DNA of 64,000 nucleotides from Candidatus Methylomirabilota bacterium (GTDB lineage Bacteria > Verrucomicrobiota > Verrucomicrobiia > Limisphaerales > SXQI01), in NCBI GenBank assembly GCA_035627835.1, contig DASPKX010000069.1, positions 10,451-74,450 on the forward strand, read 5' to 3'. Shown here in pieces: positions 1 through 64,000 of the stretch. Below the pieces are notes generated by a model. That model saw only the letters and a list, made by a program, of their open reading frames with translations. It had not been told where the DNA came from and made no database searches. Each line of letters starts with the position of its first letter. Position 1 is the first letter of the stretch. The position numbers and the translations under genes are program-made.

Positions 1-1391
1 AACAGGCTTCCAAGGCGCACCGAGGAATCTGAGTCGCGAGCCGAATGAAGCAACTCGGAATAGAACACGGTGTTCGTGAGCCCCACAATGGCGGCGTGGC
101 GCACAAAAGGGTCTCGGCTCTTCAATGCCTCCTTCAGGGTGGTGAATTGCCTCTTGTGCGCAGAAGCAGCGAGTTGGTCAAACTCCTTCGAGGCCGGGTT
201 GCCAACCGTGGCAGCAAATGGGGGGCGTGGCTTGTTGGTTGTTCCGCCTGAGCGCGCGGCGAGCTTCCAGATGCGTCCGCGTCCGTGGTTGGGGTAATCC
301 ACTTGCACCCAGTCTGTGATGAAGAGGGCTCCTTTGCTGTCAGCTTCCAGCGCCACGGGGCGAAAGTCTTGCCCCCCCTCAACCAGAGAACGATGTGTGG
401 CGCTGACGGAAGCGCCTCGGGGAGTAAGTTTGTGGGCGGTGATTTTGTTTTCGTTCCAGACCGTCACAAGGACAGTGTCTTGGTATCCAACGGGAAAAGC
501 GGCTTGCGCGGCGTCGATTAATCCCGAGGGGGCTTCGCCCGTGCCATCAACCATGGGGAGTGTGCCAGGCAAGTCCCCATCCCAGCCTTGGAACGGATGA
601 TTGCCGCTGCCCCCGTAAATGGATCGGTAGCCATAATCCCCTCCCCTGACGATGTGCAGCAGACGGTTCGGGCCGCGCGCGTCCGGATCATTGTCCACGG
701 CGAGAAGCCGGCCATGGCTGTCGAACTTCAGATCGAAAGCATTCCAAAACCCGGTGGCAAACTCCTCGAGTTTTGAGCCATCCGGCCGGCAACGAACTAT
801 GTTGCCGCCGTCGCCATATCCGCTGACGCTCGATACATCGTGGCCAAGCAAGGTGTAACGAGCGCTCCCGTTATTGCCGCGTGAGAGATATAACCAACCA
901 TCCGGCCCGAAGGTGATCCCGAGCAACGCGCTATGCGAGTAGGTGTTGGAGGTTTTCAACTCCAGCAGGCGGGTGTGCGAATCACTTTTACCGTCAGCGT
1001 CAGTATCTCGGAGAGCCCAAACCTCGCGAGCGCAAACAATGTGCAACACGCCGTCCGGGGAGAACGCGAGATTCATCGCATCCGTGAATCCTTCGGCGAA
1101 GATGCTGATTCGGTCCGCTTTTCCGTCTGAATCGGTGTCTTCCAGAACCTTGATGCGATCACTTTTGGGCCCTTTGTAGTCGCGCGGCGGCATGTGCGTG
1201 TGGGACTCGATCACATAAACGCGGTCCTTGGAATCGATGGCAACGCCTATTGGAGTCACGATCTCGGGGTCCGAAGCAAACAAACTCAGCTCCAGGCGAG
1301 GGTCATGCACGCGCGGCAAAGGCGCCGCCAACAAATCTATGAAGAACGCCAGAACGAGGCCCGGCAACAGCGCAACGGCCTTAAGCCTCAT
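1..1391 (-). CDS. secreted beta-propeller protein of the PVC putative membrane-bound dehydrogenase type with a HEAT-like C-terminal part; the 3' end lies beyond the window start
   Basis: Absent from the ORF track because it has no stop codon inside the window. My manual minus-strand translation from ATG 1391..1389 stays open to base 3: MRLKAVALLPGLVLAFFIDLLAAPLPRVHDPRLELSLFASDPEIVTPIGVAIDSKDRVYVIESHTHMPPRDYKGPKSDRIKVLEDTDSDGKADR ... GRLLAVDNDPDARGPNRLLHIVRGGDYGYRS ... GRIWKLAARS ... RDPFVRHAAIVGL. It has a signal peptide and family-like blocks. The ATG overlaps the end of the upstream gene by 11 nt. Confidence 0.6.
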   Translation of the reverse strand, partial: MRLKAVALLPGLVLAFFIDLLAAPLPRVHDPRLELSLFASDPEIVTPIGVAIDSKDRVYVIESHTHMPPRDYKGPKSDRIKVLEDTDSDGKADRISIFAEGFTDAMNLAFSPDGVLHIVCAREVWALRDTDADGKSDSHTRLLELKTSNTYSHSALLGITFGPDGWLYLSRGNNGSARYTLLGHDVSSVSGYGDGGNIVRCRPDGSKLEEFATGFWNAFDLKFDSHGRLLAVDNDPDARGPNRLLHIVRGGDYGYRSIYGGSGNHPFQGWDGDLPGTLPMVDGTGEAPSGLIDAAQAAFPVGYQDTVLVTVWNENKITAHKLTPRGASVSATHRSLVEGGQDFRPVALEADSKGALFITDWVQVDYPNHGRGRIWKLAARSGGTTNKPRPPFAATVGNPASKEFDQLAASAHKRQFTTLKEALKSRDPFVRHAAIVGLTNTVFYSELLHSARDSDSSVRLGSL

Positions 1392-2271
1392 ATTTCTTAA
1401 ACATCGCGTGCCCGCTTTGCAGATTCGCCAGCACCGGCTCCTTCGGGATGTTATGCGCCAACTCCAACAACAGGTACCCCGAGTAACCATGCTTCATCAA
1501 CTCATCCAAAAAAGGCTCGAACTTCACCACACCTGTTCCGTATGGGACCGCTTCATGGCCGCCACCCACAGTTCGGTTATCCTTAAGATCCACGTGCAGC
1601 GTGCGGGAATGGAAACGCTTCACCACCTCCATCAAATCCACGCCCGCCCCCACAAAATGCGCGGTGTCGAGGCAGAGGCCCACATTTGGCGAATCGATCT
1701 TGCTGAAGATTTCGTCATAATCACCAATATTCTCCAACACGTTGCTGGCGTGGTTCTCGACGAGGACGAGCATTCCCATCTCCTCAGCGGCCGGTGCGAG
1801 TTCTTTTAGTGTGCCAATCACCGCCTCCAGGCCGCCATTTGTGCCTCGCTTCGATCCTGTGAACTTCACACGGCGCGCGCCCAGCCTCTTCGCTGCTTCC
1901 ATGCACCAGAGCTTGTGAGCCACATCCGGAGCTTTGCCGTCACCAAAGGCGCTCGCCTGGACGCAGATTGGGCGAATCCCCTGCTCCGCTGATCGCTGGC
2001 GAATCCGCTCGATTCCGTCCAGCGTCAGGTTGCGCGGATACCAGGTGTTAAACTCCACGTTTTTTATTCCAAGCTGCGGGAGCATCCGAAAGCTCGGCTC
2101 GAAATTTTTGTCTCCGAAGCCATCCATTGTAATGGTGGCGATCGCCACTTTGACACCCACTATTTCCTGGAGGTTTTTTGGTGTCCGAGCGGACGCTCCT
2201 CGTGCAGTGGTCGCGCCGAGGAGAGCTGCCCCAGCAGCAGCGGTGTGCGACAGGAAATCTCGTCGAGTCAT
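1381..2271 (-). CDS. Tat-exported sugar phosphate isomerase/epimerase (xylose isomerase-like TIM barrel)
   Basis: 296-aa ORF. The N-terminus MTRRDFLSHTAAAGAALLGATTARGASA is a twin-arginine signal. The body (LVLVENH, CLDTAHF, LLELAH blocks) fits the xylose isomerase-like TIM-barrel family. Confidence 0.8.
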   Translation of the reverse strand: MTRRDFLSHTAAAGAALLGATTARGASARTPKNLQEIVGVKVAIATITMDGFGDKNFEPSFRMLPQLGIKNVEFNTWYPRNLTLDGIERIRQRSAEQGIRPICVQASAFGDGKAPDVAHKLWCMEAAKRLGARRVKFTGSKRGTNGGLEAVIGTLKELAPAAEEMGMLVLVENHASNVLENIGDYDEIFSKIDSPNVGLCLDTAHFVGAGVDLMEVVKRFHSRTLHVDLKDNRTVGGGHEAVPYGTGVVKFEPFLDELMKHGYSGYLLLELAHNIPKEPVLANLQSGHAMFKKYEA

Positions 2272-2421
2272 ACTTCAAGTCGGGTCGTGCAATTAAGCAC
2301 AATTTGGAAGGCCTTCCGCAACCACTTCCGTGTGCGGGAGCATGGCCAGCTTCACCTCGCCAACCTGCGTGTGCGAACGGGCCCACGCCGGGGGATCACT
2401 CCCCCGGCTCAGCCTATTTTC

Positions 2422-5400
2422 TTAAGGCTTTACCAACCGGAAGAATGCCTTGCTGCCCTGTGCTGGAACAGTGATGACACGGCTCGTTCCGCTGAGGGCC
2501 GGAGAGGCAGTGACGTCACTCCACCCCCCTGACAACTGACTCGTCATTTGCAGCTTGTAGCCTTCCGCCGCCGCAGGCCAAGCGATCTGAATCTGGTCCC
2601 CTTGCCGGGTTGCGCTCAGGCGAACCAGTGAAGGGTCAATGCCTGCGGGCGTGGTCCCGAAGTCGCGGAAGACGGCTGTCGCGGTCCGGTTGTCGCCATT
2701 GTTTTGAGGCGTCGCGCCAAGGCCCACATGCAGCGTTGGCGCCAGTCCGGGATTCACTGTCGTTTGCGCAAACTGAGTCCATGCCGAGCCATTCTCCGAA
2801 CGATACGCTGTGAAAACATCGCCGGAGGCGCCACGCTGGCGGGCCAACCGAATCCAGGCATTTGGATAAGGCACCTCACGGCTGGTGTTGCTCCCCGGCC
2901 AGAGCGTGGTCGTTCCCGCCGCTTCGTTTCGAATCAAGGCCTGGTAATCATTGTCACCAATCCCAGTGCTCACCCCATCCTGCGTCGGCCCTCGCGGGGT
3001 GACCACCGCGGCGATCATCCGCGAGCCCGCGTCAAGGGTCTCACGCGCAATGATGCCAGCTTTGCTCAAGCGGTTAACCGCTTCCAGGGAAGCCATGCGC
3101 ACACGCAGGTCGAAGTCTCCAGTGACTTGCGTCGGAAGGAAGAAGAAGCTGTCAGCGCTCGCCCCGATCTCCGCCCCGTTCGCCTCCACATCGAAACTTC
3201 CATTGCCATACGCCACGGCTGCCCCAGGCGCGATGACATCGCCAATGTCCGTGGGGGTGACATTCACTTTCGCGCCGGTGATCTGGGTGTTCGCCGCCAC
3301 CGCATTGTTCAACTGATCCTTCACATTCGACACTGTCACAGGGAACGAATTGCCAACTGGAGCAGAGAGCGTCAGGATCATACTCGAATTATCCGAACCC
3401 AGCCGCGCCTCGGTGGGAATCGTGCCGCCAACCCGATAGTTCGACGCTTCTGTCGCCGTCCCCTGGTCGAGCGGCTCGTTGAATAACAGCCCGATGGTTA
3501 GCCCATCGAGCGTTCCAGCCGAACGAAGCATTGGGCCAGTGACATCACTGGTGGTGGTGAAGCTCCATTCTTCGGAAAATGATTGTGAGCCTGTGCTTTG
3601 GAATGTCACTCGGATCTTCTGTTGTGCTCCCGGCTGCAGCGCGGGGGTTGCAGTAATCCGCGCCCCGTCGGCAACAGCCTGGATGTTCGCCGAACTGGTG
3701 ATCTCCGCGCCGTTCAGGAAAACTTTAATGCTCCCGACCGAAACTGAGGAGCCGCGGTTTGCAATCTCGATGGCCAGTCCCGCGCTCACTGGGACATTCA
3801 CCGCATTCGGCGCAGGCTGGGCTGCTTTGACATACGGCCCCAGTTGTTGCGCCACCGGGACGAACAAAATGAAGTTCGGATGCAAACCGTTATTGGCGGT
3901 GACTGCGGTGAGCCGAAGCGTCTTCACTCCGGACAAGGAGATAGGCGCTGGCGCGCCCAGGGCATCGGTCAATGGCACGAAACGATATTTGCCGCCCGTT
4001 GGCGCCACCCGGAAGGAGCCGAGCACATTGGCTGACTGGTTGGGCTGGGTGCGATCGCCCGTCACCTCCGCAAGCGTTAGCTCGTTGGTGGCGCTGGCTG
4101 TGGTGCGCAAATACACCTGGTAGGCGCCAGCGGGAAAAGTGCGGGTGTAATTCACCCAATCACCAGCGGCTACAAACGAGAGATGGTAGTCGAGCACACG
4201 ACCCGCGCCGCCCGCGGCCGCCACATACTTCTGGCGGGTTTCATCCGTGGCCGGCTGTGTGCCCACAACATCCGCACTCCGGTAGCGGTGATTCCCGGCG
4301 GGATCGGCCGCAGCCGTGCTGTCGTGAAAATCGACCTCCGCGGTTCCGATCTGCTCATAATACCCCGACCCGCTGCCCACGATGTTGCCGCTCAGATCTT
4401 CACCGGACGGGGGCGGGTTTTCAATAAATTGGCCGCTGCCGAAATTAAAATCTTCCGCTTCAATGTGGAACGCGCTCGCGGCAAACGTGTCGAAGCCGAA
4501 TGCCTGGACTGTTTCGCGGCCGAGATTGTCTTTAACGCTGATCACCCCGCTGTAAGCCATGTTGGCCTGAAGCCCGGAAAGGCTGGCGGCGCGCGCGGTC
4601 GCGCTGCCACTGATGGCCAACTGGCTGGAAACATCCTGCCCGTTCAGCGTCACTTTAATGTCGTCGGCAGAGATGCTGTTTGGAGCCGCCGTCGTCGCGG
4701 TGAAGGTGAAGCCCGCATTTGCGTTCACAAAGAGCGATTGATCGGCCGGGGCCAAGCCCGTTATCTGGGGCGGCAAGTCCGCCAGGCTGGAGCGGGTCCA
4801 GTTAATCGCCGCATCCAGGAGCTTCACGCCCGATTCATTCAGGAGCGGCAGGATTGCGCCATGCGTGAAGATGAAACTGCGTTTGGCCGGGGCGACCAGG
4901 CCGGCCATTTGGGCTCCTTTTTCGTAACCGAAAAGGGCCGCCCGCGTGGCCGGCTGGTTGGCGGGGGGATCACCCGCCAGCGTGGCGACCACCACGGCGG
5001 AAGCCGCTGGGTTGCCCCACCCGGTTTGGGCGGCGCCCTCCACGATTGCGATTTCGCCCGCCGGCAATCCTCCAGCCAGCGGGTGATCCGCGCGCACTAT
5101 GTTCAGCGCGCTCGTGGCGCCGCCGCCCAGCCCGAACCCCGTCGCCGTGTTCTCCGCCCCCGCCACCATCAACATGTCGTCGAGGATAAACGGCTCGATG
5201 ACCACGACACCCACTTCCACATTCCGGAACTTGGTGTTCACCGCGCCCGACGAAACGGACTCGGAAATCACTACCAATTGTTTTCCGGCAGCATCGGCCG
5301 CGGAGCTTGAGGCCGCGGCAATTGCCTGCACATTGAACCCCGCTGCGACCAGGCGCTCTTGCAGGATGGCGTCGGAGGCGTTGAGTGGGACGCCCGAGAC

Positions 5401-5550
5401 CACGAGCAGCGCGTCAGCGGCGAACCCCTTCCCCGCGGACAGCGCGAGCGCGAGCAGCATCAGCAATTTCAGGCGTGTGAACAGCGCCAACAAGCCAGTA
5501 GGGCAGGCTGCGGGCGCAACAGGACAGTGGTTCCGGTGATGTGGTTTCAT
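2422..5550 (-). CDS. large secreted multidomain lectin-like protein (alpha/beta N-domain, CBM-like module, Ig-like modules, concanavalin-like module, C-terminal FFRL tail)
   Basis: 1042-aa ORF with signal-like LKLLMLLALALSAGKGFA. HIEAEDFNFGSG...DWVNYTRTFPAGAYQVYLR resembles CBM6/35-type modules. ASNYRV-type bacterial Ig-like segments are present. GDFDLRVRM...KAGIIARE resembles a concanavalin-like/DUF1349 fold. It ends ...KAFFRLVKP. Domain names come from remembered motifs, not a search. Confidence 0.75.
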   Translation of the reverse strand: MKPHHRNHCPVAPAACPTGLLALFTRLKLLMLLALALSAGKGFAADALLVVSGVPLNASDAILQERLVAAGFNVQAIAAASSSAADAAGKQLVVISESVSSGAVNTKFRNVEVGVVVIEPFILDDMLMVAGAENTATGFGLGGGATSALNIVRADHPLAGGLPAGEIAIVEGAAQTGWGNPAASAVVVATLAGDPPANQPATRAALFGYEKGAQMAGLVAPAKRSFIFTHGAILPLLNESGVKLLDAAINWTRSSLADLPPQITGLAPADQSLFVNANAGFTFTATTAAPNSISADDIKVTLNGQDVSSQLAISGSATARAASLSGLQANMAYSGVISVKDNLGRETVQAFGFDTFAASAFHIEAEDFNFGSGQFIENPPPSGEDLSGNIVGSGSGYYEQIGTAEVDFHDSTAAADPAGNHRYRSADVVGTQPATDETRQKYVAAAGGAGRVLDYHLSFVAAGDWVNYTRTFPAGAYQVYLRTTASATNELTLAEVTGDRTQPNQSANVLGSFRVAPTGGKYRFVPLTDALGAPAPISLSGVKTLRLTAVTANNGLHPNFILFVPVAQQLGPYVKAAQPAPNAVNVPVSAGLAIEIANRGSSVSVGSIKVFLNGAEITSSANIQAVADGARITATPALQPGAQQKIRVTFQSTGSQSFSEEWSFTTTSDVTGPMLRSAGTLDGLTIGLLFNEPLDQGTATEASNYRVGGTIPTEARLGSDNSSMILTLSAPVGNSFPVTVSNVKDQLNNAVAANTQITGAKVNVTPTDIGDVIAPGAAVAYGNGSFDVEANGAEIGASADSFFFLPTQVTGDFDLRVRMASLEAVNRLSKAGIIARETLDAGSRMIAAVVTPRGPTQDGVSTGIGDNDYQALIRNEAAGTTTLWPGSNTSREVPYPNAWIRLARQRGASGDVFTAYRSENGSAWTQFAQTTVNPGLAPTLHVGLGATPQNNGDNRTATAVFRDFGTTPAGIDPSLVRLSATRQGDQIQIAWPAAAEGYKLQMTSQLSGGWSDVTASPALSGTSRVITVPAQGSKAFFRLVKP

Positions 5551-5643
5551 GTGAGCGCCACATCTTTAACCAGCGCGCCACTGGCGCGTCATCCTGTCCA
5601 ATGGCGTGAGGCCGCGCCCATACTTTGGTATAGGAGCGTCCCT

Positions 5644-6285
5644 CTACACCGCCGAATCGAGTGAGACAATCCCGCGGCGCAGCGCCATGGTGACTGCGTT
5701 CGTGCGGTCGTGAACCCCAAGCTTTTCGAGGACGTGCCCCACATGAAGTTTCACCGTGACCTCGCTGATGGCGAGGCTGGAGGCGATTTCTTTGTTGCTC
5801 TGGCCGGCCACGATCAGGCGCAGGACTTCCAACTCTCGCTGCGTGAGGTTTGGCCGTGTCACCTGCATCGCGATGCGGCTCGCGATCTCCGGTGTCAGGT
5901 AGCTTCCCCCGGCGGCAACAGTGCGAATGGCCTGCAGCAAACCGTCGCGGCCAATCGTTTTCGGGATGTACCCTTTGGCTCCGGCTTGCAGCGCCCGCAG
6001 AATTTCATCATCGCCCTGGTAGGTCGAGAGTATCAGGACTCGTGACTCGGGATCGATATGGCCCAGTTCAGCCGCGAGCTTGCCGCCGTCCCCGTCCGGC
6101 AGGCGCATGTCGGAGAGCACGAGGTTTGGCCGGCATTGCTGATAAATGTCCACGGCCTGTCGCACGGTTCCAGCCTCCCCTGCGACACTGAAATCGCCCT
6201 CCAGATGGAGCGAGGCAATCAAGCCGACGCGCACCACGAAATGATCATCAACAACGAGAATCTTTATTTTGCTCCGTGCGCTCAT
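5644..6285 (-). CDS. NarL/LuxR-family response regulator (REC + LuxR HTH)
   Basis: KILVVDDHFVVRVGL...LVLSDMRLPDGDG forms the receiver domain. LTQRELEVLRLIVAGQSNKEIASSLAISEVTVKLHVGHVLEKLGV is a LuxR-type HTH. I chose the start at MSARSK (ATG 6285), which forms an ATGA overlap with the kinase stop. The track ORF runs 33 codons further upstream. Confidence 0.9.
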   Translation of the reverse strand: MSARSKIKILVVDDHFVVRVGLIASLHLEGDFSVAGEAGTVRQAVDIYQQCRPNLVLSDMRLPDGDGGKLAAELGHIDPESRVLILSTYQGDDEILRALQAGAKGYIPKTIGRDGLLQAIRTVAAGGSYLTPEIASRIAMQVTRPNLTQRELEVLRLIVAGQSNKEIASSLAISEVTVKLHVGHVLEKLGVHDRTNAVTMALRRGIVSLDSAV

Positions 6286-9200
6286 GGTGACACCTGCTCC
6301 AGGGGTTTGGATGGGTTGATGCGGTGGGCTTGTAGAGGGACATCCAACTGAACGCAAGCGCCGCCAGCCGGCAAATTGGAGCATAGCAGCCGAGCGCCCA
6401 TCAATGCGGCCCGTTCCTGCATGCCTGCCAGGCCATAGTGCCCTTCCGCAGCCGAAGGCTTGCGCTCAGGGAAGCCACGCCCGTCATCTTCCACCCTGAG
6501 GCGGAGTTGGCTGGGGGTATACGCCAGGGTGAGACAGATGGCCGATGGTTTGCCGTGGCGAAGCGCGTTGGTGAGAGCCTCCTGCGCGACCCTGAAGATA
6601 TGGTTCTCCAAATCTCGCGAGAGTTTGCGTTCATCACCATCCAGGTGAATGGATATGCGCGGCTTGCCGTCAGGAGCCAATTCCGTCGCCAGCCTTTGCA
6701 AAGCTTCGCTGAGGGTGAGCCCTTCGCGCTCCGGGGAGCGAAGATCCATAACCGAGCGCTGCGCTTCGTCCATGCTATGCTGGATCATCCTGGAAGCGCT
6801 ATCCAACCATTTGCGCGCGGCCTCCGGGCCGTCGGACAAGGTGGCCTTTGCCAGGTCGAGCTGGAGGGAAACACCGACGAGGCCTTGCTCCAGCGTGTCG
6901 TGAAGCTCGCGCGCAATGCGCTGCCTTTCAGCAAGCACCATGTCGTATTGCCTCCTCACCCGGCGCAGACGCAGCCGATGGGCTGTGAGAGCCGCGAGGC
7001 CGAGCAGGGCGATAACGGACCCGAGGAAAAACTTCGACTCGTAAAAATGCGGAGCCTGCGAAAACCCGAGGGTTGCCGGCTTGGGATTCCAAAGCCCATC
7101 TTCATTGCAAGCGGTCACCTCAAAGCGGTACTCGCCCGCAGGAAGGTTAAGGTATTGAGCCGTGCGCATGGCGCCGACGCTTTCCGTCCATCCTTCGTTC
7201 AGACCAACGAGCCGATAGCGGAATCGGACACGCGAGGGCACACGATACGAAAGCGCAGTGAAATCGACGCGCACCTGCTGGGCGCGAGGTGGAAAAGCAT
7301 TAGCTTGGCTCGGCTCAAAGGACTCGCCGTCCAGGTGGACTTCTTCGATGCGCACCGGAGGGATCACGGTGTTTGTGCGGAGCTGGTTTGGATCAACAAC
7401 GGCAACACCTTTGATGGTGGCAAACCAGAGCCGCCCATCCCTCGTGCGAATGCCTGCGGGAAAACCAACGCGCTCGCCCTGGCTGCTTTTCATGCCATCG
7501 AACGTGCTGTAATGGCGGCACTCCAGCGAAGCCGCCTCCCCTCGATCCAATTTCTCGAAGCTCGCCTTGGACACTTTGAAGAGGCCCTTGCTGCAGCTCA
7601 TCCAGAGGTTCTCGTGATCATCCTCGAGAATGGCGAAAATCTCGTCATTGAAGAGGCCCTCCCGCGAAGTGTACCGCTGCACAACGCCGTTGTGCAGGCG
7701 CGTTACGCCGTGACCGCGTGAGCCGACCCAAATCACCCCTTGGGCGTCGGAATGCAAAGCGAGGATGTCGCTGATGCGTTCCCCTCCAGCATCGAAAACT
7801 TCGTGGAAACGCGGCCCCTCCTCGCGCCACAAGCCATCCCCTGCCGCCCACAGCCGGCCCTGCTGGTCTTCGTGCAGGCAAGTGATTGAGGAGGCGCGCA
7901 GCCCTTCCTTCTCGGAAAAGCGCTCGAACCTGCCATCACGGTAACGGCTAAGAGCGCCATGGGCAGCCAGCCATAAATCTCCGTTGCGCCGGGCTAAAGC
8001 GGCGTGAACATCCGCCGCAGGAAGCCCGGGTTGCGCCCGAAACACCGTTGTTTCACGCGCCGTGTGGCGAAGCAGTATGTCAAAGGTAGTCCCGATCCAG
8101 ATTGCGCCATCGGGCGTTTGCGCGAGGGCTCCGCCATAATCGGATGGGAAGCCCTTGGCCCGGGTGAAGGTTTCCACCGCGCCCTGGCTCCAGCGGTTCA
8201 ACCCGCCGCTATCGGTGCCAATCCAAACCGCCCCCGCATCGTCTTCCAGAAGTGAAATGGCGAAGTTGCTGCTTAGGCCTTCGGAGACGCTCAGCGGCTC
8301 GACAACCCCTTCCATCAAACGGTTGACGCCGCCCCCGCGGGTGGCAATCCAGAGGGAGCCTTCCATGTCTTCGGCGAGGCGGTAAACGAAGTTATCCGAG
8401 AGGCCCTCAGCGGTGGTGAGTTTTTCGAATCGGCCATCGCGGTGGCGGGCGAGCCCACCCCAGGTGGCTATCCAAAAGCTGCCATCCCGGTCGGTGAGGA
8501 ATTGGCGGATGTGGCTGCTGGGAAGCCCATCCGCTTCCGTGAACTTCTCCAGCTTGGAGTTGTGGAATCGAAAAAGGCCCTCAATCGTTCCGATCCAGCA
8601 AGCGCCCTCGGGGGAGGTGTGAATGGCGCGAACCCATTGCATGGGCGTCCCCCCGGTCAGATCGGCTTTGCGCAGCGCGCCATTCGCCAATTCGTAAACC
8701 CCATCATCACACGCGCAGAGCAATCGGCCATTGGGATCTTCGTAAATATGGTAGGTGTTGCTGGTGGGGACTTTGGGAATCAGGGTGAATCGGCCGTTGT
8801 GGAAGCGAAAAACTCCCGCGTATGCCGCCACCCAAACATTCCCTGCGCGGTCCTCGAAAATCGCCCGTGCGTTCGAACTGGTGAAGCCGCGCTCCGGCCC
8901 AAAACGCTCGAACTTGCCATCCCGGTAACGGACCACCCCGCCCCGGTCCAGGCCTGCCCAAAGACTGCCATCGCGGCTTTCGCACAGTGAGCGAACGTAC
9001 GCGCCGCCCTCGAATGCGGGAACATTCCTGGGGTCGAAGCTGGTGAACTTCACTCCATCAAACCGCGCCAAACCATATTGAGTGCCGAACCATAGATAGC
9101 CATCGCGCGTCTGGAGAATGGCTTCAACGGAGTTCTGCGGGAGCCCATCACGATCTTGCCAACTATCCTGGATGAACTGGGTGAGCGCTTTGCGCGGGCT

Positions 9201-9311
9201 GAGCGCAACGGTCTCGAGAAGAGCGGCGCGGCTGAGAAACAGGATCGTAACGAGGCCAAGCAGCCTCTTAGCAAGAAAGTGCGCTTTGACGAGATGAAGC
9301 AGGTCGCTCAT
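6282..9311 (-). CDS. sensor histidine kinase with periplasmic two-component-regulator propeller repeats and a Y_Y_Y-like domain, then one TM, HisKA_3 and HATPase
   Basis: 1009-aa ORF. It has many repeats of the G-LW-GT--GL-R- type (DGYLWFGTQYGLARF, DGSLWAGLDRGGVVRY, and others). Then come a TM segment (FFLGSVIALLGLAALTA), ERQRIARELHDTLEQ (HisKA_3 His box) and a GLAGMQERAALMG ATPase G-box. Confidence 0.9.
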   Translation of the reverse strand: MSDLLHLVKAHFLAKRLLGLVTILFLSRAALLETVALSPRKALTQFIQDSWQDRDGLPQNSVEAILQTRDGYLWFGTQYGLARFDGVKFTSFDPRNVPAFEGGAYVRSLCESRDGSLWAGLDRGGVVRYRDGKFERFGPERGFTSSNARAIFEDRAGNVWVAAYAGVFRFHNGRFTLIPKVPTSNTYHIYEDPNGRLLCACDDGVYELANGALRKADLTGGTPMQWVRAIHTSPEGACWIGTIEGLFRFHNSKLEKFTEADGLPSSHIRQFLTDRDGSFWIATWGGLARHRDGRFEKLTTAEGLSDNFVYRLAEDMEGSLWIATRGGGVNRLMEGVVEPLSVSEGLSSNFAISLLEDDAGAVWIGTDSGGLNRWSQGAVETFTRAKGFPSDYGGALAQTPDGAIWIGTTFDILLRHTARETTVFRAQPGLPAADVHAALARRNGDLWLAAHGALSRYRDGRFERFSEKEGLRASSITCLHEDQQGRLWAAGDGLWREEGPRFHEVFDAGGERISDILALHSDAQGVIWVGSRGHGVTRLHNGVVQRYTSREGLFNDEIFAILEDDHENLWMSCSKGLFKVSKASFEKLDRGEAASLECRHYSTFDGMKSSQGERVGFPAGIRTRDGRLWFATIKGVAVVDPNQLRTNTVIPPVRIEEVHLDGESFEPSQANAFPPRAQQVRVDFTALSYRVPSRVRFRYRLVGLNEGWTESVGAMRTAQYLNLPAGEYRFEVTACNEDGLWNPKPATLGFSQAPHFYESKFFLGSVIALLGLAALTAHRLRLRRVRRQYDMVLAERQRIARELHDTLEQGLVGVSLQLDLAKATLSDGPEAARKWLDSASRMIQHSMDEAQRSVMDLRSPEREGLTLSEALQRLATELAPDGKPRISIHLDGDERKLSRDLENHIFRVAQEALTNALRHGKPSAICLTLAYTPSQLRLRVEDDGRGFPERKPSAAEGHYGLAGMQERAALMGARLLCSNLPAGGACVQLDVPLQAHRINPSKPLEQVSP

Positions 9312-9534
9312 GTCATGTCATAAATGCCGGCTCTCGCTATAGTGGCGGTTGGGATTGCCGATTCTTCCGCTGCGGCAAGCGCCCGATCAAGCCCAGAAAT
9401 CGAATGGCGAACGAACTCATGCAAGGGGCGCAGACCACTGCTGATGCGCTTCATCGCCCCTTTCCCTTCTTGGACGCTCTGGCGCGCCGCAGCTGCCTCT
9501 TCCCAACCCGCGCCACCCAAGGCACCGTTTCCCC

Positions 9535-10116
9535 GTGAAACGACTCTGCGTCTTCTGCGGCTCCAATCCTGGCTTTAATCCCGCATATCGTGAGGCAGCC
9601 ACCGCTCTCGGCTCCCTCCTCGCTGAGCGGCATATCGAACTCGTATTCGGCGGCGGCCACATCGGCCTGATGGGCGCCGTCGCGGATGCCGTCCTACGCG
9701 CAGGCGGTCACGTCATCGGGGTGATCCCGCATGCTCTTGTGGCGCGTGAACTGGCTCACACTGGCATCCAGGATCTGCGCGCGGTGAACTCAATGCACGA
9801 GCGCAAAGCCTTGATGGCCGAGCTTTCCGATGGCTTTATTGCCCTTCCTGGCGGCTACGGAACATTTGAAGAATTCTTTGAAATCATCACGTGGGGCCAA
9901 TTGGGCATCCACCACAAACCGTGCGGCCTTTTGAATATCCAAGGTTATTACACTCCCCTGCTCCAATTAGTTGAGATGGGCGTGAAAGAAGGCTTCATCC
10001 CCGAAAGCCATCGGGAACTGGTGCTCGTGGAAAGTACCCCGACAGGTCTTCTCGAAAAGATGCAAGGCTACCACTCGCCCGCCACCGCGAAATGGATGGG
10101 CCTGTCGCAAACCTGA
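9535..10116 (+). CDS. LOG-family / TIGR00730-type Rossmann protein (cytokinin riboside 5'-monophosphate phosphoribohydrolase family)
   Basis: 193 aa. It carries GGGHIGLMG and LPGGYGTFEEFFE (the PGGxGTxxE signature) in the canonical order. Confidence 0.85.
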   Translation: MKRLCVFCGSNPGFNPAYREAATALGSLLAERHIELVFGGGHIGLMGAVADAVLRAGGHVIGVIPHALVARELAHTGIQDLRAVNSMHERKALMAELSDGFIALPGGYGTFEEFFEIITWGQLGIHHKPCGLLNIQGYYTPLLQLVEMGVKEGFIPESHRELVLVESTPTGLLEKMQGYHSPATAKWMGLSQT

Positions 10117-10131
10117 GCCCGGAGTAAAGAA

Positions 10132-10161
10132 AACGCCCGCTCCAGTGAAGGAGCGGGCGTT
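10132..10161. terminator. 12-bp perfect hairpin between convergent genes
   Basis: aacgcccgctcc-agtgaa-ggagcgggcgtt. On the minus strand it is followed by a T-rich run (ttctttact), so it best fits a terminator for the LamG gene. It also lies 16 nt after the LOG stop. Confidence 0.7.
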
Positions 10162-10185
10162 GTGCAACTTAACCTATGCAGTGAA

Positions 10186-12960
10186 TTATGGCCTGCGGAG
10201 GCGGAAGAACCGCATGCGGCCTTCCAGAGGAACTGTCGCGCCGGTGGCAGTCGCGCCACTGACAGCAGTCCAGTTCGCGCCAGATCCCAGCGTCGTTGCG
10301 CTTTCCAGCACAAAGCCGGTGGAAGCAGGGAAGCTCAGGACCAGGTTGTTCCCGCTGATGCTCGCCGTAATCTTCGGCGCCGCAACAGGCAGGTTGTTCG
10401 GCCCCGCCGCAAACGACGCGGCCGCTTGCGAAGGAGTCATAGCGCCTGAGTAGAGACGGAACTCATTGAACTTGCCGCTCCAGTAAGCATCGGCAACGAA
10501 CTGGGATCGGCCCAGCCAGTTGTTAACGTCTTCTCCAGCTAAATCAGAGAGAGGACGTGAGGCAGCGCCTTGGCTCACAGGGACACCGTTGAAGAACAAA
10601 CGCGAGGTGTTGCCGCTGTTGCTCCAGCTAATCGCGACATGCGTTTCTTCGTTGGCCGGCAGCCAGGCTGGTGGCTGTGGATCCAAAGTTTGAATAACTC
10701 CAGTGTCAGGGAAGTTAGCTTCAAAGCGTGGGAAACCATCACCCATGCGCGGCGTGAGGAAGATATAGTCCACACCGTTGCCTGATGCGTCCTCACCTTG
10801 ATCGCTGACGCCGAAGTCCATGATGCGAGTCCAGATGGCGGCGCTTTGATGCGTGATCCACATTTCAATGGTGCCATCCTGACCAAGGCCGCTCAGGATG
10901 CCGTTCGGGAGATCTGCATAACCATCAGCCCCGTCGAGCACCAGTTGCCCTTCGGAAACCGATGCGCCACCGACCAGCGCTCCATCTTTGCCGCCGATCG
11001 AATCACGAGCCACGCCACCTTCGTTGAAGCTGTAGCGGTGCTTTAATGTGACCGTTGGGCTAGAGACGTTGAGCGTGGCTGGGGAACTGGTGACAGTCAC
11101 TGGAGCCCCGTTGACAGTGTTTGAAACACGAGCCGTGAAGACCGCACCATTGTCAGCGGCTGTCACGTTATCCACCACGAGTGTTGGCGAGGTTGCCCCC
11201 GCGATGACAGTCCCATTCCGAAGCCATTGAATTGAGACGGGCGAAGATCCCTGCACTCGCACTGTAAACGTCGCACGACTCGTTTCAGGAATCGTCAGGC
11301 TTTGCGGCTGTGAAATCACCACCACAGCCGAATCGGCGTTATTGAGTTGGTTAGGACCTGCGCCAGCGCTGCCCAGAGCTTGTCCAGCTGTCAGCGCATA
11401 GTCATAAATGCGCACCTCGTCATATTCGATTTGGGCGTTCTGATCGCCTGTCCAATTGGAGCGGCCAAGCCACACGTTCACATCATTGATGTCGCTCATT
11501 TTGTCGTCCGTCGTCATGGTGCTGACTTGAACGCCATTTTCATACGCAATGATGCGTCCGGTTGCCTCATCCCATGTGACGACGACATGCGTGTCCTGGT
11601 TGAAGGTGGCTGTTGGGTTGTCGATGGTGACGATGCCACCACCAGCTGGATCTTCGTTGCGCAGCTCTAAACGGCGTTGCCCCACATTGTTGTCGACTTG
11701 CGTGGTGTACGCGAAGTAATCGCGGCCTTCACCACCGCCCCCCGGACCGAGCACTTCCTCAGTGCCTTCAGCGGTGCCGCTGGACCCAATGTCGAAAATG
11801 CGTCCCCAGGTTCTGCCGCCAGTGATCTTAATGAAGGCCTCAAACGAGAAGCCGCCTGAACCACTGTTGGCAACACCGTTTGATGAAAGCAATCCATTTG
11901 GCAGATCCCCGTAAGCAGCCTCCCCCGATGGGCCGCCTGGAAGCACCAAACGTGTTCCGGTGAATGTCGCTCCCGCCCCAAGCACGGTCCCATGTGCGGT
12001 TTGCGCGCTGTCCATAAATTGCCTGTCAGTCGCATCACCCGCCGCTTCGTTGAAGGAGTAGCGATGCACTGGAGCTTTCGTCAATCGTGCTGGCGCCACT
12101 GGCTCTGGCGGTGGTGGCTGCGTCGGATCTATGAACGCCGCCTTCTCAGCATTGTAATTCGCGGCAATTTGCGCGGGCGTCAACACTCCGTCATGCACAC
12201 GCACGCGCCCGATCGCGCCAGTGAATCTCAAGCCACCCGTAACTGTGGTTCCGTCCGGCTCCGTCTGCGCGCCCAGCAAAATAGTGGTGTCTGGATGCGT
12301 GAAAATTGCGCCTTCACCCAGATATTCCCCGTTCACCAAAGCGCCATCGGAATAAACACGGGTGGTTGTCCCATCATAGGTGTAAACCAAATGGTGCCAG
12401 CGATTGATGGCAGGACCGCCGCCCGTATTGTTCCAGCCGATGTCTCGATTGCCCCAATGCCCAACAGCGCCCCAACGGAAATCAGAGCCGTAATTGAAGG
12501 ACATATTGGAGCCATCAGGCGAGCCACCGCGCTTGCCCCATGAAACCATTGTTTCCTCACCATCGTATGGCAGTTGGTTTAATGCCCAAACTTCGATGGA
12601 ACGCGTTGGGTTTTCACCGGTCAGCCCCTCGGGAGCAAGGATTGGCGAGCCGCCCACAGCGCTCATATGCTGCAGGAAGTCGTTGCCGTCGAAGCGCATG
12701 GCTTTTGTTCCACCGATCGTCGTAACAACAGGGGCATTCGTTGGATCGGCAGTGGCTGCAAACACGCCGCCGAGCGTCCCAGCGTTTGCAAGGCTTGTCA
12801 CTGGCCCGTCAGGAAGAGCGGTTGCGTCAACGTTCACGAAGAGTGTGCCCGCGCTTTGGATCTGCGCTTGCAACTCTGTCACGACGCCTGCTGCCATCAA
12901 TGCGGCCGTCAGAGCTGGCAACGCCAGACTCCGAGACCGATGGGGAGGATTTCGTCTCAT
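10186..12960 (-). CDS. secreted protein with three LamG/concanavalin-like domains, one Ig (I-set-like) domain and a C-terminal FFRL tail
   Basis: Start chosen at MRRNPPHRSRSLALPALTAALMAAGVVTELQA (signal peptide). The track ORF starts 23 codons upstream. The repeated LamG entry motif HRYSFNE occurs twice. LamG-like ends are RVHDGVLTPAQ, RIYDYALTAGQ and RLYSGAMTPSQ. The Ig-like segment is VISQPQSLTIPETSRATFTVRVQGSSPVSIQWLRNG. It ends RMRFFRLRRP. Confidence 0.8.
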   Translation of the reverse strand: MRRNPPHRSRSLALPALTAALMAAGVVTELQAQIQSAGTLFVNVDATALPDGPVTSLANAGTLGGVFAATADPTNAPVVTTIGGTKAMRFDGNDFLQHMSAVGGSPILAPEGLTGENPTRSIEVWALNQLPYDGEETMVSWGKRGGSPDGSNMSFNYGSDFRWGAVGHWGNRDIGWNNTGGGPAINRWHHLVYTYDGTTTRVYSDGALVNGEYLGEGAIFTHPDTTILLGAQTEPDGTTVTGGLRFTGAIGRVRVHDGVLTPAQIAANYNAEKAAFIDPTQPPPPEPVAPARLTKAPVHRYSFNEAAGDATDRQFMDSAQTAHGTVLGAGATFTGTRLVLPGGPSGEAAYGDLPNGLLSSNGVANSGSGGFSFEAFIKITGGRTWGRIFDIGSSGTAEGTEEVLGPGGGGEGRDYFAYTTQVDNNVGQRRLELRNEDPAGGGIVTIDNPTATFNQDTHVVVTWDEATGRIIAYENGVQVSTMTTDDKMSDINDVNVWLGRSNWTGDQNAQIEYDEVRIYDYALTAGQALGSAGAGPNQLNNADSAVVVISQPQSLTIPETSRATFTVRVQGSSPVSIQWLRNGTVIAGATSPTLVVDNVTAADNGAVFTARVSNTVNGAPVTVTSSPATLNVSSPTVTLKHRYSFNEGGVARDSIGGKDGALVGGASVSEGQLVLDGADGYADLPNGILSGLGQDGTIEMWITHQSAAIWTRIMDFGVSDQGEDASGNGVDYIFLTPRMGDGFPRFEANFPDTGVIQTLDPQPPAWLPANEETHVAISWSNSGNTSRLFFNGVPVSQGAASRPLSDLAGEDVNNWLGRSQFVADAYWSGKFNEFRLYSGAMTPSQAAASFAAGPNNLPVAAPKITASISGNNLVLSFPASTGFVLESATTLGSGANWTAVSGATATGATVPLEGRMRFFRLRRP

Positions 12961-13286
12961 TGGTTTATTTATGGGTTGTGGACTCTGCAATCCCGCGCCG
13001 CGCGTCGCCAAATGACAACAGGTCGCCATTTAGCGAAGCGCTTAACCTAAATCAACGCGGGTTTTGCCGAGAGTAGTCAGAACTTGCCACACCAGCCAGA
13101 AGATATTGCGCACGGAACTTGCACTTTTCCGCACAGCAAAACCTCGCCTCCCCCCCCCGCTCTATGGCCTGCCACCTTCTGGACGGAGCGAACAAATCTC
13201 CCCTTTCCTTGACGGGTGGAACAGCGCTTGCTTAACTCGCGCGCAAGCAGGGATTTCTTACTTTTGTTCCTGCTGGTTGAGACTAA

Positions 13287-13637
13287 ATGCCCACGTACCA
13301 ATACGCCTGTTCGAAATGTGACCATGAATTTGACCTCTTCCAGTCCATGACGGAAGAGGCCCTGAAGGTTTGTCCCAAAGAGAAATGCCCCTGCAAACCA
13401 TGGGGCAAGGGGAAGGTGAAGCGGGTCATCGGCGCTGGCGCTGGACTCATTTTTAAGGGCAGCGGCTTTTACATCACTGATTACCGCAGCGAGAGTTATA
13501 AAGAGGCCGCAAAGAAGGACGCCTCCGCCGCCACCTCCTCCAGTTCCGAGAAGTCTTCCAGTTCATCGGACAGCTCGAAGCCTGCCGCAACCCCGAAAAC
13601 CGAAGCAAAGAAGGAGAAGAAACCCTCCTCAAGTTAA
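13287..13637 (+). CDS. FmdB-family zinc-ribbon protein with a Ser/Lys-rich tail
   Basis: MPTYQYACSKCDHEFDLFQSM...CPKEKC matches the CxxC...CxxC FmdB/TIGR02605 N-terminus. GSGFYITDYRS block is present. The low-complexity tail is SSSSEKSSSSSDSSKP. Confidence 0.85.
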   Translation: MPTYQYACSKCDHEFDLFQSMTEEALKVCPKEKCPCKPWGKGKVKRVIGAGAGLIFKGSGFYITDYRSESYKEAAKKDASAATSSSSEKSSSSSDSSKPAATPKTEAKKEKKPSSS

Positions 13638-13640
13638 ATT

Positions 13641-14360
13641 ATGGCAAAGAAAGCCGGCCGAGTGTCCAGAGGCGGTGGGAAGCGCAGGTGGCTTGCCCTC
13701 CTTCTCATTCTCGTCGGCATCCTCGCTGCCGCAGGGGCATATCTTTTCTTCCAGGTCACAGCCGACGTTGAGACCCGCCTTCTGGATCCTGGCGACGGGT
13801 TGGACCTGGCCGAAGCCAATCGCAAGCTCAAGGTTCTGGACGATGCCACTAAACGCCAGGCGAAAGGCTTCATTCGGTTGAGCGAGCCGGAGATCAATGC
13901 GCACCTCGCGCACGTTTATAAAGGCGCGACCAACAAGCTTCCCGGGGGCCTCGCCCATCAGAGGACTGCCATCAACCTTGGCCCGGATCACATCACCCTC
14001 TTCAGTTGGGTTGGCAAGGACATACCGCTCATGCCGGTGAAAGTCGCGTGGCAGCGCACCTTTGAGCTAAAGAAAACAGGCGCGCTTCAACAGTTTCGCC
14101 TCACCTCGATGAAGCTCGGCAACCTGGCCATCCCACCCGAGGAATGGGACCGCGTCTATAGCCTTCTTGGGGCCGTGGACTCCGTTTACACCAATGAATT
14201 GGGCCGCTTGGCCAAGCTTCCAGCGCTCGAATTGCGCAGCGTTGCAGGAGGACGCGGTTTTGAAGCCCGGCTCTACAATTACGACCCAACCCTGAGCAGC
14301 GTCATTCCCGGAATGCCACCGGTCACCAACGTGAACGGCTCGCTGCCCCGCAGGCGATGA
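13641..14360 (+). CDS. membrane-anchored hypothetical protein
   Basis: 239-aa ORF starting 3 nt after the FmdB stop. It has one N-terminal TM (WLALLLILVGILAAAGAYLFF). I recognise no family. Confidence 0.6.
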   Translation: MAKKAGRVSRGGGKRRWLALLLILVGILAAAGAYLFFQVTADVETRLLDPGDGLDLAEANRKLKVLDDATKRQAKGFIRLSEPEINAHLAHVYKGATNKLPGGLAHQRTAINLGPDHITLFSWVGKDIPLMPVKVAWQRTFELKKTGALQQFRLTSMKLGNLAIPPEEWDRVYSLLGAVDSVYTNELGRLAKLPALELRSVAGGRGFEARLYNYDPTLSSVIPGMPPVTNVNGSLPRRR

Positions 14361-15712
14361 TCGCTTTACCTCCGTTGTTCGCCGCGTGCCTGGCGCTGGC
14401 GTGTCTGCTGCTCCCCCCAACTCTCGCAGCCACGCCAAGAGGTCCAGGCCTTCGCGCCGCCCCTTTCTCCGTCAGCAGCTCCGGCCAATTCCGTGTTCGC
14501 CTCCAACAACAGGAGGAGATTCGCGAACCCATGCGCGATGGCGAGGTCTACCTGGAGGTGTCCTTCGTCGCTGTTTCCGCTGAGCGCGTTAAAAAAGCCC
14601 TCCTGCGCGAACTCAAGCTCGCTGATCAATTCCAAGGCAAAATTCATCTGGCGATCTCCCCGGCCCGCTCCAGCCACGAGATCATACCCGTGGTTGCCTC
14701 ACTCCAGCGAGATGGCTGGCAATACGCCGTTGAACTCCCCCAGCGGATTGGCGAGATAGCTTTCGTTCGCGCCATCACACATGCTTTGCTTCTGGAGATT
14801 GCGAACCGCCACTCACAAACGCGCTCCGCTGAAATCCCCCTCTGGCTTGGCGAAGGCCTTGCCCAGAAGCTCCTCTACGAAGTGGGTGGCGGATTTCTAA
14901 TGAAGCCGGAAACCTACGTGGACCAAACGAAGATCCGCTTCGATCCGGGATTCTTTTTCCGTGAACTCAAGCCCGGCCTGAAACTCATGAACTTCAGCGA
15001 GCTGAGTTCCACCTCGGCCACCCAGTTGACTAATGAAGCGGTCCAAAGGTTTATCGCCACGACTGTCGTTTTCGTCAGCGAACTCCTGGAGATCCAAAAT
15101 GGCGCTGAGCGCCTCGTCACCACGCTTCAAAACCTGCCGCATCGCTGGAATTGGCAAACCGCATTTCTCGAGGGTTTCCATCCCCACTTCAGGACGCTGC
15201 TGGACGTGGAGAAATGGTGGTCTGTCTCCCTCACGGATTTAGCCAGCCATCAAACTCGCCTGGCCACCGCGAGCGAAAGTGTTCTTGACCCGCTCGAAGC
15301 ACTGCTCACCGCCACCTTGCAGCAACGCTCCACTACCAACGCCCTTCCTGACGAACGCACCGTGACACTGCAGGAGTTCATTCGGGAGACGGAGTTTAGC
15401 GCGCAACGCGAAGTTCTCCGTCAGAAGATTGCCCAGCTCGTGGCTCTTCAGTTCCGCAGCCGCGCCGAGGTGATGAACCTTAGCGATCGCTACCGAGCGG
15501 CGCTGGAGGCGTATTTTGAAGCGCGCGACACGACGCAGCCAGTGGGGTCATTGCGGCTTCCGGCTCCCGCTCAAGGGCGCGCCGCGGTTGAAAAAGTCCT
15601 GCGCGAGCTGGATGCGCTCGATGGGGATCGCAAAAAGCTTCGGCAACAATTTGCCGACATTTCCTCGCCGAATATCGACCCGCGCGTCCGCGACCCCCGC
15701 CGCCAACGCTGA
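14357..15712 (+). CDS. secreted hypothetical protein with a degenerate peptidase-MA-like core
   Basis: 451-aa ORF with an ATGA overlap to the upstream gene and a signal-like N-terminus. The segment AITHALLLEIANRHSQTRSAEIPLWLGEGLAQ resembles the HExxH...P-W-(x)-EG-A layout of MA-type/DUF1570-like domains, but HExxH is replaced by HALLL. Confidence 0.6.
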   Translation: MIALPPLFAACLALACLLLPPTLAATPRGPGLRAAPFSVSSSGQFRVRLQQQEEIREPMRDGEVYLEVSFVAVSAERVKKALLRELKLADQFQGKIHLAISPARSSHEIIPVVASLQRDGWQYAVELPQRIGEIAFVRAITHALLLEIANRHSQTRSAEIPLWLGEGLAQKLLYEVGGGFLMKPETYVDQTKIRFDPGFFFRELKPGLKLMNFSELSSTSATQLTNEAVQRFIATTVVFVSELLEIQNGAERLVTTLQNLPHRWNWQTAFLEGFHPHFRTLLDVEKWWSVSLTDLASHQTRLATASESVLDPLEALLTATLQQRSTTNALPDERTVTLQEFIRETEFSAQREVLRQKIAQLVALQFRSRAEVMNLSDRYRAALEAYFEARDTTQPVGSLRLPAPAQGRAAVEKVLRELDALDGDRKKLRQQFADISSPNIDPRVRDPRRQR

Positions 15713-15831
15713 GAGACGCACAATGCGGGCACGCCATAGCGGCAGCCGAGCACGCCAGATTTGGTGATCAGGGGGAAGGAATTGCCAAGGCTTGCCGACG
15801 GCGCACGCCCTCCGTAACCTCTCAGCATCCC

Positions 15832-16590
15832 ATGAACACCACCCTTGCCGCGTTCCTCGCGCTCGCCCTCACCGCCGCCTCGGCTCTAGCGGCTGATACC
15901 GCCGCTGTGAGCGGCTCTTCAACAAATGACTGGGTCCAGCTCTTCGACGGCAAGACCCTGAACGGTTGGCATGTTAGCGCCAAGACAGGCCACAGCCGCG
16001 CGAGCAAGAACACCACTGGGGGCAAGTGGGTTGTGCAGGAGGGCGCCATCACTGGCACCCAGGACATTCCGGGCAACGGTGGGATTCTGCTCACCGACGA
16101 AAAGTATTCGGACTTCGAGCTGATCGTTGAAATGAACAATGATTACGGGCCGGACAGCGGCATCTTCCTGCGCAGCGATGAGGAAGGCACTGCTTACCAG
16201 GCCCTCGTCGATTATCATCAAGGCGGCGCGCTTATGGGCTTCTACGGCGAAGGCAAACTCGGCGCAAAACCGAGCACTCGCAGCTTCGTTTTCGGCAGCG
16301 CTCCCGAGATCATTACCCCGAACGACCGCAGCGCGGTCAAACTCCCCGTCCTGCCCGAGTCCTGGAAGTTCTTCTGGCGGCATGGTCAATGGAACGAGTT
16401 CCGTGTGCGCATCGAGAACAATCCGCCGACCATCACCACCTGGCTTAATGGCGTGAAGTGGGACGAATGGAGTGAGCCGACCAAGCGCCATCCGGACGCA
16501 GGCTCGATTGCGCTACAGGTCCATGGCGGCGGCGATTGGACCAAGAGCTTCGTGCGTTACCGCAACATCAAGATCCGCAAGCTCAAGTGA
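15832..16590 (+). CDS. DUF1080 (3-keto-disaccharide hydrolase family) secreted protein
   Basis: 252 aa with a signal peptide. Family hallmarks: NDWVQLFDGKTLNGWHV, GGKWVVQEGAITG, YSDFELIVEM, GSIALQVHGGG...VRYRNIKIRKL. Confidence 0.85.
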   Translation: MNTTLAAFLALALTAASALAADTAAVSGSSTNDWVQLFDGKTLNGWHVSAKTGHSRASKNTTGGKWVVQEGAITGTQDIPGNGGILLTDEKYSDFELIVEMNNDYGPDSGIFLRSDEEGTAYQALVDYHQGGALMGFYGEGKLGAKPSTRSFVFGSAPEIITPNDRSAVKLPVLPESWKFFWRHGQWNEFRVRIENNPPTITTWLNGVKWDEWSEPTKRHPDAGSIALQVHGGGDWTKSFVRYRNIKIRKLK

Positions 16591-16957
16591 GGTGGCTCGC
16601 CTCACTTCGGCTCAATCGTTTCCGCCAGCGGTTGAGCCTCCAGAACGTCCAGCCGAAGAACAGCGCGCCGCAGGCGTTGACGCCGACCGTGTAGCCGAGC
16701 TTGTACGGAATGCCGTTGTTCTTTTCGGCGTAGATCGGAATGTCCCGCCCGAACATCAGGCCTGGCATCGCGCCCGGCATCAAGGCGCCGTGCAGCATTC
16801 CGGTGCCGAACCCAGCCAGCCCGCCTCGCTGCGCCAGCCAAGTGTTTGAGCGGTTCAGGATGAACGTCACCGCGATCGCAAAGATAGCCACCATGAACAC
16901 ACGGAAGGCGCCGCGGAGAATTTTAACAGCCCAGGTCGAGCCCGCAGGTTCGCTCAT
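16583..16957 (-). CDS. small polytopic membrane protein (hypothetical)
   Basis: Start chosen at MSEPAGSTW (ATG 16957), which makes an ATGA overlap with the GT2 stop. It has about 3 hydrophobic segments. The longer track ORF (to 17227) overlaps the GT2 gene in another frame. Confidence 0.55.
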   Translation of the reverse strand: MSEPAGSTWAVKILRGAFRVFMVAIFAIAVTFILNRSNTWLAQRGGLAGFGTGMLHGALMPGAMPGLMFGRDIPIYAEKNNGIPYKLGYTVGVNACGALFFGWTFWRLNRWRKRLSRSEASHLT

Positions 16958-17676
16958 AGCCGCGCAGTGTTGGCGTAAGCTGGGGCTTTGGCTTGCTTCG
17001 CCGCCACTCCCCGGCGCGTTCCACGCCACCACGCAAACCAGCGGATAGTGTCGCGAACAGGGCTGATCTTGCTCTGCTCGTTCGAGTAGATCACTTGCAC
17101 CGGAACGAAGCTCACGGGGAGCCCAGCTCGAACCCATTCCACCAGCATCTCGGATTCGTAATCGAAGCCCGTGGCGCTTAGTTCGAAGCCACTCCATGCG
17201 CCAAGGTGAACCAAACGAAAGCCGCACTGGGTGTCCGGCAGTTCAACGCCGGTGAGCGCAGAGATGCGGGCGCTCATCCACCAGTTCACGAACCGTCGCA
17301 ACCAAGGCATCCCCTTCGGATTCGCCATGCGGTTGCCGATATGCAGGGCTGGCGTGGCGCGGCGCTGGGCGAGGAACTTGCTGATGTCTGCCGGGGCATG
17401 CTGGCCATCGCCATCCATGCAGAGCGCCCAGGTGCATCCGACTTCCCTGGCGTGGGTAAGCCCGGCTTTTAAGGCTGCGCCTTTGCCTTTGGACTCGGGA
17501 TGCCTGAGAACGACAGCGCCGCATCTAGCAGCGCGGGCGCTGGTGTCATCACTCGAACCGTCATCAATGACCACGACGGTTTCGACGTGCTCCATCGCCG
17601 CGCGCACCAGCTTGGTGATTGCGGCCGATTCGTTTCGGCAGGGAATCACGATGGCGGTGCGTTCAGCGACTCGCAT
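16954..17676 (-). CDS. family 2 glycosyltransferase (polyprenol-phosphate glycosyltransferase-like)
   Basis: AIVIPCRNESAAI...VVVIDDGSSDDTSARAA...KGKGAALKAGL...CMDGDGQH is the GT-A/GT2 signature. ATG at 17676 chosen; a TTG two codons upstream is possible. Confidence 0.85.
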   Translation of the reverse strand: MRVAERTAIVIPCRNESAAITKLVRAAMEHVETVVVIDDGSSDDTSARAARCGAVVLRHPESKGKGAALKAGLTHAREVGCTWALCMDGDGQHAPADISKFLAQRRATPALHIGNRMANPKGMPWLRRFVNWWMSARISALTGVELPDTQCGFRLVHLGAWSGFELSATGFDYESEMLVEWVRAGLPVSFVPVQVIYSNEQSKISPVRDTIRWFAWWRGTRRGVAAKQAKAPAYANTARL

Positions 17677-17712
17677 GCTCAAACTGTACCTTCTCGGCTC
17701 GGGCCTCCAAGG

Positions 17713-17758
17713 CTAAAAAACATTCAGCCCGACAGCTCCAGAGGAACTGCCGGGCTGA
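17713..17758 (-). terminator. strong rho-independent terminator on the minus strand
   Basis: The minus-strand RNA ucagcccggcaguuccucuggagcugucgggcuga forms a hairpin of about 15 bp (including G-U pairs), followed by auguuuuuuag. It lies about 245 nt after the Gfo/Idh/MocA stop and about 37 nt before the GT2 start. Confidence 0.7.
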
Positions 17759-18004
17759 TAAGTGTTTTCCTGGGTTAACCCTGGCGCTCGTGGCGAGCGA
17801 GGTTTTCCCATTTTTCAAACCAGTCGGAGTTCCGCCAATCGTTTGTCTGAATCGCGTCGTTCATGGCAATATACTGCCACTGACCTTCGCGGGGCGCGAC
17901 GCGTGTTGCGGCCTGCGATTCCTTCCTGCTCGAGCCGCAGAAGAAGTCCAATAGGCGAATAGACCGTCCCCTAAGCGGTTCTCAGGGTTAGGGAATTCAG
18001 CGAA

Positions 18005-19315
18005 TTAAACCTGGAACCAGCTCTTATCAAATTCCAAGCGGCCGCCTTTGCGGATGGCTTCGTTGGTCTTGATTGCGATCACTGCTGAGGTGTAGCCCGC
18101 TTCCCACCCGGCGCTCGGCTGCTTCTTCTCGTTGATGTTCGCCACGAACTCTTCGAGCGCGTAGAACAAGGGAGTGTCGCTGTCAGAAGCGCCTTCAGCG
18201 GGTTTCTTGCCCTGCGCAAGGAGCTTCGTGGCGTTGGCGACCAGGGCGATGCCCGTTTCTTTGAAGAATTCTTCTTTGCGAGCGTAGACTTCCCAGCCGA
18301 GGAGTGGAGAATCGACTTCCTTGAACATCCAGGCGCGCTGGTCGCGGAGCATGAGGGCACTCTCGGTGCCGTAGAAGACGTCGTAGCTGCCTTCGAAGGA
18401 GTTGCCCAACGTGGCGGTGTAAACGAACCGTTGCTTGCGGGGAAACTCGATTACGGCCTGGATCGTGTCGGGCACATCGCGGCCATCGCTCCATTCGATG
18501 ATGCCGCCGAAGCCGGTGGCGGCGATGGGGAGGCTGTTGAAATACCAGGAGGCGACATCCACCTGGTGCACGCCGACTTCCCCGATGAGGCCAGTGGAAA
18601 GCTCGCTGTCCAAGCGCCAGTTGAGTTCCTTCTCGCGATCTGCGTTGGGTGAAGCGCGGCGCCAGCTTTGGCGTTTGTGATATTGGCCGCGACCGAACAG
18701 GCCTTTGCCCATAGCGCCGGAACGGACGAAGTTCAGCACGTGATGGTGCTGCGGATTGGCCCGATATTGCAGGCCGACCTGGAATATCTGGGCGCTCGCA
18801 TTTTTCGCAGCCTGCGCAATCGCCTTGGCGTCTTCAACGCTGTGGGCCATGGGAGCTTCGCAATAGACATGCTTCCCCGCCTGGAGAGCTTCGATGACGA
18901 TCTGCTTGTGCTGATGCGTTGGGGTGGCAACAACGACGGCCTGCACGTTTTTGTTGTCGAGCAGCTCCTTGTAGTTCTCGTGCTTGGAGGCTTTTGCCGC
19001 TGCATCGCCAGCACGACGGAGTGAGGCGGCGTAAGTTTCGGCAACTGCAACAACAGGAGCGTTGGGCAACCGCGCGAGGGTTGCGAGGATGTCCTTTCCC
19101 TGAGCGCCAAGCCCGATGACGCCGAAGTTCACCGGAGGGCCGGCCTGCTTCTCCTTAAAGTTAGGATCGGCCTTCGGCACCGGGAGCGTCTTCTGCTCGT
19201 CTGCAGATTGGGCGGTGATCTCCACGCCGCCCATCATCATCATCATGGAAGCGAAGGAGCTTCCCTTAATGAAGTCCCGGCGGTTGAACGAGTAGTCAGG
19301 CTTGGATTTTTTCAT
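18005..19315 (-). CDS. Tat-exported Gfo/Idh/MocA-family oxidoreductase
   Basis: 436 aa. FNRRDFIKGSSFASMMMMMGGVEI is a twin-arginine signal. VNFGVIGLGAQGKD is the Rossmann GxGxxG. The EAPMA block is typical of the family. Confidence 0.85.
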   Translation of the reverse strand: MKKSKPDYSFNRRDFIKGSSFASMMMMMGGVEITAQSADEQKTLPVPKADPNFKEKQAGPPVNFGVIGLGAQGKDILATLARLPNAPVVAVAETYAASLRRAGDAAAKASKHENYKELLDNKNVQAVVVATPTHQHKQIVIEALQAGKHVYCEAPMAHSVEDAKAIAQAAKNASAQIFQVGLQYRANPQHHHVLNFVRSGAMGKGLFGRGQYHKRQSWRRASPNADREKELNWRLDSELSTGLIGEVGVHQVDVASWYFNSLPIAATGFGGIIEWSDGRDVPDTIQAVIEFPRKQRFVYTATLGNSFEGSYDVFYGTESALMLRDQRAWMFKEVDSPLLGWEVYARKEEFFKETGIALVANATKLLAQGKKPAEGASDSDTPLFYALEEFVANINEKKQPSAGWEAGYTSAVIAIKTNEAIRKGGRLEFDKSWFQV

Positions 19316-19383
19316 GCGACAGTCAGCGATCGGGCAAAAGTTGCCTTAATATGTAGCGCCAGTAACGGCTCGTCACAACTCGC

Positions 19384-20745
19384 TTACTTGAGGGCCTTGA
19401 CGCGGATGTTGCGGAAAGCCACGGCGCCATGGTCGCCCTGGAGGAACACTGGGCCTGGCTGGTCCAGGTTGTCGTCCAACTGGCTTCCAGTGGCTTTGGT
19501 GACTTCGACATTGTCATGAACCTTCACGCCGTTCAGATAAACGGTGATGCGGTTGCCCTGGATGGTGGCTTCGACTTCCTGCCATTCACCGGGACGGCGG
19601 GAGGCGAACATGGAAACGGGCTTGGTGTTATAGATGGCGCCGTTGCCGCCCATGCCGGGCTTGTTGCCTTCAAAGTCGTCGAGGATTTGGATCTCGTAGC
19701 GGCCACGAAGATAGAACCCGCTGTTGCTGCCCTTGGGGACTTGATACTCGTAGCGCACGGTAAAGTCGCGGAACTTTTCTTCACTAATGAGGTCTGTGCC
19801 GTGGACATCTTTGCTGGCGGTGTTCACGAGCATGCCGTTTTGCACGCTCCAGCTCTTGGCGCCGTTCGGGTTGCGGAGCTTCCAGCCTGAAAGGTCCTTC
19901 CCGTTGAACAAAGCTTTGAACCCTTGTTTGCGCTCTTCATCGCTGATCTTGTAGGAGTAATCCTGCGGCTCGGAATCGCCCTTCTCCAGGCCGAGAGCCC
20001 AGCGGATGCCGCCGAGGATGTGGTCCTGGTATTTGTCGCTGGTCCAGACATCTTCACGATGGCCGAGCGAGGTGTAGAAGACTTTTCCTTTGCCCACAGT
20101 CTTGCACCAGGCGATCGGATAATCGCCGGGGGCCTTGGTGTTTGGATGCTTGTCCAAGTTCAACAGGCGATGCACGCCGTTGGATTGGAAGCTCTTCATC
20201 AAATAGATCTCATCGAAAACGGTGTAGCTCGTGCCGAGCGGCTTGGTGGATGGGTGGTTCGGGGAGTGGTTGAGGCACTCGACCCCGGCTTGCTCGTGGT
20301 GGACCAGGAATTCGCCACCGAGCATGTCGATGAAGGGGCGGAAGCCATGGAAGGTGTCGCTGGCAGAGTGCATGCCAACGAAGCCTTTGCCGGACTTCAC
20401 CCAATCGATGAACGCTTGCGGATCGGGCACAGCGAGGTCGCCGGTAGTGTTCGCGAAAATGATGGCGTCGTAGTTCTTGAGCGCTTCCTTGCTCATCTTT
20501 TCGCGGACGTCCGTGTCGTCTTTGCCGTCCTTGCCGCCGCGCGCGTAGTCAACAGTGAAATCACCCGTGCGCTTGGCGAGGCCATCAAGGACCGCTTCGG
20601 CAATAGGGATGGAGCTGTGGCGAAAGCCTTTGGTGGCGGTGACGACGAGCACACGCTTGGCTTCAGCAGCGTGCAAGGCAGCCGCAAGCAGCAAGGCGCT
20701 GGCTGCCAACATTGTGCGACGGAACAGGCGAACGGTTTGGTTCAT
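19384..20745 (-). CDS. secreted ThuA-domain / DUF1080-domain fusion protein
   Basis: 453 aa with a signal peptide. The N-half KRVLVVTATKGFRHSSIPIA...FVGMHSASDTF...WCKTVGKGKVFYTSLGH is ThuA-like. The C-half FKALFNGKDLSGWKL...FTVRYEYQV...GFYLRGRYEIQILDD...GAVAFRNIRVKAL is DUF1080-like. Confidence 0.85.
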   Translation of the reverse strand: MNQTVRLFRRTMLAASALLLAAALHAAEAKRVLVVTATKGFRHSSIPIAEAVLDGLAKRTGDFTVDYARGGKDGKDDTDVREKMSKEALKNYDAIIFANTTGDLAVPDPQAFIDWVKSGKGFVGMHSASDTFHGFRPFIDMLGGEFLVHHEQAGVECLNHSPNHPSTKPLGTSYTVFDEIYLMKSFQSNGVHRLLNLDKHPNTKAPGDYPIAWCKTVGKGKVFYTSLGHREDVWTSDKYQDHILGGIRWALGLEKGDSEPQDYSYKISDEERKQGFKALFNGKDLSGWKLRNPNGAKSWSVQNGMLVNTASKDVHGTDLISEEKFRDFTVRYEYQVPKGSNSGFYLRGRYEIQILDDFEGNKPGMGGNGAIYNTKPVSMFASRRPGEWQEVEATIQGNRITVYLNGVKVHDNVEVTKATGSQLDDNLDQPGPVFLQGDHGAVAFRNIRVKALK

Positions 20746-20962
20746 AAAAATCTACACTCCTAAACTGGTTTTCAGCGCGGTGGCGCTGCCATCTGGGACC
20801 CCGCTTGTTTACCCTGATCCAATTCAGGGTCAAGGTTGTTTGCTTGGGGCGCGGGTCGATTGGCTTCTGTCTTTGACGCCAGCAGATCCCGCATCTTCAA
20901 AATGACTTCTCTGCCCTAGAAGCGTTTTGGACTGGCGCTCACTCCCCCCCATAAAAATGACT

Positions 20963-21046
20963 ATGTTTTTGCCCTTTGAGTGTGTTTTGCGGGGGTTTTA
21001 GTGTGTTTTTGAGTGGGTTTTTTGTGTGTCAGGGACTGTGTTTTGG
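20963..21046. repeat. iterated GT-rich (CA-rich on the minus strand) motif, about five imperfect copies
   Basis: atgtttttgccctt / gagtgtgttttgcggg / ggttttagtgtgtttttg / agtgggttttttg / tgtgtcagggactgtgttttgg. The core GTGTGTTTT(T)G recurs every 13-18 nt in a roughly 640-bp non-coding gap upstream of the ThuA-DUF1080 gene. Confidence 0.6.
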
Positions 21047-21386
21047 ACGTTGCCGCCCTGCATGCTTCATACCCGCAGCAACGATAAACGGGTGCAGACC
21101 GAGTCTCCGACTGAGACGGAGAGTAAGTCGTCTGCCTGATCACTGCCCACCTAGATGTTTGTGGCACCAGCCTCGGCGCGAATCAATATGGACTTGTAAC
21201 GTAACTTGCCAAGCGCGTCAACCGTTTTTTACAACGGTTACAAGGGCAGCGGGTGAACAGCAGAACGCAGGGCTCTCAGAAAAGTTCGCAGAGAGGCCAA
21301 GGGGGAGCGGTGTTTCGCAGGATAGATGACGCAGACAAGAGGCTCGTGGGTTTGCGAGAGATTCTGCAGTTCTTTACCATAGCGGA

Positions 21387-21758
21387 ATGAAAACGAGCGT
21401 TTCCGTGCTGGTCATCGCGGCGCTCTTTGTCGCCCTGCTCCTTAGTTGGGAACTCTTGGATTTTTGGCGCTCGAAAACGGAAAGCTGCGACAGGATAAAT
21501 ACTTCCGCAGTAGAGGGGAGTCTCGTTGTTTCGCTAAGGGCTCTTGAACTCTTGCGCAGCAATGAAGTCGCTGCAGCGTATTTGCGATTGCAGAACCACG
21601 CTTACGCTTGTGGGACCATGCTTTTGCAATCCGAGGAAGCACAGGCCGATCCGGGCATTCGCAGCTTGGCCGAGGAGCTTTATGCACTTCGGAACACCAA
21701 CGGCACACACACGTCAACCATGGTTGAGAGGCGTTTTCAGGAGCTGTTAGAGAAATAG
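21387..21758 (+). CDS. membrane-anchored hypothetical protein
   Basis: 123-aa ORF with an N-terminal TM (VSVLVIAALFVALLLSW) followed by a helical-looking domain. It sits in the more AT-rich islet. I recognise no family. Confidence 0.45.
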   Translation: MKTSVSVLVIAALFVALLLSWELLDFWRSKTESCDRINTSAVEGSLVVSLRALELLRSNEVAAAYLRLQNHAYACGTMLLQSEEAQADPGIRSLAEELYALRNTNGTHTSTMVERRFQELLEK

Positions 21759-21814
21759 CGCAGGATCGAGGCAGAACAGATGGCCGGGTGAACGCGGCGC
21801 GACTTACCGCAAAT

Positions 21815-21861
21815 CAAAGGCCAACCACCCAAAAGCAAAGGCCAACCACCCAAAAGCAAAG
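21815..21861. repeat. 21-bp direct tandem repeat, 2.2 copies
   Basis: caaaggccaaccacccaaaag occurs twice back to back (21815..21835, 21836..21856), followed by caaag. It lies 24 nt upstream of the next ORF. Confidence 0.9.
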
Positions 21862-21884
21862 TAGGCGATGAGTCACCACACATC

Positions 21885-22352
21885 ATGAATGCGCGATTGG
21901 AAGAACTTATTGAAGGCAGCGAACGTCTCACCTCGGTGTTCGGCGCTTGGCCAACATTCCACGATGCAGAAGTTGTGGAGCTGTATTTTGAGCGCGGGGA
22001 AGTCAACGAAGCGAGGAACGTCTTTGAGTTGCCGCGGCTGCTCGTCAAAGTTTTGCTGTTCGATGAGTATATGGGCCGGTTGCCGTTCGAGCATCAAAGT
22101 ATCGCGACGATCCTATTCAATGAGATTGAAGGGTTCTCAATGAAGGACTTTAATTATCAAAACGCAATCTACGGCTTGGACATTGAACCTTTTGAACGGG
22201 AGCCCACGCGTTTCAAGGTCTGTTTTGATGGGGCCTTCGGAATGAGCGCAGAGTTCAGATCCTCGGGCATTAAGGTGTTGAGCGTCATCGCATCGCAGCG
22301 AGGGGTCAGACCTGAGCTGGGTTTTGCGGAAAGTGACATGAAGGCCAGGTAG
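21885..22352 (+). CDS. small cytoplasmic hypothetical protein, possibly a polymorphic-toxin immunity-like protein (Imm50-like, tentative)
   Basis: 155-aa ORF with no signal peptide. The N-terminal FGAWPTFHDAEVVELYFERGE...LLVKVLLFD pattern resembles what I recall of Imm50-type immunity proteins. This is memory only. Confidence 0.5.
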   Translation: MNARLEELIEGSERLTSVFGAWPTFHDAEVVELYFERGEVNEARNVFELPRLLVKVLLFDEYMGRLPFEHQSIATILFNEIEGFSMKDFNYQNAIYGLDIEPFEREPTRFKVCFDGAFGMSAEFRSSGIKVLSVIASQRGVRPELGFAESDMKAR

Positions 22353-22831
22353 GCAACGATCCAGAACAGGGATGCAAACGGTCGTGCACTGCTTAAGGTC
22401 ACGTTAGTAAGGGGGATGTTGTTGAGAACTGATCCAAGATCGAGTGGCTTCACTGCGTTGTGGGTTTTGTGCGCCTCCATACGGAGGCTGGCATATGTGA
22501 GGATGTTTAACCCACGGGCTGCGCTGGCGCTTGCCCATGGGCTAGTCTGTTTGGCCACATCCGTGGCCAGCAAATATATGAGGGGATGGCGCCGTATTCA
22601 GCCTAACGGGAAGGACTCAACCTGAAGGTTGAGGCTACAAGGAGGAAGCTTGCCGTCGGGTTGAAAGATTTCTGACTTGTAGAAGCCGTCCCACTCACCT
22701 CCGCACCGAGCGTGCGGGGATGACGAATAATATAGCCCAACGGCTTGCGCTGCTCTGTGGGGGCCGCCAAGGCTCAGGAAGACGCAGCGGCCGCGAGGTC
22801 GGAACTGGCAAGTGCGCCTGAGCATTGCGAT

Positions 22832-23692
22832 TTACTGAGCGCCTGGCCTTTTGGCGGGCGGTTTGTATTCGGCGTGCCAGGAGAGTTGCCAAAGCTTTTC
22901 CAAGGGGACGGTCTCGCTGTGGCCGTCGTAGAAGCCGATGTTAATCCCGCCGGGCAAAGTCTCCTTGATCGCAGCCGCTGGTGGGGGCGAGGACGGAGCG
23001 CGTCCGTGCCGCGGAATGGCGAAGATTTCCATGCCGCGCGGATAGAAGTGCTCCGGTGGGCGGCCGCGATTTGCATCGTGCGGCCGCAGAAGATTGGTGG
23101 AGGGAAGATCGATCGCATGCGGCGTGGCGGCGAGGTCGGTGGCATCACCGAGCAGCGGGGTGCGGGCGGGTTCGATAACACGAGTTTCGCTTGTGAAAAG
23201 ATCTTTGGCGCGCAAAGGGGTCTTGCCGAGCTTGTAGAGAGAAGCTTCCAGGAAATGGAAGTTCACCCCAAAGCTTGCGTGATTGGTGGCGCGAAACTCG
23301 TAGCGATTCTGTGGGTCGGCGCCAAGGCCTCCATACCAATTGGCTCCCCAAGCGCCCAGGGTGCTCGCATTTAGGTGATCTTCGCGGATGGGAGCCGTGG
23401 GGCAAATCCAGGCCCCGTTAGTTTTCTGCATTTCACCAAGCCACCACTCGAAGATCTCGGGCTCAGCCAGGTTAGGGGCATCCTGAGCAGCGAGAAGAAA
23501 GCTAAGGGTGATCTGGCGGGATTGTCCGAGGCAGCGGGCGGTCTGGGCTTTGCGTTTGGCACGGGAGAGGGTTGGCAGCAGGAGTGAGGCGAGTATGGCG
23601 ACGATGGCAATAACGACGAGCAGCTCAATAAGGGTGAAGGCCCCGCGCCTTCGCAGCAATGCCCGCGCATGGGATTGCGCCATCAGAGACAT
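22832..23692 (-). CDS. DUF1559 / prepilin-type N-terminal cleavage-methylation protein with an H-X9-DG C-terminal motif
   Basis: RGAFTLIELLVVIAIVAILASLLLP is the type IV pilin-like leader and hydrophobic helix. The C-terminal GGINIGFYDGHSETV fits the H-X9-DG processing-associated motif common in Planctomycetes/Verrucomicrobia. Confidence 0.85.
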   Translation of the reverse strand: MSLMAQSHARALLRRRGAFTLIELLVVIAIVAILASLLLPTLSRAKRKAQTARCLGQSRQITLSFLLAAQDAPNLAEPEIFEWWLGEMQKTNGAWICPTAPIREDHLNASTLGAWGANWYGGLGADPQNRYEFRATNHASFGVNFHFLEASLYKLGKTPLRAKDLFTSETRVIEPARTPLLGDATDLAATPHAIDLPSTNLLRPHDANRGRPPEHFYPRGMEIFAIPRHGRAPSSPPPAAAIKETLPGGINIGFYDGHSETVPLEKLWQLSWHAEYKPPAKRPGAQ

Positions 23693-24192
23693 TGAAGATT
23701 AATATCAGTATTAAGGGCCGGACGGCAATTGGAATCGGGACGCTGCGCTTGCCGGCGCCACGTGTTATTGCCCCAAATGCTCGAAGAACGGGCTGCTTCG
23801 CTGCCACAGCCGCACCGTGCGTCCCCTGTTTTTTCGCGAATCATCTGCGGGCCTGCCCAATGTCCAGCTTCCAGAGCCCATTCTCCTTGGCTTAAGCATG
23901 TGCGTGTTCCGCTCCTGACATCGCCATATCGCTGCACATAAGCGATGGCGCGGGTTTGTCGTAGAAGCCGTCTCAGAAATACCCAAGCAGCGTCTTGCGG
24001 GTTTTCTGGCCGGATGCTTCGTTGCTCCTGAGTCGCACATCCATGCGGATATGCTCCTTCGCCGCGCCTCGCCTCCAGCCAAAATCGCTCGCAATCCACT
24101 TGCTGGTTATTCATGAGACGGCTTCTAGTGAAGGCACGGCACGAGTGACTGGAGTGCGGAAGGAATGATAGAATAAGCTAACAAAATCAAAG

Positions 24193-24756
24193 ATGGCGGC
24201 GTACAACCTACTCATGAAAGCCTTCCGACGCATCATCCTTGCTTCCGCCGCGGCCGCTTGCATTGGACACGCCTGCGGACAACTCCTCCCTCCGGAAGGT
24301 GACGGCGCCGCCGGAGGAGCGAAGGCAGTAGAACTGCCAATGCTTCAAGGCGCGTGGCAAGGGTTCCGAGAGGAGAATGTGTTCAGCGATCAACCGCCCG
24401 AGAAGGTCACGATCACGATCACTGGTTCCGCCTTGCGCTTCCATCGCGAGACAAACTTTTGGTTTGAGACAACCTTCACCCTGCCAGCGGGAACAAATCC
24501 GCAACAATTGCACGCCACGATCAAGGCCGCGCCAGCCCCACAGGCGGACAGTGTTGGCCAAGTCGTCGGCGCAATCATCAAGGTCGAACATGACACGCTA
24601 ACAATTGCGGATTACCCGATAAATGAACCCGCGCCTAAAACTTTTGCAGAGGCGAAGGGGCGTTATGTGCTCAAGAAAGTTCAACCTCCCGCTAAGACAA
24701 GCGAATCCAAGGTTCCTGAAAAGAGTGCGACGCAGAAAATCACCCCGCTAGGCTGA
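24193..24756 (+). CDS. secreted hypothetical protein, TIGR03067-like domain (tentative)
   Basis: 187-aa ORF with a signal peptide (IILASAAAACIGHACG). LQGAWQGF...ITITGSALRF...AIIKVEHDTLTIAD...PKTFAEAKGRYVLKKV follows the LqGtW...l.i.g....giyk.egd.L.i pattern I recall for the planctomycete TIGR03067 domain. Confidence 0.55.
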   Translation: MAAYNLLMKAFRRIILASAAAACIGHACGQLLPPEGDGAAGGAKAVELPMLQGAWQGFREENVFSDQPPEKVTITITGSALRFHRETNFWFETTFTLPAGTNPQQLHATIKAAPAPQADSVGQVVGAIIKVEHDTLTIADYPINEPAPKTFAEAKGRYVLKKVQPPAKTSESKVPEKSATQKITPLG

Positions 24757-24785
24757 ATATGACTCGGTGACGTTGCTGTGGTGAG

Positions 24786-25238
24786 TCAATGCGCAGCGGC
24801 GCTGCGGTGGCCGCAGAACTCGACTGCCATTTCCTCAAACAATGCTTGGAGATCTTCCAGGCGCGCCGGTTTCTCGAGCACTTTGTTGGCGCCGACTTTT
24901 TTCGCGGCCTCGAACTGGGCCGGGTTGGCCGAGCCGGTCAGGATAATCACCGGCAGATCGCACAATGGCGGCTCCTGGGCGCGAATCCACTCGACGAGGT
25001 CGGTCCCTGTTTCACCGTCCATGAGCAAGTCGGTGAGGATCACGTTGGGCATGGGATAAGTGGCACGATCGGCGTACATCCCTGCGCCGAGGAGGTACGC
25101 GCGGGCTTCGCTGCCATTACGGCAAACTGCGGAGAGTCCGCATAAGCCCCGCGTGAGAAGAGCGCGCCGGATGAGCAAGGCGTCATTGGCGTTGTTCTCC
25201 ACCACCAGGAACCTCGAATGGTCATTGGTCTGTTCCAA
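24786..25238 (-). CDS. single-domain response regulator (REC only)
   Basis: 150 aa. It carries RFLVVENNANDALLIRRAL, ILTDLLMDGETG (phospho-acceptor Asp context) and PVIILTGS...KVLEKP. Confidence 0.8.
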   Translation of the reverse strand: MEQTNDHSRFLVVENNANDALLIRRALLTRGLCGLSAVCRNGSEARAYLLGAGMYADRATYPMPNVILTDLLMDGETGTDLVEWIRAQEPPLCDLPVIILTGSANPAQFEAAKKVGANKVLEKPARLEDLQALFEEMAVEFCGHRSAAAH

Positions 25239-25499
25239 TGGTTTTAATCAACCTCAAGGCGGCCAAGGCATCAATTGGCGCGCCCCCGAGTTTGCTTGTG
25301 ATTCACGCCTGAAGGAACCAAGGGGGTAACTTCCCGATAGCGGCCCCTTTCGGGTGGAGGGGTTTTCCGCCTGATGGGAGGTGGAGGAAGATTAGGGGCG
25401 CGAACGGAACGCGTCCGCATCTGCCTTGGCTGAGACTTCAGCGGAGAGGTTTAAGAGAATGGACGCCGAGGGATGTTCGGGATTGAATGCCGCACACAA

Positions 25500-26057
25500 A
25501 TGGTTTGCAGGGTCGCGACACTCGAGGACTTGCCCGCGATCCGGGAGCTGATCCCGGTTTCGGTGCGCGGGTTGAGCAGGGATTTGTACACCACGGAACA
25601 GATCGAGAGCGCGCTTGTCCATGTGTTCGGGCCGGACACGCAATTGATCGTGGATGGGACGTATTTCGTTGTGGAACACGACGGGAAGTTGATCGGCTGC
25701 GGAGGGTGGAGCCGGCGAGCGGCGATTTTCGGCGGGGATCAGATGAAAGGAGCGGTCGACCCTTTGTTGGATCCACTGCGCGACCCCGCGCGGGTGCGGG
25801 CGTTTTTTGTGCATCCAGAATGGGCGCGGCGTGGAATTGGAACGCTGCTGCTGAAGGCGAGCGCTGAGGGGGCGGAGCGAGGGGGATTCTCCACGTTCGA
25901 ATTGGTCGGGACGTTGCCCGGAGAACGGTTGTATCGGCAGCACGGTTTTGAGTTGGTGGAGCGAATCCAGCATCCTTTGGAACCGGGATTGAGCATCGAG
26001 TGGGTTCGAATGCGCGCGCCGGTAAAAGTGGTGTTGGAGTCACTGGCAGCACGATGA
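25500..26057 (+). CDS. GNAT-family N-acetyltransferase
   Basis: YFVVEHDGKLIGCGGWS...RAFFVHPEWARRGIGTLLLKASAEGA...LYRQHGFELV is the GNAT motif A region. ATG at 25500 chosen; the track ORF starts at an alternative codon at 25473. Confidence 0.8.
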   Translation: MVCRVATLEDLPAIRELIPVSVRGLSRDLYTTEQIESALVHVFGPDTQLIVDGTYFVVEHDGKLIGCGGWSRRAAIFGGDQMKGAVDPLLDPLRDPARVRAFFVHPEWARRGIGTLLLKASAEGAERGGFSTFELVGTLPGERLYRQHGFELVERIQHPLEPGLSIEWVRMRAPVKVVLESLAAR

Positions 26058-27076
26058 ATGCGGTCGAGCTTCATGCGGTTGCCAAGTCGTTCCGCGCGGG
26101 AAAGCAGGAGGTGCGCGCGGTTACAGGTGTGTCGTTGACCGTGGTTCGGGGCGAGTATTTTGTGTTGGTCGGGCCGTCCGGCTCGGGCAAGACGACGCTG
26201 CTGCGGCTGATAGCTGGCCTTGAGGAGGTCTCGGCGGGAACGATCAACTTCCCTGCCCTCGCGAGTCGCGCCACCCAGGGTGAAATGGTGGCGATGGTGT
26301 TTCAGTCACCGGCGTTGTTCCCCCACTTGAACGTGGCGCAGAACATTGGCTTTAGCCTCATGCTGGTAAAGAAGCCGAAGTCGGAAGTGGACGCCACAAG
26401 CCGCAGAATCGCCGAGCAGCTCGGATTGGCCGGTTTGCTGCAGCGCATGCCTTCCGAGCTTTCGGGGGGTGAGCAGCAGCGTGTGGCGCTGGGTCGGGCC
26501 TTGGCGCAAGACGCAGCGATCGTGCTGCTGGATGAGCCGTTGTCCAACCTCGATTTGGGAAGCCGAACACGGATTCGGCGGGAGTTGAAGCAGGCGCAAA
26601 GGCGAACAGGGAAAACATTCATCCATGTTACCCATGACCAGGGGGAGGCCATGGCCTTGGCCGACCGCATGGCCGTGTTGAAGAATGGCGAGCTTCAGCA
26701 ACTGGGCAAGCCGATGGAGGTTTATCAGGAGCCGAAGAACCTCTTCGTGGCACGGTTTATTGGGCAGCCAGAAATGAACATTCTTCCTGCGGAGTTGTTG
26801 GCCGAAGTGGGACTGCCGCCCGGCGCAAAAGGCATGGTCGCGGGGTTTCGGCCCGAGGCTACAAAGTTCGTTCATAGCGATGCGGCGGGAACACGTTGGC
26901 GGATTACCGCAGTCGAGGCGTTCGGGTGGGAACAACATGTCTGGGCGAGCAATGGTGAGTTTGAAGTCGCCGCGCGAGCGCCCGCCAAAGCGCCGTTCGA
27001 ATGCGGGGATGCTGTGCGGGTTGAAGCGGCGAAAACGCTAATGTTCGATGCGGTGACAGGCGTCCGCGCCCGTTGA
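26054..27076 (+). CDS. ABC transporter ATP-binding protein, MalK/UgpC-like with a C-terminal regulatory (TOBE-like) domain
   Basis: Walker A is GPSGSGKTT, the signature is LSGGEQQRVALGRAL, Walker B is VLLDEPLSNLD, and the H-loop is VTHDQ. The ATG at 26054 forms an ATGA overlap with the GNAT stop. Confidence 0.85.
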   Translation: MNAVELHAVAKSFRAGKQEVRAVTGVSLTVVRGEYFVLVGPSGSGKTTLLRLIAGLEEVSAGTINFPALASRATQGEMVAMVFQSPALFPHLNVAQNIGFSLMLVKKPKSEVDATSRRIAEQLGLAGLLQRMPSELSGGEQQRVALGRALAQDAAIVLLDEPLSNLDLGSRTRIRRELKQAQRRTGKTFIHVTHDQGEAMALADRMAVLKNGELQQLGKPMEVYQEPKNLFVARFIGQPEMNILPAELLAEVGLPPGAKGMVAGFRPEATKFVHSDAAGTRWRITAVEAFGWEQHVWASNGEFEVAARAPAKAPFECGDAVRVEAAKTLMFDAVTGVRAR

Positions 27077-27116
27077 GCGGGCTTGGTATGCCAGAGGCGA
27101 GCGCTACAGTTTTTCT

Positions 27117-27338
27117 ATGGATCGAGCGATTGTATTCAAGAGTCTGGACCCGGCGGCAGCGGAGTTGGTGTGCTCCCGGCTGCGGGCGGCTGGTTTTCAC
27201 GCAGAGGTCGAGCATGAGCTTTCGGCCACTACAGCCACGGGCTGGACATTAGGCGCGGGCGGGATTCGCGTGGCGGTGCCAGCGGGGGAAGCAGTGGACG
27301 CAAAGGCGTTGCTGGACGCTGAAAACTCACAAGCTTAA
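27117..27338 (+). CDS. DUF2007-like small protein (putative signal-transducing fold)
   Basis: 73 aa. VFKSLDPAAAELVCSRLRAAGFHAEVEHE ... GIRVAVPAGEAVDAKALL fits the DUF2007 pattern as I recall it. Confidence 0.55.
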   Translation: MDRAIVFKSLDPAAAELVCSRLRAAGFHAEVEHELSATTATGWTLGAGGIRVAVPAGEAVDAKALLDAENSQA

Positions 27339-27340
27339 CC

Positions 27341-28711
27341 ATGCCCGCGCCATCTCCTCTGAAACGGCTGCAGAAACAACTCCGGCCCGGCGAACTCGTT
27401 TTCGATGAACCGACGCTAAAGGCGCATGCGGGCGACAAATGGTTCGCGGCGGCGATGCCGGAAGCGGTCGCGTTTCCAACGGACACCGCAGCGGTGTCGA
27501 AAGTTCTAGCCTTTGCGTCGAGGCACAAAATCCCAGTCACCGCCCGAGGCGCTGGGTATGGGTATGTTGGCGGATGCGTTCCGAGCAAGGGTGGGATCGC
27601 CCTTTCGTTAATGCGCATGAACCGCATCCTCGAGATCAATCCGGATGATTTCGTGGCTGTAGTGCAGCCGGGCGTTCTTACCGAGCACCTGCAGAAGGAG
27701 GTGGAGAAAGTGCGTCGGTTTTATCCGCCGGATCCAGCCAGCCGCGCCGATTGCAGCATCGGGGGGAATATCGCGACGAACGCGGGGGGGCCGAGGTGCC
27801 TCAAGTACGGCGTCACCCGCGAATATGTGCTGGGGCTGGAGGTTGTATTAGCCGACGGAACGATTGCGCGTGTCGGCGGGCGGACGCACAAGAACAAGAC
27901 GGGGTTCGACCTGGCGAAGCTCTTCGTGGGGTCCGAGGGAATGCTGGGAGTCGTCACAGAAGCGACCTTGAAGCTCCTTCCCCTGCCCCCTTTTCGTGCC
28001 TGCCTGGCGGTGGGATATCGCTCGATGAAAGAGGCCAATGCGGCCATTCGCGGCATTTTCAACAGCGGCTTGCTCCCCTGCGCTTTGGAGCTGGCCGACG
28101 ATTTTACTTTAAGTGCGGCGCGCAAACGCACCAGGAGCCCACTGCTGGAAGGCTGCCGCGCCCACATGATAATCGAGCTGGATGGCCAGGAGAAATCGGT
28201 CCGGTCAGAGATGAAGGTCTTGGAAGCAGCCGTAGGCACACCGATCACGGTGGCGCGCGCCTTTGGACCCGAAGCGTGCGAGAAGATTTGGCAGATTCGG
28301 CGTGAGTTTTCGTATTCCCTGCGCGACACCGGCCTGACAAAGCTAAACGAGGATATCGTGGTGCCGCGCGGCCGCTTGGAAGAGTTGTTCGGGTTCGCAG
28401 GCGAATTGCAAGCGAAGCACGGGTTGCAGGTGGCGTGCTTCGGACATGCGGGCGATGGGAACATCCACGTGAATGTGATGGTCGATTTAACCAAGCCCGG
28501 TGCACAGAAGAAATCGGAAGCGGCCCTGGATGATTTGTTTAAAAAGATCGTGGCTTTGGGTGGGGCGATCACGGGGGAGCATGGGATTGGCCTGGCCAAG
28601 AAGACCTGGTGGCCGTTGGCCGTTTCGAAAGAGGTGCGCGGGTTGCATCACAGGGTTAAGTCCGCGTTGGATCCGGACGGCATCCTGAATCCTGGGAAGT
28701 TCTTAGGTTAG
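27341..28711 (+). CDS. FAD-linked oxidase (GlcD / D-lactate dehydrogenase family)
   Basis: 456 aa. VTARGAGYGYVGG and GGNIATNAGG form the FAD-binding PCMH blocks. C-terminal GHAGDGNIHVN and GAITGEHGIG are present. Confidence 0.85.
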   Translation: MPAPSPLKRLQKQLRPGELVFDEPTLKAHAGDKWFAAAMPEAVAFPTDTAAVSKVLAFASRHKIPVTARGAGYGYVGGCVPSKGGIALSLMRMNRILEINPDDFVAVVQPGVLTEHLQKEVEKVRRFYPPDPASRADCSIGGNIATNAGGPRCLKYGVTREYVLGLEVVLADGTIARVGGRTHKNKTGFDLAKLFVGSEGMLGVVTEATLKLLPLPPFRACLAVGYRSMKEANAAIRGIFNSGLLPCALELADDFTLSAARKRTRSPLLEGCRAHMIIELDGQEKSVRSEMKVLEAAVGTPITVARAFGPEACEKIWQIRREFSYSLRDTGLTKLNEDIVVPRGRLEELFGFAGELQAKHGLQVACFGHAGDGNIHVNVMVDLTKPGAQKKSEAALDDLFKKIVALGGAITGEHGIGLAKKTWWPLAVSKEVRGLHHRVKSALDPDGILNPGKFLG

Positions 28712-28761
28712 AGGGGATTAAAATCCGCCACTATGGCATGCATTTGTCGCCTTGATTGGCG

Positions 28762-29094
28762 ATGGGGCGGACGCATACTGCGGGCGTGGCCGAAAACGCG
28801 AAAGAGCATCACCTACGAGTCGCCCTCGGGTCTGGGGAAAGTTTGGAAAAAGGGCTGAAGGACCGCGCATCAGTGATTATTGGGCGCGACGCCTCGTGTG
28901 ACATCATCATCCACGACGCCAAAGCTTCCCGCAAACATTGCCGCTTAAGCCGGAATGGAGCGGAGTATCTGCTCGAGGACCTTGGCTCACGCAATGGCAC
29001 CCTGGTGAATGGGGTGAAGATCAGCGGGCCGATGACTCTGCAGCACAAGCAGACGTTTCAGATTGGCGACACCATGTTCTTCATCGGGCAGTGA
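28762..29094 (+). CDS. FHA domain protein
   Basis: VIIGRDASCDIIIHDAKASRKHCRLSRNGAEYLLEDLGSRNGTLVNG is the canonical FHA core (G-R...S-x-x-H...N-G). ATG at 28762 chosen; TTG at 28756 is possible. Confidence 0.8.
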   Translation: MGRTHTAGVAENAKEHHLRVALGSGESLEKGLKDRASVIIGRDASCDIIIHDAKASRKHCRLSRNGAEYLLEDLGSRNGTLVNGVKISGPMTLQHKQTFQIGDTMFFIGQ

Positions 29095-29204
29095 GGGCCG
29101 CGGACGTGGCAAGACGAACACAGAGGGCGCAGAGGTAGGAACAGAGGACGCAGAGGGACAAGCAGTAAGAAGCAAGACAGGGGCAAAGCTCACATCTTTA
29201 AAGC

Positions 29205-29234
29205 ACAACACCACGGTTGAAGCCGTGGTGTTGT
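29205..29234. terminator. 12-bp perfect hairpin between the convergent FHA and ftsH genes
   Basis: acaacaccacgg-ttgaag-ccgtggtgttgt, flanked by T/A-rich sequence on both sides. Confidence 0.65.
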
Positions 29235-29261
29235 CGTTTACAGATTAATAACCAAAGCGCC

Positions 29262-31271
<2,010 letters not shown>

Positions 31272-31414
31272 TTTGCAGGAGTAAAATGGGCTTAAATTAG
31301 CGCCACGAGGCATGTTACGCAACCAAAGCGCCCTCAGTCAAACCCGGTGATTTGGCAGAAAACCAAGCCTTGCAGCGACGCACAATGAATCTGACAGCAG
31401 CGCGCCGCCAATGT

Positions 31415-32803
31415 TCAGGCGGTTGGAAGCCGCTTCCATTGCCAGAGAAGCAATTGGGAGGTGGCGGGAGTCACCTTCGCAAAGTCAGCGATACGCAACC
31501 CTTCCACCCAAAGGATTCGCCCATCGGCAGCCTCGGCCAGAACGCGCTTGCGGCGTTGGGCGGCAGGGACTTTGGCATTTGTGAAAAGATCCTGAAGCTT
31601 GGCGGCTTTCGGCAAACCAATGGGTTGGAAGCGGTCCCCGGGCTGCCAATGACGAAGGCGGAAGCGGGCGCCGACAGCCGCAGCGTCAAACACCTCGGTG
31701 TCCGGAGTGCGCGGGCGATAGGCGTTGCCGGGGATGGTCACCCAAGACACATCCAACGAGGCAAATTGTGTCTCTCCGGGCTCTGAGACCTCGATCTCAA
31801 GCGAATCGGCAGCCACTACCAGTGGGGCGTCCTCAATGAGCTGCAACGCGCCGGAAAGATCGCGGCGAACACTCAACCGAGCAGCAACGGTAATTTTCCG
31901 TGGCGGCGATGCCCGAAGAGCCTCGACCAGCTCAAAGTCGGGAGTGAGGCTTAAATCGAGGAGTTGCTCGACGATGACGCGGCGCTGCAAGGCGAGGTGG
32001 AGCTTCTGAAAGTCTGCGGGCTTTGTGAGCCATACGCGCGCTTGCTGACCGAGGTAATCCCCTTCCGCGCTGAGCAGGTCCATGACGCGCAGCAGCGGGG
32101 CACGAATGTCACGCGCGGTTAAACGTCCAAGCAAAGGCAGCAGCTGGTGGCGAACACGATTGCGCTCGTAATCCATCGTTGCATTGGAAGCGTCCTCACG
32201 GAAAGGGAGCTTGCGGGCGGCAGCGAAGGATTCGAGTTCAGCGCGGCTGATATCGAGAAAAGGCCGGATGTAATGGAGATCGGATTTCGCCTCAGACTGA
32301 GCTTTCCAGAGCATGCCGCGAAGGCCCTCGCTCCCCGCGCCGCGCAAAAGGCGCAGGAAGAACAGCTCGATTTGATCGTCCGCGTGGTGCGCAAGGAGAA
32401 TGGAATTGGACCGACAATCTGCGGCAACCGTGGCCAGGAACTCACGGCGCAATTCGCGGGCGGCCATTTCGATGGAGATGCCGCTGGCGCCAGCGTGAGC
32501 TTTGACGTCCCCGGAGCCAATGGTGGCTTTGCAGCCGAGCAGAGCGGCTTGCTTTTCCACAAAGCGGGCGTCGGCACTACTCGCTTTCCCACGGAGCCGG
32601 TGATCGAAGTGAGCAACGTGAATGGACCAGCCGAACTCCGGTTGAAGATCGAAGAGGATGCGGAGCAAAGCCATCGAGTCGAGCCCTCCGGAAACCGCGA
32701 CTACAATGCGCTCCCCTTTGGCCAGGAGGTTCCGTTCGATGATGTTCGCGCGAACCTTGGCAAGGATGGGATCCTGCGGCGGAGATGAGGGCTTACGTGG
32801 CAT
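31415..32803 (-). CDS. tilS: tRNA(Ile)-lysidine synthetase
   Basis: VAVSGGLDSMALL is the PP-loop SGGxDS motif. Its 462-aa length and its position directly upstream of ftsH are the conserved tilS-ftsH linkage. Confidence 0.9.
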   Translation of the reverse strand: MPRKPSSPPQDPILAKVRANIIERNLLAKGERIVVAVSGGLDSMALLRILFDLQPEFGWSIHVAHFDHRLRGKASSADARFVEKQAALLGCKATIGSGDVKAHAGASGISIEMAARELRREFLATVAADCRSNSILLAHHADDQIELFFLRLLRGAGSEGLRGMLWKAQSEAKSDLHYIRPFLDISRAELESFAAARKLPFREDASNATMDYERNRVRHQLLPLLGRLTARDIRAPLLRVMDLLSAEGDYLGQQARVWLTKPADFQKLHLALQRRVIVEQLLDLSLTPDFELVEALRASPPRKITVAARLSVRRDLSGALQLIEDAPLVVAADSLEIEVSEPGETQFASLDVSWVTIPGNAYRPRTPDTEVFDAAAVGARFRLRHWQPGDRFQPIGLPKAAKLQDLFTNAKVPAAQRRKRVLAEAADGRILWVEGLRIADFAKVTPATSQLLLWQWKRLPTA

Positions 32804-32811
32804 GAGCGCGG

Positions 32812-34929
32812 TTAAACGATTTCAACGGGGCAGTTGGGGATCGATTCGAGAAATGCCTTGCCATAAGCCTTGGTGAGGACGCGATTGTCAAGAATGGCAA
32901 CGATCCCGCTATCGGACTTTGTGCGGATTAATCGGCCGACGCCCTGGCGAAATTTGAGGATCGCTTCGGGCAGGGAGAACTCCCGGAACGAATTGCCACC
33001 ACGGGCTTCGATTTGCTCCACGCGAGCTTCAATCAAAGGATGATCCGGAACGGCGAAGGGAAGCCGTGTAATGATGACGTTGGAAAGGGCTTCGCCAGGC
33101 ACATCAACGCCTTGCCAGAAACTCTCAGCGCCAAAAAGCACCGAATGCACATCGTCTTTAAACTTTTCGAGCATGATGCTGCGGGGAGTGCCGGTGCCTT
33201 GAACGAAGCAGTTAATCCCAAGCTCGTTGAAGGTGGGCTCCATATCCTGGGCGACCTGGTGCATCAACTTCATGTTCGTGAAGAGCACGAACGCTTTGCC
33301 ATGCGTTTTCCGGATGAAATGCTCGATCCAGTGCAGAATAGCGCGATTGTATTCGGGCTCGCGTGGGTCGGGCATCTTTGCGGTTACAAACACTTTCATC
33401 TGCCGCTCGTAGTCGAACGGCGAACCCACCTGAAGTTTTGTTGAACGCTCACCGCCGACGCGGCGGGCGAAATAGTCCAGGCCAGCATCCGACTTTGGTC
33501 CCGGGCGGACAGGAGCGGTGCGGGAGACTGGTTGCGCAGTGACGCCAGCGGCAATGGAGAGAGTGGCGCTCGTCATAATGACGGAGGATCGGCTGCCGAA
33601 AAGCCGGCGGCGAAGATACTCAGCAACGTCGATGGGAGCAGCGTTAAGCGTGAAGATGGTTTGCTGCTTCCCTGCCCTATCGACCCAATAAACAAACCCC
33701 GGGGCATCGTGGCGAAGGAAGAAACTAACGGAATCGCGGAGTTCGAGAATGCGGGTATTCGCCTCCATCAACTCGGTGGCGCTTTCCTTGTTCTCCGCTT
33801 GCTTGATAAGATCGGAGATCGCTTCACGCAGCGATGTGAGCGGCTGGTGGAGCGAGTCTTTGACGATGTCCGGCTTGCGGATGCGAAGTTCGTTCCATGA
33901 CGAGTAAGCCTGGCCGCCGCGCTTGCGCTCAGCCGCAGCCTGCCGCTCCACGATGTCGTCGCAAGCGGCCTCCAGTTGGTTAAAGAACACCTGCGCCTGA
34001 TCGAGGCATTCCTCAACGAGACTGGCGACCTTAGTGTGGGCCATGGAGCCCAGTAGACCTTTGCGTGTTTGCGGGTTGTAGAGGCGGTGAAGCGCGAAGC
34101 GCGCCTGGGAATTCGAAACGGCGATGCCGATGTGCTTTGAGGCGACGGCCTCGACGGTGTGTGCTTCGTCAAAGATGACGAAGTCATTTTTGAAAAGGAT
34201 GCCGTCACCGGCAGTCTCTTCATCCATCGTGCCGAGTTGGGTGAAAAAGAGAGTGTGATTTAGAACAAGAACATCGGCCACGAGAATTCGAGCGCGCGCT
34301 TGCTGATAAAAACAGGGGCCGAATTGTTTGCCGAACTCGGAGGCGGGGCCGCAAAGCTTGGGGCTGCAGAGGCCACGCTCAGAGCAGACCTCCGCCCAAA
34401 CGCGGTGATTAGGCTCGGTGTCGAAATCCGAGAGGCTCCCGTCCTTTGTTTCTTTCGACCATTCGAAGATGCGGCGAAGCTCCGCCTCTTCAGGGGAGGT
34501 GAAAAGCTGGGGCGCCTGCCCCATCGCTTTGTGAAGCCGGCGTGTGCAAAGATAGTTCCGTCGGCCCTTCAGCATGGTGTAACGGAACCCGACCGGGAGC
34601 GCTTTCTCCAGCATCGGCAGATCTTTATCAATAAGCTGCTCCTGCAGGTTGATCGTGTGAGTGGAGACGACCGCTTTTTTCTTCCGGCTAACGGCGTAGA
34701 GGATTGAAGGGATGAGATAGCCGAGGCTCTTGCCGACGCCGGTGCCGGCTTCGACGATCAGGTGGCTGCCGCTCTCAAGGGCTGTGGCGACGGCGCGACC
34801 CATCTGCTGCTGTTGGGGCCGATACTCGAAATTGCTGGAGCGCGAGAGGATCCCCGTTTCCGAGAAAATCCTCTCCACCTCCGGGACCACGCTTGGTGTG
34901 CCGGAGCTTTCTGCAATTTCATCCATCAT
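32812..34929 (-). CDS. DinG/Rad3-family ATP-dependent DNA helicase
   Basis: AGTGVGKS is Walker A and VIFDEAHT is the DEAH box. A four-Cys cluster (YLCTRR...CSERGLCSPKLCG...CFY) fits the XPD/DinG Fe-S domain. A C-terminal helicase domain is present. Start chosen at MMDEIAES. Confidence 0.85.
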   Translation of the reverse strand: MMDEIAESSGTPSVVPEVERIFSETGILSRSSNFEYRPQQQQMGRAVATALESGSHLIVEAGTGVGKSLGYLIPSILYAVSRKKKAVVSTHTINLQEQLIDKDLPMLEKALPVGFRYTMLKGRRNYLCTRRLHKAMGQAPQLFTSPEEAELRRIFEWSKETKDGSLSDFDTEPNHRVWAEVCSERGLCSPKLCGPASEFGKQFGPCFYQQARARILVADVLVLNHTLFFTQLGTMDEETAGDGILFKNDFVIFDEAHTVEAVASKHIGIAVSNSQARFALHRLYNPQTRKGLLGSMAHTKVASLVEECLDQAQVFFNQLEAACDDIVERQAAAERKRGGQAYSSWNELRIRKPDIVKDSLHQPLTSLREAISDLIKQAENKESATELMEANTRILELRDSVSFFLRHDAPGFVYWVDRAGKQQTIFTLNAAPIDVAEYLRRRLFGSRSSVIMTSATLSIAAGVTAQPVSRTAPVRPGPKSDAGLDYFARRVGGERSTKLQVGSPFDYERQMKVFVTAKMPDPREPEYNRAILHWIEHFIRKTHGKAFVLFTNMKLMHQVAQDMEPTFNELGINCFVQGTGTPRSIMLEKFKDDVHSVLFGAESFWQGVDVPGEALSNVIITRLPFAVPDHPLIEARVEQIEARGGNSFREFSLPEAILKFRQGVGRLIRTKSDSGIVAILDNRVLTKAYGKAFLESIPNCPVEIV

Positions 34930-34963
34930 GATCGAACCGCGCGGGCAGAGCGCGCCGCATGCG

Positions 34964-35653
34964 CTAGGTGGTCGTGCGAGGGCGGCGGACGACCACATCC
35001 TGCTGAGAGCGGTTCTTTACAATCATATGCGATGGAAGGATGCCGCGCCAGAAAACGCCGGGGTAAATGATGGAGCCTTTGCCAATGATCGAACCAGGAT
35101 TCACAACAGCGTTGCAGCCAATATCGGTTTCGTCGCCGACCAACGCTCCGAATTTACGAAGGCCGGTGTCCGTGGGAGTGCCCTCGACATCGATCCAGAT
35201 ATTTTCGGGCATGAGCTTGATGTTGGAAATGGTGGCGCCGGCGCCAAGATGGGCTTTGTAGCCGAGGATCGAGTCGCCAACGTAGCTGAAATGAGGCACC
35301 TGGACGTTGTTGAACAAGAAGGCGTTCTTCAGCTCGCAAGAGTTACCGACGACACAGTTGTCGCCGATGATGACATCCTCACGAATGTAGGCGCCATGGC
35401 GGATTTGGCAGTTCTTCCCGATAATCGCGGGGCCTTTGATCATAGCGCCCGGCTCCACGACGGTTCCCTCGCCGATGGAAACATCGGGCCCAACGAAAGG
35501 CTGGCCCTGGAGAGTGGCGGCGTTGCCCGGTTTCCTGTTCGATTTGATGTACTCTTTAATTCTCTTGAGAGCCTCCCATGCGAACTTGCATTCGTCGAAA
35601 ATGCGGGCGTGCTCGGTTTGCTGGAGATTGAAGAGATCTTCAGGCTTGAACAT
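34964..35653 (-). CDS. hexapeptide-repeat (left-handed beta-helix) acyltransferase, GlmU C-terminal-like
   Basis: 229 aa with consecutive [LIV]-G-x4 hexapeptides (VSIGEGTVVEPGAMIKGPAIIGKNCQIRHGAYIREDVIIGDNCVVGNSCEL...). Confidence 0.8.
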   Translation of the reverse strand: MFKPEDLFNLQQTEHARIFDECKFAWEALKRIKEYIKSNRKPGNAATLQGQPFVGPDVSIGEGTVVEPGAMIKGPAIIGKNCQIRHGAYIREDVIIGDNCVVGNSCELKNAFLFNNVQVPHFSYVGDSILGYKAHLGAGATISNIKLMPENIWIDVEGTPTDTGLRKFGALVGDETDIGCNAVVNPGSIIGKGSIIYPGVFWRGILPSHMIVKNRSQQDVVVRRPRTTT

Positions 35654-35710
35654 GAAAGCTAGATACAGAGCTGGGCGCGTGGGCGCACGTCAAAAGTTGC
35701 GCCATGAGAG

Positions 35711-36028
35711 ATGCTGGATGGACCGGTGAAGAAGCGCTTAAATGGCGGAGTGAACCCGTTGGATGCGAGACGCCGATGGTTCGGGAGCTTTTTCCTGATC
35801 GCGGCGATTGGATTAACGATTTGGGGGCAGACGCTCCTGCGGGATTATCTTTTGAAGCGCCCTGCCCTCTTCGTCGTATATTGGCTGGCAGTCTTCGGCT
35901 GCGTGTCTTTAGCGATGCTCCTGGCACTGCTGGATATCTTCGCCACGCGCAGAAGGACGCGCGAGGAGCAACGGCGGATCCTGGAGGATTCGTTTAGCGA
36001 GAACCCGCCCAAAAACGCGGACGATTAA
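35711..36028 (+). CDS. small two-TM membrane protein (hypothetical)
   Basis: 105-aa ORF with two hydrophobic helices (FGSFFLIAAIGLTIWG, LFVVYWLAVFGCVSLAMLLALL). Its stop overlaps the convergent MBL gene stop by 4 nt. Confidence 0.5.
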   Translation: MLDGPVKKRLNGGVNPLDARRRWFGSFFLIAAIGLTIWGQTLLRDYLLKRPALFVVYWLAVFGCVSLAMLLALLDIFATRRRTREEQRRILEDSFSENPPKNADD

Positions 36029-36810
36029 TCGAAAGCGACCGTTCGGGTGGGGGCGTCCTGGCTGCTGACTTCAACTCCCACATGCGTGGCGCCGATCTGG
36101 TCGAGGCGGGCGCGGACGGCCCGATGAGCCAGGTCAGGTTTATTGCAATCGCGGCTCAGATGCCCAAGGAAGACCTGCGAAAGCTCGGAAGTGACGACCT
36201 CCGCCGCAACATTGGCAGCAGCGTCGTTGCAGAGGTGGCCATGACGGCTAAGGATTCGTTGCTTCACGCTCCAGGGACGTTTTACGTCATCCTGGAGGAG
36301 CTTCATGTCGTGATTGGTTTCCAGGACGAGAACATTGGCCTGGCGCACACGCTCGATCACGAGCTTGGTGGCATGGCCCAGGTCAGTGAGAAAACCGATC
36401 TTCTTGGTCACGGTCCGGAGAAGAAAGCCAACGGGATCGTAAGCGTCATGGGGAACGCTGAAGGTGTCCACGACAACGTCTCCAACCTCGAAAGATGCTC
36501 CAGTGGAAAAGATGCGGAAATCAAAAGCGGCCTGAAACTGGCGCTCGATAGCTTCCTTGGTGAGGCGATTGCAGTAAAGCGGCACGCGCAGCTTCGCGCA
36601 GAGCGCGCCGAGACCCTGGATATGGTCGCTATGCTCGTGAGTGACCAGGATGCCCGTGAGGGTTTCCGGAGTGCGGCCGAGTGTGGCAAGGCGTTGGCGG
36701 ATTTGGCGGCCGCTAAAGCCAGCATCGATCAGAATGCGAGCCTGGTCGGTTTCCAAATAGGCACAATTGCCACTGGAACCGCTGCCGAGAATCGTAAACT
36801 GCACTGCCAC
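36025..36810 (-). CDS. MBL-fold metallo-hydrolase (YycJ-like)
   Basis: FTILGSGSSGNC...ILIDAG...ILVTHEHSDHIQG is the HxHxDH metallo-beta-lactamase signature. 261 aa. Confidence 0.85.
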   Translation of the reverse strand: MAVQFTILGSGSSGNCAYLETDQARILIDAGFSGRQIRQRLATLGRTPETLTGILVTHEHSDHIQGLGALCAKLRVPLYCNRLTKEAIERQFQAAFDFRIFSTGASFEVGDVVVDTFSVPHDAYDPVGFLLRTVTKKIGFLTDLGHATKLVIERVRQANVLVLETNHDMKLLQDDVKRPWSVKQRILSRHGHLCNDAAANVAAEVVTSELSQVFLGHLSRDCNKPDLAHRAVRARLDQIGATHVGVEVSSQDAPTRTVAFD

Positions 36811-36868
36811 GGTGCCACGCTAGGGAACCGCTGAGTTGGGAGCAATACTTTCCACGCGCCCGGACAAA

Positions 36869-37573
36869 TTATTTGCGGCGCTTCTGGGATGGCTCAGGGG
36901 AAGTAACATCGTGCTGGCCAAAGGTGGGGCAGTCATTGGCCAATTCGCAGGAGGGACAGTCAGGCTTGCGAGCGAAGCAGCGGCGGCGGCCGTGCCAAAT
37001 TATCCAGTGGCTGAAGATGGCCCATTGGTCGCGTGGAACGACCTTCATCAATGCTTCCTCAATCTTCTCCGGTTTCTCTTCGCGAGTGAGGCCGAGACGT
37101 TGGGAGAGACGAGCGACATGGGTGTCCACCACGACCCCTTCGTTCATGCTGAACGCGTTGCCGAGAACGACATTGGCGGTCTTGCGCCCGACACCTGGCA
37201 GCTCACGGAGGGCTTCCATGGAGTTCGGAACCTGGCCGCCGTATTTTTCCACAAGGATTTGACAGGCTTTCTGAACGGCTTTCGCTTTGTTGCGGAAAAG
37301 GCCGATGCGTTTCAGATCGCTCTCCAGCTCAGGGAGTGGAGTGTTCGCAAAGTCAGCAGCTGAACGGTATTTGCGAAACAGATCAGCGGTCACGATGTTT
37401 ACCTGTTTATCTGTGCTTTGGGCCGAGAGAATGGTCGCGATGAGAAGCTCAAGCGGGTTGGTGTAATTCAACTCACAATGAGCATCGGGGTACGTTTCAG
37501 CGAGCAGGCGGAGCAACCGCGAGCAGTCCCCTGAGCGCGTTGAAGCTGGCGATTTGCCGGGAGCGATTTTCAA
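36869..37573 (-). CDS. nth: endonuclease III
   Basis: LIATILSAQSTDKQVN and LPGVGRKTANVVL form the HhH-GPD motif. The C-terminal 4Fe-4S loop is C-x6-C-x2-C-x5-C (CFARKPDCPSCELANDC). Confidence 0.9.
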   Translation of the reverse strand: MKIAPGKSPASTRSGDCSRLLRLLAETYPDAHCELNYTNPLELLIATILSAQSTDKQVNIVTADLFRKYRSAADFANTPLPELESDLKRIGLFRNKAKAVQKACQILVEKYGGQVPNSMEALRELPGVGRKTANVVLGNAFSMNEGVVVDTHVARLSQRLGLTREEKPEKIEEALMKVVPRDQWAIFSHWIIWHGRRRCFARKPDCPSCELANDCPTFGQHDVTSPEPSQKRRK

Positions 37574-37617
37574 GCGGGCAGAATCTTGCCTCCTGCCGCG
37601 CGCGGGTCAATCAGCAC

Positions 37618-38850
37618 TTAAACCAGATCGTGCGCTTCCACAACCGTTGGCTCGACCAAGGGGGTGCCATCGGCAGCTTCGGGATAATCGAATACTTTGC
37701 CTTCGAAGTTCCGGAAGACCACCCGATCCGCGCTCCTGCTTAGGACATACTCGGGGTTAATAGGCACTTTGCCGCCGCCGCCGGGAGCATCGATCACATA
37801 CTGCGGCACGGCATAGCCGGTGGTGTGGCCGCGCAGGCCTTCCATGATTTCCAAGCCTTTGCGAACGCTGGCGCGAAGGTGTGCGGAGCCGGAGATCAGA
37901 TCACATTGATAGAGGTAATACGGCTTCACACGGCACATGAGGAGCTTTTGGACCAACGCCTTCATGGTGGTGAGATTGTCGTTCACATTGCGCAACAGAA
38001 CGGATTGATTGCCAAGCGGAATGCCGGCATCGGCCAAACGGGCAAGCCCTTCGCGGACCTCACTGGTGAGTTCACGCGGGTGGTTCGCATGAATGCTGAT
38101 GAAAAGCGGGTGATACTTCTTCAGTATTCCACACAACTCGGGAGTGATCCGTTGCGGCAGGAAAAGAGGGATGCGGCTGCCGATGCGCAGGAACTCGACA
38201 TGCGGTATCGCGCGCAACTGGCCGAGGAGATAATCGAGCTTGTCGTCCGAAAGGAGAAGCGCGTCACCACCGCTCAGAAGAACGTCGCGAACGGTGGGTG
38301 TCTTGCGAATGTAATCGATCTGCCGCTCGAAATCGGGATGGAAATCGTAGCCCGTGGCATTGCTGACGAGGCGTGACCGGGTGCAATACCGGCAATAGGC
38401 CGCGCAACGATCGGTGACCAGAAAGAGAACGCGATCGGGATATCGATGCACCAGGCCGGGAACCGGGGAGTGAGCATCCTCTCCGCAAGGATCCTTCATT
38501 TCCCAAGGAGCGGTGCGGGTTTCGTCGATGCGCGGGATAACCTGGCGGCGAATGGGGCAATTCTCGTCGTCTTGATCGATCAGGTTAAAAAAATAGGGCG
38601 GGATAGCCATGGCCAGGCGCGTGTTGGCCAGGAGCGCGCCGGTGCGTTCATCCTTGGTGAGGTTCGGAAGAACCTTTTCGAGCTGCTGGAGATTGGTGAT
38701 GCGGTTCTTAAGCTGCCAGCGCCAATCGTTCCATTGAGAATCAGGCACATGTGCCCATGGACCACGCCCGGCGCTCTTGAACTCCTTGAGAGAAGCCAGA
38801 ACCGAATCAGAAGGGGGCTCCTCGGGGCTCCCCAACGACAACTCGTTCAT
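37618..38850 (-). CDS. kamA: KamA-family radical SAM protein (lysine 2,3-aminomutase-like)
   Basis: CAAYCRYCTRS is the CxxxCxxC radical SAM motif. LLSGGDALL and GNQSVLLRNVND are typical KamA/AblA/EpmB blocks. 410 aa. Confidence 0.85.
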   Translation of the reverse strand: MNELSLGSPEEPPSDSVLASLKEFKSAGRGPWAHVPDSQWNDWRWQLKNRITNLQQLEKVLPNLTKDERTGALLANTRLAMAIPPYFFNLIDQDDENCPIRRQVIPRIDETRTAPWEMKDPCGEDAHSPVPGLVHRYPDRVLFLVTDRCAAYCRYCTRSRLVSNATGYDFHPDFERQIDYIRKTPTVRDVLLSGGDALLLSDDKLDYLLGQLRAIPHVEFLRIGSRIPLFLPQRITPELCGILKKYHPLFISIHANHPRELTSEVREGLARLADAGIPLGNQSVLLRNVNDNLTTMKALVQKLLMCRVKPYYLYQCDLISGSAHLRASVRKGLEIMEGLRGHTTGYAVPQYVIDAPGGGGKVPINPEYVLSRSADRVVFRNFEGKVFDYPEAADGTPLVEPTVVEAHDLV

Positions 38851-38920
38851 TACGGGGGAACTATATTTTCAGCGCCCCCCCTGTCAAGTTGACGGCCACC
38901 CTGCTCGTGTCATAGGGAGG

Positions 38921-40255
38921 TTAATCCTTGAAGATGGAATGATACCATTTCTTCGGAGCTGCGGAGGCATTCTGGAGACCTGCCTTTTTGCGGATACTTT
39001 CAAGTTCCCAGCCTGTGAGGGCGGCGAGCGTTTGGGCTTCCTTCTCCTGGCGCGCAGCTAACGCGGTCCGGTACGTGGCGACTTCAGGGCAGGATCCCTC
39101 CCCTTTCCATGAATGCCGCAGAATATAGCGGCCCTGGAAGTTCTCGCGGTTGCTCGTTTCCTGGAAGACGAGATCTTCAGGAAACTTCTCCCCATCGTAG
39201 CGGACATGAAGGCGAGTGATGTAAACAATTTGGGGCTGCGCGACGCCGGCGCGTTGCTCAGTTTTGACCCGCGGCAACCAGAACGCACCCAGGCGGCGTA
39301 GCTGGTCGTTGGAGAGCGGGTCGGCGGCACACGGATCACACCAGCCCATGTCCCAGGCGTATTCGAGAAACACCGCGCGCATGTCTTCCTTTTTCACCTG
39401 TTGGTCGAACATGGCTTTATAGAACTCCTTGAACTCGTTCTTCACGTAAACGGGGAGTTCGGCATCGGTCTGCAATTTGACAGTGCGATAATTCACCGTC
39501 TCCACGCGGCCGCGCTCTGAGAGCGCATAGATGAATAATTCCTGCGGGCCGTTGGCGTTCACCGTTCCGAGGCGAATCGGCAGCATGAACTTGGGGCTTT
39601 CATAAGCAACCTGCAGCGGGCGCAAGAACTGAAAGCCGAGGCGCGCTTGCTCCTTCAGGTTCACCTTGGCCACAAAGAACCGCATGTTCTGTTTGATGTA
39701 GCTTTCGAGGACGCGCGCAGCGCCTGCTGGGAGCTTGTAACCGTTGCTTTGGAGATAAGTGGCCAACCCGCTACTCTCCTTTGCGGAGAGCAGTTGGATG
39801 TCGTACTCGCCGACGGTGTATTGAGCTTCAACCTGAACGCCGAGGGCAGCGGCTAATTCACGCTTCTCGTCGCGAGCGGCGGCTGCGGGGCGGGAGGCGC
39901 GCTCGAGGAGCAACCGGGTGGCGCAAGGATCTTCGTCGAAGTACTCCACCAAGCGCGGAGCGGTGTAGGCGTCCAAATGCTCCACGAGCCACTTGTCTGT
40001 GACGTTAATCTGGTCCCTCTCAAGAAAGGTCGGCACTGGAATGACCATGGCAAACTCAGTGGGGTCACCCTGGTAGTCGTTGACCATGGTGAGCACGGTT
40101 TTGTCCTCCTTGCGCGCGATGACAACTTGAGAGGCTTTGTTGAAAAGCTTGGCATCGGCCTTCGCGACATAGAATCCGCAGAATGCGTGCGCTGCAGGCA
40201 TTGTGAGAGCAGCCGCGCAAAGGGCCGCGGTGAGAACGGTGAGAATTCGGCACAT
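38921..40255 (-). CDS. DUF2330 exported protein, paralogue B
   Basis: Start chosen at MCRILTVLTAALCAAALTMPAAHA (ATG 40255); an alternative ATG at 40276 is possible. The mature end is FCGFYVAKADAKLFNKASQVV. The 595-aa track ORF is an upstream out-of-frame run through the preceding gene. Confidence 0.8.
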   Translation of the reverse strand: MCRILTVLTAALCAAALTMPAAHAFCGFYVAKADAKLFNKASQVVIARKEDKTVLTMVNDYQGDPTEFAMVIPVPTFLERDQINVTDKWLVEHLDAYTAPRLVEYFDEDPCATRLLLERASRPAAAARDEKRELAAALGVQVEAQYTVGEYDIQLLSAKESSGLATYLQSNGYKLPAGAARVLESYIKQNMRFFVAKVNLKEQARLGFQFLRPLQVAYESPKFMLPIRLGTVNANGPQELFIYALSERGRVETVNYRTVKLQTDAELPVYVKNEFKEFYKAMFDQQVKKEDMRAVFLEYAWDMGWCDPCAADPLSNDQLRRLGAFWLPRVKTEQRAGVAQPQIVYITRLHVRYDGEKFPEDLVFQETSNRENFQGRYILRHSWKGEGSCPEVATYRTALAARQEKEAQTLAALTGWELESIRKKAGLQNASAAPKKWYHSIFKD

Positions 40256-40262
40256 AAGATCG

Positions 40263-41576
40263 TTATTTGAAGACATTGTCGTACCACTTCGCCGTGCGAG
40301 GCGGGGTGAGGCCCATTTGTTTGCGGATGTTGGCGATATCCCAGCCCGTGAGCGAAGCGAGTGTTGCGGCCTCCTGCTCCTGTCGGGCTGCGACAGATTT
40401 TGAATACTGCTCCAGTTCAGGGCAGTTGCCTGTCCCCTTCCATGGATGCTGCAGGATGTAGCGGCCCTGGAAATTGCTGCGGTCGCCTGTCTCCTGAAAA
40501 ACCAGATCCTCAGGAAAATGCTCGGCGTCATAGCGAACGTGCAGTCGAGTGACGAAGACGTTTTCCGGTGAAGGCCCGCGACCGCGCTCAGCCTTGGCAG
40601 CAGGTTCCAGCCAAAACACACCGAGCTTGCGAAGTTCCTCGCGTGAAAGCGGATCGGCAGCGCAGGGATCGCACCAACCCATGTCCCAGGCGTATTCAAG
40701 AAAGACAACGCGCATATCCTCCTTCTTCACCTGTTGGTCGAACATGGCTTTGTAAAAGCTCGCGAAATCCTTCTTCACATAAACGGGAAGATTCAGGTCG
40801 CTCGGAATCCGGACCGTGCGATAGTTCACGCATTCGACGCGGCCTTTGCGTGTGAGCGCGTAAACGTAAAGGTCCTGCGGGCCATTGGCGTTCACGGTGC
40901 CGAGGCGTATCGGGAGCATGAACTTGGGGCTTTCGTAAGCGACTTGAATGGGGCGCAGTGTCGTGAAGCCGAGCTTTGCCTGCTCCGCAAGGTTCACCTT
41001 GGCCACGAAGAAGCGCATCTTTTGCTTGATGTAGGTTTCGAGGACACGCGCGGCGCCCGGAGGTGTTTTGTATCCGTTGGTTGTGAGCCAGCGTTCCAAT
41101 CCCCCGCTCTCCGCCGCCGAGAGGATGGATATGTCGTACTCGCCGACGGTGTAGGAAGCCTCGACGCTGACGCCGAAGGAATCACGTCTCTGCTCGGCCT
41201 TCGCGGCTGGTTGCGCGGCCATGCTGTACAACCGGCGATACACCTCTTCCGCACAGGGGTCGCGGTCAAAATACTCCACCAAGCGAGGAGCGGAATAGGC
41301 ATCGAGATGCTGCACCGGAGCGGTGTCGCCAATGTGGATTTGATCCTTCTCCAGGAAAGTTGGAACCGGCACTACCAGTGCGAATTCCTTTGGGTCACCT
41401 TGGTAATCGCTGACCATGGTGAGCACGGTTTTATCGCCGTCGCGGACGAGAACGACCTGAGATGCTTTGTTAAAGAGCTTTGCGTCGGCCTTTGCGACAT
41501 AGAAGCCGCAGAAAGCATGGGCGGGCGGAGCTAACAAGAGGAGCGCGATGAGAGCGCTAAGCGCGAGCAGGTTCAT
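40263..41576 (-). CDS. DUF2330 exported protein, paralogue A
   Basis: 437 aa with signal MNLLALSALIALLLLAPPAHA, then FCGFYVAKADAKLFNKASQVV. It is colinear with paralogue B along the whole length, by my eye roughly two thirds identical. Confidence 0.85.
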   Translation of the reverse strand: MNLLALSALIALLLLAPPAHAFCGFYVAKADAKLFNKASQVVLVRDGDKTVLTMVSDYQGDPKEFALVVPVPTFLEKDQIHIGDTAPVQHLDAYSAPRLVEYFDRDPCAEEVYRRLYSMAAQPAAKAEQRRDSFGVSVEASYTVGEYDISILSAAESGGLERWLTTNGYKTPPGAARVLETYIKQKMRFFVAKVNLAEQAKLGFTTLRPIQVAYESPKFMLPIRLGTVNANGPQDLYVYALTRKGRVECVNYRTVRIPSDLNLPVYVKKDFASFYKAMFDQQVKKEDMRVVFLEYAWDMGWCDPCAADPLSREELRKLGVFWLEPAAKAERGRGPSPENVFVTRLHVRYDAEHFPEDLVFQETGDRSNFQGRYILQHPWKGTGNCPELEQYSKSVAARQEQEAATLASLTGWDIANIRKQMGLTPPRTAKWYDNVFK

Positions 41577-42438
41577 AAATGGGGTTTTGTGGAATGGTGT
41601 TCGATTGAGATGAGTGAGCGCGTGGAGCGGCCCAGCTATAGCGCGCGCCGGGGAAGAGAAAGTTCAGGAGGGGCGTGGCAAGTGAGCAGAACGCGAGGCT
41701 CCAGAGGAGACCATTTTGACGGAACAGCTTGAACTGCACGTAAGCGCCGCCCAGAGCGACAAGAAAGGCAAAGATAATTCGACCGGGGCGTGACTCCGGA
41801 GTCGTTTTGGGGTCCGAGATCATAAAGAAAGCGAACAGGAGCAGCGCGCCGTTTTGAATGCGGTGAAAAGGAATGGCCAATGGCTCGTTCAACCACGCGG
41901 AGCGGGCAAATAGAATGCCGCAGTGGAAGATGAGGAAAGCAACTGTGACGTCCGCGCGCGCCGCTCTCGTAACCACGAGCGAACCGAGGCAGAGCATTAG
42001 GAACGCGAAGAATGCAAAATTGCCCCACTGCCCCGGAGAGACCCACGCTTTGTCACTCGCCACGATAAGGAGAGCCACGATCGCAATGTTCGTGGGGTTG
42101 AATAGGTGCCCGCCTTTCAAGCGAATGAAGAACTTCGTTCCAATGGCCAGAGCAGCGGCAGCGGGGACGAGCCAGAGATGATTCGTTCGTAGGAGCAGGC
42201 ACAGGGATAAGCCCGAAATCATCGCGCTTTTAAATTCCACTCGCGCGAGGTGAACGGCTCTAGAGCAGAGAAACTGGAAGATGAGCGTTGATGCCAGGGT
42301 GACTCCGATCTGTGCAATGGAGACCTGGAAATCCAACTGGAAGAGGCCGTAAAGAAGAAGCAGCGAGAGAGCTGCAATCTGATAGTCGCGCGGGTCGGAA
42401 CCCAGGGAGCCACTCTGCCTCAACCATGCTGTGCGCAT
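41557..42438 (-). CDS. polytopic membrane protein of the NQR2/RnfD/RnfE-like family (short form)
   Basis: 293 aa with about 8 hydrophobic helices. The N-terminal DPRDYQIA, GHLFNPTN and FFMISDPKTTP resemble the FNP and M-x-TDP-x-T blocks of RnfD/NqrB-type proteins. It overlaps the next gene by 20 nt. Confidence 0.65.
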   Translation of the reverse strand: MRTAWLRQSGSLGSDPRDYQIAALSLLLLYGLFQLDFQVSIAQIGVTLASTLIFQFLCSRAVHLARVEFKSAMISGLSLCLLLRTNHLWLVPAAAALAIGTKFFIRLKGGHLFNPTNIAIVALLIVASDKAWVSPGQWGNFAFFAFLMLCLGSLVVTRAARADVTVAFLIFHCGILFARSAWLNEPLAIPFHRIQNGALLLFAFFMISDPKTTPESRPGRIIFAFLVALGGAYVQFKLFRQNGLLWSLAFCSLATPLLNFLFPGARYSWAAPRAHSSQSNTIPQNPIYEPARA

Positions 42439-42520
42439 GGAGGATTAGACGGGAGGTTTCGAAGCGTACTCCCCAAAAAGAATCTGACGCGGACCACAAG
42501 GCCGCAAAGGGCCAAAGCGA

Positions 42521-42937
42521 TCAGGAAGCTGAGCGGTTGTTGGGCGCCGGCCGGAACGAATGGTTAGGGAAGTAACGCGCAAACAACGATTTCAGCTCCG
42601 CAAGCGTGAATGGCTTGCGAAGAAAATTTTCTCCGGCTCGCAAGTGGAGCCGCTCTTCGATGTCGATCGGGACGGAGCCGCTCATGAAGGCCATGGAGAT
42701 CTTCAGATTATGCTCCTGCACGAACTCGTGGATCACTTCGCCCGTGCCGCCGGGGAGAAGAATGTCGGTGAAGATCATGTCAAAAGGCATCTGTTGAATC
42801 AGCTCTATGGCCTCGGCGGCGGAGGCAGCCACCTCGGTCGCAAAACCAAGATGCCTCAGGAGCAAAGCCACGGTGGTCCTGACATCCACCTCATCATCAA
42901 CCACCAACACCCGCAAGTTCAGATCCCCTTTTTCCAT
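42521..42937 (-). CDS. single-domain response regulator (REC only)
   Basis: LRVLVVDDEVDVRTTVALLLRHLGF...MIFTDILLPGGTG...FLRKPFTLAEL. Start chosen at MEKGDLN; the track ORF is 49 codons longer. Confidence 0.8.
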   Translation of the reverse strand: MEKGDLNLRVLVVDDEVDVRTTVALLLRHLGFATEVAASAAEAIELIQQMPFDMIFTDILLPGGTGEVIHEFVQEHNLKISMAFMSGSVPIDIEERLHLRAGENFLRKPFTLAELKSLFARYFPNHSFRPAPNNRSAS

Positions 42938-43147
42938 TGAAAAGACGCAAACGGATAAAGTATCGGGGCTTATAATGCAAGAGCGCAAGAACTGCAATTT
43001 CAGCCTGCCTTGATGGGCCGCTTTACACGCAAGTCTTTGGAGAGAAGCTGCTTGCAGTGTGGAAGGCATTAACAGTTTTGCCAAAATTCGGGGAATACCC
43101 CAGAGTTCGACGGAACCGGAGGTGGAAGAATTTCAAGATTGGCCCCT

Positions 43148-45565
43148 ATGAGACTCATCACCGCAGCCAAGCTGCCGCTCTATTTGTTCGCGTTGCTGAT
43201 GACGCTGCCTGTGTTCATCGCAATGGCGGCGATCCCGAACTTTTGGACCCGGGTTTTCACAGACAATAACTTCCTCCCGCACGCCACATGTTATCTCCGG
43301 AATCCGCAGATGGTGGCGCTGCACGCGAGTTCGGATTTCCTGATCGGATTAGCCTATGCGGGCATCTCCGCCACGCTGGCATACATGCTCTACCGGGCGC
43401 GAAAGGACATCCCCTTTCAATGGATGTTTTCGGCGTTCGGAATCTTCATTGTGGCGTGCGGTGTGACTCACTTCATGGAAGTGGTCACTGTTTGGCGGCC
43501 GTTATATTGGGCAGCCGGTTTAATCAAGGCCATCACGGCTGCAGCATCCGTGGCGACAGCGGTTGCGCTCCCATTTCTTCTGCCGAAAGTCTTCAGCCTT
43601 ATACAAACAGCAAAAGCGAGCGAGAGCCGGAGAGTTCAGTTGGAGGAAGCGCATGCGAAGCTGGAAGATCTCTACAAGAAAGTTAAAGAGCTGGATGAGC
43701 TGAAGAGCCGGTTCTTTGCGAATGTGAGCCATGAATTGCGCACACCGCTGACGCTGGTGCTGGGAAGCGCGGATCGAATTCGGCACACGCCTGCGGCAAG
43801 CGCGGTGCGCCACGAAGCGGAGGGGATCAAGCGCAACGCGCTGGTGCTCTTGCGCAACGTCAACGACCTCCTCGACGCTTCGAAGTTAGATGCCGGCAAA
43901 ATGAAGCTGCAGTGCCAGCGCGTGGACGCAGGGGCTTTCATTCGTCGCGTGGCTTCGAACTTCAGCTCGCTCGCGGAAGAGCGAAGCATTGCGTTCAACG
44001 TTTCCGCGCCCGACGGGCTCATCGCAGAGGTTGATCCCGAAAAAGTGGAGCGAGCCCTGCTGAATTTGCTGTCGAACGCATTCAAGTTTGTCCCGAACGG
44101 GGGGGAAATTGAGGTTCACGCGGAGCAGGCCGCAGGCTCACTGCTGGTAGTCGTGCAGGACGACGGGCCAGGATTGCCGCCCAGCTTCTTGCCAAAGGCT
44201 TTTGAGCGGTTCCAGCAGGCGGATAACACAGACACTCGCAAACATGGCGGCACCGGGCTGGGCCTCTCGATAACGAAAGAATTTGTGGAGCTGCACGGCG
44301 GCTCGATTGGCGTCAGGAATGTTGAGCCGCACGGAGCGCGCTTCGAGTTCACGCTCCCGCTGGCGGCTGCGAAAGGAACGCTGGTTGAAAGCGAGGGGGC
44401 GGGGCAAACCAGGAACGATCTGGCAGCGCAGGCGCTGGCTGGTCTCGCGCCAATCCCAAAACAGGAGGCGAGGGCCGCGCGCGGGACCGGGGCATTGGTC
44501 CTGGTGGCTGAGGACAACCCGGAAATGAGGCAATTCATTGCCGAGACATTGAACGCGGAGTACCGCACGAGCACAGCGCCGAATGGCAGAGAGGCTCTGC
44601 GGCAACTCGAAGCCGGGCCGCTGCCGGACTTGATTGTGAGCGACATCATGATGCCGGAAATGAGCGGCGAGCAACTGCTGGAGCAAGTGCGCGCGCGCTC
44701 GGAACTGGCAGATCTGCCAGTGATCATGCTTTCTGCAAAAGCCGAAGAGGATCTACGTGTGAAACTGTTGCGCGCTGGCGCGAATGATTACCTCGTTAAA
44801 CCATTCTATCCCGAAGAGCTAAAGGCGCGCGCGCAGAACCTGATTGCGTTGAAGCAAGCCAGGGAGCAACTCAAGGATGCCAACCAGCAGTTGGATCAAT
44901 TCAACGCTTCCGTGTCGCACGACCTGCGCGCGCCGCTAAGAAGCATCAAAAGCTTCGCTTCGTTTCTGCGCGAGGAGCACATGGCTTCACTCGATTCAGC
45001 GGCGAAGGATTATTTGCGCCGCATCACCGACAACGCGGAGCGGATGTCGCGACTGCTGGAGGATTTGCTGTCGTATAGTCAAATAACGCGCATGGAGCTG
45101 AAGCCGGAGCGCGTCAGTTTGCAGCAGGCCCTGGAGCAGGCGCGGGCCAGCCTGGAAGGCCAGGTGGTGGAAGCCGGCGCGGAAATCCGGCTAGAGGGGC
45201 CCCTTCCTGACGTGGTAGGGAACGCCACCGTGCTGAACCAGGCTGTGGTTAACCTGCTGGGCAATGCGATGAAGTATGTGGCTCCAGGAGTGAAACCCTT
45301 CGTGCGCATCTCAGCGGAGCAGCGCGGGAAGATGGTGCGGGTGATTATCCGCGACAACGGCATCGGCATTGAGCCGAAGTACCATCAGAAGATTTTCGAA
45401 ACATTCCAACGACTGCATTCAGAACGACAGTACAGCGGCACAGGCCTGGGGTTGGCTCTGGTCAAGAAAGGGATCGAGCGCCTGGGAGGACAAGTGGGCG
45501 TGGATTCCGAGGCCGGCCGCGGCAGCGCGTTTTGGTTCGAGCTGCCAGCAGCGCCGAATACCTAA
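43148..45565 (+). CDS. membrane sensor kinase: ethylene-binding-domain-like 3-TM N-terminus, HisKA-HATPase, receiver, and a second HisKA-HATPase
   Basis: The N-terminus is SSDFLIGLAYAGISATLAYMLYRARKDIPFQWMFSAFGIFIVACGVTHFMEVV...LIKAITAAASVATAVALPFLLP (see findings). First kinase: FFANVSHELRTPL ... GGTGLGLSI. Receiver: LVLVAEDNPEMRQF...LIVSDIMMPEMSG...DYLVKPF. Second kinase: FNASVSHDLRAPL ... GTGLGLALV. ATG at 43148 chosen; TTG at 43139 is possible. Confidence 0.9.
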   Translation: MRLITAAKLPLYLFALLMTLPVFIAMAAIPNFWTRVFTDNNFLPHATCYLRNPQMVALHASSDFLIGLAYAGISATLAYMLYRARKDIPFQWMFSAFGIFIVACGVTHFMEVVTVWRPLYWAAGLIKAITAAASVATAVALPFLLPKVFSLIQTAKASESRRVQLEEAHAKLEDLYKKVKELDELKSRFFANVSHELRTPLTLVLGSADRIRHTPAASAVRHEAEGIKRNALVLLRNVNDLLDASKLDAGKMKLQCQRVDAGAFIRRVASNFSSLAEERSIAFNVSAPDGLIAEVDPEKVERALLNLLSNAFKFVPNGGEIEVHAEQAAGSLLVVVQDDGPGLPPSFLPKAFERFQQADNTDTRKHGGTGLGLSITKEFVELHGGSIGVRNVEPHGARFEFTLPLAAAKGTLVESEGAGQTRNDLAAQALAGLAPIPKQEARAARGTGALVLVAEDNPEMRQFIAETLNAEYRTSTAPNGREALRQLEAGPLPDLIVSDIMMPEMSGEQLLEQVRARSELADLPVIMLSAKAEEDLRVKLLRAGANDYLVKPFYPEELKARAQNLIALKQAREQLKDANQQLDQFNASVSHDLRAPLRSIKSFASFLREEHMASLDSAAKDYLRRITDNAERMSRLLEDLLSYSQITRMELKPERVSLQQALEQARASLEGQVVEAGAEIRLEGPLPDVVGNATVLNQAVVNLLGNAMKYVAPGVKPFVRISAEQRGKMVRVIIRDNGIGIEPKYHQKIFETFQRLHSERQYSGTGLGLALVKKGIERLGGQVGVDSEAGRGSAFWFELPAAPNT

Positions 45566-48156
45566 GCGGCGGAGCGGGCAGTCTCGGGCACAGCGGGCTT
45601 CACGACTGAAACCACGCACGCTTCGGGAGTGAGATACTTCCGGGCAACATGCGAGATTTGCTCGAGCGTCACGCGCTCGTAGAGCGTGTCTTCGGCGTCG
45701 CAATTAAGAAACCCGAGGCCGTACAGCTCGTCCAGCGCGGTGGCGATCGCGTAGCTGCCAAGGTCCTGGCGGGCAATTTTCTTTTGGCCCAGGAGTTTGG
45801 CTTTGGCGCGCCGCAGCTCATCCGCAGTTAAGCCGTTGGCGCGAAGATCTTCGATTTCCACGAACATCTCTTTTTCCACCAACTCCACGTTCTCTGGATT
45901 GGTGCCCGCATAGAGCGCAAAATAGCCTGGCTTCAGGCCGATGAAATGCTGGGCTCCAACGTAATACGCCAGACCAAGATTTTCGCGGATGCGCAGAAAC
46001 AAGCGTGAGCCGAGGTCGCTGAGAGCTTCCTGCAGAAGCTCCAACGGGTAACGATCGGGATCGTGGATAGAAACGCCGGGGAAGCCCATGACCAGCACCG
46101 CTTGCTTTTTGTCCCGGTGCTCCATGGTATGGATCGGCCGTGTGATAGACACGGGTGGCGTGGGGTCCAGGGGCACATTTTCAGCCCGCTTCCAATTGCC
46201 AAAGAGTCTTTCGACCGAGGCGCGGACTTGATCGAGCTGGACGTCGCCATAGATCGCCATGACGCAATTGTTGGGCACGAGAACACGGCTGCGAAACGCT
46301 TGCAAGCGCTCCACTGTCATGGCGCGCACGCTTTCCTCTGAACCGTGAACATCGAGGCCGTAGCCATGACGCCCGAACAGTTCCCGGCGCATGGATTTGC
46401 TGGCGCTTTGAAGAAGATGATCGCGATGGGCCCGAATGCCGGCGAGTTGCACTTGCTTCTCCCGCTCAAGAGCGGCTTCCGGGAAGCTAGGGTTCAGCAG
46501 GACATCGGCGATAATTTCGAGAGCCTGGTCGAAGTCGCTGCTGAGAGCTTCGGCGTTTGCGCCAAAGCTGTTGTTCCCGCCATAGACGTCCATGCTCCCG
46601 CCAAGAGTTTCGATCTCGGTGGCAAGCTGCTCAGCGGTGCGGGTGGGAGTTCCCTTCATCAGCATCTTCGCCAGCAACAAGGTAATGCCGCTGCTCTGGG
46701 TGTCTTCAACGAGGACGCCCCCGCGAAAGACATTGCGAAACTCGACGAAAGGCAGCCGATGATCCTCTTTAACCAAAAGCGTGAGGCCGTTCGGCAGGAT
46801 CAGCTTGTGAATCGGTTGGTCAGCGATCTTCTCGTGTGAAATCGTCTTTTTTACATGCCCGCCGAGTGGGAGCAGCGCGTAGAGTGTGCGGTTATCCGCG
46901 TGCAGATATTCCTGGGCGGCCCGGCGAAGATCCTCCGGCTTGAGGCGCTTTACCGCGGCCAGATAACGCTCAGAGAAATTAAGGTCATTGGCCGCGAGCC
47001 AGTTATTGCCGAGATCCTGCGCCTGGCCCTGCATCGTTTTACGGGTGGCAAGCGTCGCGGCGGTGAATTGTTTGACGGCCTTCGTTAGTTCAGCCTGCGT
47101 CACAAGCTCATGCTTGAGCCGCTCGATCTGTTGCAGCAACGCTGAGCGCGCCGCGTCGAATTTGTCGGGGTCAACGATGCCGCTAAGGCCAAACAGTCCC
47201 GGGTTGCCAGGATTGTAGGTCCAGGCATCCACGGAATGTACGACACCCTGCCGTTCGCGGACTTCCTGATAAAGGCGGGATGAATGGCCACTGCCAAGCA
47301 GCGTGGCAACGACATCCAAAGCTGGAATGTCGCGATGGCGGACGTCGGGAATATGCCACGCAAAGTGGAAATGCCCCAGTTCAATAGCCGCTTCCTCAAT
47401 CAACTCACGTGGCGAGGTCTGGGTCGGCTCCGGCGGCATCGCGATCGGCGGGAGCGGTTTCGATTTCGCCGTCCGGAAGGCTTCAGTGATCTGCGCTTCG
47501 ACCTCCGCCGCTTTCACGTCACCGACGACCACGAAAAAGATATTATTCGGCGTGTACTTCTCGCGGTAATACGCGACGATATCATCGCGCGTGATGTCCT
47601 GGAAAATATCGGGATACCCAATGACGGTGTAGCGGTAGGGGCTGCGGACGTAAGCCGTCTCGAACAGACGGCGGCTGGAGCGGCGGCCAGGATCATCCTG
47701 GTTCATGTCCATCTCGCGAAGGATAACCTGCTTCTCCTTCTCGACCTCCTCCTCAGGGAGGATGGCGTTGCGCATGATGTCGCAGAGAATATCGATTGCG
47801 ATTCGCCCGCCGGTGTTCGGCACGTTAATCCAGTAAACGGTGCGGTCGAAGGAAGTGTAGGCGTTCATGTACCCGCCAGCTTCCTGGACCTCCTGGTCGA
47901 TGCGCCCCACGGCGCGCGTGGAGGTGCCCTTGAAGAGCATGTGCTCGAGCATGTGCGACATGCCCGAACCAAGCCACCGACCTTCATCGATAGCCCCCGC
48001 TTTGCACCAGGCCTGCGCGGAGACGACCGGCGCGCTCGGATCTTCACGGACGATCAGCACCAAGCCGTTATCCAGCGTCGTGAGACGAACGCCGGGCGGC
48101 AATGCAGGAATTTCCTCGGGTGCAACGATAGGCTGACCCTCAAAAGACTTGCCCAT
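45562..48156 (-). CDS. M16-family zinc peptidase, double-unit (pitrilysin-like)
   Basis: 864 aa. GMSHMLEHMLFKGT is the inverted HxxEH zinc motif in the first unit. A second M16-like unit follows (GITLLLAKMLMKGT, lacking HxxEH). Its stop overlaps the convergent kinase stop by 4 nt. Confidence 0.9.
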   Translation of the reverse strand: MGKSFEGQPIVAPEEIPALPPGVRLTTLDNGLVLIVREDPSAPVVSAQAWCKAGAIDEGRWLGSGMSHMLEHMLFKGTSTRAVGRIDQEVQEAGGYMNAYTSFDRTVYWINVPNTGGRIAIDILCDIMRNAILPEEEVEKEKQVILREMDMNQDDPGRRSSRRLFETAYVRSPYRYTVIGYPDIFQDITRDDIVAYYREKYTPNNIFFVVVGDVKAAEVEAQITEAFRTAKSKPLPPIAMPPEPTQTSPRELIEEAAIELGHFHFAWHIPDVRHRDIPALDVVATLLGSGHSSRLYQEVRERQGVVHSVDAWTYNPGNPGLFGLSGIVDPDKFDAARSALLQQIERLKHELVTQAELTKAVKQFTAATLATRKTMQGQAQDLGNNWLAANDLNFSERYLAAVKRLKPEDLRRAAQEYLHADNRTLYALLPLGGHVKKTISHEKIADQPIHKLILPNGLTLLVKEDHRLPFVEFRNVFRGGVLVEDTQSSGITLLLAKMLMKGTPTRTAEQLATEIETLGGSMDVYGGNNSFGANAEALSSDFDQALEIIADVLLNPSFPEAALEREKQVQLAGIRAHRDHLLQSASKSMRRELFGRHGYGLDVHGSEESVRAMTVERLQAFRSRVLVPNNCVMAIYGDVQLDQVRASVERLFGNWKRAENVPLDPTPPVSITRPIHTMEHRDKKQAVLVMGFPGVSIHDPDRYPLELLQEALSDLGSRLFLRIRENLGLAYYVGAQHFIGLKPGYFALYAGTNPENVELVEKEMFVEIEDLRANGLTADELRRAKAKLLGQKKIARQDLGSYAIATALDELYGLGFLNCDAEDTLYERVTLEQISHVARKYLTPEACVVSVVKPAVPETARSAA

Positions 48157-48173
48157 TAAGCTCTAACCTTACC

Positions 48174-48620
48174 TTAATTTTGATTTTCCGGGAGGGGGGA
48201 AGCTTCCCGGGCAGGCGGGCACAGCGCCGCGAGCTTTCTGGAGGGGAGGAAAGGCTTCTGAAACACTTCCTGAAAATTATAACCGTTCTTGAAATCATCC
48301 AAGCTGTCGTCCTCCGTTTTGCTGAGGAGGCCGGCTTCAACCATGTTGAACACGATCAGGCCGAAGTCCTGGGTGGTGCTCACACCCCACTCGGTGAGGA
48401 CTGTGTAGGCCATAGGACCGAATTGAGTCAGCGCGTATTCTTTGAGGCCGGCAAGCAACTCCTGCCCCGTCACATGCCGGGGCTGGTTGCGGTTCATTTT
48501 AGTGATGGTTTTTTGGACGAAGTCCAACCCTTCGCGAACGAAGAGGTATGCGTCGCGATGGAACCGCGAATCCTGCTCAACAATTTTCTCAAGGACGTCT
48601 TCGAAATTTAGGTGTTGCAT
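48174..48620 (-). CDS. conserved PVC-group hypothetical protein (Minf_1886 / TIGR04138-like, tentative)
   Basis: 148 aa. RFHRDAYLFVREGLDFV...RHVTGQELLAGLKEYALTQFGPMA...L.EWGVSTTQDFGLIVFNMVEAGLL matches my memory of the Planctomycetes/Verrucomicrobia-restricted family. Confidence 0.65.
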   Translation of the reverse strand: MQHLNFEDVLEKIVEQDSRFHRDAYLFVREGLDFVQKTITKMNRNQPRHVTGQELLAGLKEYALTQFGPMAYTVLTEWGVSTTQDFGLIVFNMVEAGLLSKTEDDSLDDFKNGYNFQEVFQKPFLPSRKLAALCPPAREASPLPENQN

Positions 48621-48623
48621 GCG

Positions 48624-48764
48624 TTACTCTTGGCTCCGGCTGCTCATAGCCGCAGGAGCGTCGTTGGCATGCATCTGGCGATACGTTTTCACCACCAAGC
48701 CGAACAAAAACAGCCCGGCCACCACAATTATGAGGGACCGCTCCTGTTTCGTCAGATGCACCAT
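48624..48764 (-). CDS. 46-aa single-TM small protein (below the ORF-track cutoff)
   Basis: Manual translation gives MVHLTKQERSLIIVVAGLFLFGLVVKTYRQMHANDAPAAMSSRSQE. The ATG at 48764 lies 24 nt after the leuS stop, and the stop codon lies 3 nt before the downstream gene start. This tight packing in an otherwise gene-dense operon supports it. Confidence 0.4.
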   Translation of the reverse strand: MVHLTKQERSLIIVVAGLFLFGLVVKTYRQMHANDAPAAMSSRSQE

Positions 48765-48788
48765 CGTTAATCGAAGATACTAAAAAAC

Positions 48789-51560
48789 CTACGCGACGGC
48801 AACATTGACGACCTTTCCAGGGACGACAATGACCTTCTTGATCGTCTTGCCCGCAGTGAACTCCTTCACCTTCTCGAGCGATAACGCCAGAGCTTCGATC
48901 TCGGCTGGCGTTGCTGTCTTTTGGACCACGACCTTGTCACGTAACTTCCCATTCACCTGCACCGGCAACTCGACCGTCTCTTCGACCAGCACGGCAGGGT
49001 CATGCTTTGGCCATGGCAGATACGCCATTGTCATGCGTGGATTAACCTTGCCGGGGGCAAAGACCCGCAGCATGCGGAAGAACAACTCCTCTGCCAGGTG
49101 TGGCGCGAATGGGTTCAGCAGCAGGAGGAAATCCATCAACGCGGCGCGGGGGCGGGTTTGCCAGGTCATCGCTTCGTTAACAAAGATCATCAACGCAGAG
49201 ATAGCCGTGTTAAATCGAAGAGCTTCCAGATCCTCCGTGACCTTCTTGATGCAGGTATGCAGGGCCTTGAGCTGCTCAGGCGTCGGCGAAATGTCGATGA
49301 TGAGGCTCGAGAGATGGAGTTGATCGAGCAACTCAGGTGTTTCCGCAGGCGCGGTGGTCTGGGACTGCTCGAACTCCGTCTCACTTTTATCATCGATGAA
49401 TAAACGCCAAACGCGGCCCAGGAACCGGTAAACCCCTTCCACGCCTTTCGTGCTCCAGGGCTTCACCATTTCAAGCGGGCCCATGAACATTTCGTAGAGG
49501 CGGAAAGCGTCCGCGCCATATTCCTTCAGAATGTCGTCCGGATTGATGACGTTGCCGCGGGATTTGGACATTTTCTGGCCGTCTTCCCCGAGAATCAGTC
49601 CTTGATTGACTAACTTGTAGAAAGGCTCGGGCGTTGAGACATAGCCGAGATCGAAAAGCACTTTGTGCCAAAAGCGCGCATAGAGGAGATGAAGGACCGC
49701 GTGCTCTGTGCCCCCGACATAAAGGTCAACCCCAGGAGTGACCTTCCCCTTTTGCGCCGTGGATGTTCCCATCCAGTATTGCTCAGCGTCCTTAGAAACA
49801 AAGGCGTCCGCGTTGTTCGCGTCGAGATACCGGAGATAGTACCAGCAACTGCCCGCCCATTGCGGCATGGTGTTGGTTTCGCGAACTGCGCCATTAGGCA
49901 ACTTCACCCAGTCCTGTGCGCGGGCCAAAGGCGGCTCGCCGGTTGGGGTGGGCTTAAAGTCCGTGAGGGAGGGAGGCTCGATCGGCAGGGCGTCAGCGGC
50001 GGCTGCTTCATGGTGATTGGGACCGCGCCAGATAATCGGGAATGGCTCGCCCCAATAGCGCTGGCGGCTGAAGAGCCAATCACGGATTTTGTAATTAACC
50101 GTTTTCCGCCCGAGCCCTTTGGGCTCCAGTAAGCGCGTGATGGCCTTTTTTGCATCAGGAGTCTTGAGGCCATTCAATTCGCCAGAATTTACTGCGATCC
50201 CGTCACCGAGGAATCCTTCGCCTGGGCTGTTGTCTTCCGGTTGAACAACCACGCGAATGGGGAGCTGAAAAACACGAGCAAATTCGAGGTCACGCGCGTC
50301 GTGCCCAGGCACTGCCATGATTGCGCCTGTGCCATAGGTCGCGAGCACGTAGTCCGCAATCCAGATGGGAATCCGCTCACCATTGACAGGGTTGATCGCA
50401 AATGCCCCGGTGAAAACCCCCGTTTTTTCTTTGGCGAGATCTGTCCGTTCCAGGTCGCTCTTGGCAGCGACAAATTCTCTGTACTTGGCGACGGCCTCAC
50501 GAGGTGAAGCTTGCGCCTCTGGTGTGCCGCGCCACGCTTGTGGTGTGTTTGCCGGCCAGGAGTTGGGGGTGAGCGGATCGACCAGCTTGTGCTCCGGGGC
50601 AAGGACCATATAGGTGGCCCCAAACAACGTGTCGGGTCGCGTCGTGAAAACAGTTAATCTCGTGCCTGGAGCAATCGAACCCGTGGACGCTGCATCGATT
50701 TCGAACTGAACTTCAGCGCCTTCGGATCGGCCAATCCAGTTTCGCTGCATTTCCTTAAGCGACTCGCTCCATTCAATGGTGTCCAGATCCTGGAGCAACC
50801 GTTCGGCATAAGCCGTGATGCGGAGCATCCATTGGCGCATCGGCCGACGAACCACAGGAAAGCCACCAACTTCGCTTTTGCCGTCAACGACTTCTTCGTT
50901 GGCGAGAACGGTGCCGAGTTCCGGGCACCAATTCACCGGCGTCTCCGCCACATAGGCGAGCCGGTGGGCGTCACGATAGGCGCGCTTCTGCTCGTCTGTT
51001 GTCACGTCGGCCGGATATGGCAAGGTGTCGATGGGCTCGGCCTTGTTCGTGCTCGGATTGAACCAGGAATTATAGAGATTGAGGAAGATCCACTGCGTCC
51101 ATTTGAAGTACTTCGGATCGGTGGTGTCCACTTCCCTGCTCCAATCATAACTGAAGCCGAGGCTCTTAATCTGCCGGCGGAAATTGCTGATGTTCTGCTC
51201 TGTCGTGGTGCGGGGATGCTGTCCAGTGCGGATCGCGTACTGCTCCGCGGGCAAACCGAAAGCGTCCCATCCCATCGGGTGCAGCACGTTCAAGCCGGTC
51301 ATGCGCCGGTAACGCGCAAGGATATCGGTAGCCGTGTACCCTTCTGGGTGGCCGACATGCAGGCCAGCGCCGGATGGGTACGGGAACATGTCCAGGATGT
51401 AGTATTTAGGAGGCAGCGTGCTGTGGCGCGCAGCAAAGGGGTGGTCGCTCGGAACGCGCTCAGAAGGATTCCAGGCGCGGAAAGTCTGCTGAGATTCCCA
51501 GCGATCCTGCCACTTTTTCTCGATCAAATGAAAGGGGTACTGCTTGCGTCCACCGGACAT
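48789..51560 (-). CDS. leuS: leucine--tRNA ligase
   Basis: [16 protein letters not shown] is the HIGH motif and KMSKSRGN is the KMSKS motif. The length and CP1 editing-domain blocks fit. Start chosen at [18 protein letters not shown]; the track ORF is 34 codons longer. Confidence 0.95.
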
Positions 51561-51997
51561 AGGGGGTGGATAATGAGCGAAAGAGTTAAACGACCGCAAG
51601 CGGCTGTTTCGAGCAGCCATTGACGCGCAAGGCCGCCCCAACATAGGGGCGGCCCATGGCATGTGAGTGCGCCCAACAGCGCGTTTTCAAAAATTCCTTA
51701 AGCAGCGCACCGGCGCAGCTTCCCTCCCTTTGGAAAGCTGTTAGCCGCCCCACTCGGGACGGCTCCGCCCATCTCCGAAGGCGTAGTGTGGAGACGAGCG
51801 ATTGCACAACTATTGCACAGGTTCGCACGTGTTCAAGCGGTGGAGGCTGGTTTTGCACAGATGGCACCAACGAACCGCAAACCAAAAGTCTGTCATCGCT
51901 TTCCCTGAGCAATTCCATAAAGGTTCCTTGTGCCCAGCGCTTTCGCGTATATCGCTCTAGATGCGGAGTCGTCGCAACGCTCCATGAGCTGACGCCT

Positions 51998-54900
51998 ATG
52001 ATTCCTTTGCTGCTGCTGCTGATAGCTGTCTCGTGGGTGATTCTTCTGCCGCTTGTAATGCTGAACCGAATCTCCCAGAACGCAGCGGCAATAAAAGAGC
52101 TGAAGCGCGAACTCGATGCGTTGCGCCACCAAGCCACCCAACCCGGCAACACTCAAACGGACTTAGATAAGCGCATTGCGCCCGAGCAGGATCAAGCATC
52201 GTCGCAGCCACAGCCCACATACGAGACGCCGCAGCACGACCCAGCAGAGCTGCTGGCCGAATTGCGGCGAGCGCGCGAACAGGCAGCTCCCCCGTTGATT
52301 ACGCCCCAACAGCCACCCCAAACGTTTACCCCGCCTCCGACGATATCCCCAGCGCTTGCCGATGAAGCAGAAGTCCGAACTGTCCTGGAGCCCGCCGCGC
52401 CCGCAGAACCGTCCGCACGATTCAACATGGAGCAGTTTCTGGGCGCCAAACTCTTCGCCTGGGTGGGAGGCATCGCGCTCTTTTTCGGCGTCGCGTTCTT
52501 CATCAAGTATTCGTTTGAGAGAAACCTCATACCTCCTCCGCTGCGAGTGGCCTTGGGGTCCTTAGTGGGTATCGCCTTGGTCGTGGCAGGAGCTATCACG
52601 AGGCACAAAGCGTACAAGATCACGTCGCACACTCTTTGCGCGGCCGGCATTCTTATCCTCTACGCTGCGGCCTTTGGAGCGCACCATCTCTACCAGTTGG
52701 TTTCGCTTAAAGCGGCGTTTGCGTGGATGAGCGTGGTGACAGCAGTGGCGTTCGCGCTAGCGGTGCGATTCGATTCCAAACCGGTCGCGGTGCTTGCGCT
52801 GCACGGGGGATTTCTCACTCCTCTGCTGCTGGGAACAGGCGAGTTCAATGCGCCAGCGCTTTTCAGCTACCTCGGTCTCCTTGACATTGGCATCGTTGGG
52901 GTCGCGCTGCATCGTCGCTGGTCCTTCCTTCCACTGATCGGAGCCCTCGGAACCGCGCTCTATGCGGCCTATTGGTCAGCGGACATCGCGCGGGAGGAGA
53001 CACTGGGCATAGGTTACCTGACCCATCTGGGCTTCGTCTCGCTATTCGCCGGCGCGCTCCTCGCGGCGCGACGATACGGGCGTCTGGATCATCTGTGGCT
53101 CGGCAGCTTTGGCGCTATTGCAGGAGCCTGCTTTTTCTTCGCGCTCTGCACAGCGTCCAGCTCCTGGGGGATCAATCACCTGCCGTCGCTTTACCTGTTT
53201 CTGTTTGCTGTGGATGCCCTGTTGCTGGCCGCCCCCCTTGCTCACCCGCAGGGTAGAATCATTTTCGATCTGGGCGGCTCCGCAACTTTCATCATTTTAG
53301 TCATCATCTCACGAAGCCTCAGGGACGCGCAGAGTTTGTGGCCGTCACTTGCCGCGTATCTCACGTTTGGCGGGCTGCATGGGATTCTTCCTTCTGTGAT
53401 GAGGCGCCGCGGGTGCGTAATGACAGGGGCTCGCACCGCTGCCCTTTTTGCCTTAAGTGCCTTCATCTTTTGTTTCGTGCCGCTCACCAAATTCGCGGAT
53501 GTCGGAGGAGCCTTTTGGGTGGCTGTCGCGGGCCTGAATTTCATTCTTCTCGCGGTTTGCATCCTGGCAGGACTTTTCCCAGCTTTGATCGGAGGGCTGC
53601 TGTTAACCGCAGCTTTGGCGGGAGTTTGGGTTGGTCGCCTTCCTACGGGCGCAGAGCTGCCCTGGTTAGCGTTGGCCGTCATTGGACTGATGGGCTTATT
53701 CTACTCCCTCCTCTTCAACTTTGGTCGTCGCACACGATGGTTTGCGCCGGGGAATGATGGAAGCGGCGAAGTGGATTTGGACGAGATTGAGCAGCTTTCG
53801 GCCCCCATATCCCTGCTGCTTCCCTTTCTTCTGCTGGCATTGTGCATCGGCCGTTTTCAACTTTTGAACCCGAGCGCCGTTTTCTCGGTCGGCTTCGCCC
53901 TGGCGCAGCTCTCGTTCGTGAGCGCGCTCCGCACTGGCGCATTTCGATTAGCTGCCGTCGGGGCCGGAGCCTTCGTTTTCTTGGAGGCTTTTTGGGCGTT
54001 CAAACAGGTAAACACGTTGAGCATGCCTGCGGCCTTCGGCTGGTTGCTGGGAAGCGCTGCCGTGATTTTCGGCTACGCCGTCGTTTTCCTTCGCCATCAT
54101 CCAGCGTTTATCTTCCCCTGGGTGGCGGGAGCACTCGCGTTCCCGACCCACTTCCTCATTGCGTATTTCATCATAGCGCAGCGCATGCTTCCTAGCGTTG
54201 GCATGATCAAACCGGCCGCGGCGCTGGCGGTCGTAATGGCCGTTCCGAATATCCTCGCCTGTTTTCGCGCGTTAAAAGTTCTGCCGGGAGGCAGCGCGGA
54301 ATTCCGCGCGTTTGTCGCGTGGATGGGAGGCGGCGCGTTATTCCTGCTCAGCGTTGCTTTGCCACTGCAACTGGAGCGGCAATGGCTAACGCTAGGCTGG
54401 GCCATTGAAGCGGTTGCGCTGCTGTTGCTGGCCAGGCGAGCGCCGCATCGTGGCTTGCTCTACGTCTCGTTTGGCCTGCTTGCTGCGGTTTTCCTGCGGC
54501 TGGCTGTTAATCCGGCGGTGCTCGATTACGAGTTGGGCGAAGGCTTGCCGTTTTTGAACTGGCATCTCTACACCTACGGCACTGCCATCACCTGCATGAT
54601 TGCAGCGGCGCGCCTCATCGAGCCGCTCCAACCTCTTGCGCCCACCTTCAACCCACGGCCGGCGCTCTGGTCCTTTGTCGGCATTCTCAGCTTCCTTCTG
54701 CTGAACATTCAAATTGCGGATTTCTTTGATAGCAGCCGGACCATTACTTTTGATTTCCGCCGCAACCTCGCGATCAACATGACGTACTCGATCGCCTGGG
54801 CGTGCTTCGCGTTCGGCTTGATTGCCATTGGCTTAGTGAAAGGGGTGAGGGCTTCGCGTTACACAGGGATTGCGCTCACAGCCGTGACGGTGGCGAAGCT

Positions 54901-55069
54901 TTTCTTCCTTGATCTGCAGAACCTGGACGCGATTTATCGAATTGCCGCCTTTATTGGCGTGGCGGTGGTGTTGATTGGCGCATCGATGCTTTACCAGCGC
55001 TTCGTTCCCGCCGATTCCAAGGCGAACTCCAGCAGCGCGCCAAAACCATCCCCGACGGCAGGCCCATAG
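51998..55069 (+). CDS. DUF2339-like giant polytopic membrane protein
   Basis: Start chosen at MIPLLLLLIAVSWVILLPLVML (N-terminal TM). Next come a coiled segment (AAAIKELKRELDALRHQ), a P/Q-rich linker, and more than 20 hydrophobic helices. The 114 upstream in-frame codons of the track ORF look non-coding. Confidence 0.75.
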   Translation: MIPLLLLLIAVSWVILLPLVMLNRISQNAAAIKELKRELDALRHQATQPGNTQTDLDKRIAPEQDQASSQPQPTYETPQHDPAELLAELRRAREQAAPPLITPQQPPQTFTPPPTISPALADEAEVRTVLEPAAPAEPSARFNMEQFLGAKLFAWVGGIALFFGVAFFIKYSFERNLIPPPLRVALGSLVGIALVVAGAITRHKAYKITSHTLCAAGILILYAAAFGAHHLYQLVSLKAAFAWMSVVTAVAFALAVRFDSKPVAVLALHGGFLTPLLLGTGEFNAPALFSYLGLLDIGIVGVALHRRWSFLPLIGALGTALYAAYWSADIAREETLGIGYLTHLGFVSLFAGALLAARRYGRLDHLWLGSFGAIAGACFFFALCTASSSWGINHLPSLYLFLFAVDALLLAAPLAHPQGRIIFDLGGSATFIILVIISRSLRDAQSLWPSLAAYLTFGGLHGILPSVMRRRGCVMTGARTAALFALSAFIFCFVPLTKFADVGGAFWVAVAGLNFILLAVCILAGLFPALIGGLLLTAALAGVWVGRLPTGAELPWLALAVIGLMGLFYSLLFNFGRRTRWFAPGNDGSGEVDLDEIEQLSAPISLLLPFLLLALCIGRFQLLNPSAVFSVGFALAQLSFVSALRTGAFRLAAVGAGAFVFLEAFWAFKQVNTLSMPAAFGWLLGSAAVIFGYAVVFLRHHPAFIFPWVAGALAFPTHFLIAYFIIAQRMLPSVGMIKPAAALAVVMAVPNILACFRALKVLPGGSAEFRAFVAWMGGGALFLLSVALPLQLERQWLTLGWAIEAVALLLLARRAPHRGLLYVSFGLLAAVFLRLAVNPAVLDYELGEGLPFLNWHLYTYGTAITCMIAAARLIEPLQPLAPTFNPRPALWSFVGILSFLLLNIQIADFFDSSRTITFDFRRNLAINMTYSIAWACFAFGLIAIGLVKGVRASRYTGIALTAVTVAKLFFLDLQNLDAIYRIAAFIGVAVVLIGASMLYQRFVPADSKANSSSAPKPSPTAGP

Positions 55070-55070
55070 C

Positions 55071-55097
55071 AAAAAGCCCGCTCCGGAGAGCGGGCTT
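55071..55097 (-). terminator. rho-independent terminator for the LysR gene (also closes the convergent DUF2339 gene)
   Basis: aagcccgctc-cgga-gagcgggctt is a 10-bp stem. On the minus strand it is followed by ttttt. Confidence 0.7.
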
Positions 55098-55120
55098 GCA
55101 CAGAATGAATGCCAGGGCGC

Positions 55121-56011
55121 TTACGCCTTCGGCGTTTCGCCCTTCAAAACATTGATGAATTGGCGCATTGCAGGTGAAAGAACCTTGTTCTTCTTGTAAA
55201 TGGCCGCGAGAGGGCGGAAGAACTCGTCATCTTCCAATTCCACCTGCACGAGAGTGCTCTTGGAGACTTCCTGCGTGATGGTGCCTTTCGGAACGATGGA
55301 GATGCCGGCGTCGATTTCCACGGCCCGCTTCACGGTTTCAATGTTGTCGAACTCCATGACGTGATCAACCTGGACACCGTGGTCCTTGAAGATTTTGTCA
55401 ATGGCTTTGCGGGTGGGGATGTCTGGCTCGAAGCCGATAAAGCGTTGGCCGCTGACTTCCTGGAGCTTCACACCCTTGGCTTTGGCAAAAGGATGCTGAG
55501 GATGGCAGATAAGCACCATCTTGTCCTTGCGCAGAGGGACGACTTCGAGGCGCGGGTCTTTGGCGGGGTAAGCAACCAGGCCAAGGTCAACCACATTGCC
55601 GAGCACGTCATCGTACACCTGGTTGGCCCGGCGATACTCCACATGCACGTTCACCGTGGGATAGCTCTTGAGGAACTTCTTCAGGTACGGCGGGAGATCG
55701 TGAAGGCCGATGCTGTAAATGGTGGCGACGCGAATGGTTCCAGAAACGATGTCTTTGATCTCCTGCAGCTTGTTATGGAGAGAATCGTAGGTCTGGATGA
55801 TTTGCTTGCTGTAATCGTACAAAACCTGGCCTTCACGAGTGAGGCGGAACTTCTTTTTGCTCCGCTCAATCAAGAGTGAGTTAAAGGTTTTCTCGAGGGA
55901 ACTGATCTGCTGGCTCACTGCAGACTGGGTGATCTGGTTAATCTGAGCGGCTTTGGTGAAGCTCTCAGTTTCAGCGAGATCGCAGAATACTTTCAGGGTT
56001 TCAATTTGCAT
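55121..56011 (-). CDS. LysR-family transcriptional regulator
   Basis: MQIETLKVFCDLAETESFTKAAQINQITQSAVSQQISSLE is the LysR wHTH. 296 aa with a substrate-binding-type C-terminal domain. Confidence 0.9.
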   Translation of the reverse strand: MQIETLKVFCDLAETESFTKAAQINQITQSAVSQQISSLEKTFNSLLIERSKKKFRLTREGQVLYDYSKQIIQTYDSLHNKLQEIKDIVSGTIRVATIYSIGLHDLPPYLKKFLKSYPTVNVHVEYRRANQVYDDVLGNVVDLGLVAYPAKDPRLEVVPLRKDKMVLICHPQHPFAKAKGVKLQEVSGQRFIGFEPDIPTRKAIDKIFKDHGVQVDHVMEFDNIETVKRAVEIDAGISIVPKGTITQEVSKSTLVQVELEDDEFFRPLAAIYKKNKVLSPAMRQFINVLKGETPKA

Positions 56012-56053
56012 ATTAAGGGAAACTTAGCAGGGAAAATTGTTAGACGCGCGGGG

Positions 56054-57535
56054 TTACGCGGCAGATTCGGAATTGGCCAGGGTTTGCTTAACCTTCCTAA
56101 GAAGATCCTGGCTGGTGAACGGCTTTTGCAGGTAGCTCTCATCCTCATTCGCGCCGGCCGTGCGGACAAACCCGCTGGAGCAAATGATCTTCACGTCTGG
56201 CGCGGTTTGGCGCAAACGCTCGACAACCTCTCGGCCGCTCATTTGCGGCATGACCATGTCCGTTATCACTAAATCTATTTCGCCAGCGTGCTGATTGAAC
56301 AACTCCAAGCCTTTGGCTCCGCTGTTGGCGGTCAGCACCTGGTAGCCAAACGAGGAGAGCACCATCTGCCCCATCGTTAGCAGCAAATCCTCATCATCGA
56401 TCATCAGGATCGTCTCCGTGCCGGTGAGGTCGTCGTCTTTCAACGCGCGGTCCTTCACGAACTTCCTAACAGCCGGCAAATACAGCGACACGTTCGTGCC
56501 ACGGCCAGGGTTGCTGGAGACAGTGACGCTGCCGCCATGGTTCGTCACGATCCCGTAAACCCACGCCAAGCCCAACCCTCGATGCGGCGGATTCTTCTTC
56601 GTTGTGAAGAAAGGCTCGAAAATCCGAGGCAAAGCTTCCGGAGTGATCCCGATCCCATCATCAGCCACGAGCACTTTCACGTAACTGCCAGGCCCCAGCC
56701 GAGCTGAGCCGTCGTGGAGGGATTCTTCCACATCTATATTCCGCGTCACGACTTTAATCGAGCCGCGCCCCGGAAGCGCTTGGACGGCGTTCTCGAGCAC
56801 TTTCGTGATCGCTTGCTGGAGTTTGGCTTCGTCAAAGTGAGCTGCGTACAGCTTCAGCTCGAAGTCCAGGCTCCATTCCACCGGAGATTGACTGCGGAAG
56901 ATATCGACGGTTCGCCGCAATAAGTCATTCAAATTTCCAGCGGGCTGGCTTTGCGTCTCCTTGTCATTGCGGCTGAAAGCAGCCAGATCGTGCGCGATTT
57001 CAGCGGCTTTTTCGGCGGATTTTTCAATTTCCCCCAGGGAGCTTCTCCAAGGATGGCCCGCCTCCATCTTGGATAAAATCAGCGAGGTGTGCCCAAGAAT
57101 GCTCGTGAGCGCGTTATTAAAGTCGAGAGCCACCGTGCGCGAGAGCTGCAGGGCGCAGTCGAGCTTTTGCTTTTGCGCATGCGCGTCATGCGGAGAATGC
57201 GCCTCGGCCGCGGCCTTGGGTTCCGGCAGCAATTGCAAAAGGATCTGCCTCTCCGCTGTGACACCTTGCTGCGGACAAACGACCGCTTGAAAGCTTGCGG
57301 GGCCGTTCGGTGTGCGAACAGCAAGGAGGCCATGAACAGCGGAGCCTCGTTGCCATTTAGCCAAAGCTTGCTCAAAGGGAAGCGGATCCAGCCAGAAACT
57401 GCGGAAAGAAGCTCCCTCAACGGTCGCGCCGAGCACACCTTTTGCGCCCTGGCTCGCTGCTCGTATAGTTCCTTGGTCGTTCAGGAGCAGCGCTGGCCAG
57501 TTGGCTGAATCTAGGGCAAACAAGTCCTGCTTCAT
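56054..57535 (-). CDS. hybrid sensor histidine kinase / response regulator (cytoplasmic, PAS-like N-domain)
   Basis: FNNALTSILGHTSL is the H-box, GLGLAWVYGIVTNHGG is the G-box, and the C-terminal receiver is ILMIDDEDLLL...LVITDMVMPQMSG...LQKPF. Confidence 0.85.
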   Translation of the reverse strand: MKQDLFALDSANWPALLLNDQGTIRAASQGAKGVLGATVEGASFRSFWLDPLPFEQALAKWQRGSAVHGLLAVRTPNGPASFQAVVCPQQGVTAERQILLQLLPEPKAAAEAHSPHDAHAQKQKLDCALQLSRTVALDFNNALTSILGHTSLILSKMEAGHPWRSSLGEIEKSAEKAAEIAHDLAAFSRNDKETQSQPAGNLNDLLRRTVDIFRSQSPVEWSLDFELKLYAAHFDEAKLQQAITKVLENAVQALPGRGSIKVVTRNIDVEESLHDGSARLGPGSYVKVLVADDGIGITPEALPRIFEPFFTTKKNPPHRGLGLAWVYGIVTNHGGSVTVSSNPGRGTNVSLYLPAVRKFVKDRALKDDDLTGTETILMIDDEDLLLTMGQMVLSSFGYQVLTANSGAKGLELFNQHAGEIDLVITDMVMPQMSGREVVERLRQTAPDVKIICSSGFVRTAGANEDESYLQKPFTSQDLLRKVKQTLANSESAA

Positions 57536-57722
57536 CCGTGGCGACGCGCGCAGCTAAAGTAATTGGGCCACTTCTAATCTCAAGCGGCATTTCCACCTCC
57601 TTGCGAAATTCAATCGCTGCGCGCCTTCAAATACATCGGAAAAGCGCAACTGCAAGCGGTATTTAAGCAAAACTGAATGAGCGGGCAGCGCGCTGCCAGC
57701 CGAGGCAGGAACATACAAGCGG

Positions 57723-60428
57723 TTGCGCTCTCGCTGCTCAAGGTTAAACTCTCGCGTGATCGCAGCCTGGCCAGAGTTGGACGACAACGTCATCGGAATT
57801 CGCGGCGCGCGGGAGCATAACCTCAAGGAGGTCTCGCTCACCATACCGCGCGATAAATTTGTTGTGATAACGGGGGTGAGCGGCTCGGGCAAGAGCACCC
57901 TAGCATTCGACCTGCTTTTCGCTGAAGGCCAGCGCCGGTTCCTCGACGCGATGAACACACACGCGCGGCAATACGTCGAGCAGATGTCCAAGCCGGATGT
58001 GGATCTGATCACTGGCTTGCCACCGACGGTCAGCATCGAGCAGCGCAACTCACGCGGTGGAGGAAAGAGCACGGTCGCCACCGTCACAGAGATTCACCAC
58101 TTTCTGCGGTTGCTCTTCGCGCGCCTTGGCACGCCGCATTGCCCGGATTGCCAACTTCCTGTCCAGCCCCAGACGCGCGACGCGCTCGTGCAGCAGCTCG
58201 GTAAAGAAGCCCGAGCGCGCGGTGAACTGACGCTTCTCGCGCCTGTGGTGAAGAATCGCAAAGGCTTTCACACCGACGTTGCGGAATGGGCTGTTAAGCA
58301 TGGCTACACACACCTTCGAGCAGATGGAAAGTTGGTCGAAGCAACTGCAGGCATCCGCCTGGATCGATTCCGGGAGCACAATGTGGAGGTGGCTATAGGC
58401 AAGGTCCGCTCGGGGCGAATCGGGCTGAAGTCCGACAAGGAACAGCCCCCCGAGCAGCTCATCGACACAGCGCTGGAACTCGGTGGACACACCATGCTCG
58501 CGCTGGATGAAGCTGGGCATGTGTCGGTGCATTCCACACAGCGAGTCTGCCCTGGCTGCGGAACTTCTTTCGAGCTGCTTGATCCAAAAATGTTCAGCTA
58601 CAACTCGGCCCAGGGTTGGTGCCCGAATTGCCGCGGATTTGGAGAGTTGTTCTACCTCCCGGATGTGGAGCGTGGCGCGCGAGCGGATGCGATCGAGGAG
58701 TCCTGGTTCGAGTGGCAGGAGGGGAAACGGGAGCCATGCGGCGATTGCAAAGGCACACGCCTTAATCCGATTGCCAGGGCCGTCCGACTGAAGCTGGACG
58801 GAGTAAAAGATGCCCCGACAATTGTGCAATTTGGCGAGAACTCGGTCGGCGAAGCGTTAGCGCATTTCGAGAAACTGTCTGTGCGCGGGCGTGATGCGGA
58901 GATCGCGCGCGACATCCTTCCGGAGGTGCGTGAGCGGCTAAAGTTTTTAAAGGAGGTTGGGCTGGAATACCTGCAGTTGAGCCGCTCTGTGACGACTCTT
59001 TCCGGCGGTGAAGCGCAACGGATTCGCCTGGCCGCGCAGCTCGGCTCTAATTTAAGCGGTGTGCTCTACGTCCTGGATGAGCCAACGATCGGGCTGCACT
59101 CCCGTGACAACGAGAAGCTGCTGCACGCGCTCTCATTGCTGCGTCAGCGCGGGAACTCCCTCGTCGTGGTTGAGCACGACGAGGAAACCATGCGGCGCGC
59201 TGATTACATTATCGATCTCGGCCCAGGCGCAGGAGTGAACGGTGGGACGGTTGTGGCAGCGGGCACGCTCGACGAGTTGACCGCTAATCCTAATTCCATA
59301 ACCGGTCGCGAGTTGGCAATGAAGCGGGTCTTTCCCTCGCGAGGTGCGAGGCGTCCGGTAAAGATTCCAATCAACGGCAAAGCCTCAAAATCTACTACAC
59401 CCGTCTTGGAACTGCGGCACGCGCGGGTTCATAACTTGAAGGACGTGACCGTGCAGTTTCCGCTTGGCCGTTTCGTGGCGGTGACAGGCGTGAGCGGGTC
59501 CGGCAAGAGCACGTTGATCCGCGAATGCCTTGTGCCCGCGGTGCAGGCTCGTTTGTCGAAGAAAGCTCCTGTGCACGATCAACTGGCAGTCGAGGTCCGA
59601 GGCGTTGACCGCCTGAAGGCAATTTACGAGGTCGATCAAACTCCAATCGGCCGCACGCCCCGCTCGACGCCTGCGACGTACGTCGGGTTTCTTGACGATA
59701 TCCGGCAGCTGTTTTCGCAGACACCCACGGCGCGCATGCGCGGCTATGGTCCTGGACGCTTTTCGTTCAATAGCGCCCAAGGCCGATGCCCCGAGTGCGA
59801 AGGCGCGGGGGTGATCAAGCTGGAGATGAACTTTATGCCCGCGGCATACGTCACGTGCGAAACGTGCGGGGGCTGCCGGTTCAATGCGGAAACACTCGAT
59901 GTGCTCTACCGCGACAGGAATATCGCGCAGGTGCTCGACCTTTCCGTGGCTGAAGCCATCGATTTCTTTGCGCCGGTCCCGAAAGTGCATCGCGCGCTCT
60001 CGGCTTTGCGCGACACCGGGCTTGATTACATTAAGCTCGGGCAAGTCAGCCCCACGCTGTCGGGCGGAGAAGCCCAGCGGATCAAGCTGGTCACGCACCT
60101 CCTTACCGGCCTTCGCGAGCAACCGCTGCTCTTCGAGCAATCGAATAGCAAACGGAATTTGTTCGTGCTGGAGGAACCGACGATTGGCCTGCATGGGTCC
60201 GACGTTCGGCGACTCATCGACGTCTTGCAGCGGCTCGTCGATTCAGGCCATTCCGTGATCGTTATTGAGCATCATCTGGATCTAATTGCGGAAGCTGATT
60301 GGGTCATTGACCTCGGGCCTGAAGGCGGGGATGAGGGTGGGCAAATTGTTTGCGCAGGAACGCCAGAGCAGATCGCGGCAAACAAGCGTTCCCACACTGG
60401 AGCTTACCTGCGCGCGTTGGTTGCATGA
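57723..60428 (+). CDS. UvrA-family ABC ATPase (excinuclease subunit A-like), atypical: insertion domain missing
   Basis: [66 protein letters not shown], a second [10 protein letters not shown] and a second [11 protein letters not shown] are present. There are three CxxC-pair zinc modules. The start is uncertain (TTG 57723 or GVG-type codons downstream). Confidence 0.85.
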
Positions 60429-60901
60429 GCTTGGGCCATTACGAAGAGATCCTCGAAGGAGAGACTTTTCTCCGCAAGAAGCCCGATGCCCGCCACGAGG
60501 TCATCTGTGCGCGTTTGCACGAGCTAGTGCAAACAACGCTCAGCAACATGCCTGCCGCGAAACTGCTCCCACCGCGCAGCATCGTGGAACTCACGCCCGG
60601 CACGCTCGTGCGCCCGGATCTCGCGATTGTGACCACGGCGACGAACAAGCTTTGGCTGGTTGGGGAAGTGATTTCAGCTCTCGATCACCGCATCGACACG
60701 GTGAACAAGAAGTCCCTCTATGAGGAGAGCCGGTTAGCGCGATTGTGGATGATCGATCCGCGCTACGACAACGTGGAGGTTTATCACGGAACACCCTTCG
60801 GGATGAGCTTGCGGAGCATTCTTGCGGTCGAGGAGCGCCTCGTCGAACCGCTCCTGCCAGCGCTTTCAGTGGAAATGCGGGAGTTGTTTAAAGAGGTTTA
60901 G
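60425..60901 (+). CDS. Uma2-family (DUF820) putative endonuclease
   Basis: 158 aa from [28 protein letters not shown]...LVRPDLAIV...LVGEVISA...K...Y follows the PD-(D/E)xK-like Uma2 layout. The ATG at 60425 forms an ATGA overlap with the UvrA-like stop. Confidence 0.7.
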   Translation: MSLGHYEEILEGETFLRKKPDARHEVICARLHELVQTTLSNMPAAKLLPPRSIVELTPGTLVRPDLAIVTTATNKLWLVGEVISALDHRIDTVNKKSLYEESRLARLWMIDPRYDNVEVYHGTPFGMSLRSILAVEERLVEPLLPALSVEMRELFKEV

Positions 60902-61257
60902 GAAGATTCCCCTTTTTCCTCAGCCTTCTCGGCCTTTTCCTTCCCGAGGCGTTTCTGGTAGGGCGAGCTGAGATTGAAATAGATGCCGCAGAGAGGCCGC
61001 TCGTTTTCCGTCTGGCTAAGGATGATGGTGATCTGCTTGTCCAGCGCGATGCCGTGGCGCATGTGCTGGCCGCGATTAGCGTAAGCCTTGATCGCCTTTT
61101 CCATGAGCGACGTGAGCGAGGCCATGGCTTGCTCAGGCGTTTTATCGAGGCAAACGATGAACTTATCGTACACGCGGAGGGCCTCCTCGATTTCTGCTCT
61201 GAATGTTTCGACCGTCACCGTGGGCGTGATTAAACGAGCGCCATGGGGAAAACGCAA
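60898..61257 (-). CDS. hypothetical protein (weakly supported)
   Basis: 119-aa ORF that starts only at TTG. I recognise no family. It has a Lys/Glu-rich tail and is convergent with, and overlaps by 4 nt, the Uma2 gene. Confidence 0.3.
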   Translation of the reverse strand: MRFPHGARLITPTVTVETFRAEIEEALRVYDKFIVCLDKTPEQAMASLTSLMEKAIKAYANRGQHMRHGIALDKQITIILSQTENERPLCGIYFNLSSPYQKRLGKEKAEKAEEKGESS

Positions 61258-61336
61258 TACCTTGCCAAATCAAGGCTTGCACCGGAAGGCGTTGCGCCCG
61301 CTCGCAGGCATTGCACCGGTTTGCGCACAAAAGAAC

Positions 61337-61364
61337 TTGAGCAATTGGAGGACACCTGTATTTT
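61337..61364 (+). promoter_or_regulatory. candidate sigma70-like promoter for tRNA-Leu
   Basis: TTGAGC (61337..61342), a 16-nt spacer, then TATTTT (61359..61364), about 65 nt upstream of the tRNA 5' end. This is a pattern match only. Confidence 0.3.
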
Positions 61365-61429
61365 GTGTCCGCTGATTTGCCCGGCTGGATTAGTTCTGGC
61401 CGTGCGGAAGAAAACTTCCACAACCGGTT

Positions 61430-61514
61430 GCCCGCGTGGCGGAATTGGCAGACGCGCTAGATTCAGGTTCTAGTGAGTAACATCGTACAGGTTCAAGTCC
61501 TGTCGCGGGCACCA
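61430..61514 (+). tRNA. tRNA-Leu (anticodon CAG), type II with long variable arm, CCA encoded
   Basis: Hand-folded. Acceptor GCCCGCG/CGCGGGC (7 bp), D-arm GCG-GAATTGGCAGA-CGC, anticodon stem CTAGA/TCTAG with loop TTCAGGT (CAG), a 14-nt variable arm, T-arm ACAGG-TTCAAGT-CCTGT, and discriminator A followed by CCA. Confidence 0.9.
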
Positions 61515-61608
61515 CTCTCCTCGTTCCTGTACTCCAGCGCAATTGAGGGCTTGCCGGCCCCACCATGCGACCGCAGCGCGAGCTTGCATACGGGCTCCGC
61601 TCGTGAGA

Positions 61609-63579
61609 ATGGAGCGTCTGCGAATGAAACTCCTCCATCTGCTCGCTGTTTGCTTCCTCATTCCCGTGTTAGGGGCGATCCACCCCCTTGACCCGTTAAC
61701 GCCCGAAGAGATCGAACTCGCGCGAGATATGGTAAGGTCAAGGGAGACAAATGCAACGTTTGTCACGGTAGCACTGAAGGAACCGCCCAAGGCTCTCACC
61801 GTTGCCTGGAGCGCTAACTCACCTGCGCAACGGGTTGCTGAAGTGGTGATGCTTCAAGGGTCGCTACTCTTGGCTGAGGTGGATTTGAATGAGAAAAAGA
61901 TCGTTCGCTGGGAACGCCATTCGGACAAGCAACCGCGGCAGACGGACACTGAATACAAGGCGATCACGGAACTGGTGCGTGCGGACCCCGAGTGGAGAGC
62001 TGCCATTCACAAGCGTGGGATCACTGAGTTCGACAAAGTGTTTCTGAACATCTGGGCGTATGGCAACGAACGCGGCCACGGCAGCCCCCGCACACGACTG
62101 ATGCGTGTGCTCTCTCATTGGCGCGGTGATGGACTGAACGCCTACGGCCCAGCCATTGAGGGGTTGGAAGTGCTCGTTCAATGCGAGCCGCTTAAGGTTC
62201 TGGAGGTGATTGACGATGGTGTGCGGCCAATCTCAAAGGCTTCCACCGATTTTTTTCAACCCTCCCCTCGCCCATCTTCGCATCTCGGCCTGAAGCCATT
62301 GCGCATCGACCAGCCTGAAGGCGCGAGCTTCAGGATCCAGGAGAATGTCGTCCGCTGGGATTCGTGGCAGTTTCGTTTCTCCATGCATCCGCGCGATGGC
62401 CTGGTGCTGCATCAGGTGAGCTTCAACGATGCGGGCAAACAGCGGTCGGTGCTCTACCGTGCGAGTGTGTCAGAAATGATGGTTCCTTACGGGGATCCAG
62501 ATGGTCGGTGGCGGTGGCGCTCAGCCATTGATGAAGGGGAATACGGGCTGGGCAAATTATCGTGCCCGCTGGAGCACGGGAAAACCGCCCCTCCGCACGC
62601 CCAACTCTTGCCTGTCGTTTTTGCGGATGAAAGTGGCGCTCCCACCGAACTGCCCGCTCGCATCGCCATTTACGAGCGACAGGGTGAGAACCTTTGGAGC
62701 CATTGGGATTACGAAAATGGGGTCACTGGCCATCGAGCGCGCGAGTTGGTGATCGGCTTTATCGCCACGATCGGCAATTACGACTACGGCCTGAGCTGGG
62801 TATTCAAGCGCGATGGAAGCCTTGAGTTTGTGGCGGAACTGACGGGCATCCTGCTGACTAAAGGAGTGGACCATGAAGTGTGCGCGAACTGCCAGGAACC
62901 TCTGAAACCGGGCAAGGTAAAGCTGCGCGGTGATGAGCGGTATGGGACGTTAGTCGCTCCGCAGGTGATAGGCGTGAACCACCAGCACTACATCAACCTG
63001 CGCCTGGATTTCGATATTGATGGCCCCGAAAACGCCGTCAAAGAAATGAGCGCTAAGCGGGAGCGCTGGTGGAAAAATCCCGGGCAGAATGCTTTCGTGG
63101 CCGAACAGCGGGTATTTGGCCGCGAGAAGGAAGCGCGGAGGAAAAACAGCAGCGCGGCCCATCGGCACTGGGCGGTCGTAAATCCCAATCAACGGACAGC
63201 TTTGGGGCACAATGCCGGCTTCCTTATCGAGCCCGGAGCCACCACGTTGCCTTTCATGAAAACGTCAGCTCTGCCGCGCCAGATCGCCGGTTTTGTTGAC
63301 TATCAATTCTTTGCCACCCGCTATTCCCCTGAGGAACTTTACGCGGCCGGTGATTTCCCTAGCCAGGCACTCAAGCGCGAGAATGTCCTCACGTTTGGAG
63401 AGAACAATGAATCTATCTTTAACGAAGACGTTGTCACGTGGGTCACCCTGGGCCTGACGCACATTCCGAGGCCGGAAGAATTCCCCGTCATGCCAGCGGC
63501 TAAGGCGACGCTGAAGCTAACGCCGAAAGGCTTCTTTGACCGAAACCCCGCGCTCTTCGATCCAGAAAGCAAGGACTAG
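61609..63579 (+). CDS. copper-containing primary amine oxidase (TPQ cofactor)
   Basis: TIGNYDYGLSW carries the N-Y-D-Y TPQ-precursor consensus. NHQHYINLRLDFDIDG and GLTHIPRPEEFPVMP carry the copper His ligands. SAIDEGEYGLG carries the catalytic Asp region. The signal peptide is MKLLHLLAVCFLIPVLGA. The start is at 61609 or 61624. Confidence 0.9.
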   Translation: MERLRMKLLHLLAVCFLIPVLGAIHPLDPLTPEEIELARDMVRSRETNATFVTVALKEPPKALTVAWSANSPAQRVAEVVMLQGSLLLAEVDLNEKKIVRWERHSDKQPRQTDTEYKAITELVRADPEWRAAIHKRGITEFDKVFLNIWAYGNERGHGSPRTRLMRVLSHWRGDGLNAYGPAIEGLEVLVQCEPLKVLEVIDDGVRPISKASTDFFQPSPRPSSHLGLKPLRIDQPEGASFRIQENVVRWDSWQFRFSMHPRDGLVLHQVSFNDAGKQRSVLYRASVSEMMVPYGDPDGRWRWRSAIDEGEYGLGKLSCPLEHGKTAPPHAQLLPVVFADESGAPTELPARIAIYERQGENLWSHWDYENGVTGHRARELVIGFIATIGNYDYGLSWVFKRDGSLEFVAELTGILLTKGVDHEVCANCQEPLKPGKVKLRGDERYGTLVAPQVIGVNHQHYINLRLDFDIDGPENAVKEMSAKRERWWKNPGQNAFVAEQRVFGREKEARRKNSSAAHRHWAVVNPNQRTALGHNAGFLIEPGATTLPFMKTSALPRQIAGFVDYQFFATRYSPEELYAAGDFPSQALKRENVLTFGENNESIFNEDVVTWVTLGLTHIPRPEEFPVMPAAKATLKLTPKGFFDRNPALFDPESKD

Positions 63580-64000
63580 AAAACAGTCGGGACGCCTTCG
63601 TCCAGGATGCGGATTCGATCGAGCAGCCCTTCTCGCTGCGCTAACTCACGAAGCCAGCGCGGCGGCTCGTCCATAGCCTCAAACGAGAGCTTAAATGTGC
63701 CGTAATGCATAGGGATCATCACCTTTGCCCCGATCTCCTTGAACACGCGCAAGGCTTCGTCCGGTCCCATGTGAACATGCCGGAATGAATCGGGATAGTA
63801 GGCGCCGATCGGCAACATCGCGATCTCAGGAAGAAGCCGCCTGCCGATCTCATGAAAGCAATCCGAATAGGCACTGTCGCCTGCGTGATAGAGGCGGCGG
63901 CCCTGGTGTTCGATCAGGAAGCCGCCAAACCCGCGATGCTCGTCATGAATGTTACGCGCTCCCCAATGTTTGCACGGGGTCAGAGTGACCTTCCAATCCT
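63576..64000 (-). CDS. MBL-fold Zn-dependent hydrolase, C-terminal part (5' end beyond the window)
   Basis: Manual translation upstream of the 80-aa track ORF stays open to the window edge: ...WKVTLTPCKHWGARNIHDEHRGFGGFLIEHQGRRLYHAGDSAYSDCFHEIGRRLLPEIAMLPIGAYYP...MIPMHYGTF. This is typical of the NAPE-PLD-like/UlaG-like MBL subgroup. Confidence 0.75.
   Translation of the reverse strand, partial: DWKVTLTPCKHWGARNIHDEHRGFGGFLIEHQGRRLYHAGDSAYSDCFHEIGRRLLPEIAMLPIGAYYPDSFRHVHMGPDEALRVFKEIGAKVMIPMHYGTFKLSFEAMDEPPRWLRELAQREGLLDRIRILDEGVPTVF

Follow-up and report, generated by a model that had tools for sequence, protein, structure and literature searches.

A hybrid sensor kinase with an ethylene-binding-domain homologue and a predicted unbroken helix into a kinase-receiver-kinase module

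We identified, in the 64,000-nucleotide stretch of DNA analysed here (the window), a gene for an 805-aa membrane hybrid sensor kinase in which an ethylene-binding domain (EBD) homologue is followed by a first kinase, an internal receiver and a second kinase (43148..45565; this and all other features of the gene lie on the forward strand; ORF, Pfam and AF2). Judging from its sequence, the protein most likely functions as a Cu(I)-dependent sensor of ethylene or a small alkene. We assign a probability of roughly 60% to the complete explanation, in which the EBD would act as a gas sensor and signal through a helix to kinase 1, the receiver, kinase 2 and finally a separate regulator. The start codon is the ATG at 43148; public gene calls agree on this start and on the length of 805 aa, and public pipelines already attach the ETR1_N tag to the protein. 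The full-length AF2 model reaches a pLDDT of 84.9, and Pfam matched no sensory domain other than the EBD, GAF and PAS included.

Profile searches placed the EBD at residues 55-150 (43310..43597), with predicted transmembrane helices TM1 at 53-84, TM2 at 91-116 and TM3 from 120 onward (Pfam PF25487, hhalign and AF2). The match to PF25487 (ETR1_N) covers model positions 2-96 of 97, essentially the full model, at 112.4 bits (gathering score 27) and E=1.3e-32. Comparison of a 42-sequence bacterial alignment with 19 plant receptors by hhalign gave a match spanning all three helices, at 99.4% probability and E=4.6e-21. Together these two results put the match far beyond chance and bear out the EBD homology that the original prediction had proposed from the letters alone. 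AF2 models (pLDDT ~84-85) and hydropathy both place three transmembrane helices at the N-terminus, the third leading to the cytoplasmic output. On these profile comparisons, the N-terminal ~150 residues are genuinely related to the copper-containing EBD of plant hormone receptors and belong to the ETR1/SynEtr1/AzoEtr1 family. A PDB sequence search with the N-terminal 175 aa returned nothing even at E<=10, and Foldseek with the AF2 EBD model found only generic helical PDB matches (best E 0.7); neither search yielded a solved EBD structure for comparison. Ahead of the EBD, residues 1-27 (43148..43228) form a hydrophobic segment, predicted to be either an additional transmembrane helix or a leader resembling a signal peptide; its helix spans residues 11-27/28 in the AF2 models, and the segment gives the highest Kyte-Doolittle peak.

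Distribution analysis revealed a large family. The domain matches 4082 clusters at 50% identity with E<=1e-30, and EBD relatives are encoded at no fewer than 590 loci (>=590) in GTDB species genomes. The best 120 full-length homologues, from cyanobacteria, Acidobacteriota and Verrucomicrobiota, all carry ETR1_N, HisKA, HATPase and REC domains at 39-55% identity, and most of them are 800-900 aa long. The closest named relatives of the 805-aa protein are encoded in Verrucomicrobiota MAGs (~53% identity). The scan of GTDB species genomes gave no near-identical genome; its best match, also in a Verrucomicrobiota MAG, is 64% identical over part of the EBD. The gene content of the 64 kb is no more than compatible with the PVC-group origin that the original prediction supposed. 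Cultured strains with close homologues include Phormidium tenue FACHB-886, Leptolyngbya FACHB strains and Kovacikia minuta CCNUW1. Stand-alone EBD proteins of ~180 aa exist as well. Because the domain is common to thousands of bacterial proteins and the layout to many, the 805-aa protein is, by comparison of sequences, a fairly ordinary member of a known family. The rarity implied by the original prediction is thus not supported: the same domain types recur in the best 120 homologues, the loci and clusters are numerous, and the domain is already in Pfam.

To map the binding site, we aligned the EBD with database plant receptors using MAFFT. Residues D63, Y70, I73, F100 and I101 correspond to ETR1 D25, Y32, I35, F61 and I62, and C104, T107, H108 and K127 to ETR1 C65, T68, H69 and K91. 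The ETR1 sequence used for numbering is 91% identical to the closest database plant receptor. The mapped binding, cofactor and bridge positions are 95-100% conserved across 370-378 aligned EBDs. The putative Cu(I) site, Cys104-Gly-Val-Thr-His108 in TM2 (43457..43471; ETR1 Cys65...His69), has Cys in 376/378, Thr in 373/378 and His in 377/378 sequences, while Asp63 (GAT, 43334..43336; ETR1 Asp25) is Asp in 353 of 370. The peptide, reading frame and codons on which the original prediction rested were correct (TGC 43457-43459 for Cys104 and CAC 43469-43471 for His108), and its pairing of Cys104/His108 with Cys65/His69 and of Asp63/Tyr70 with D25/Y32 is confirmed by the MAFFT alignment; all four residues are conserved among relatives, Tyr within the 95-100% range.

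Lys127 (AAG, 43526..43528) in TM3 corresponds to ETR1 Lys91, the proposed polar partner of Asp25 (alignment and covariation). Across the family D25N co-varies with K91R (N-R 11, N-K 1, D-R 5, D-K 397), a pattern that points to selection on a functional site and agrees with the Lys91 role and Asp25-Lys91 coupling shown for ETR1, whose domain is also established to bind Cu(I) (PMC10266040). The modelled ethylene pocket of ETR1 is lined by the equivalents of Tyr70, Phe100 and Ile101 (PMC8879215), and Y32A, F61A and I62A are cited there as lowering ethylene binding; in the aligned EBDs these pocket residues are kept as strongly as the copper ligands. We infer copper loading and ligand identity as follows: the protein would be an inner-membrane sensor whose three transmembrane helices bind Cu(I) by way of Cys104 and His108 of helix 2; the ligand, entering the membrane by diffusion, would probably be ethylene or a small alkene closely resembling it; and Asp63 of helix 1 with Lys127 of helix 3 may form a polar bridge that reports its binding.

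The original prediction was right that Cys, His, Asp and Tyr are in place but overlooked a substitution: the position of ETR1 Pro36 is occupied by Ser74 (TCC, 43367..43369; alignment), the only key residue of the binding helix not shared with plant receptors and AzoEtr1. Pro36, the position altered in the Nr and etr2-1 alleles, is reportedly one of the canonical 'seven required residues' listed by Wang et al. 2006. Ser occupies this position in 361/396 bacterial-type sequences (~90% of the sample), and Pro in 13, AzoEtr1 included. According to PMC3212723 and PMC12214528, known and putative ethylene-binding proteins show high conservation of Pro36, and AtETR1 P36L keeps <5% of ethylene binding (PMC3212723, citing Wang et al. 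2006) or has lost it altogether (PMC12214528). Since ETR1 Pro36 is Ser74 here, ethylene binding is not deducible from conservation alone; a search of the literature for an assayed Ser-type EBD found none.

These observations give some room to the idea that the Ser-type clade shares the fold and Cu(I) but has another ligand profile, with lower ethylene affinity or a response to other alkenes, CO or acetylene. Besides the prevalence of Ser, set against Pro in plants and in the ethylene-binding AzoEtr1, and the near-loss of binding in P36L, the idea draws on the spread of Ser-type EBDs over very diverse soil and freshwater phyla, including the alkane/alkene-associated Methylocella (GTDB scan). 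However, all other binding, cofactor and bridge residues are retained, and Ser is small where Leu is not, so that the effect of P36S cannot be predicted from P36L. EBDs of the Pro type and of the Ser type moreover sit on the same kinase-receiver-kinase chassis, which suggests that they report the same signal. We consider an altered ligand possible but rather unlikely; if it were true, the name ethylene receptor, as used for plants, would not fit most bacterial 'EBDs'. A division into Ser-type EBDs joined directly to the kinase and Pro-type EBDs with a PAS/GAF layout was also considered and rejected, as Pro-type domains occur on kinase-receiver-kinase proteins too.

Just before TM1, the family alignment revealed a second conserved motif, P44-H45-x-x-C48-Y-L (PHATCYLR in this protein; 43277..43297), predicted to be periplasmic and lying outside the PF25487 match. 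The family consensus is PHxxCYLW, with His in 315/319 and Cys in 319/321 sequences; the AzoEtr1 version reads LPHGVCLFW, and Cys48 falls in the column of plant Cys4 (MAFFT). Four potential copper ligands are therefore near-invariant, the predicted periplasmic His45 and Cys48 and the TM2 residues Cys104 and His108. Combined with the Cu(I) binding of the homologous ETR1 domain (PMC10266040), they lend a little weight to a domain that, with no gas ligand, reports copper or redox status through its own Cu(I) loading, loss or oxidation, perhaps via PHxxC. Against this, tested homologues respond to ethylene, with copper as cofactor (PMC11819568, PMC6682694), the pocket residues Tyr70, Phe100 and Ile101 are as conserved as the copper ligands, and neither copper-resistance genes nor copper chaperones or ATPases were found across the 64 kb. 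We regard a copper or redox sensor as improbable. That the EBD-like region is a ligand-free membrane anchor and dimerisation module of a kinase regulated elsewhere appears very improbable: the stand-alone EBD proteins may at most fit it indirectly, but the intramembrane D, C, T, H and K are 95-100% conserved in ~400 sequences of 40-60% overall identity, the D/K to N/R covariation points to a selected site, and the protein has no other sensory domain.

A broader formulation joins several of these features: the very large bacterial EBD clade with Ser for Pro36 and an invariant, predicted periplasmic PHxxC might be a Cu(I) membrane sensor with another ligand or affinity range, driving a two-stage kinase cascade through a rigid helix. 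We offer this tentatively and think it unlikely. Were it correct, most homology-predicted 'bacterial ethylene receptors' would need re-assignment.

For the preferred reading, an ethylene or small-alkene sensor, the output side would offer a direct path for the signal. In the AF2 model, residues 120-213 (43505..43786) form one unbroken helix that leaves the membrane as TM3, crosses a cytoplasmic linker and becomes DHp helix 1 of kinase 1. Of ~215 relatives, 174 have 87 aa between His108 and His195, and the rarer spacings of 80, 73 and 94 depart from this in steps of 7. Because helix 3 and the His195-bearing dimerisation helix are predicted to be continuous, any shift that a ligand induces in helix 3 might be relayed directly to kinase 1 in a fixed heptad register. 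Pfam and AF2 bear out the expectation that TM3 leads straight into HisKA with no GAF or PAS between; the receiver and second kinase that complete the layout had been missed.

Kinase 1 (HisKA and HATPase_c, ~residues 180-406; 43685..44365; Pfam) carries the phospho-acceptor His195 (codon 43730-43732) in the H-box FFANVSHELRTPL, and its N, G1, F and G2 boxes are readable in the translation. The internal receiver (residues 451-562; 44498..44833; Pfam Response_reg E=3e-27) has its phospho-acceptor at Asp499 (codon 44642-44644), and the columns of Asp499 and Lys551 are invariant in 44 orthologues. Its alpha-5 continues into the DHp of kinase 2 as a helix spanning 555-611 (AF2). Kinase 2 (HisKA and HATPase_c, ~residues 582-802; 44891..45553; Pfam and AF2) has His591 (codon 44918-44920) as its histidine, and its closest PDB sequence matches are bacteriophytochrome-type kinases. 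His195 and His591, like Asp499, are invariant in the 44 orthologues, and the H-box, N/G1/F/G2 and receiver motifs are all intact.

From here on we infer the phosphotransfer route, the sign of regulation, the partner regulator and the physiological output. Phosphate on His195 would pass to Asp499 of the internal receiver, by analogy with Leptospira LvrA and LvrB; the phosphorylated receiver may then turn on kinase 2 (His591) via its own continuous signalling helix, and kinase 2 would phosphorylate a separate response regulator.

The nearest candidate for that regulator is a divergently transcribed single-domain response regulator of 138 aa on the reverse strand (42521..42937; Pfam Response_reg E=5e-16), in whose translation the acidic pair, Asp, Ser/Thr and Lys are readable. 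About a dozen of 80 related loci have a small receiver-only ORF (~130-186 aa) no more than 0.6 kb from the EBD gene; in the closest Verrucomicrobiota locus this ORF, too, is divergent. Because an adjoining receiver gene occurs in a minority of related loci and wider synteny is lacking (no flanking-gene homologues at E<=1e-10 in the 80 loci), naming the 138-aa neighbour as the cognate regulator is a guess. Across the 64 kb we found no ethylene or ACC metabolism genes, which, like the missing copper-trafficking genes, counts against the preferred reading. A consensus scan gave no promoter-like site and terminator-like sites not above shuffled controls; Rfam and ARAGORN detected one tRNA-Leu only in the window.

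Direct proof of bacterial ethylene perception so far concerns one cyanobacterium and Azospirillum only. If ethylene is bound here, a soil or freshwater lineage, possibly Verrucomicrobiota, would join the bacteria that perceive this plant and soil gas. Two narrower features should be useful to specialists, neither of them unique to the window: the commonest bacterial form of the EBD has Ser where plants need Pro36, and an unbroken helix of fixed length often joins the EBD to a kinase-receiver-kinase cascade like that of LvrA. The latter fusion offers a compact setting in which to examine how a gas site within the membrane could drive a kinase.

Among characterized receptors, AzoEtr1 of Azospirillum brasilense Sp7 (EBD-PAS-HK, 525 aa), which binds 14C-ethylene (PMC11819568), offers a close comparison. 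Over 95% of the query, the two EBDs are 40.6% identical; they share D, Y, I, F, I, C, T, H and K as key residues, an upstream PHxxC motif and a short TM2-TM3 loop, and in both cases a small single-domain response regulator gene adjoins the receptor gene. Among 12 key positions the two proteins differ only at Pro36, which is Pro in AzoEtr1 and Ser74 here. AzoEtr1 lacks the extra N-terminal hydrophobic segment, and a PAS domain separates its EBD from its only kinase; in the 805-aa protein TM3 leads directly to kinase 1, followed by the receiver and kinase 2. SynEtr1 (slr1212, Synechocystis PCC 6803; EBD-cyanobacteriochrome-HK), a dual light and ethylene receptor (PMC6682694), was compared by description: it likewise has a bacterial EBD on a histidine kinase and signals by phosphotransfer to a response regulator, but has PAS/GAF photosensory domains that are absent here.

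Plant receptors (EBD-GAF-HK with or without a receiver) share the homologous three-helix Cu(I) domain and an N-terminal Cys placed where a dimer disulfide might form, and the extra N-terminal hydrophobic segment recalls plant subfamily 2. Identity to them is 27%, Pro36 is replaced by Ser, and the TM2-TM3 loop is shorter in the 805-aa protein. Plant receptors also place a GAF domain between EBD and kinase and signal through CTR1/EIN2, in contrast to the GAF-less double kinase described here.

For the output module, the closest parallel is Leptospira LvrA, in which transfer from His218 to Asp524 and the activation of LvrB by receiver phosphorylation are experimental (PMC5863495, PMC13269768). 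The LvrA model NF047465 matches the DHp-CA-REC-DHp-CA order over 634 residues with 593 bits, leaving its N-terminal 182 positions unmatched. As this score is far below the family cut-off of 1200, the 805-aa protein is not an LvrA orthologue and the relay is proposed by analogy. LvrA is a cytoplasmic protein that senses through a PAS domain, while the 805-aa protein is membrane-bound with an EBD; its gene is adjoined by that of a receiver-only protein and by no LvrB-like receiver-kinase gene. Both phospho-histidines and the receiver Asp of the LvrA-type layout are present in the 805-aa protein, as is the continuous helix from the receiver to the second DHp, and linker lengths in the family step by 7.

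The N-terminus of the sensor kinase belongs, almost certainly, to the ethylene-binding domain (EBD) family. The open reading frame (43139/43148..45565, + strand) contains the peptide quoted in the original prediction, with the two putative Cu(I) ligands at the codons assigned to them. Translation gives Cys104 as TGC 43457-43459 and His108 as CAC 43469-43471, and public gene calls for an identical protein show the ATG 43148 start and a length of 805 aa. The profile search proposed at that stage assigned residues 55-150 to PF25487 (ETR1_N, 'Ethylene receptor 1-like, N-terminal domain'; Pfam), with E=1.3e-32 and 112 bits where the gathering threshold is 27, and with model positions 2-96 out of 97 aligned. 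As an independent repeat, hhalign compared an alignment of 42 bacterial homologues with one of 19 database plant receptors, and the match spanned all three helices (probability 99.4%, E=4.6e-21), and the two tests together bear out the proposed homology. The Arabidopsis ETR1 sequence used shares 91% identity with its closest match among the database proteins and served for numbering only; several of the plant proteins compared with it carry the name ethylene receptor.

Residue equivalences were derived with MAFFT and from an HMM-anchored alignment, which took in about 380 EBDs at first and 460 later. Asp63, Tyr70, Ile73, Phe100, Ile101, Cys104, Thr107, His108 and Lys127 correspond to ETR1 Asp25, Tyr32, Ile35, Phe61, Ile62, Cys65, Thr68, His69 and Lys91, respectively. 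These nine positions are 95-100% conserved across about 380 aligned EBDs, including the Cys, His, Asp and Tyr singled out originally. Pairs at the Asp25 and Lys91 positions were D-K in 397 sequences, N-R in 11, D-R in 5 and N-K in 1 (uncorrected Fisher p 4e-17); Asn in bacterial EBDs is thus accompanied by Arg in 11 of 12 cases. An Asp25-Lys91 polar bridge has been shown for ETR1 (PMC10266040), and the covariation fits that bridge as independent support from sequence.

The sole key position that differs is that of ETR1 Pro36, which is Ser74 (TCC 43367-43369); the original alignment to ETR1 was accurate elsewhere but overlooked this change. In PMC3212723 (citing Wang et al. 2006) and PMC12214528, AtETR1 P36L is described as retaining <5% of ethylene binding, and Pro36 is called highly conserved in known and putative ethylene-binding proteins. 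Among 396 sequences with the bacterial PHxxC motif, a sample skewed towards relatives of the window protein, 361 carry Ser and 13 Pro, and Pro-type EBDs also occur on the EBD-HK-REC-HK chassis. The Ser-type predicted binding helix prevails in bacterial EBDs and is a family-wide rather than a window-specific feature. Another ligand, or another affinity, owing to Ser74 is the alternative that survives best, although we consider it unlikely.

AlphaFold2 models of residues 1-172 (pLDDT 84) and of the full length (pLDDT 85) place TM1 at 53-84 and TM2 at 91-116, preceded by an extra hydrophobic helix at 11-27 that may cross the membrane as a fourth TM helix or act as a signal-like leader. Just upstream of TM1 lies P44-H45-x-x-C48-Y-L (43277..43297, residues 44-50; family motif PHxxCYLW), whose His (315/319 sequences) and Cys (319/321) are almost as invariant as the copper ligands. 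The motif falls outside the Pfam ETR1_N model, and we met no comment on its His in the literature consulted. Possible roles are disulfide formation in the periplasm or the entry of copper. That the protein senses copper or redox state is improbable. No copper-trafficking genes, nor ethylene or ACC genes, were found within the 64-kb window.

From residue 120, TM3 is modelled as a single helix to 213, running through the linker into the DHp helix that carries His195. Pfam detected no GAF or PAS domain, in agreement with the predicted direct passage from EBD to HisKA. The copper-ligand His and the phospho-His are 87 residues apart in 174 of ~215 relatives, with minor classes of 80, 73 and 94; this spacing in steps of seven argues for coupling to kinase 1 through a rigid coiled coil in fixed heptad register. 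Kinase 1 (HisKA and HATPase) is followed by a receiver (Asp499, Lys551) and a complete second kinase (His591), and the receiver alpha-5 continues unbroken into the second DHp (modelled helix 555-611). The H, N, G1, F and G2 boxes are all intact, as are the receiver motifs, and none of the phospho-sites varies among 44 orthologues. A membrane anchor without ligand is very hard to credit beside the conservation of the metal-site positions.

We favour a chain from Cu(I)-EBD ligand sensing through kinase 1, receiver and kinase 2 to a free regulator, with a probability of about 0.6. Cys104 and His108 would hold Cu(I), assisted by Asp63, and ethylene or a similar small alkene would bind within the membrane. 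Movement of TM3 through the Asp63-Lys127 bridge may then alter autophosphorylation at His195 via the continuous TM3-DHp helix. Phosphate would pass to Asp499, and the phosphorylated receiver would activate kinase 2 (His591), which would phosphorylate a free response regulator. In Synechocystis and Azospirillum, the traits affected concern the cell surface, biofilm and motility.

The only plausible partner nearby is a divergent single-domain response regulator of 138 aa with all receiver motifs (42521..42937, - strand). About 12 of 80 related loci have a small receiver-only ORF no more than 0.6 kb from the EBD gene; the ORF is divergent in L012, the closest Verrucomicrobiota locus (protein 52.5% identical over the full length). 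No further synteny was found among the 80. The remaining neighbours are housekeeping or unrelated genes (M16 peptidase, LeuRS, FtsH, TilS, a UvrA-like protein, sugar-related oxidoreductases). They include, adjoining the regulator gene, a tandem DUF2330 pair followed by an RnfD/NqrB-like membrane protein (38921..42438, - strand); the ORF list gives one DUF2330 gene a long extension at the N-terminus. The sensor kinase and M16 peptidase genes are convergent and their stop codons (45563-45565 and 45562-45564, respectively) overlap, with no intergenic terminator between them. Two more two-component loci lie at 5644..9311 and 55121..57535 (both - strand), one encoding a Reg_prop/Y_Y_Y HisKA_3 kinase with a LuxR-type regulator and the other a kinase-receiver hybrid beside a LysR regulator. 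Rfam and ARAGORN detected a single RNA gene in the window, tRNA-Leu(CAG) (61430..61514, + strand). Among the genes of positions 1..28000 are those for 3-keto-disaccharide hydrolase/DUF1080, ThuA, oxidoreductases of the GFO/IDH/MocA type, large Laminin_G_3 and Big_5 proteins and an N-terminal-methylation (prepilin-like) protein, a content that fits PVC-type genomes without proving origin.

The implied rarity of the layout did not hold, as many cyanobacterial, acidobacterial and verrucomicrobial proteins share it exactly. A full-length search returned 6318 matches at E<=1e-30. All of the best 120 combine PF25487, HisKA, HATPase and REC at 39-55% identity, the window's own entry excepted. Most of these 120 have lengths of 800-900 aa and a query coverage of 95-100%, longer ones carrying added PAS or GAF; their hosts include filamentous cyanobacteria (Leptolyngbya, Phormidium, Nodosilinea, Microseira, Laspinema), Blastocatellia and a Verrucomicrobiota MAG. 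The EBD profile matched 9840 clusters at 50% identity (E<=1e-3; 4082 at E<=1e-30). GTDB species genomes hold at least 590 loci with an EBD relative, in Verrucomicrobiota, Nitrospirae, Chloroflexota, Methylocella, Cyanobacteria, Acidobacteriota, Armatimonadota and Burkholderiaceae. The 80 fetched loci comprise 24 EBD-HK-REC-HK, 11 variants thereof and 16 EBD-HK, with a further 22 having the EBD alone or an output unrecognised by the probes. With relatives so common, EBD straight into HisKA is a standard bacterial arrangement. EBD proteins that stand alone, about 140-200 aa long and without output domain, also recur, notably in Methylocella MAGs (L006, L013, L038, L056, L058), with others in Ca. 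Manganitrophus (P0047) and Exilibacterium (P0247); they lie on long contigs and are therefore not fragments.

EBD proteins of bacteria have long been known, ethylene binding has been demonstrated for two of them, a Pfam model exists, and the identical protein already bears the PF25487 tag in public data. The window protein is an uncharacterised new representative of a known type, and the residual interest lies in two family-wide points, the prevalence of the Ser-type helix and the rigid fusion of the EBD to an LvrA-like double kinase.

Azospirillum brasilense AzoEtr1 binds 14C-ethylene, and its gene adjoins a 135-aa regulator gene (PMC11819568), much as the window gene adjoins its 138-aa counterpart. 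We recovered AzoEtr1 from Sp7 plasmid p1 as a 525-aa ORF (locus L082, 2462..4039). Its key-position signature, HCDYIPFICTHK, matches that of the window protein, HCDYISFICTHK, at 11 of 12 positions, only Pro in AzoEtr1 and Ser in the window protein differing, and the PHxxC motif is shared. For the output module, the best NCBIfam match is the Leptospira hybrid kinase LvrA (NF047465; 593 bits, below the cut-off of 1200; residues 170-803 against model positions 183-817). LvrA (PAS-DHp-CA-REC-DHp-CA) autophosphorylates at His218, and its own Asp524 is the preferred acceptor (PMC5863495). In its paralogue LvrB, the phosphorylated receiver lets the signalling helices form a coiled coil that frees the catalytic domain, and in such receiver-controlled kinases the linkers tend to have lengths that are multiples of seven (PMC13269768). 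The chassis is the same, with a PAS sensor in LvrA where the window protein has a membrane EBD, and the likeness is one of predicted mechanism by analogy, not of orthology.
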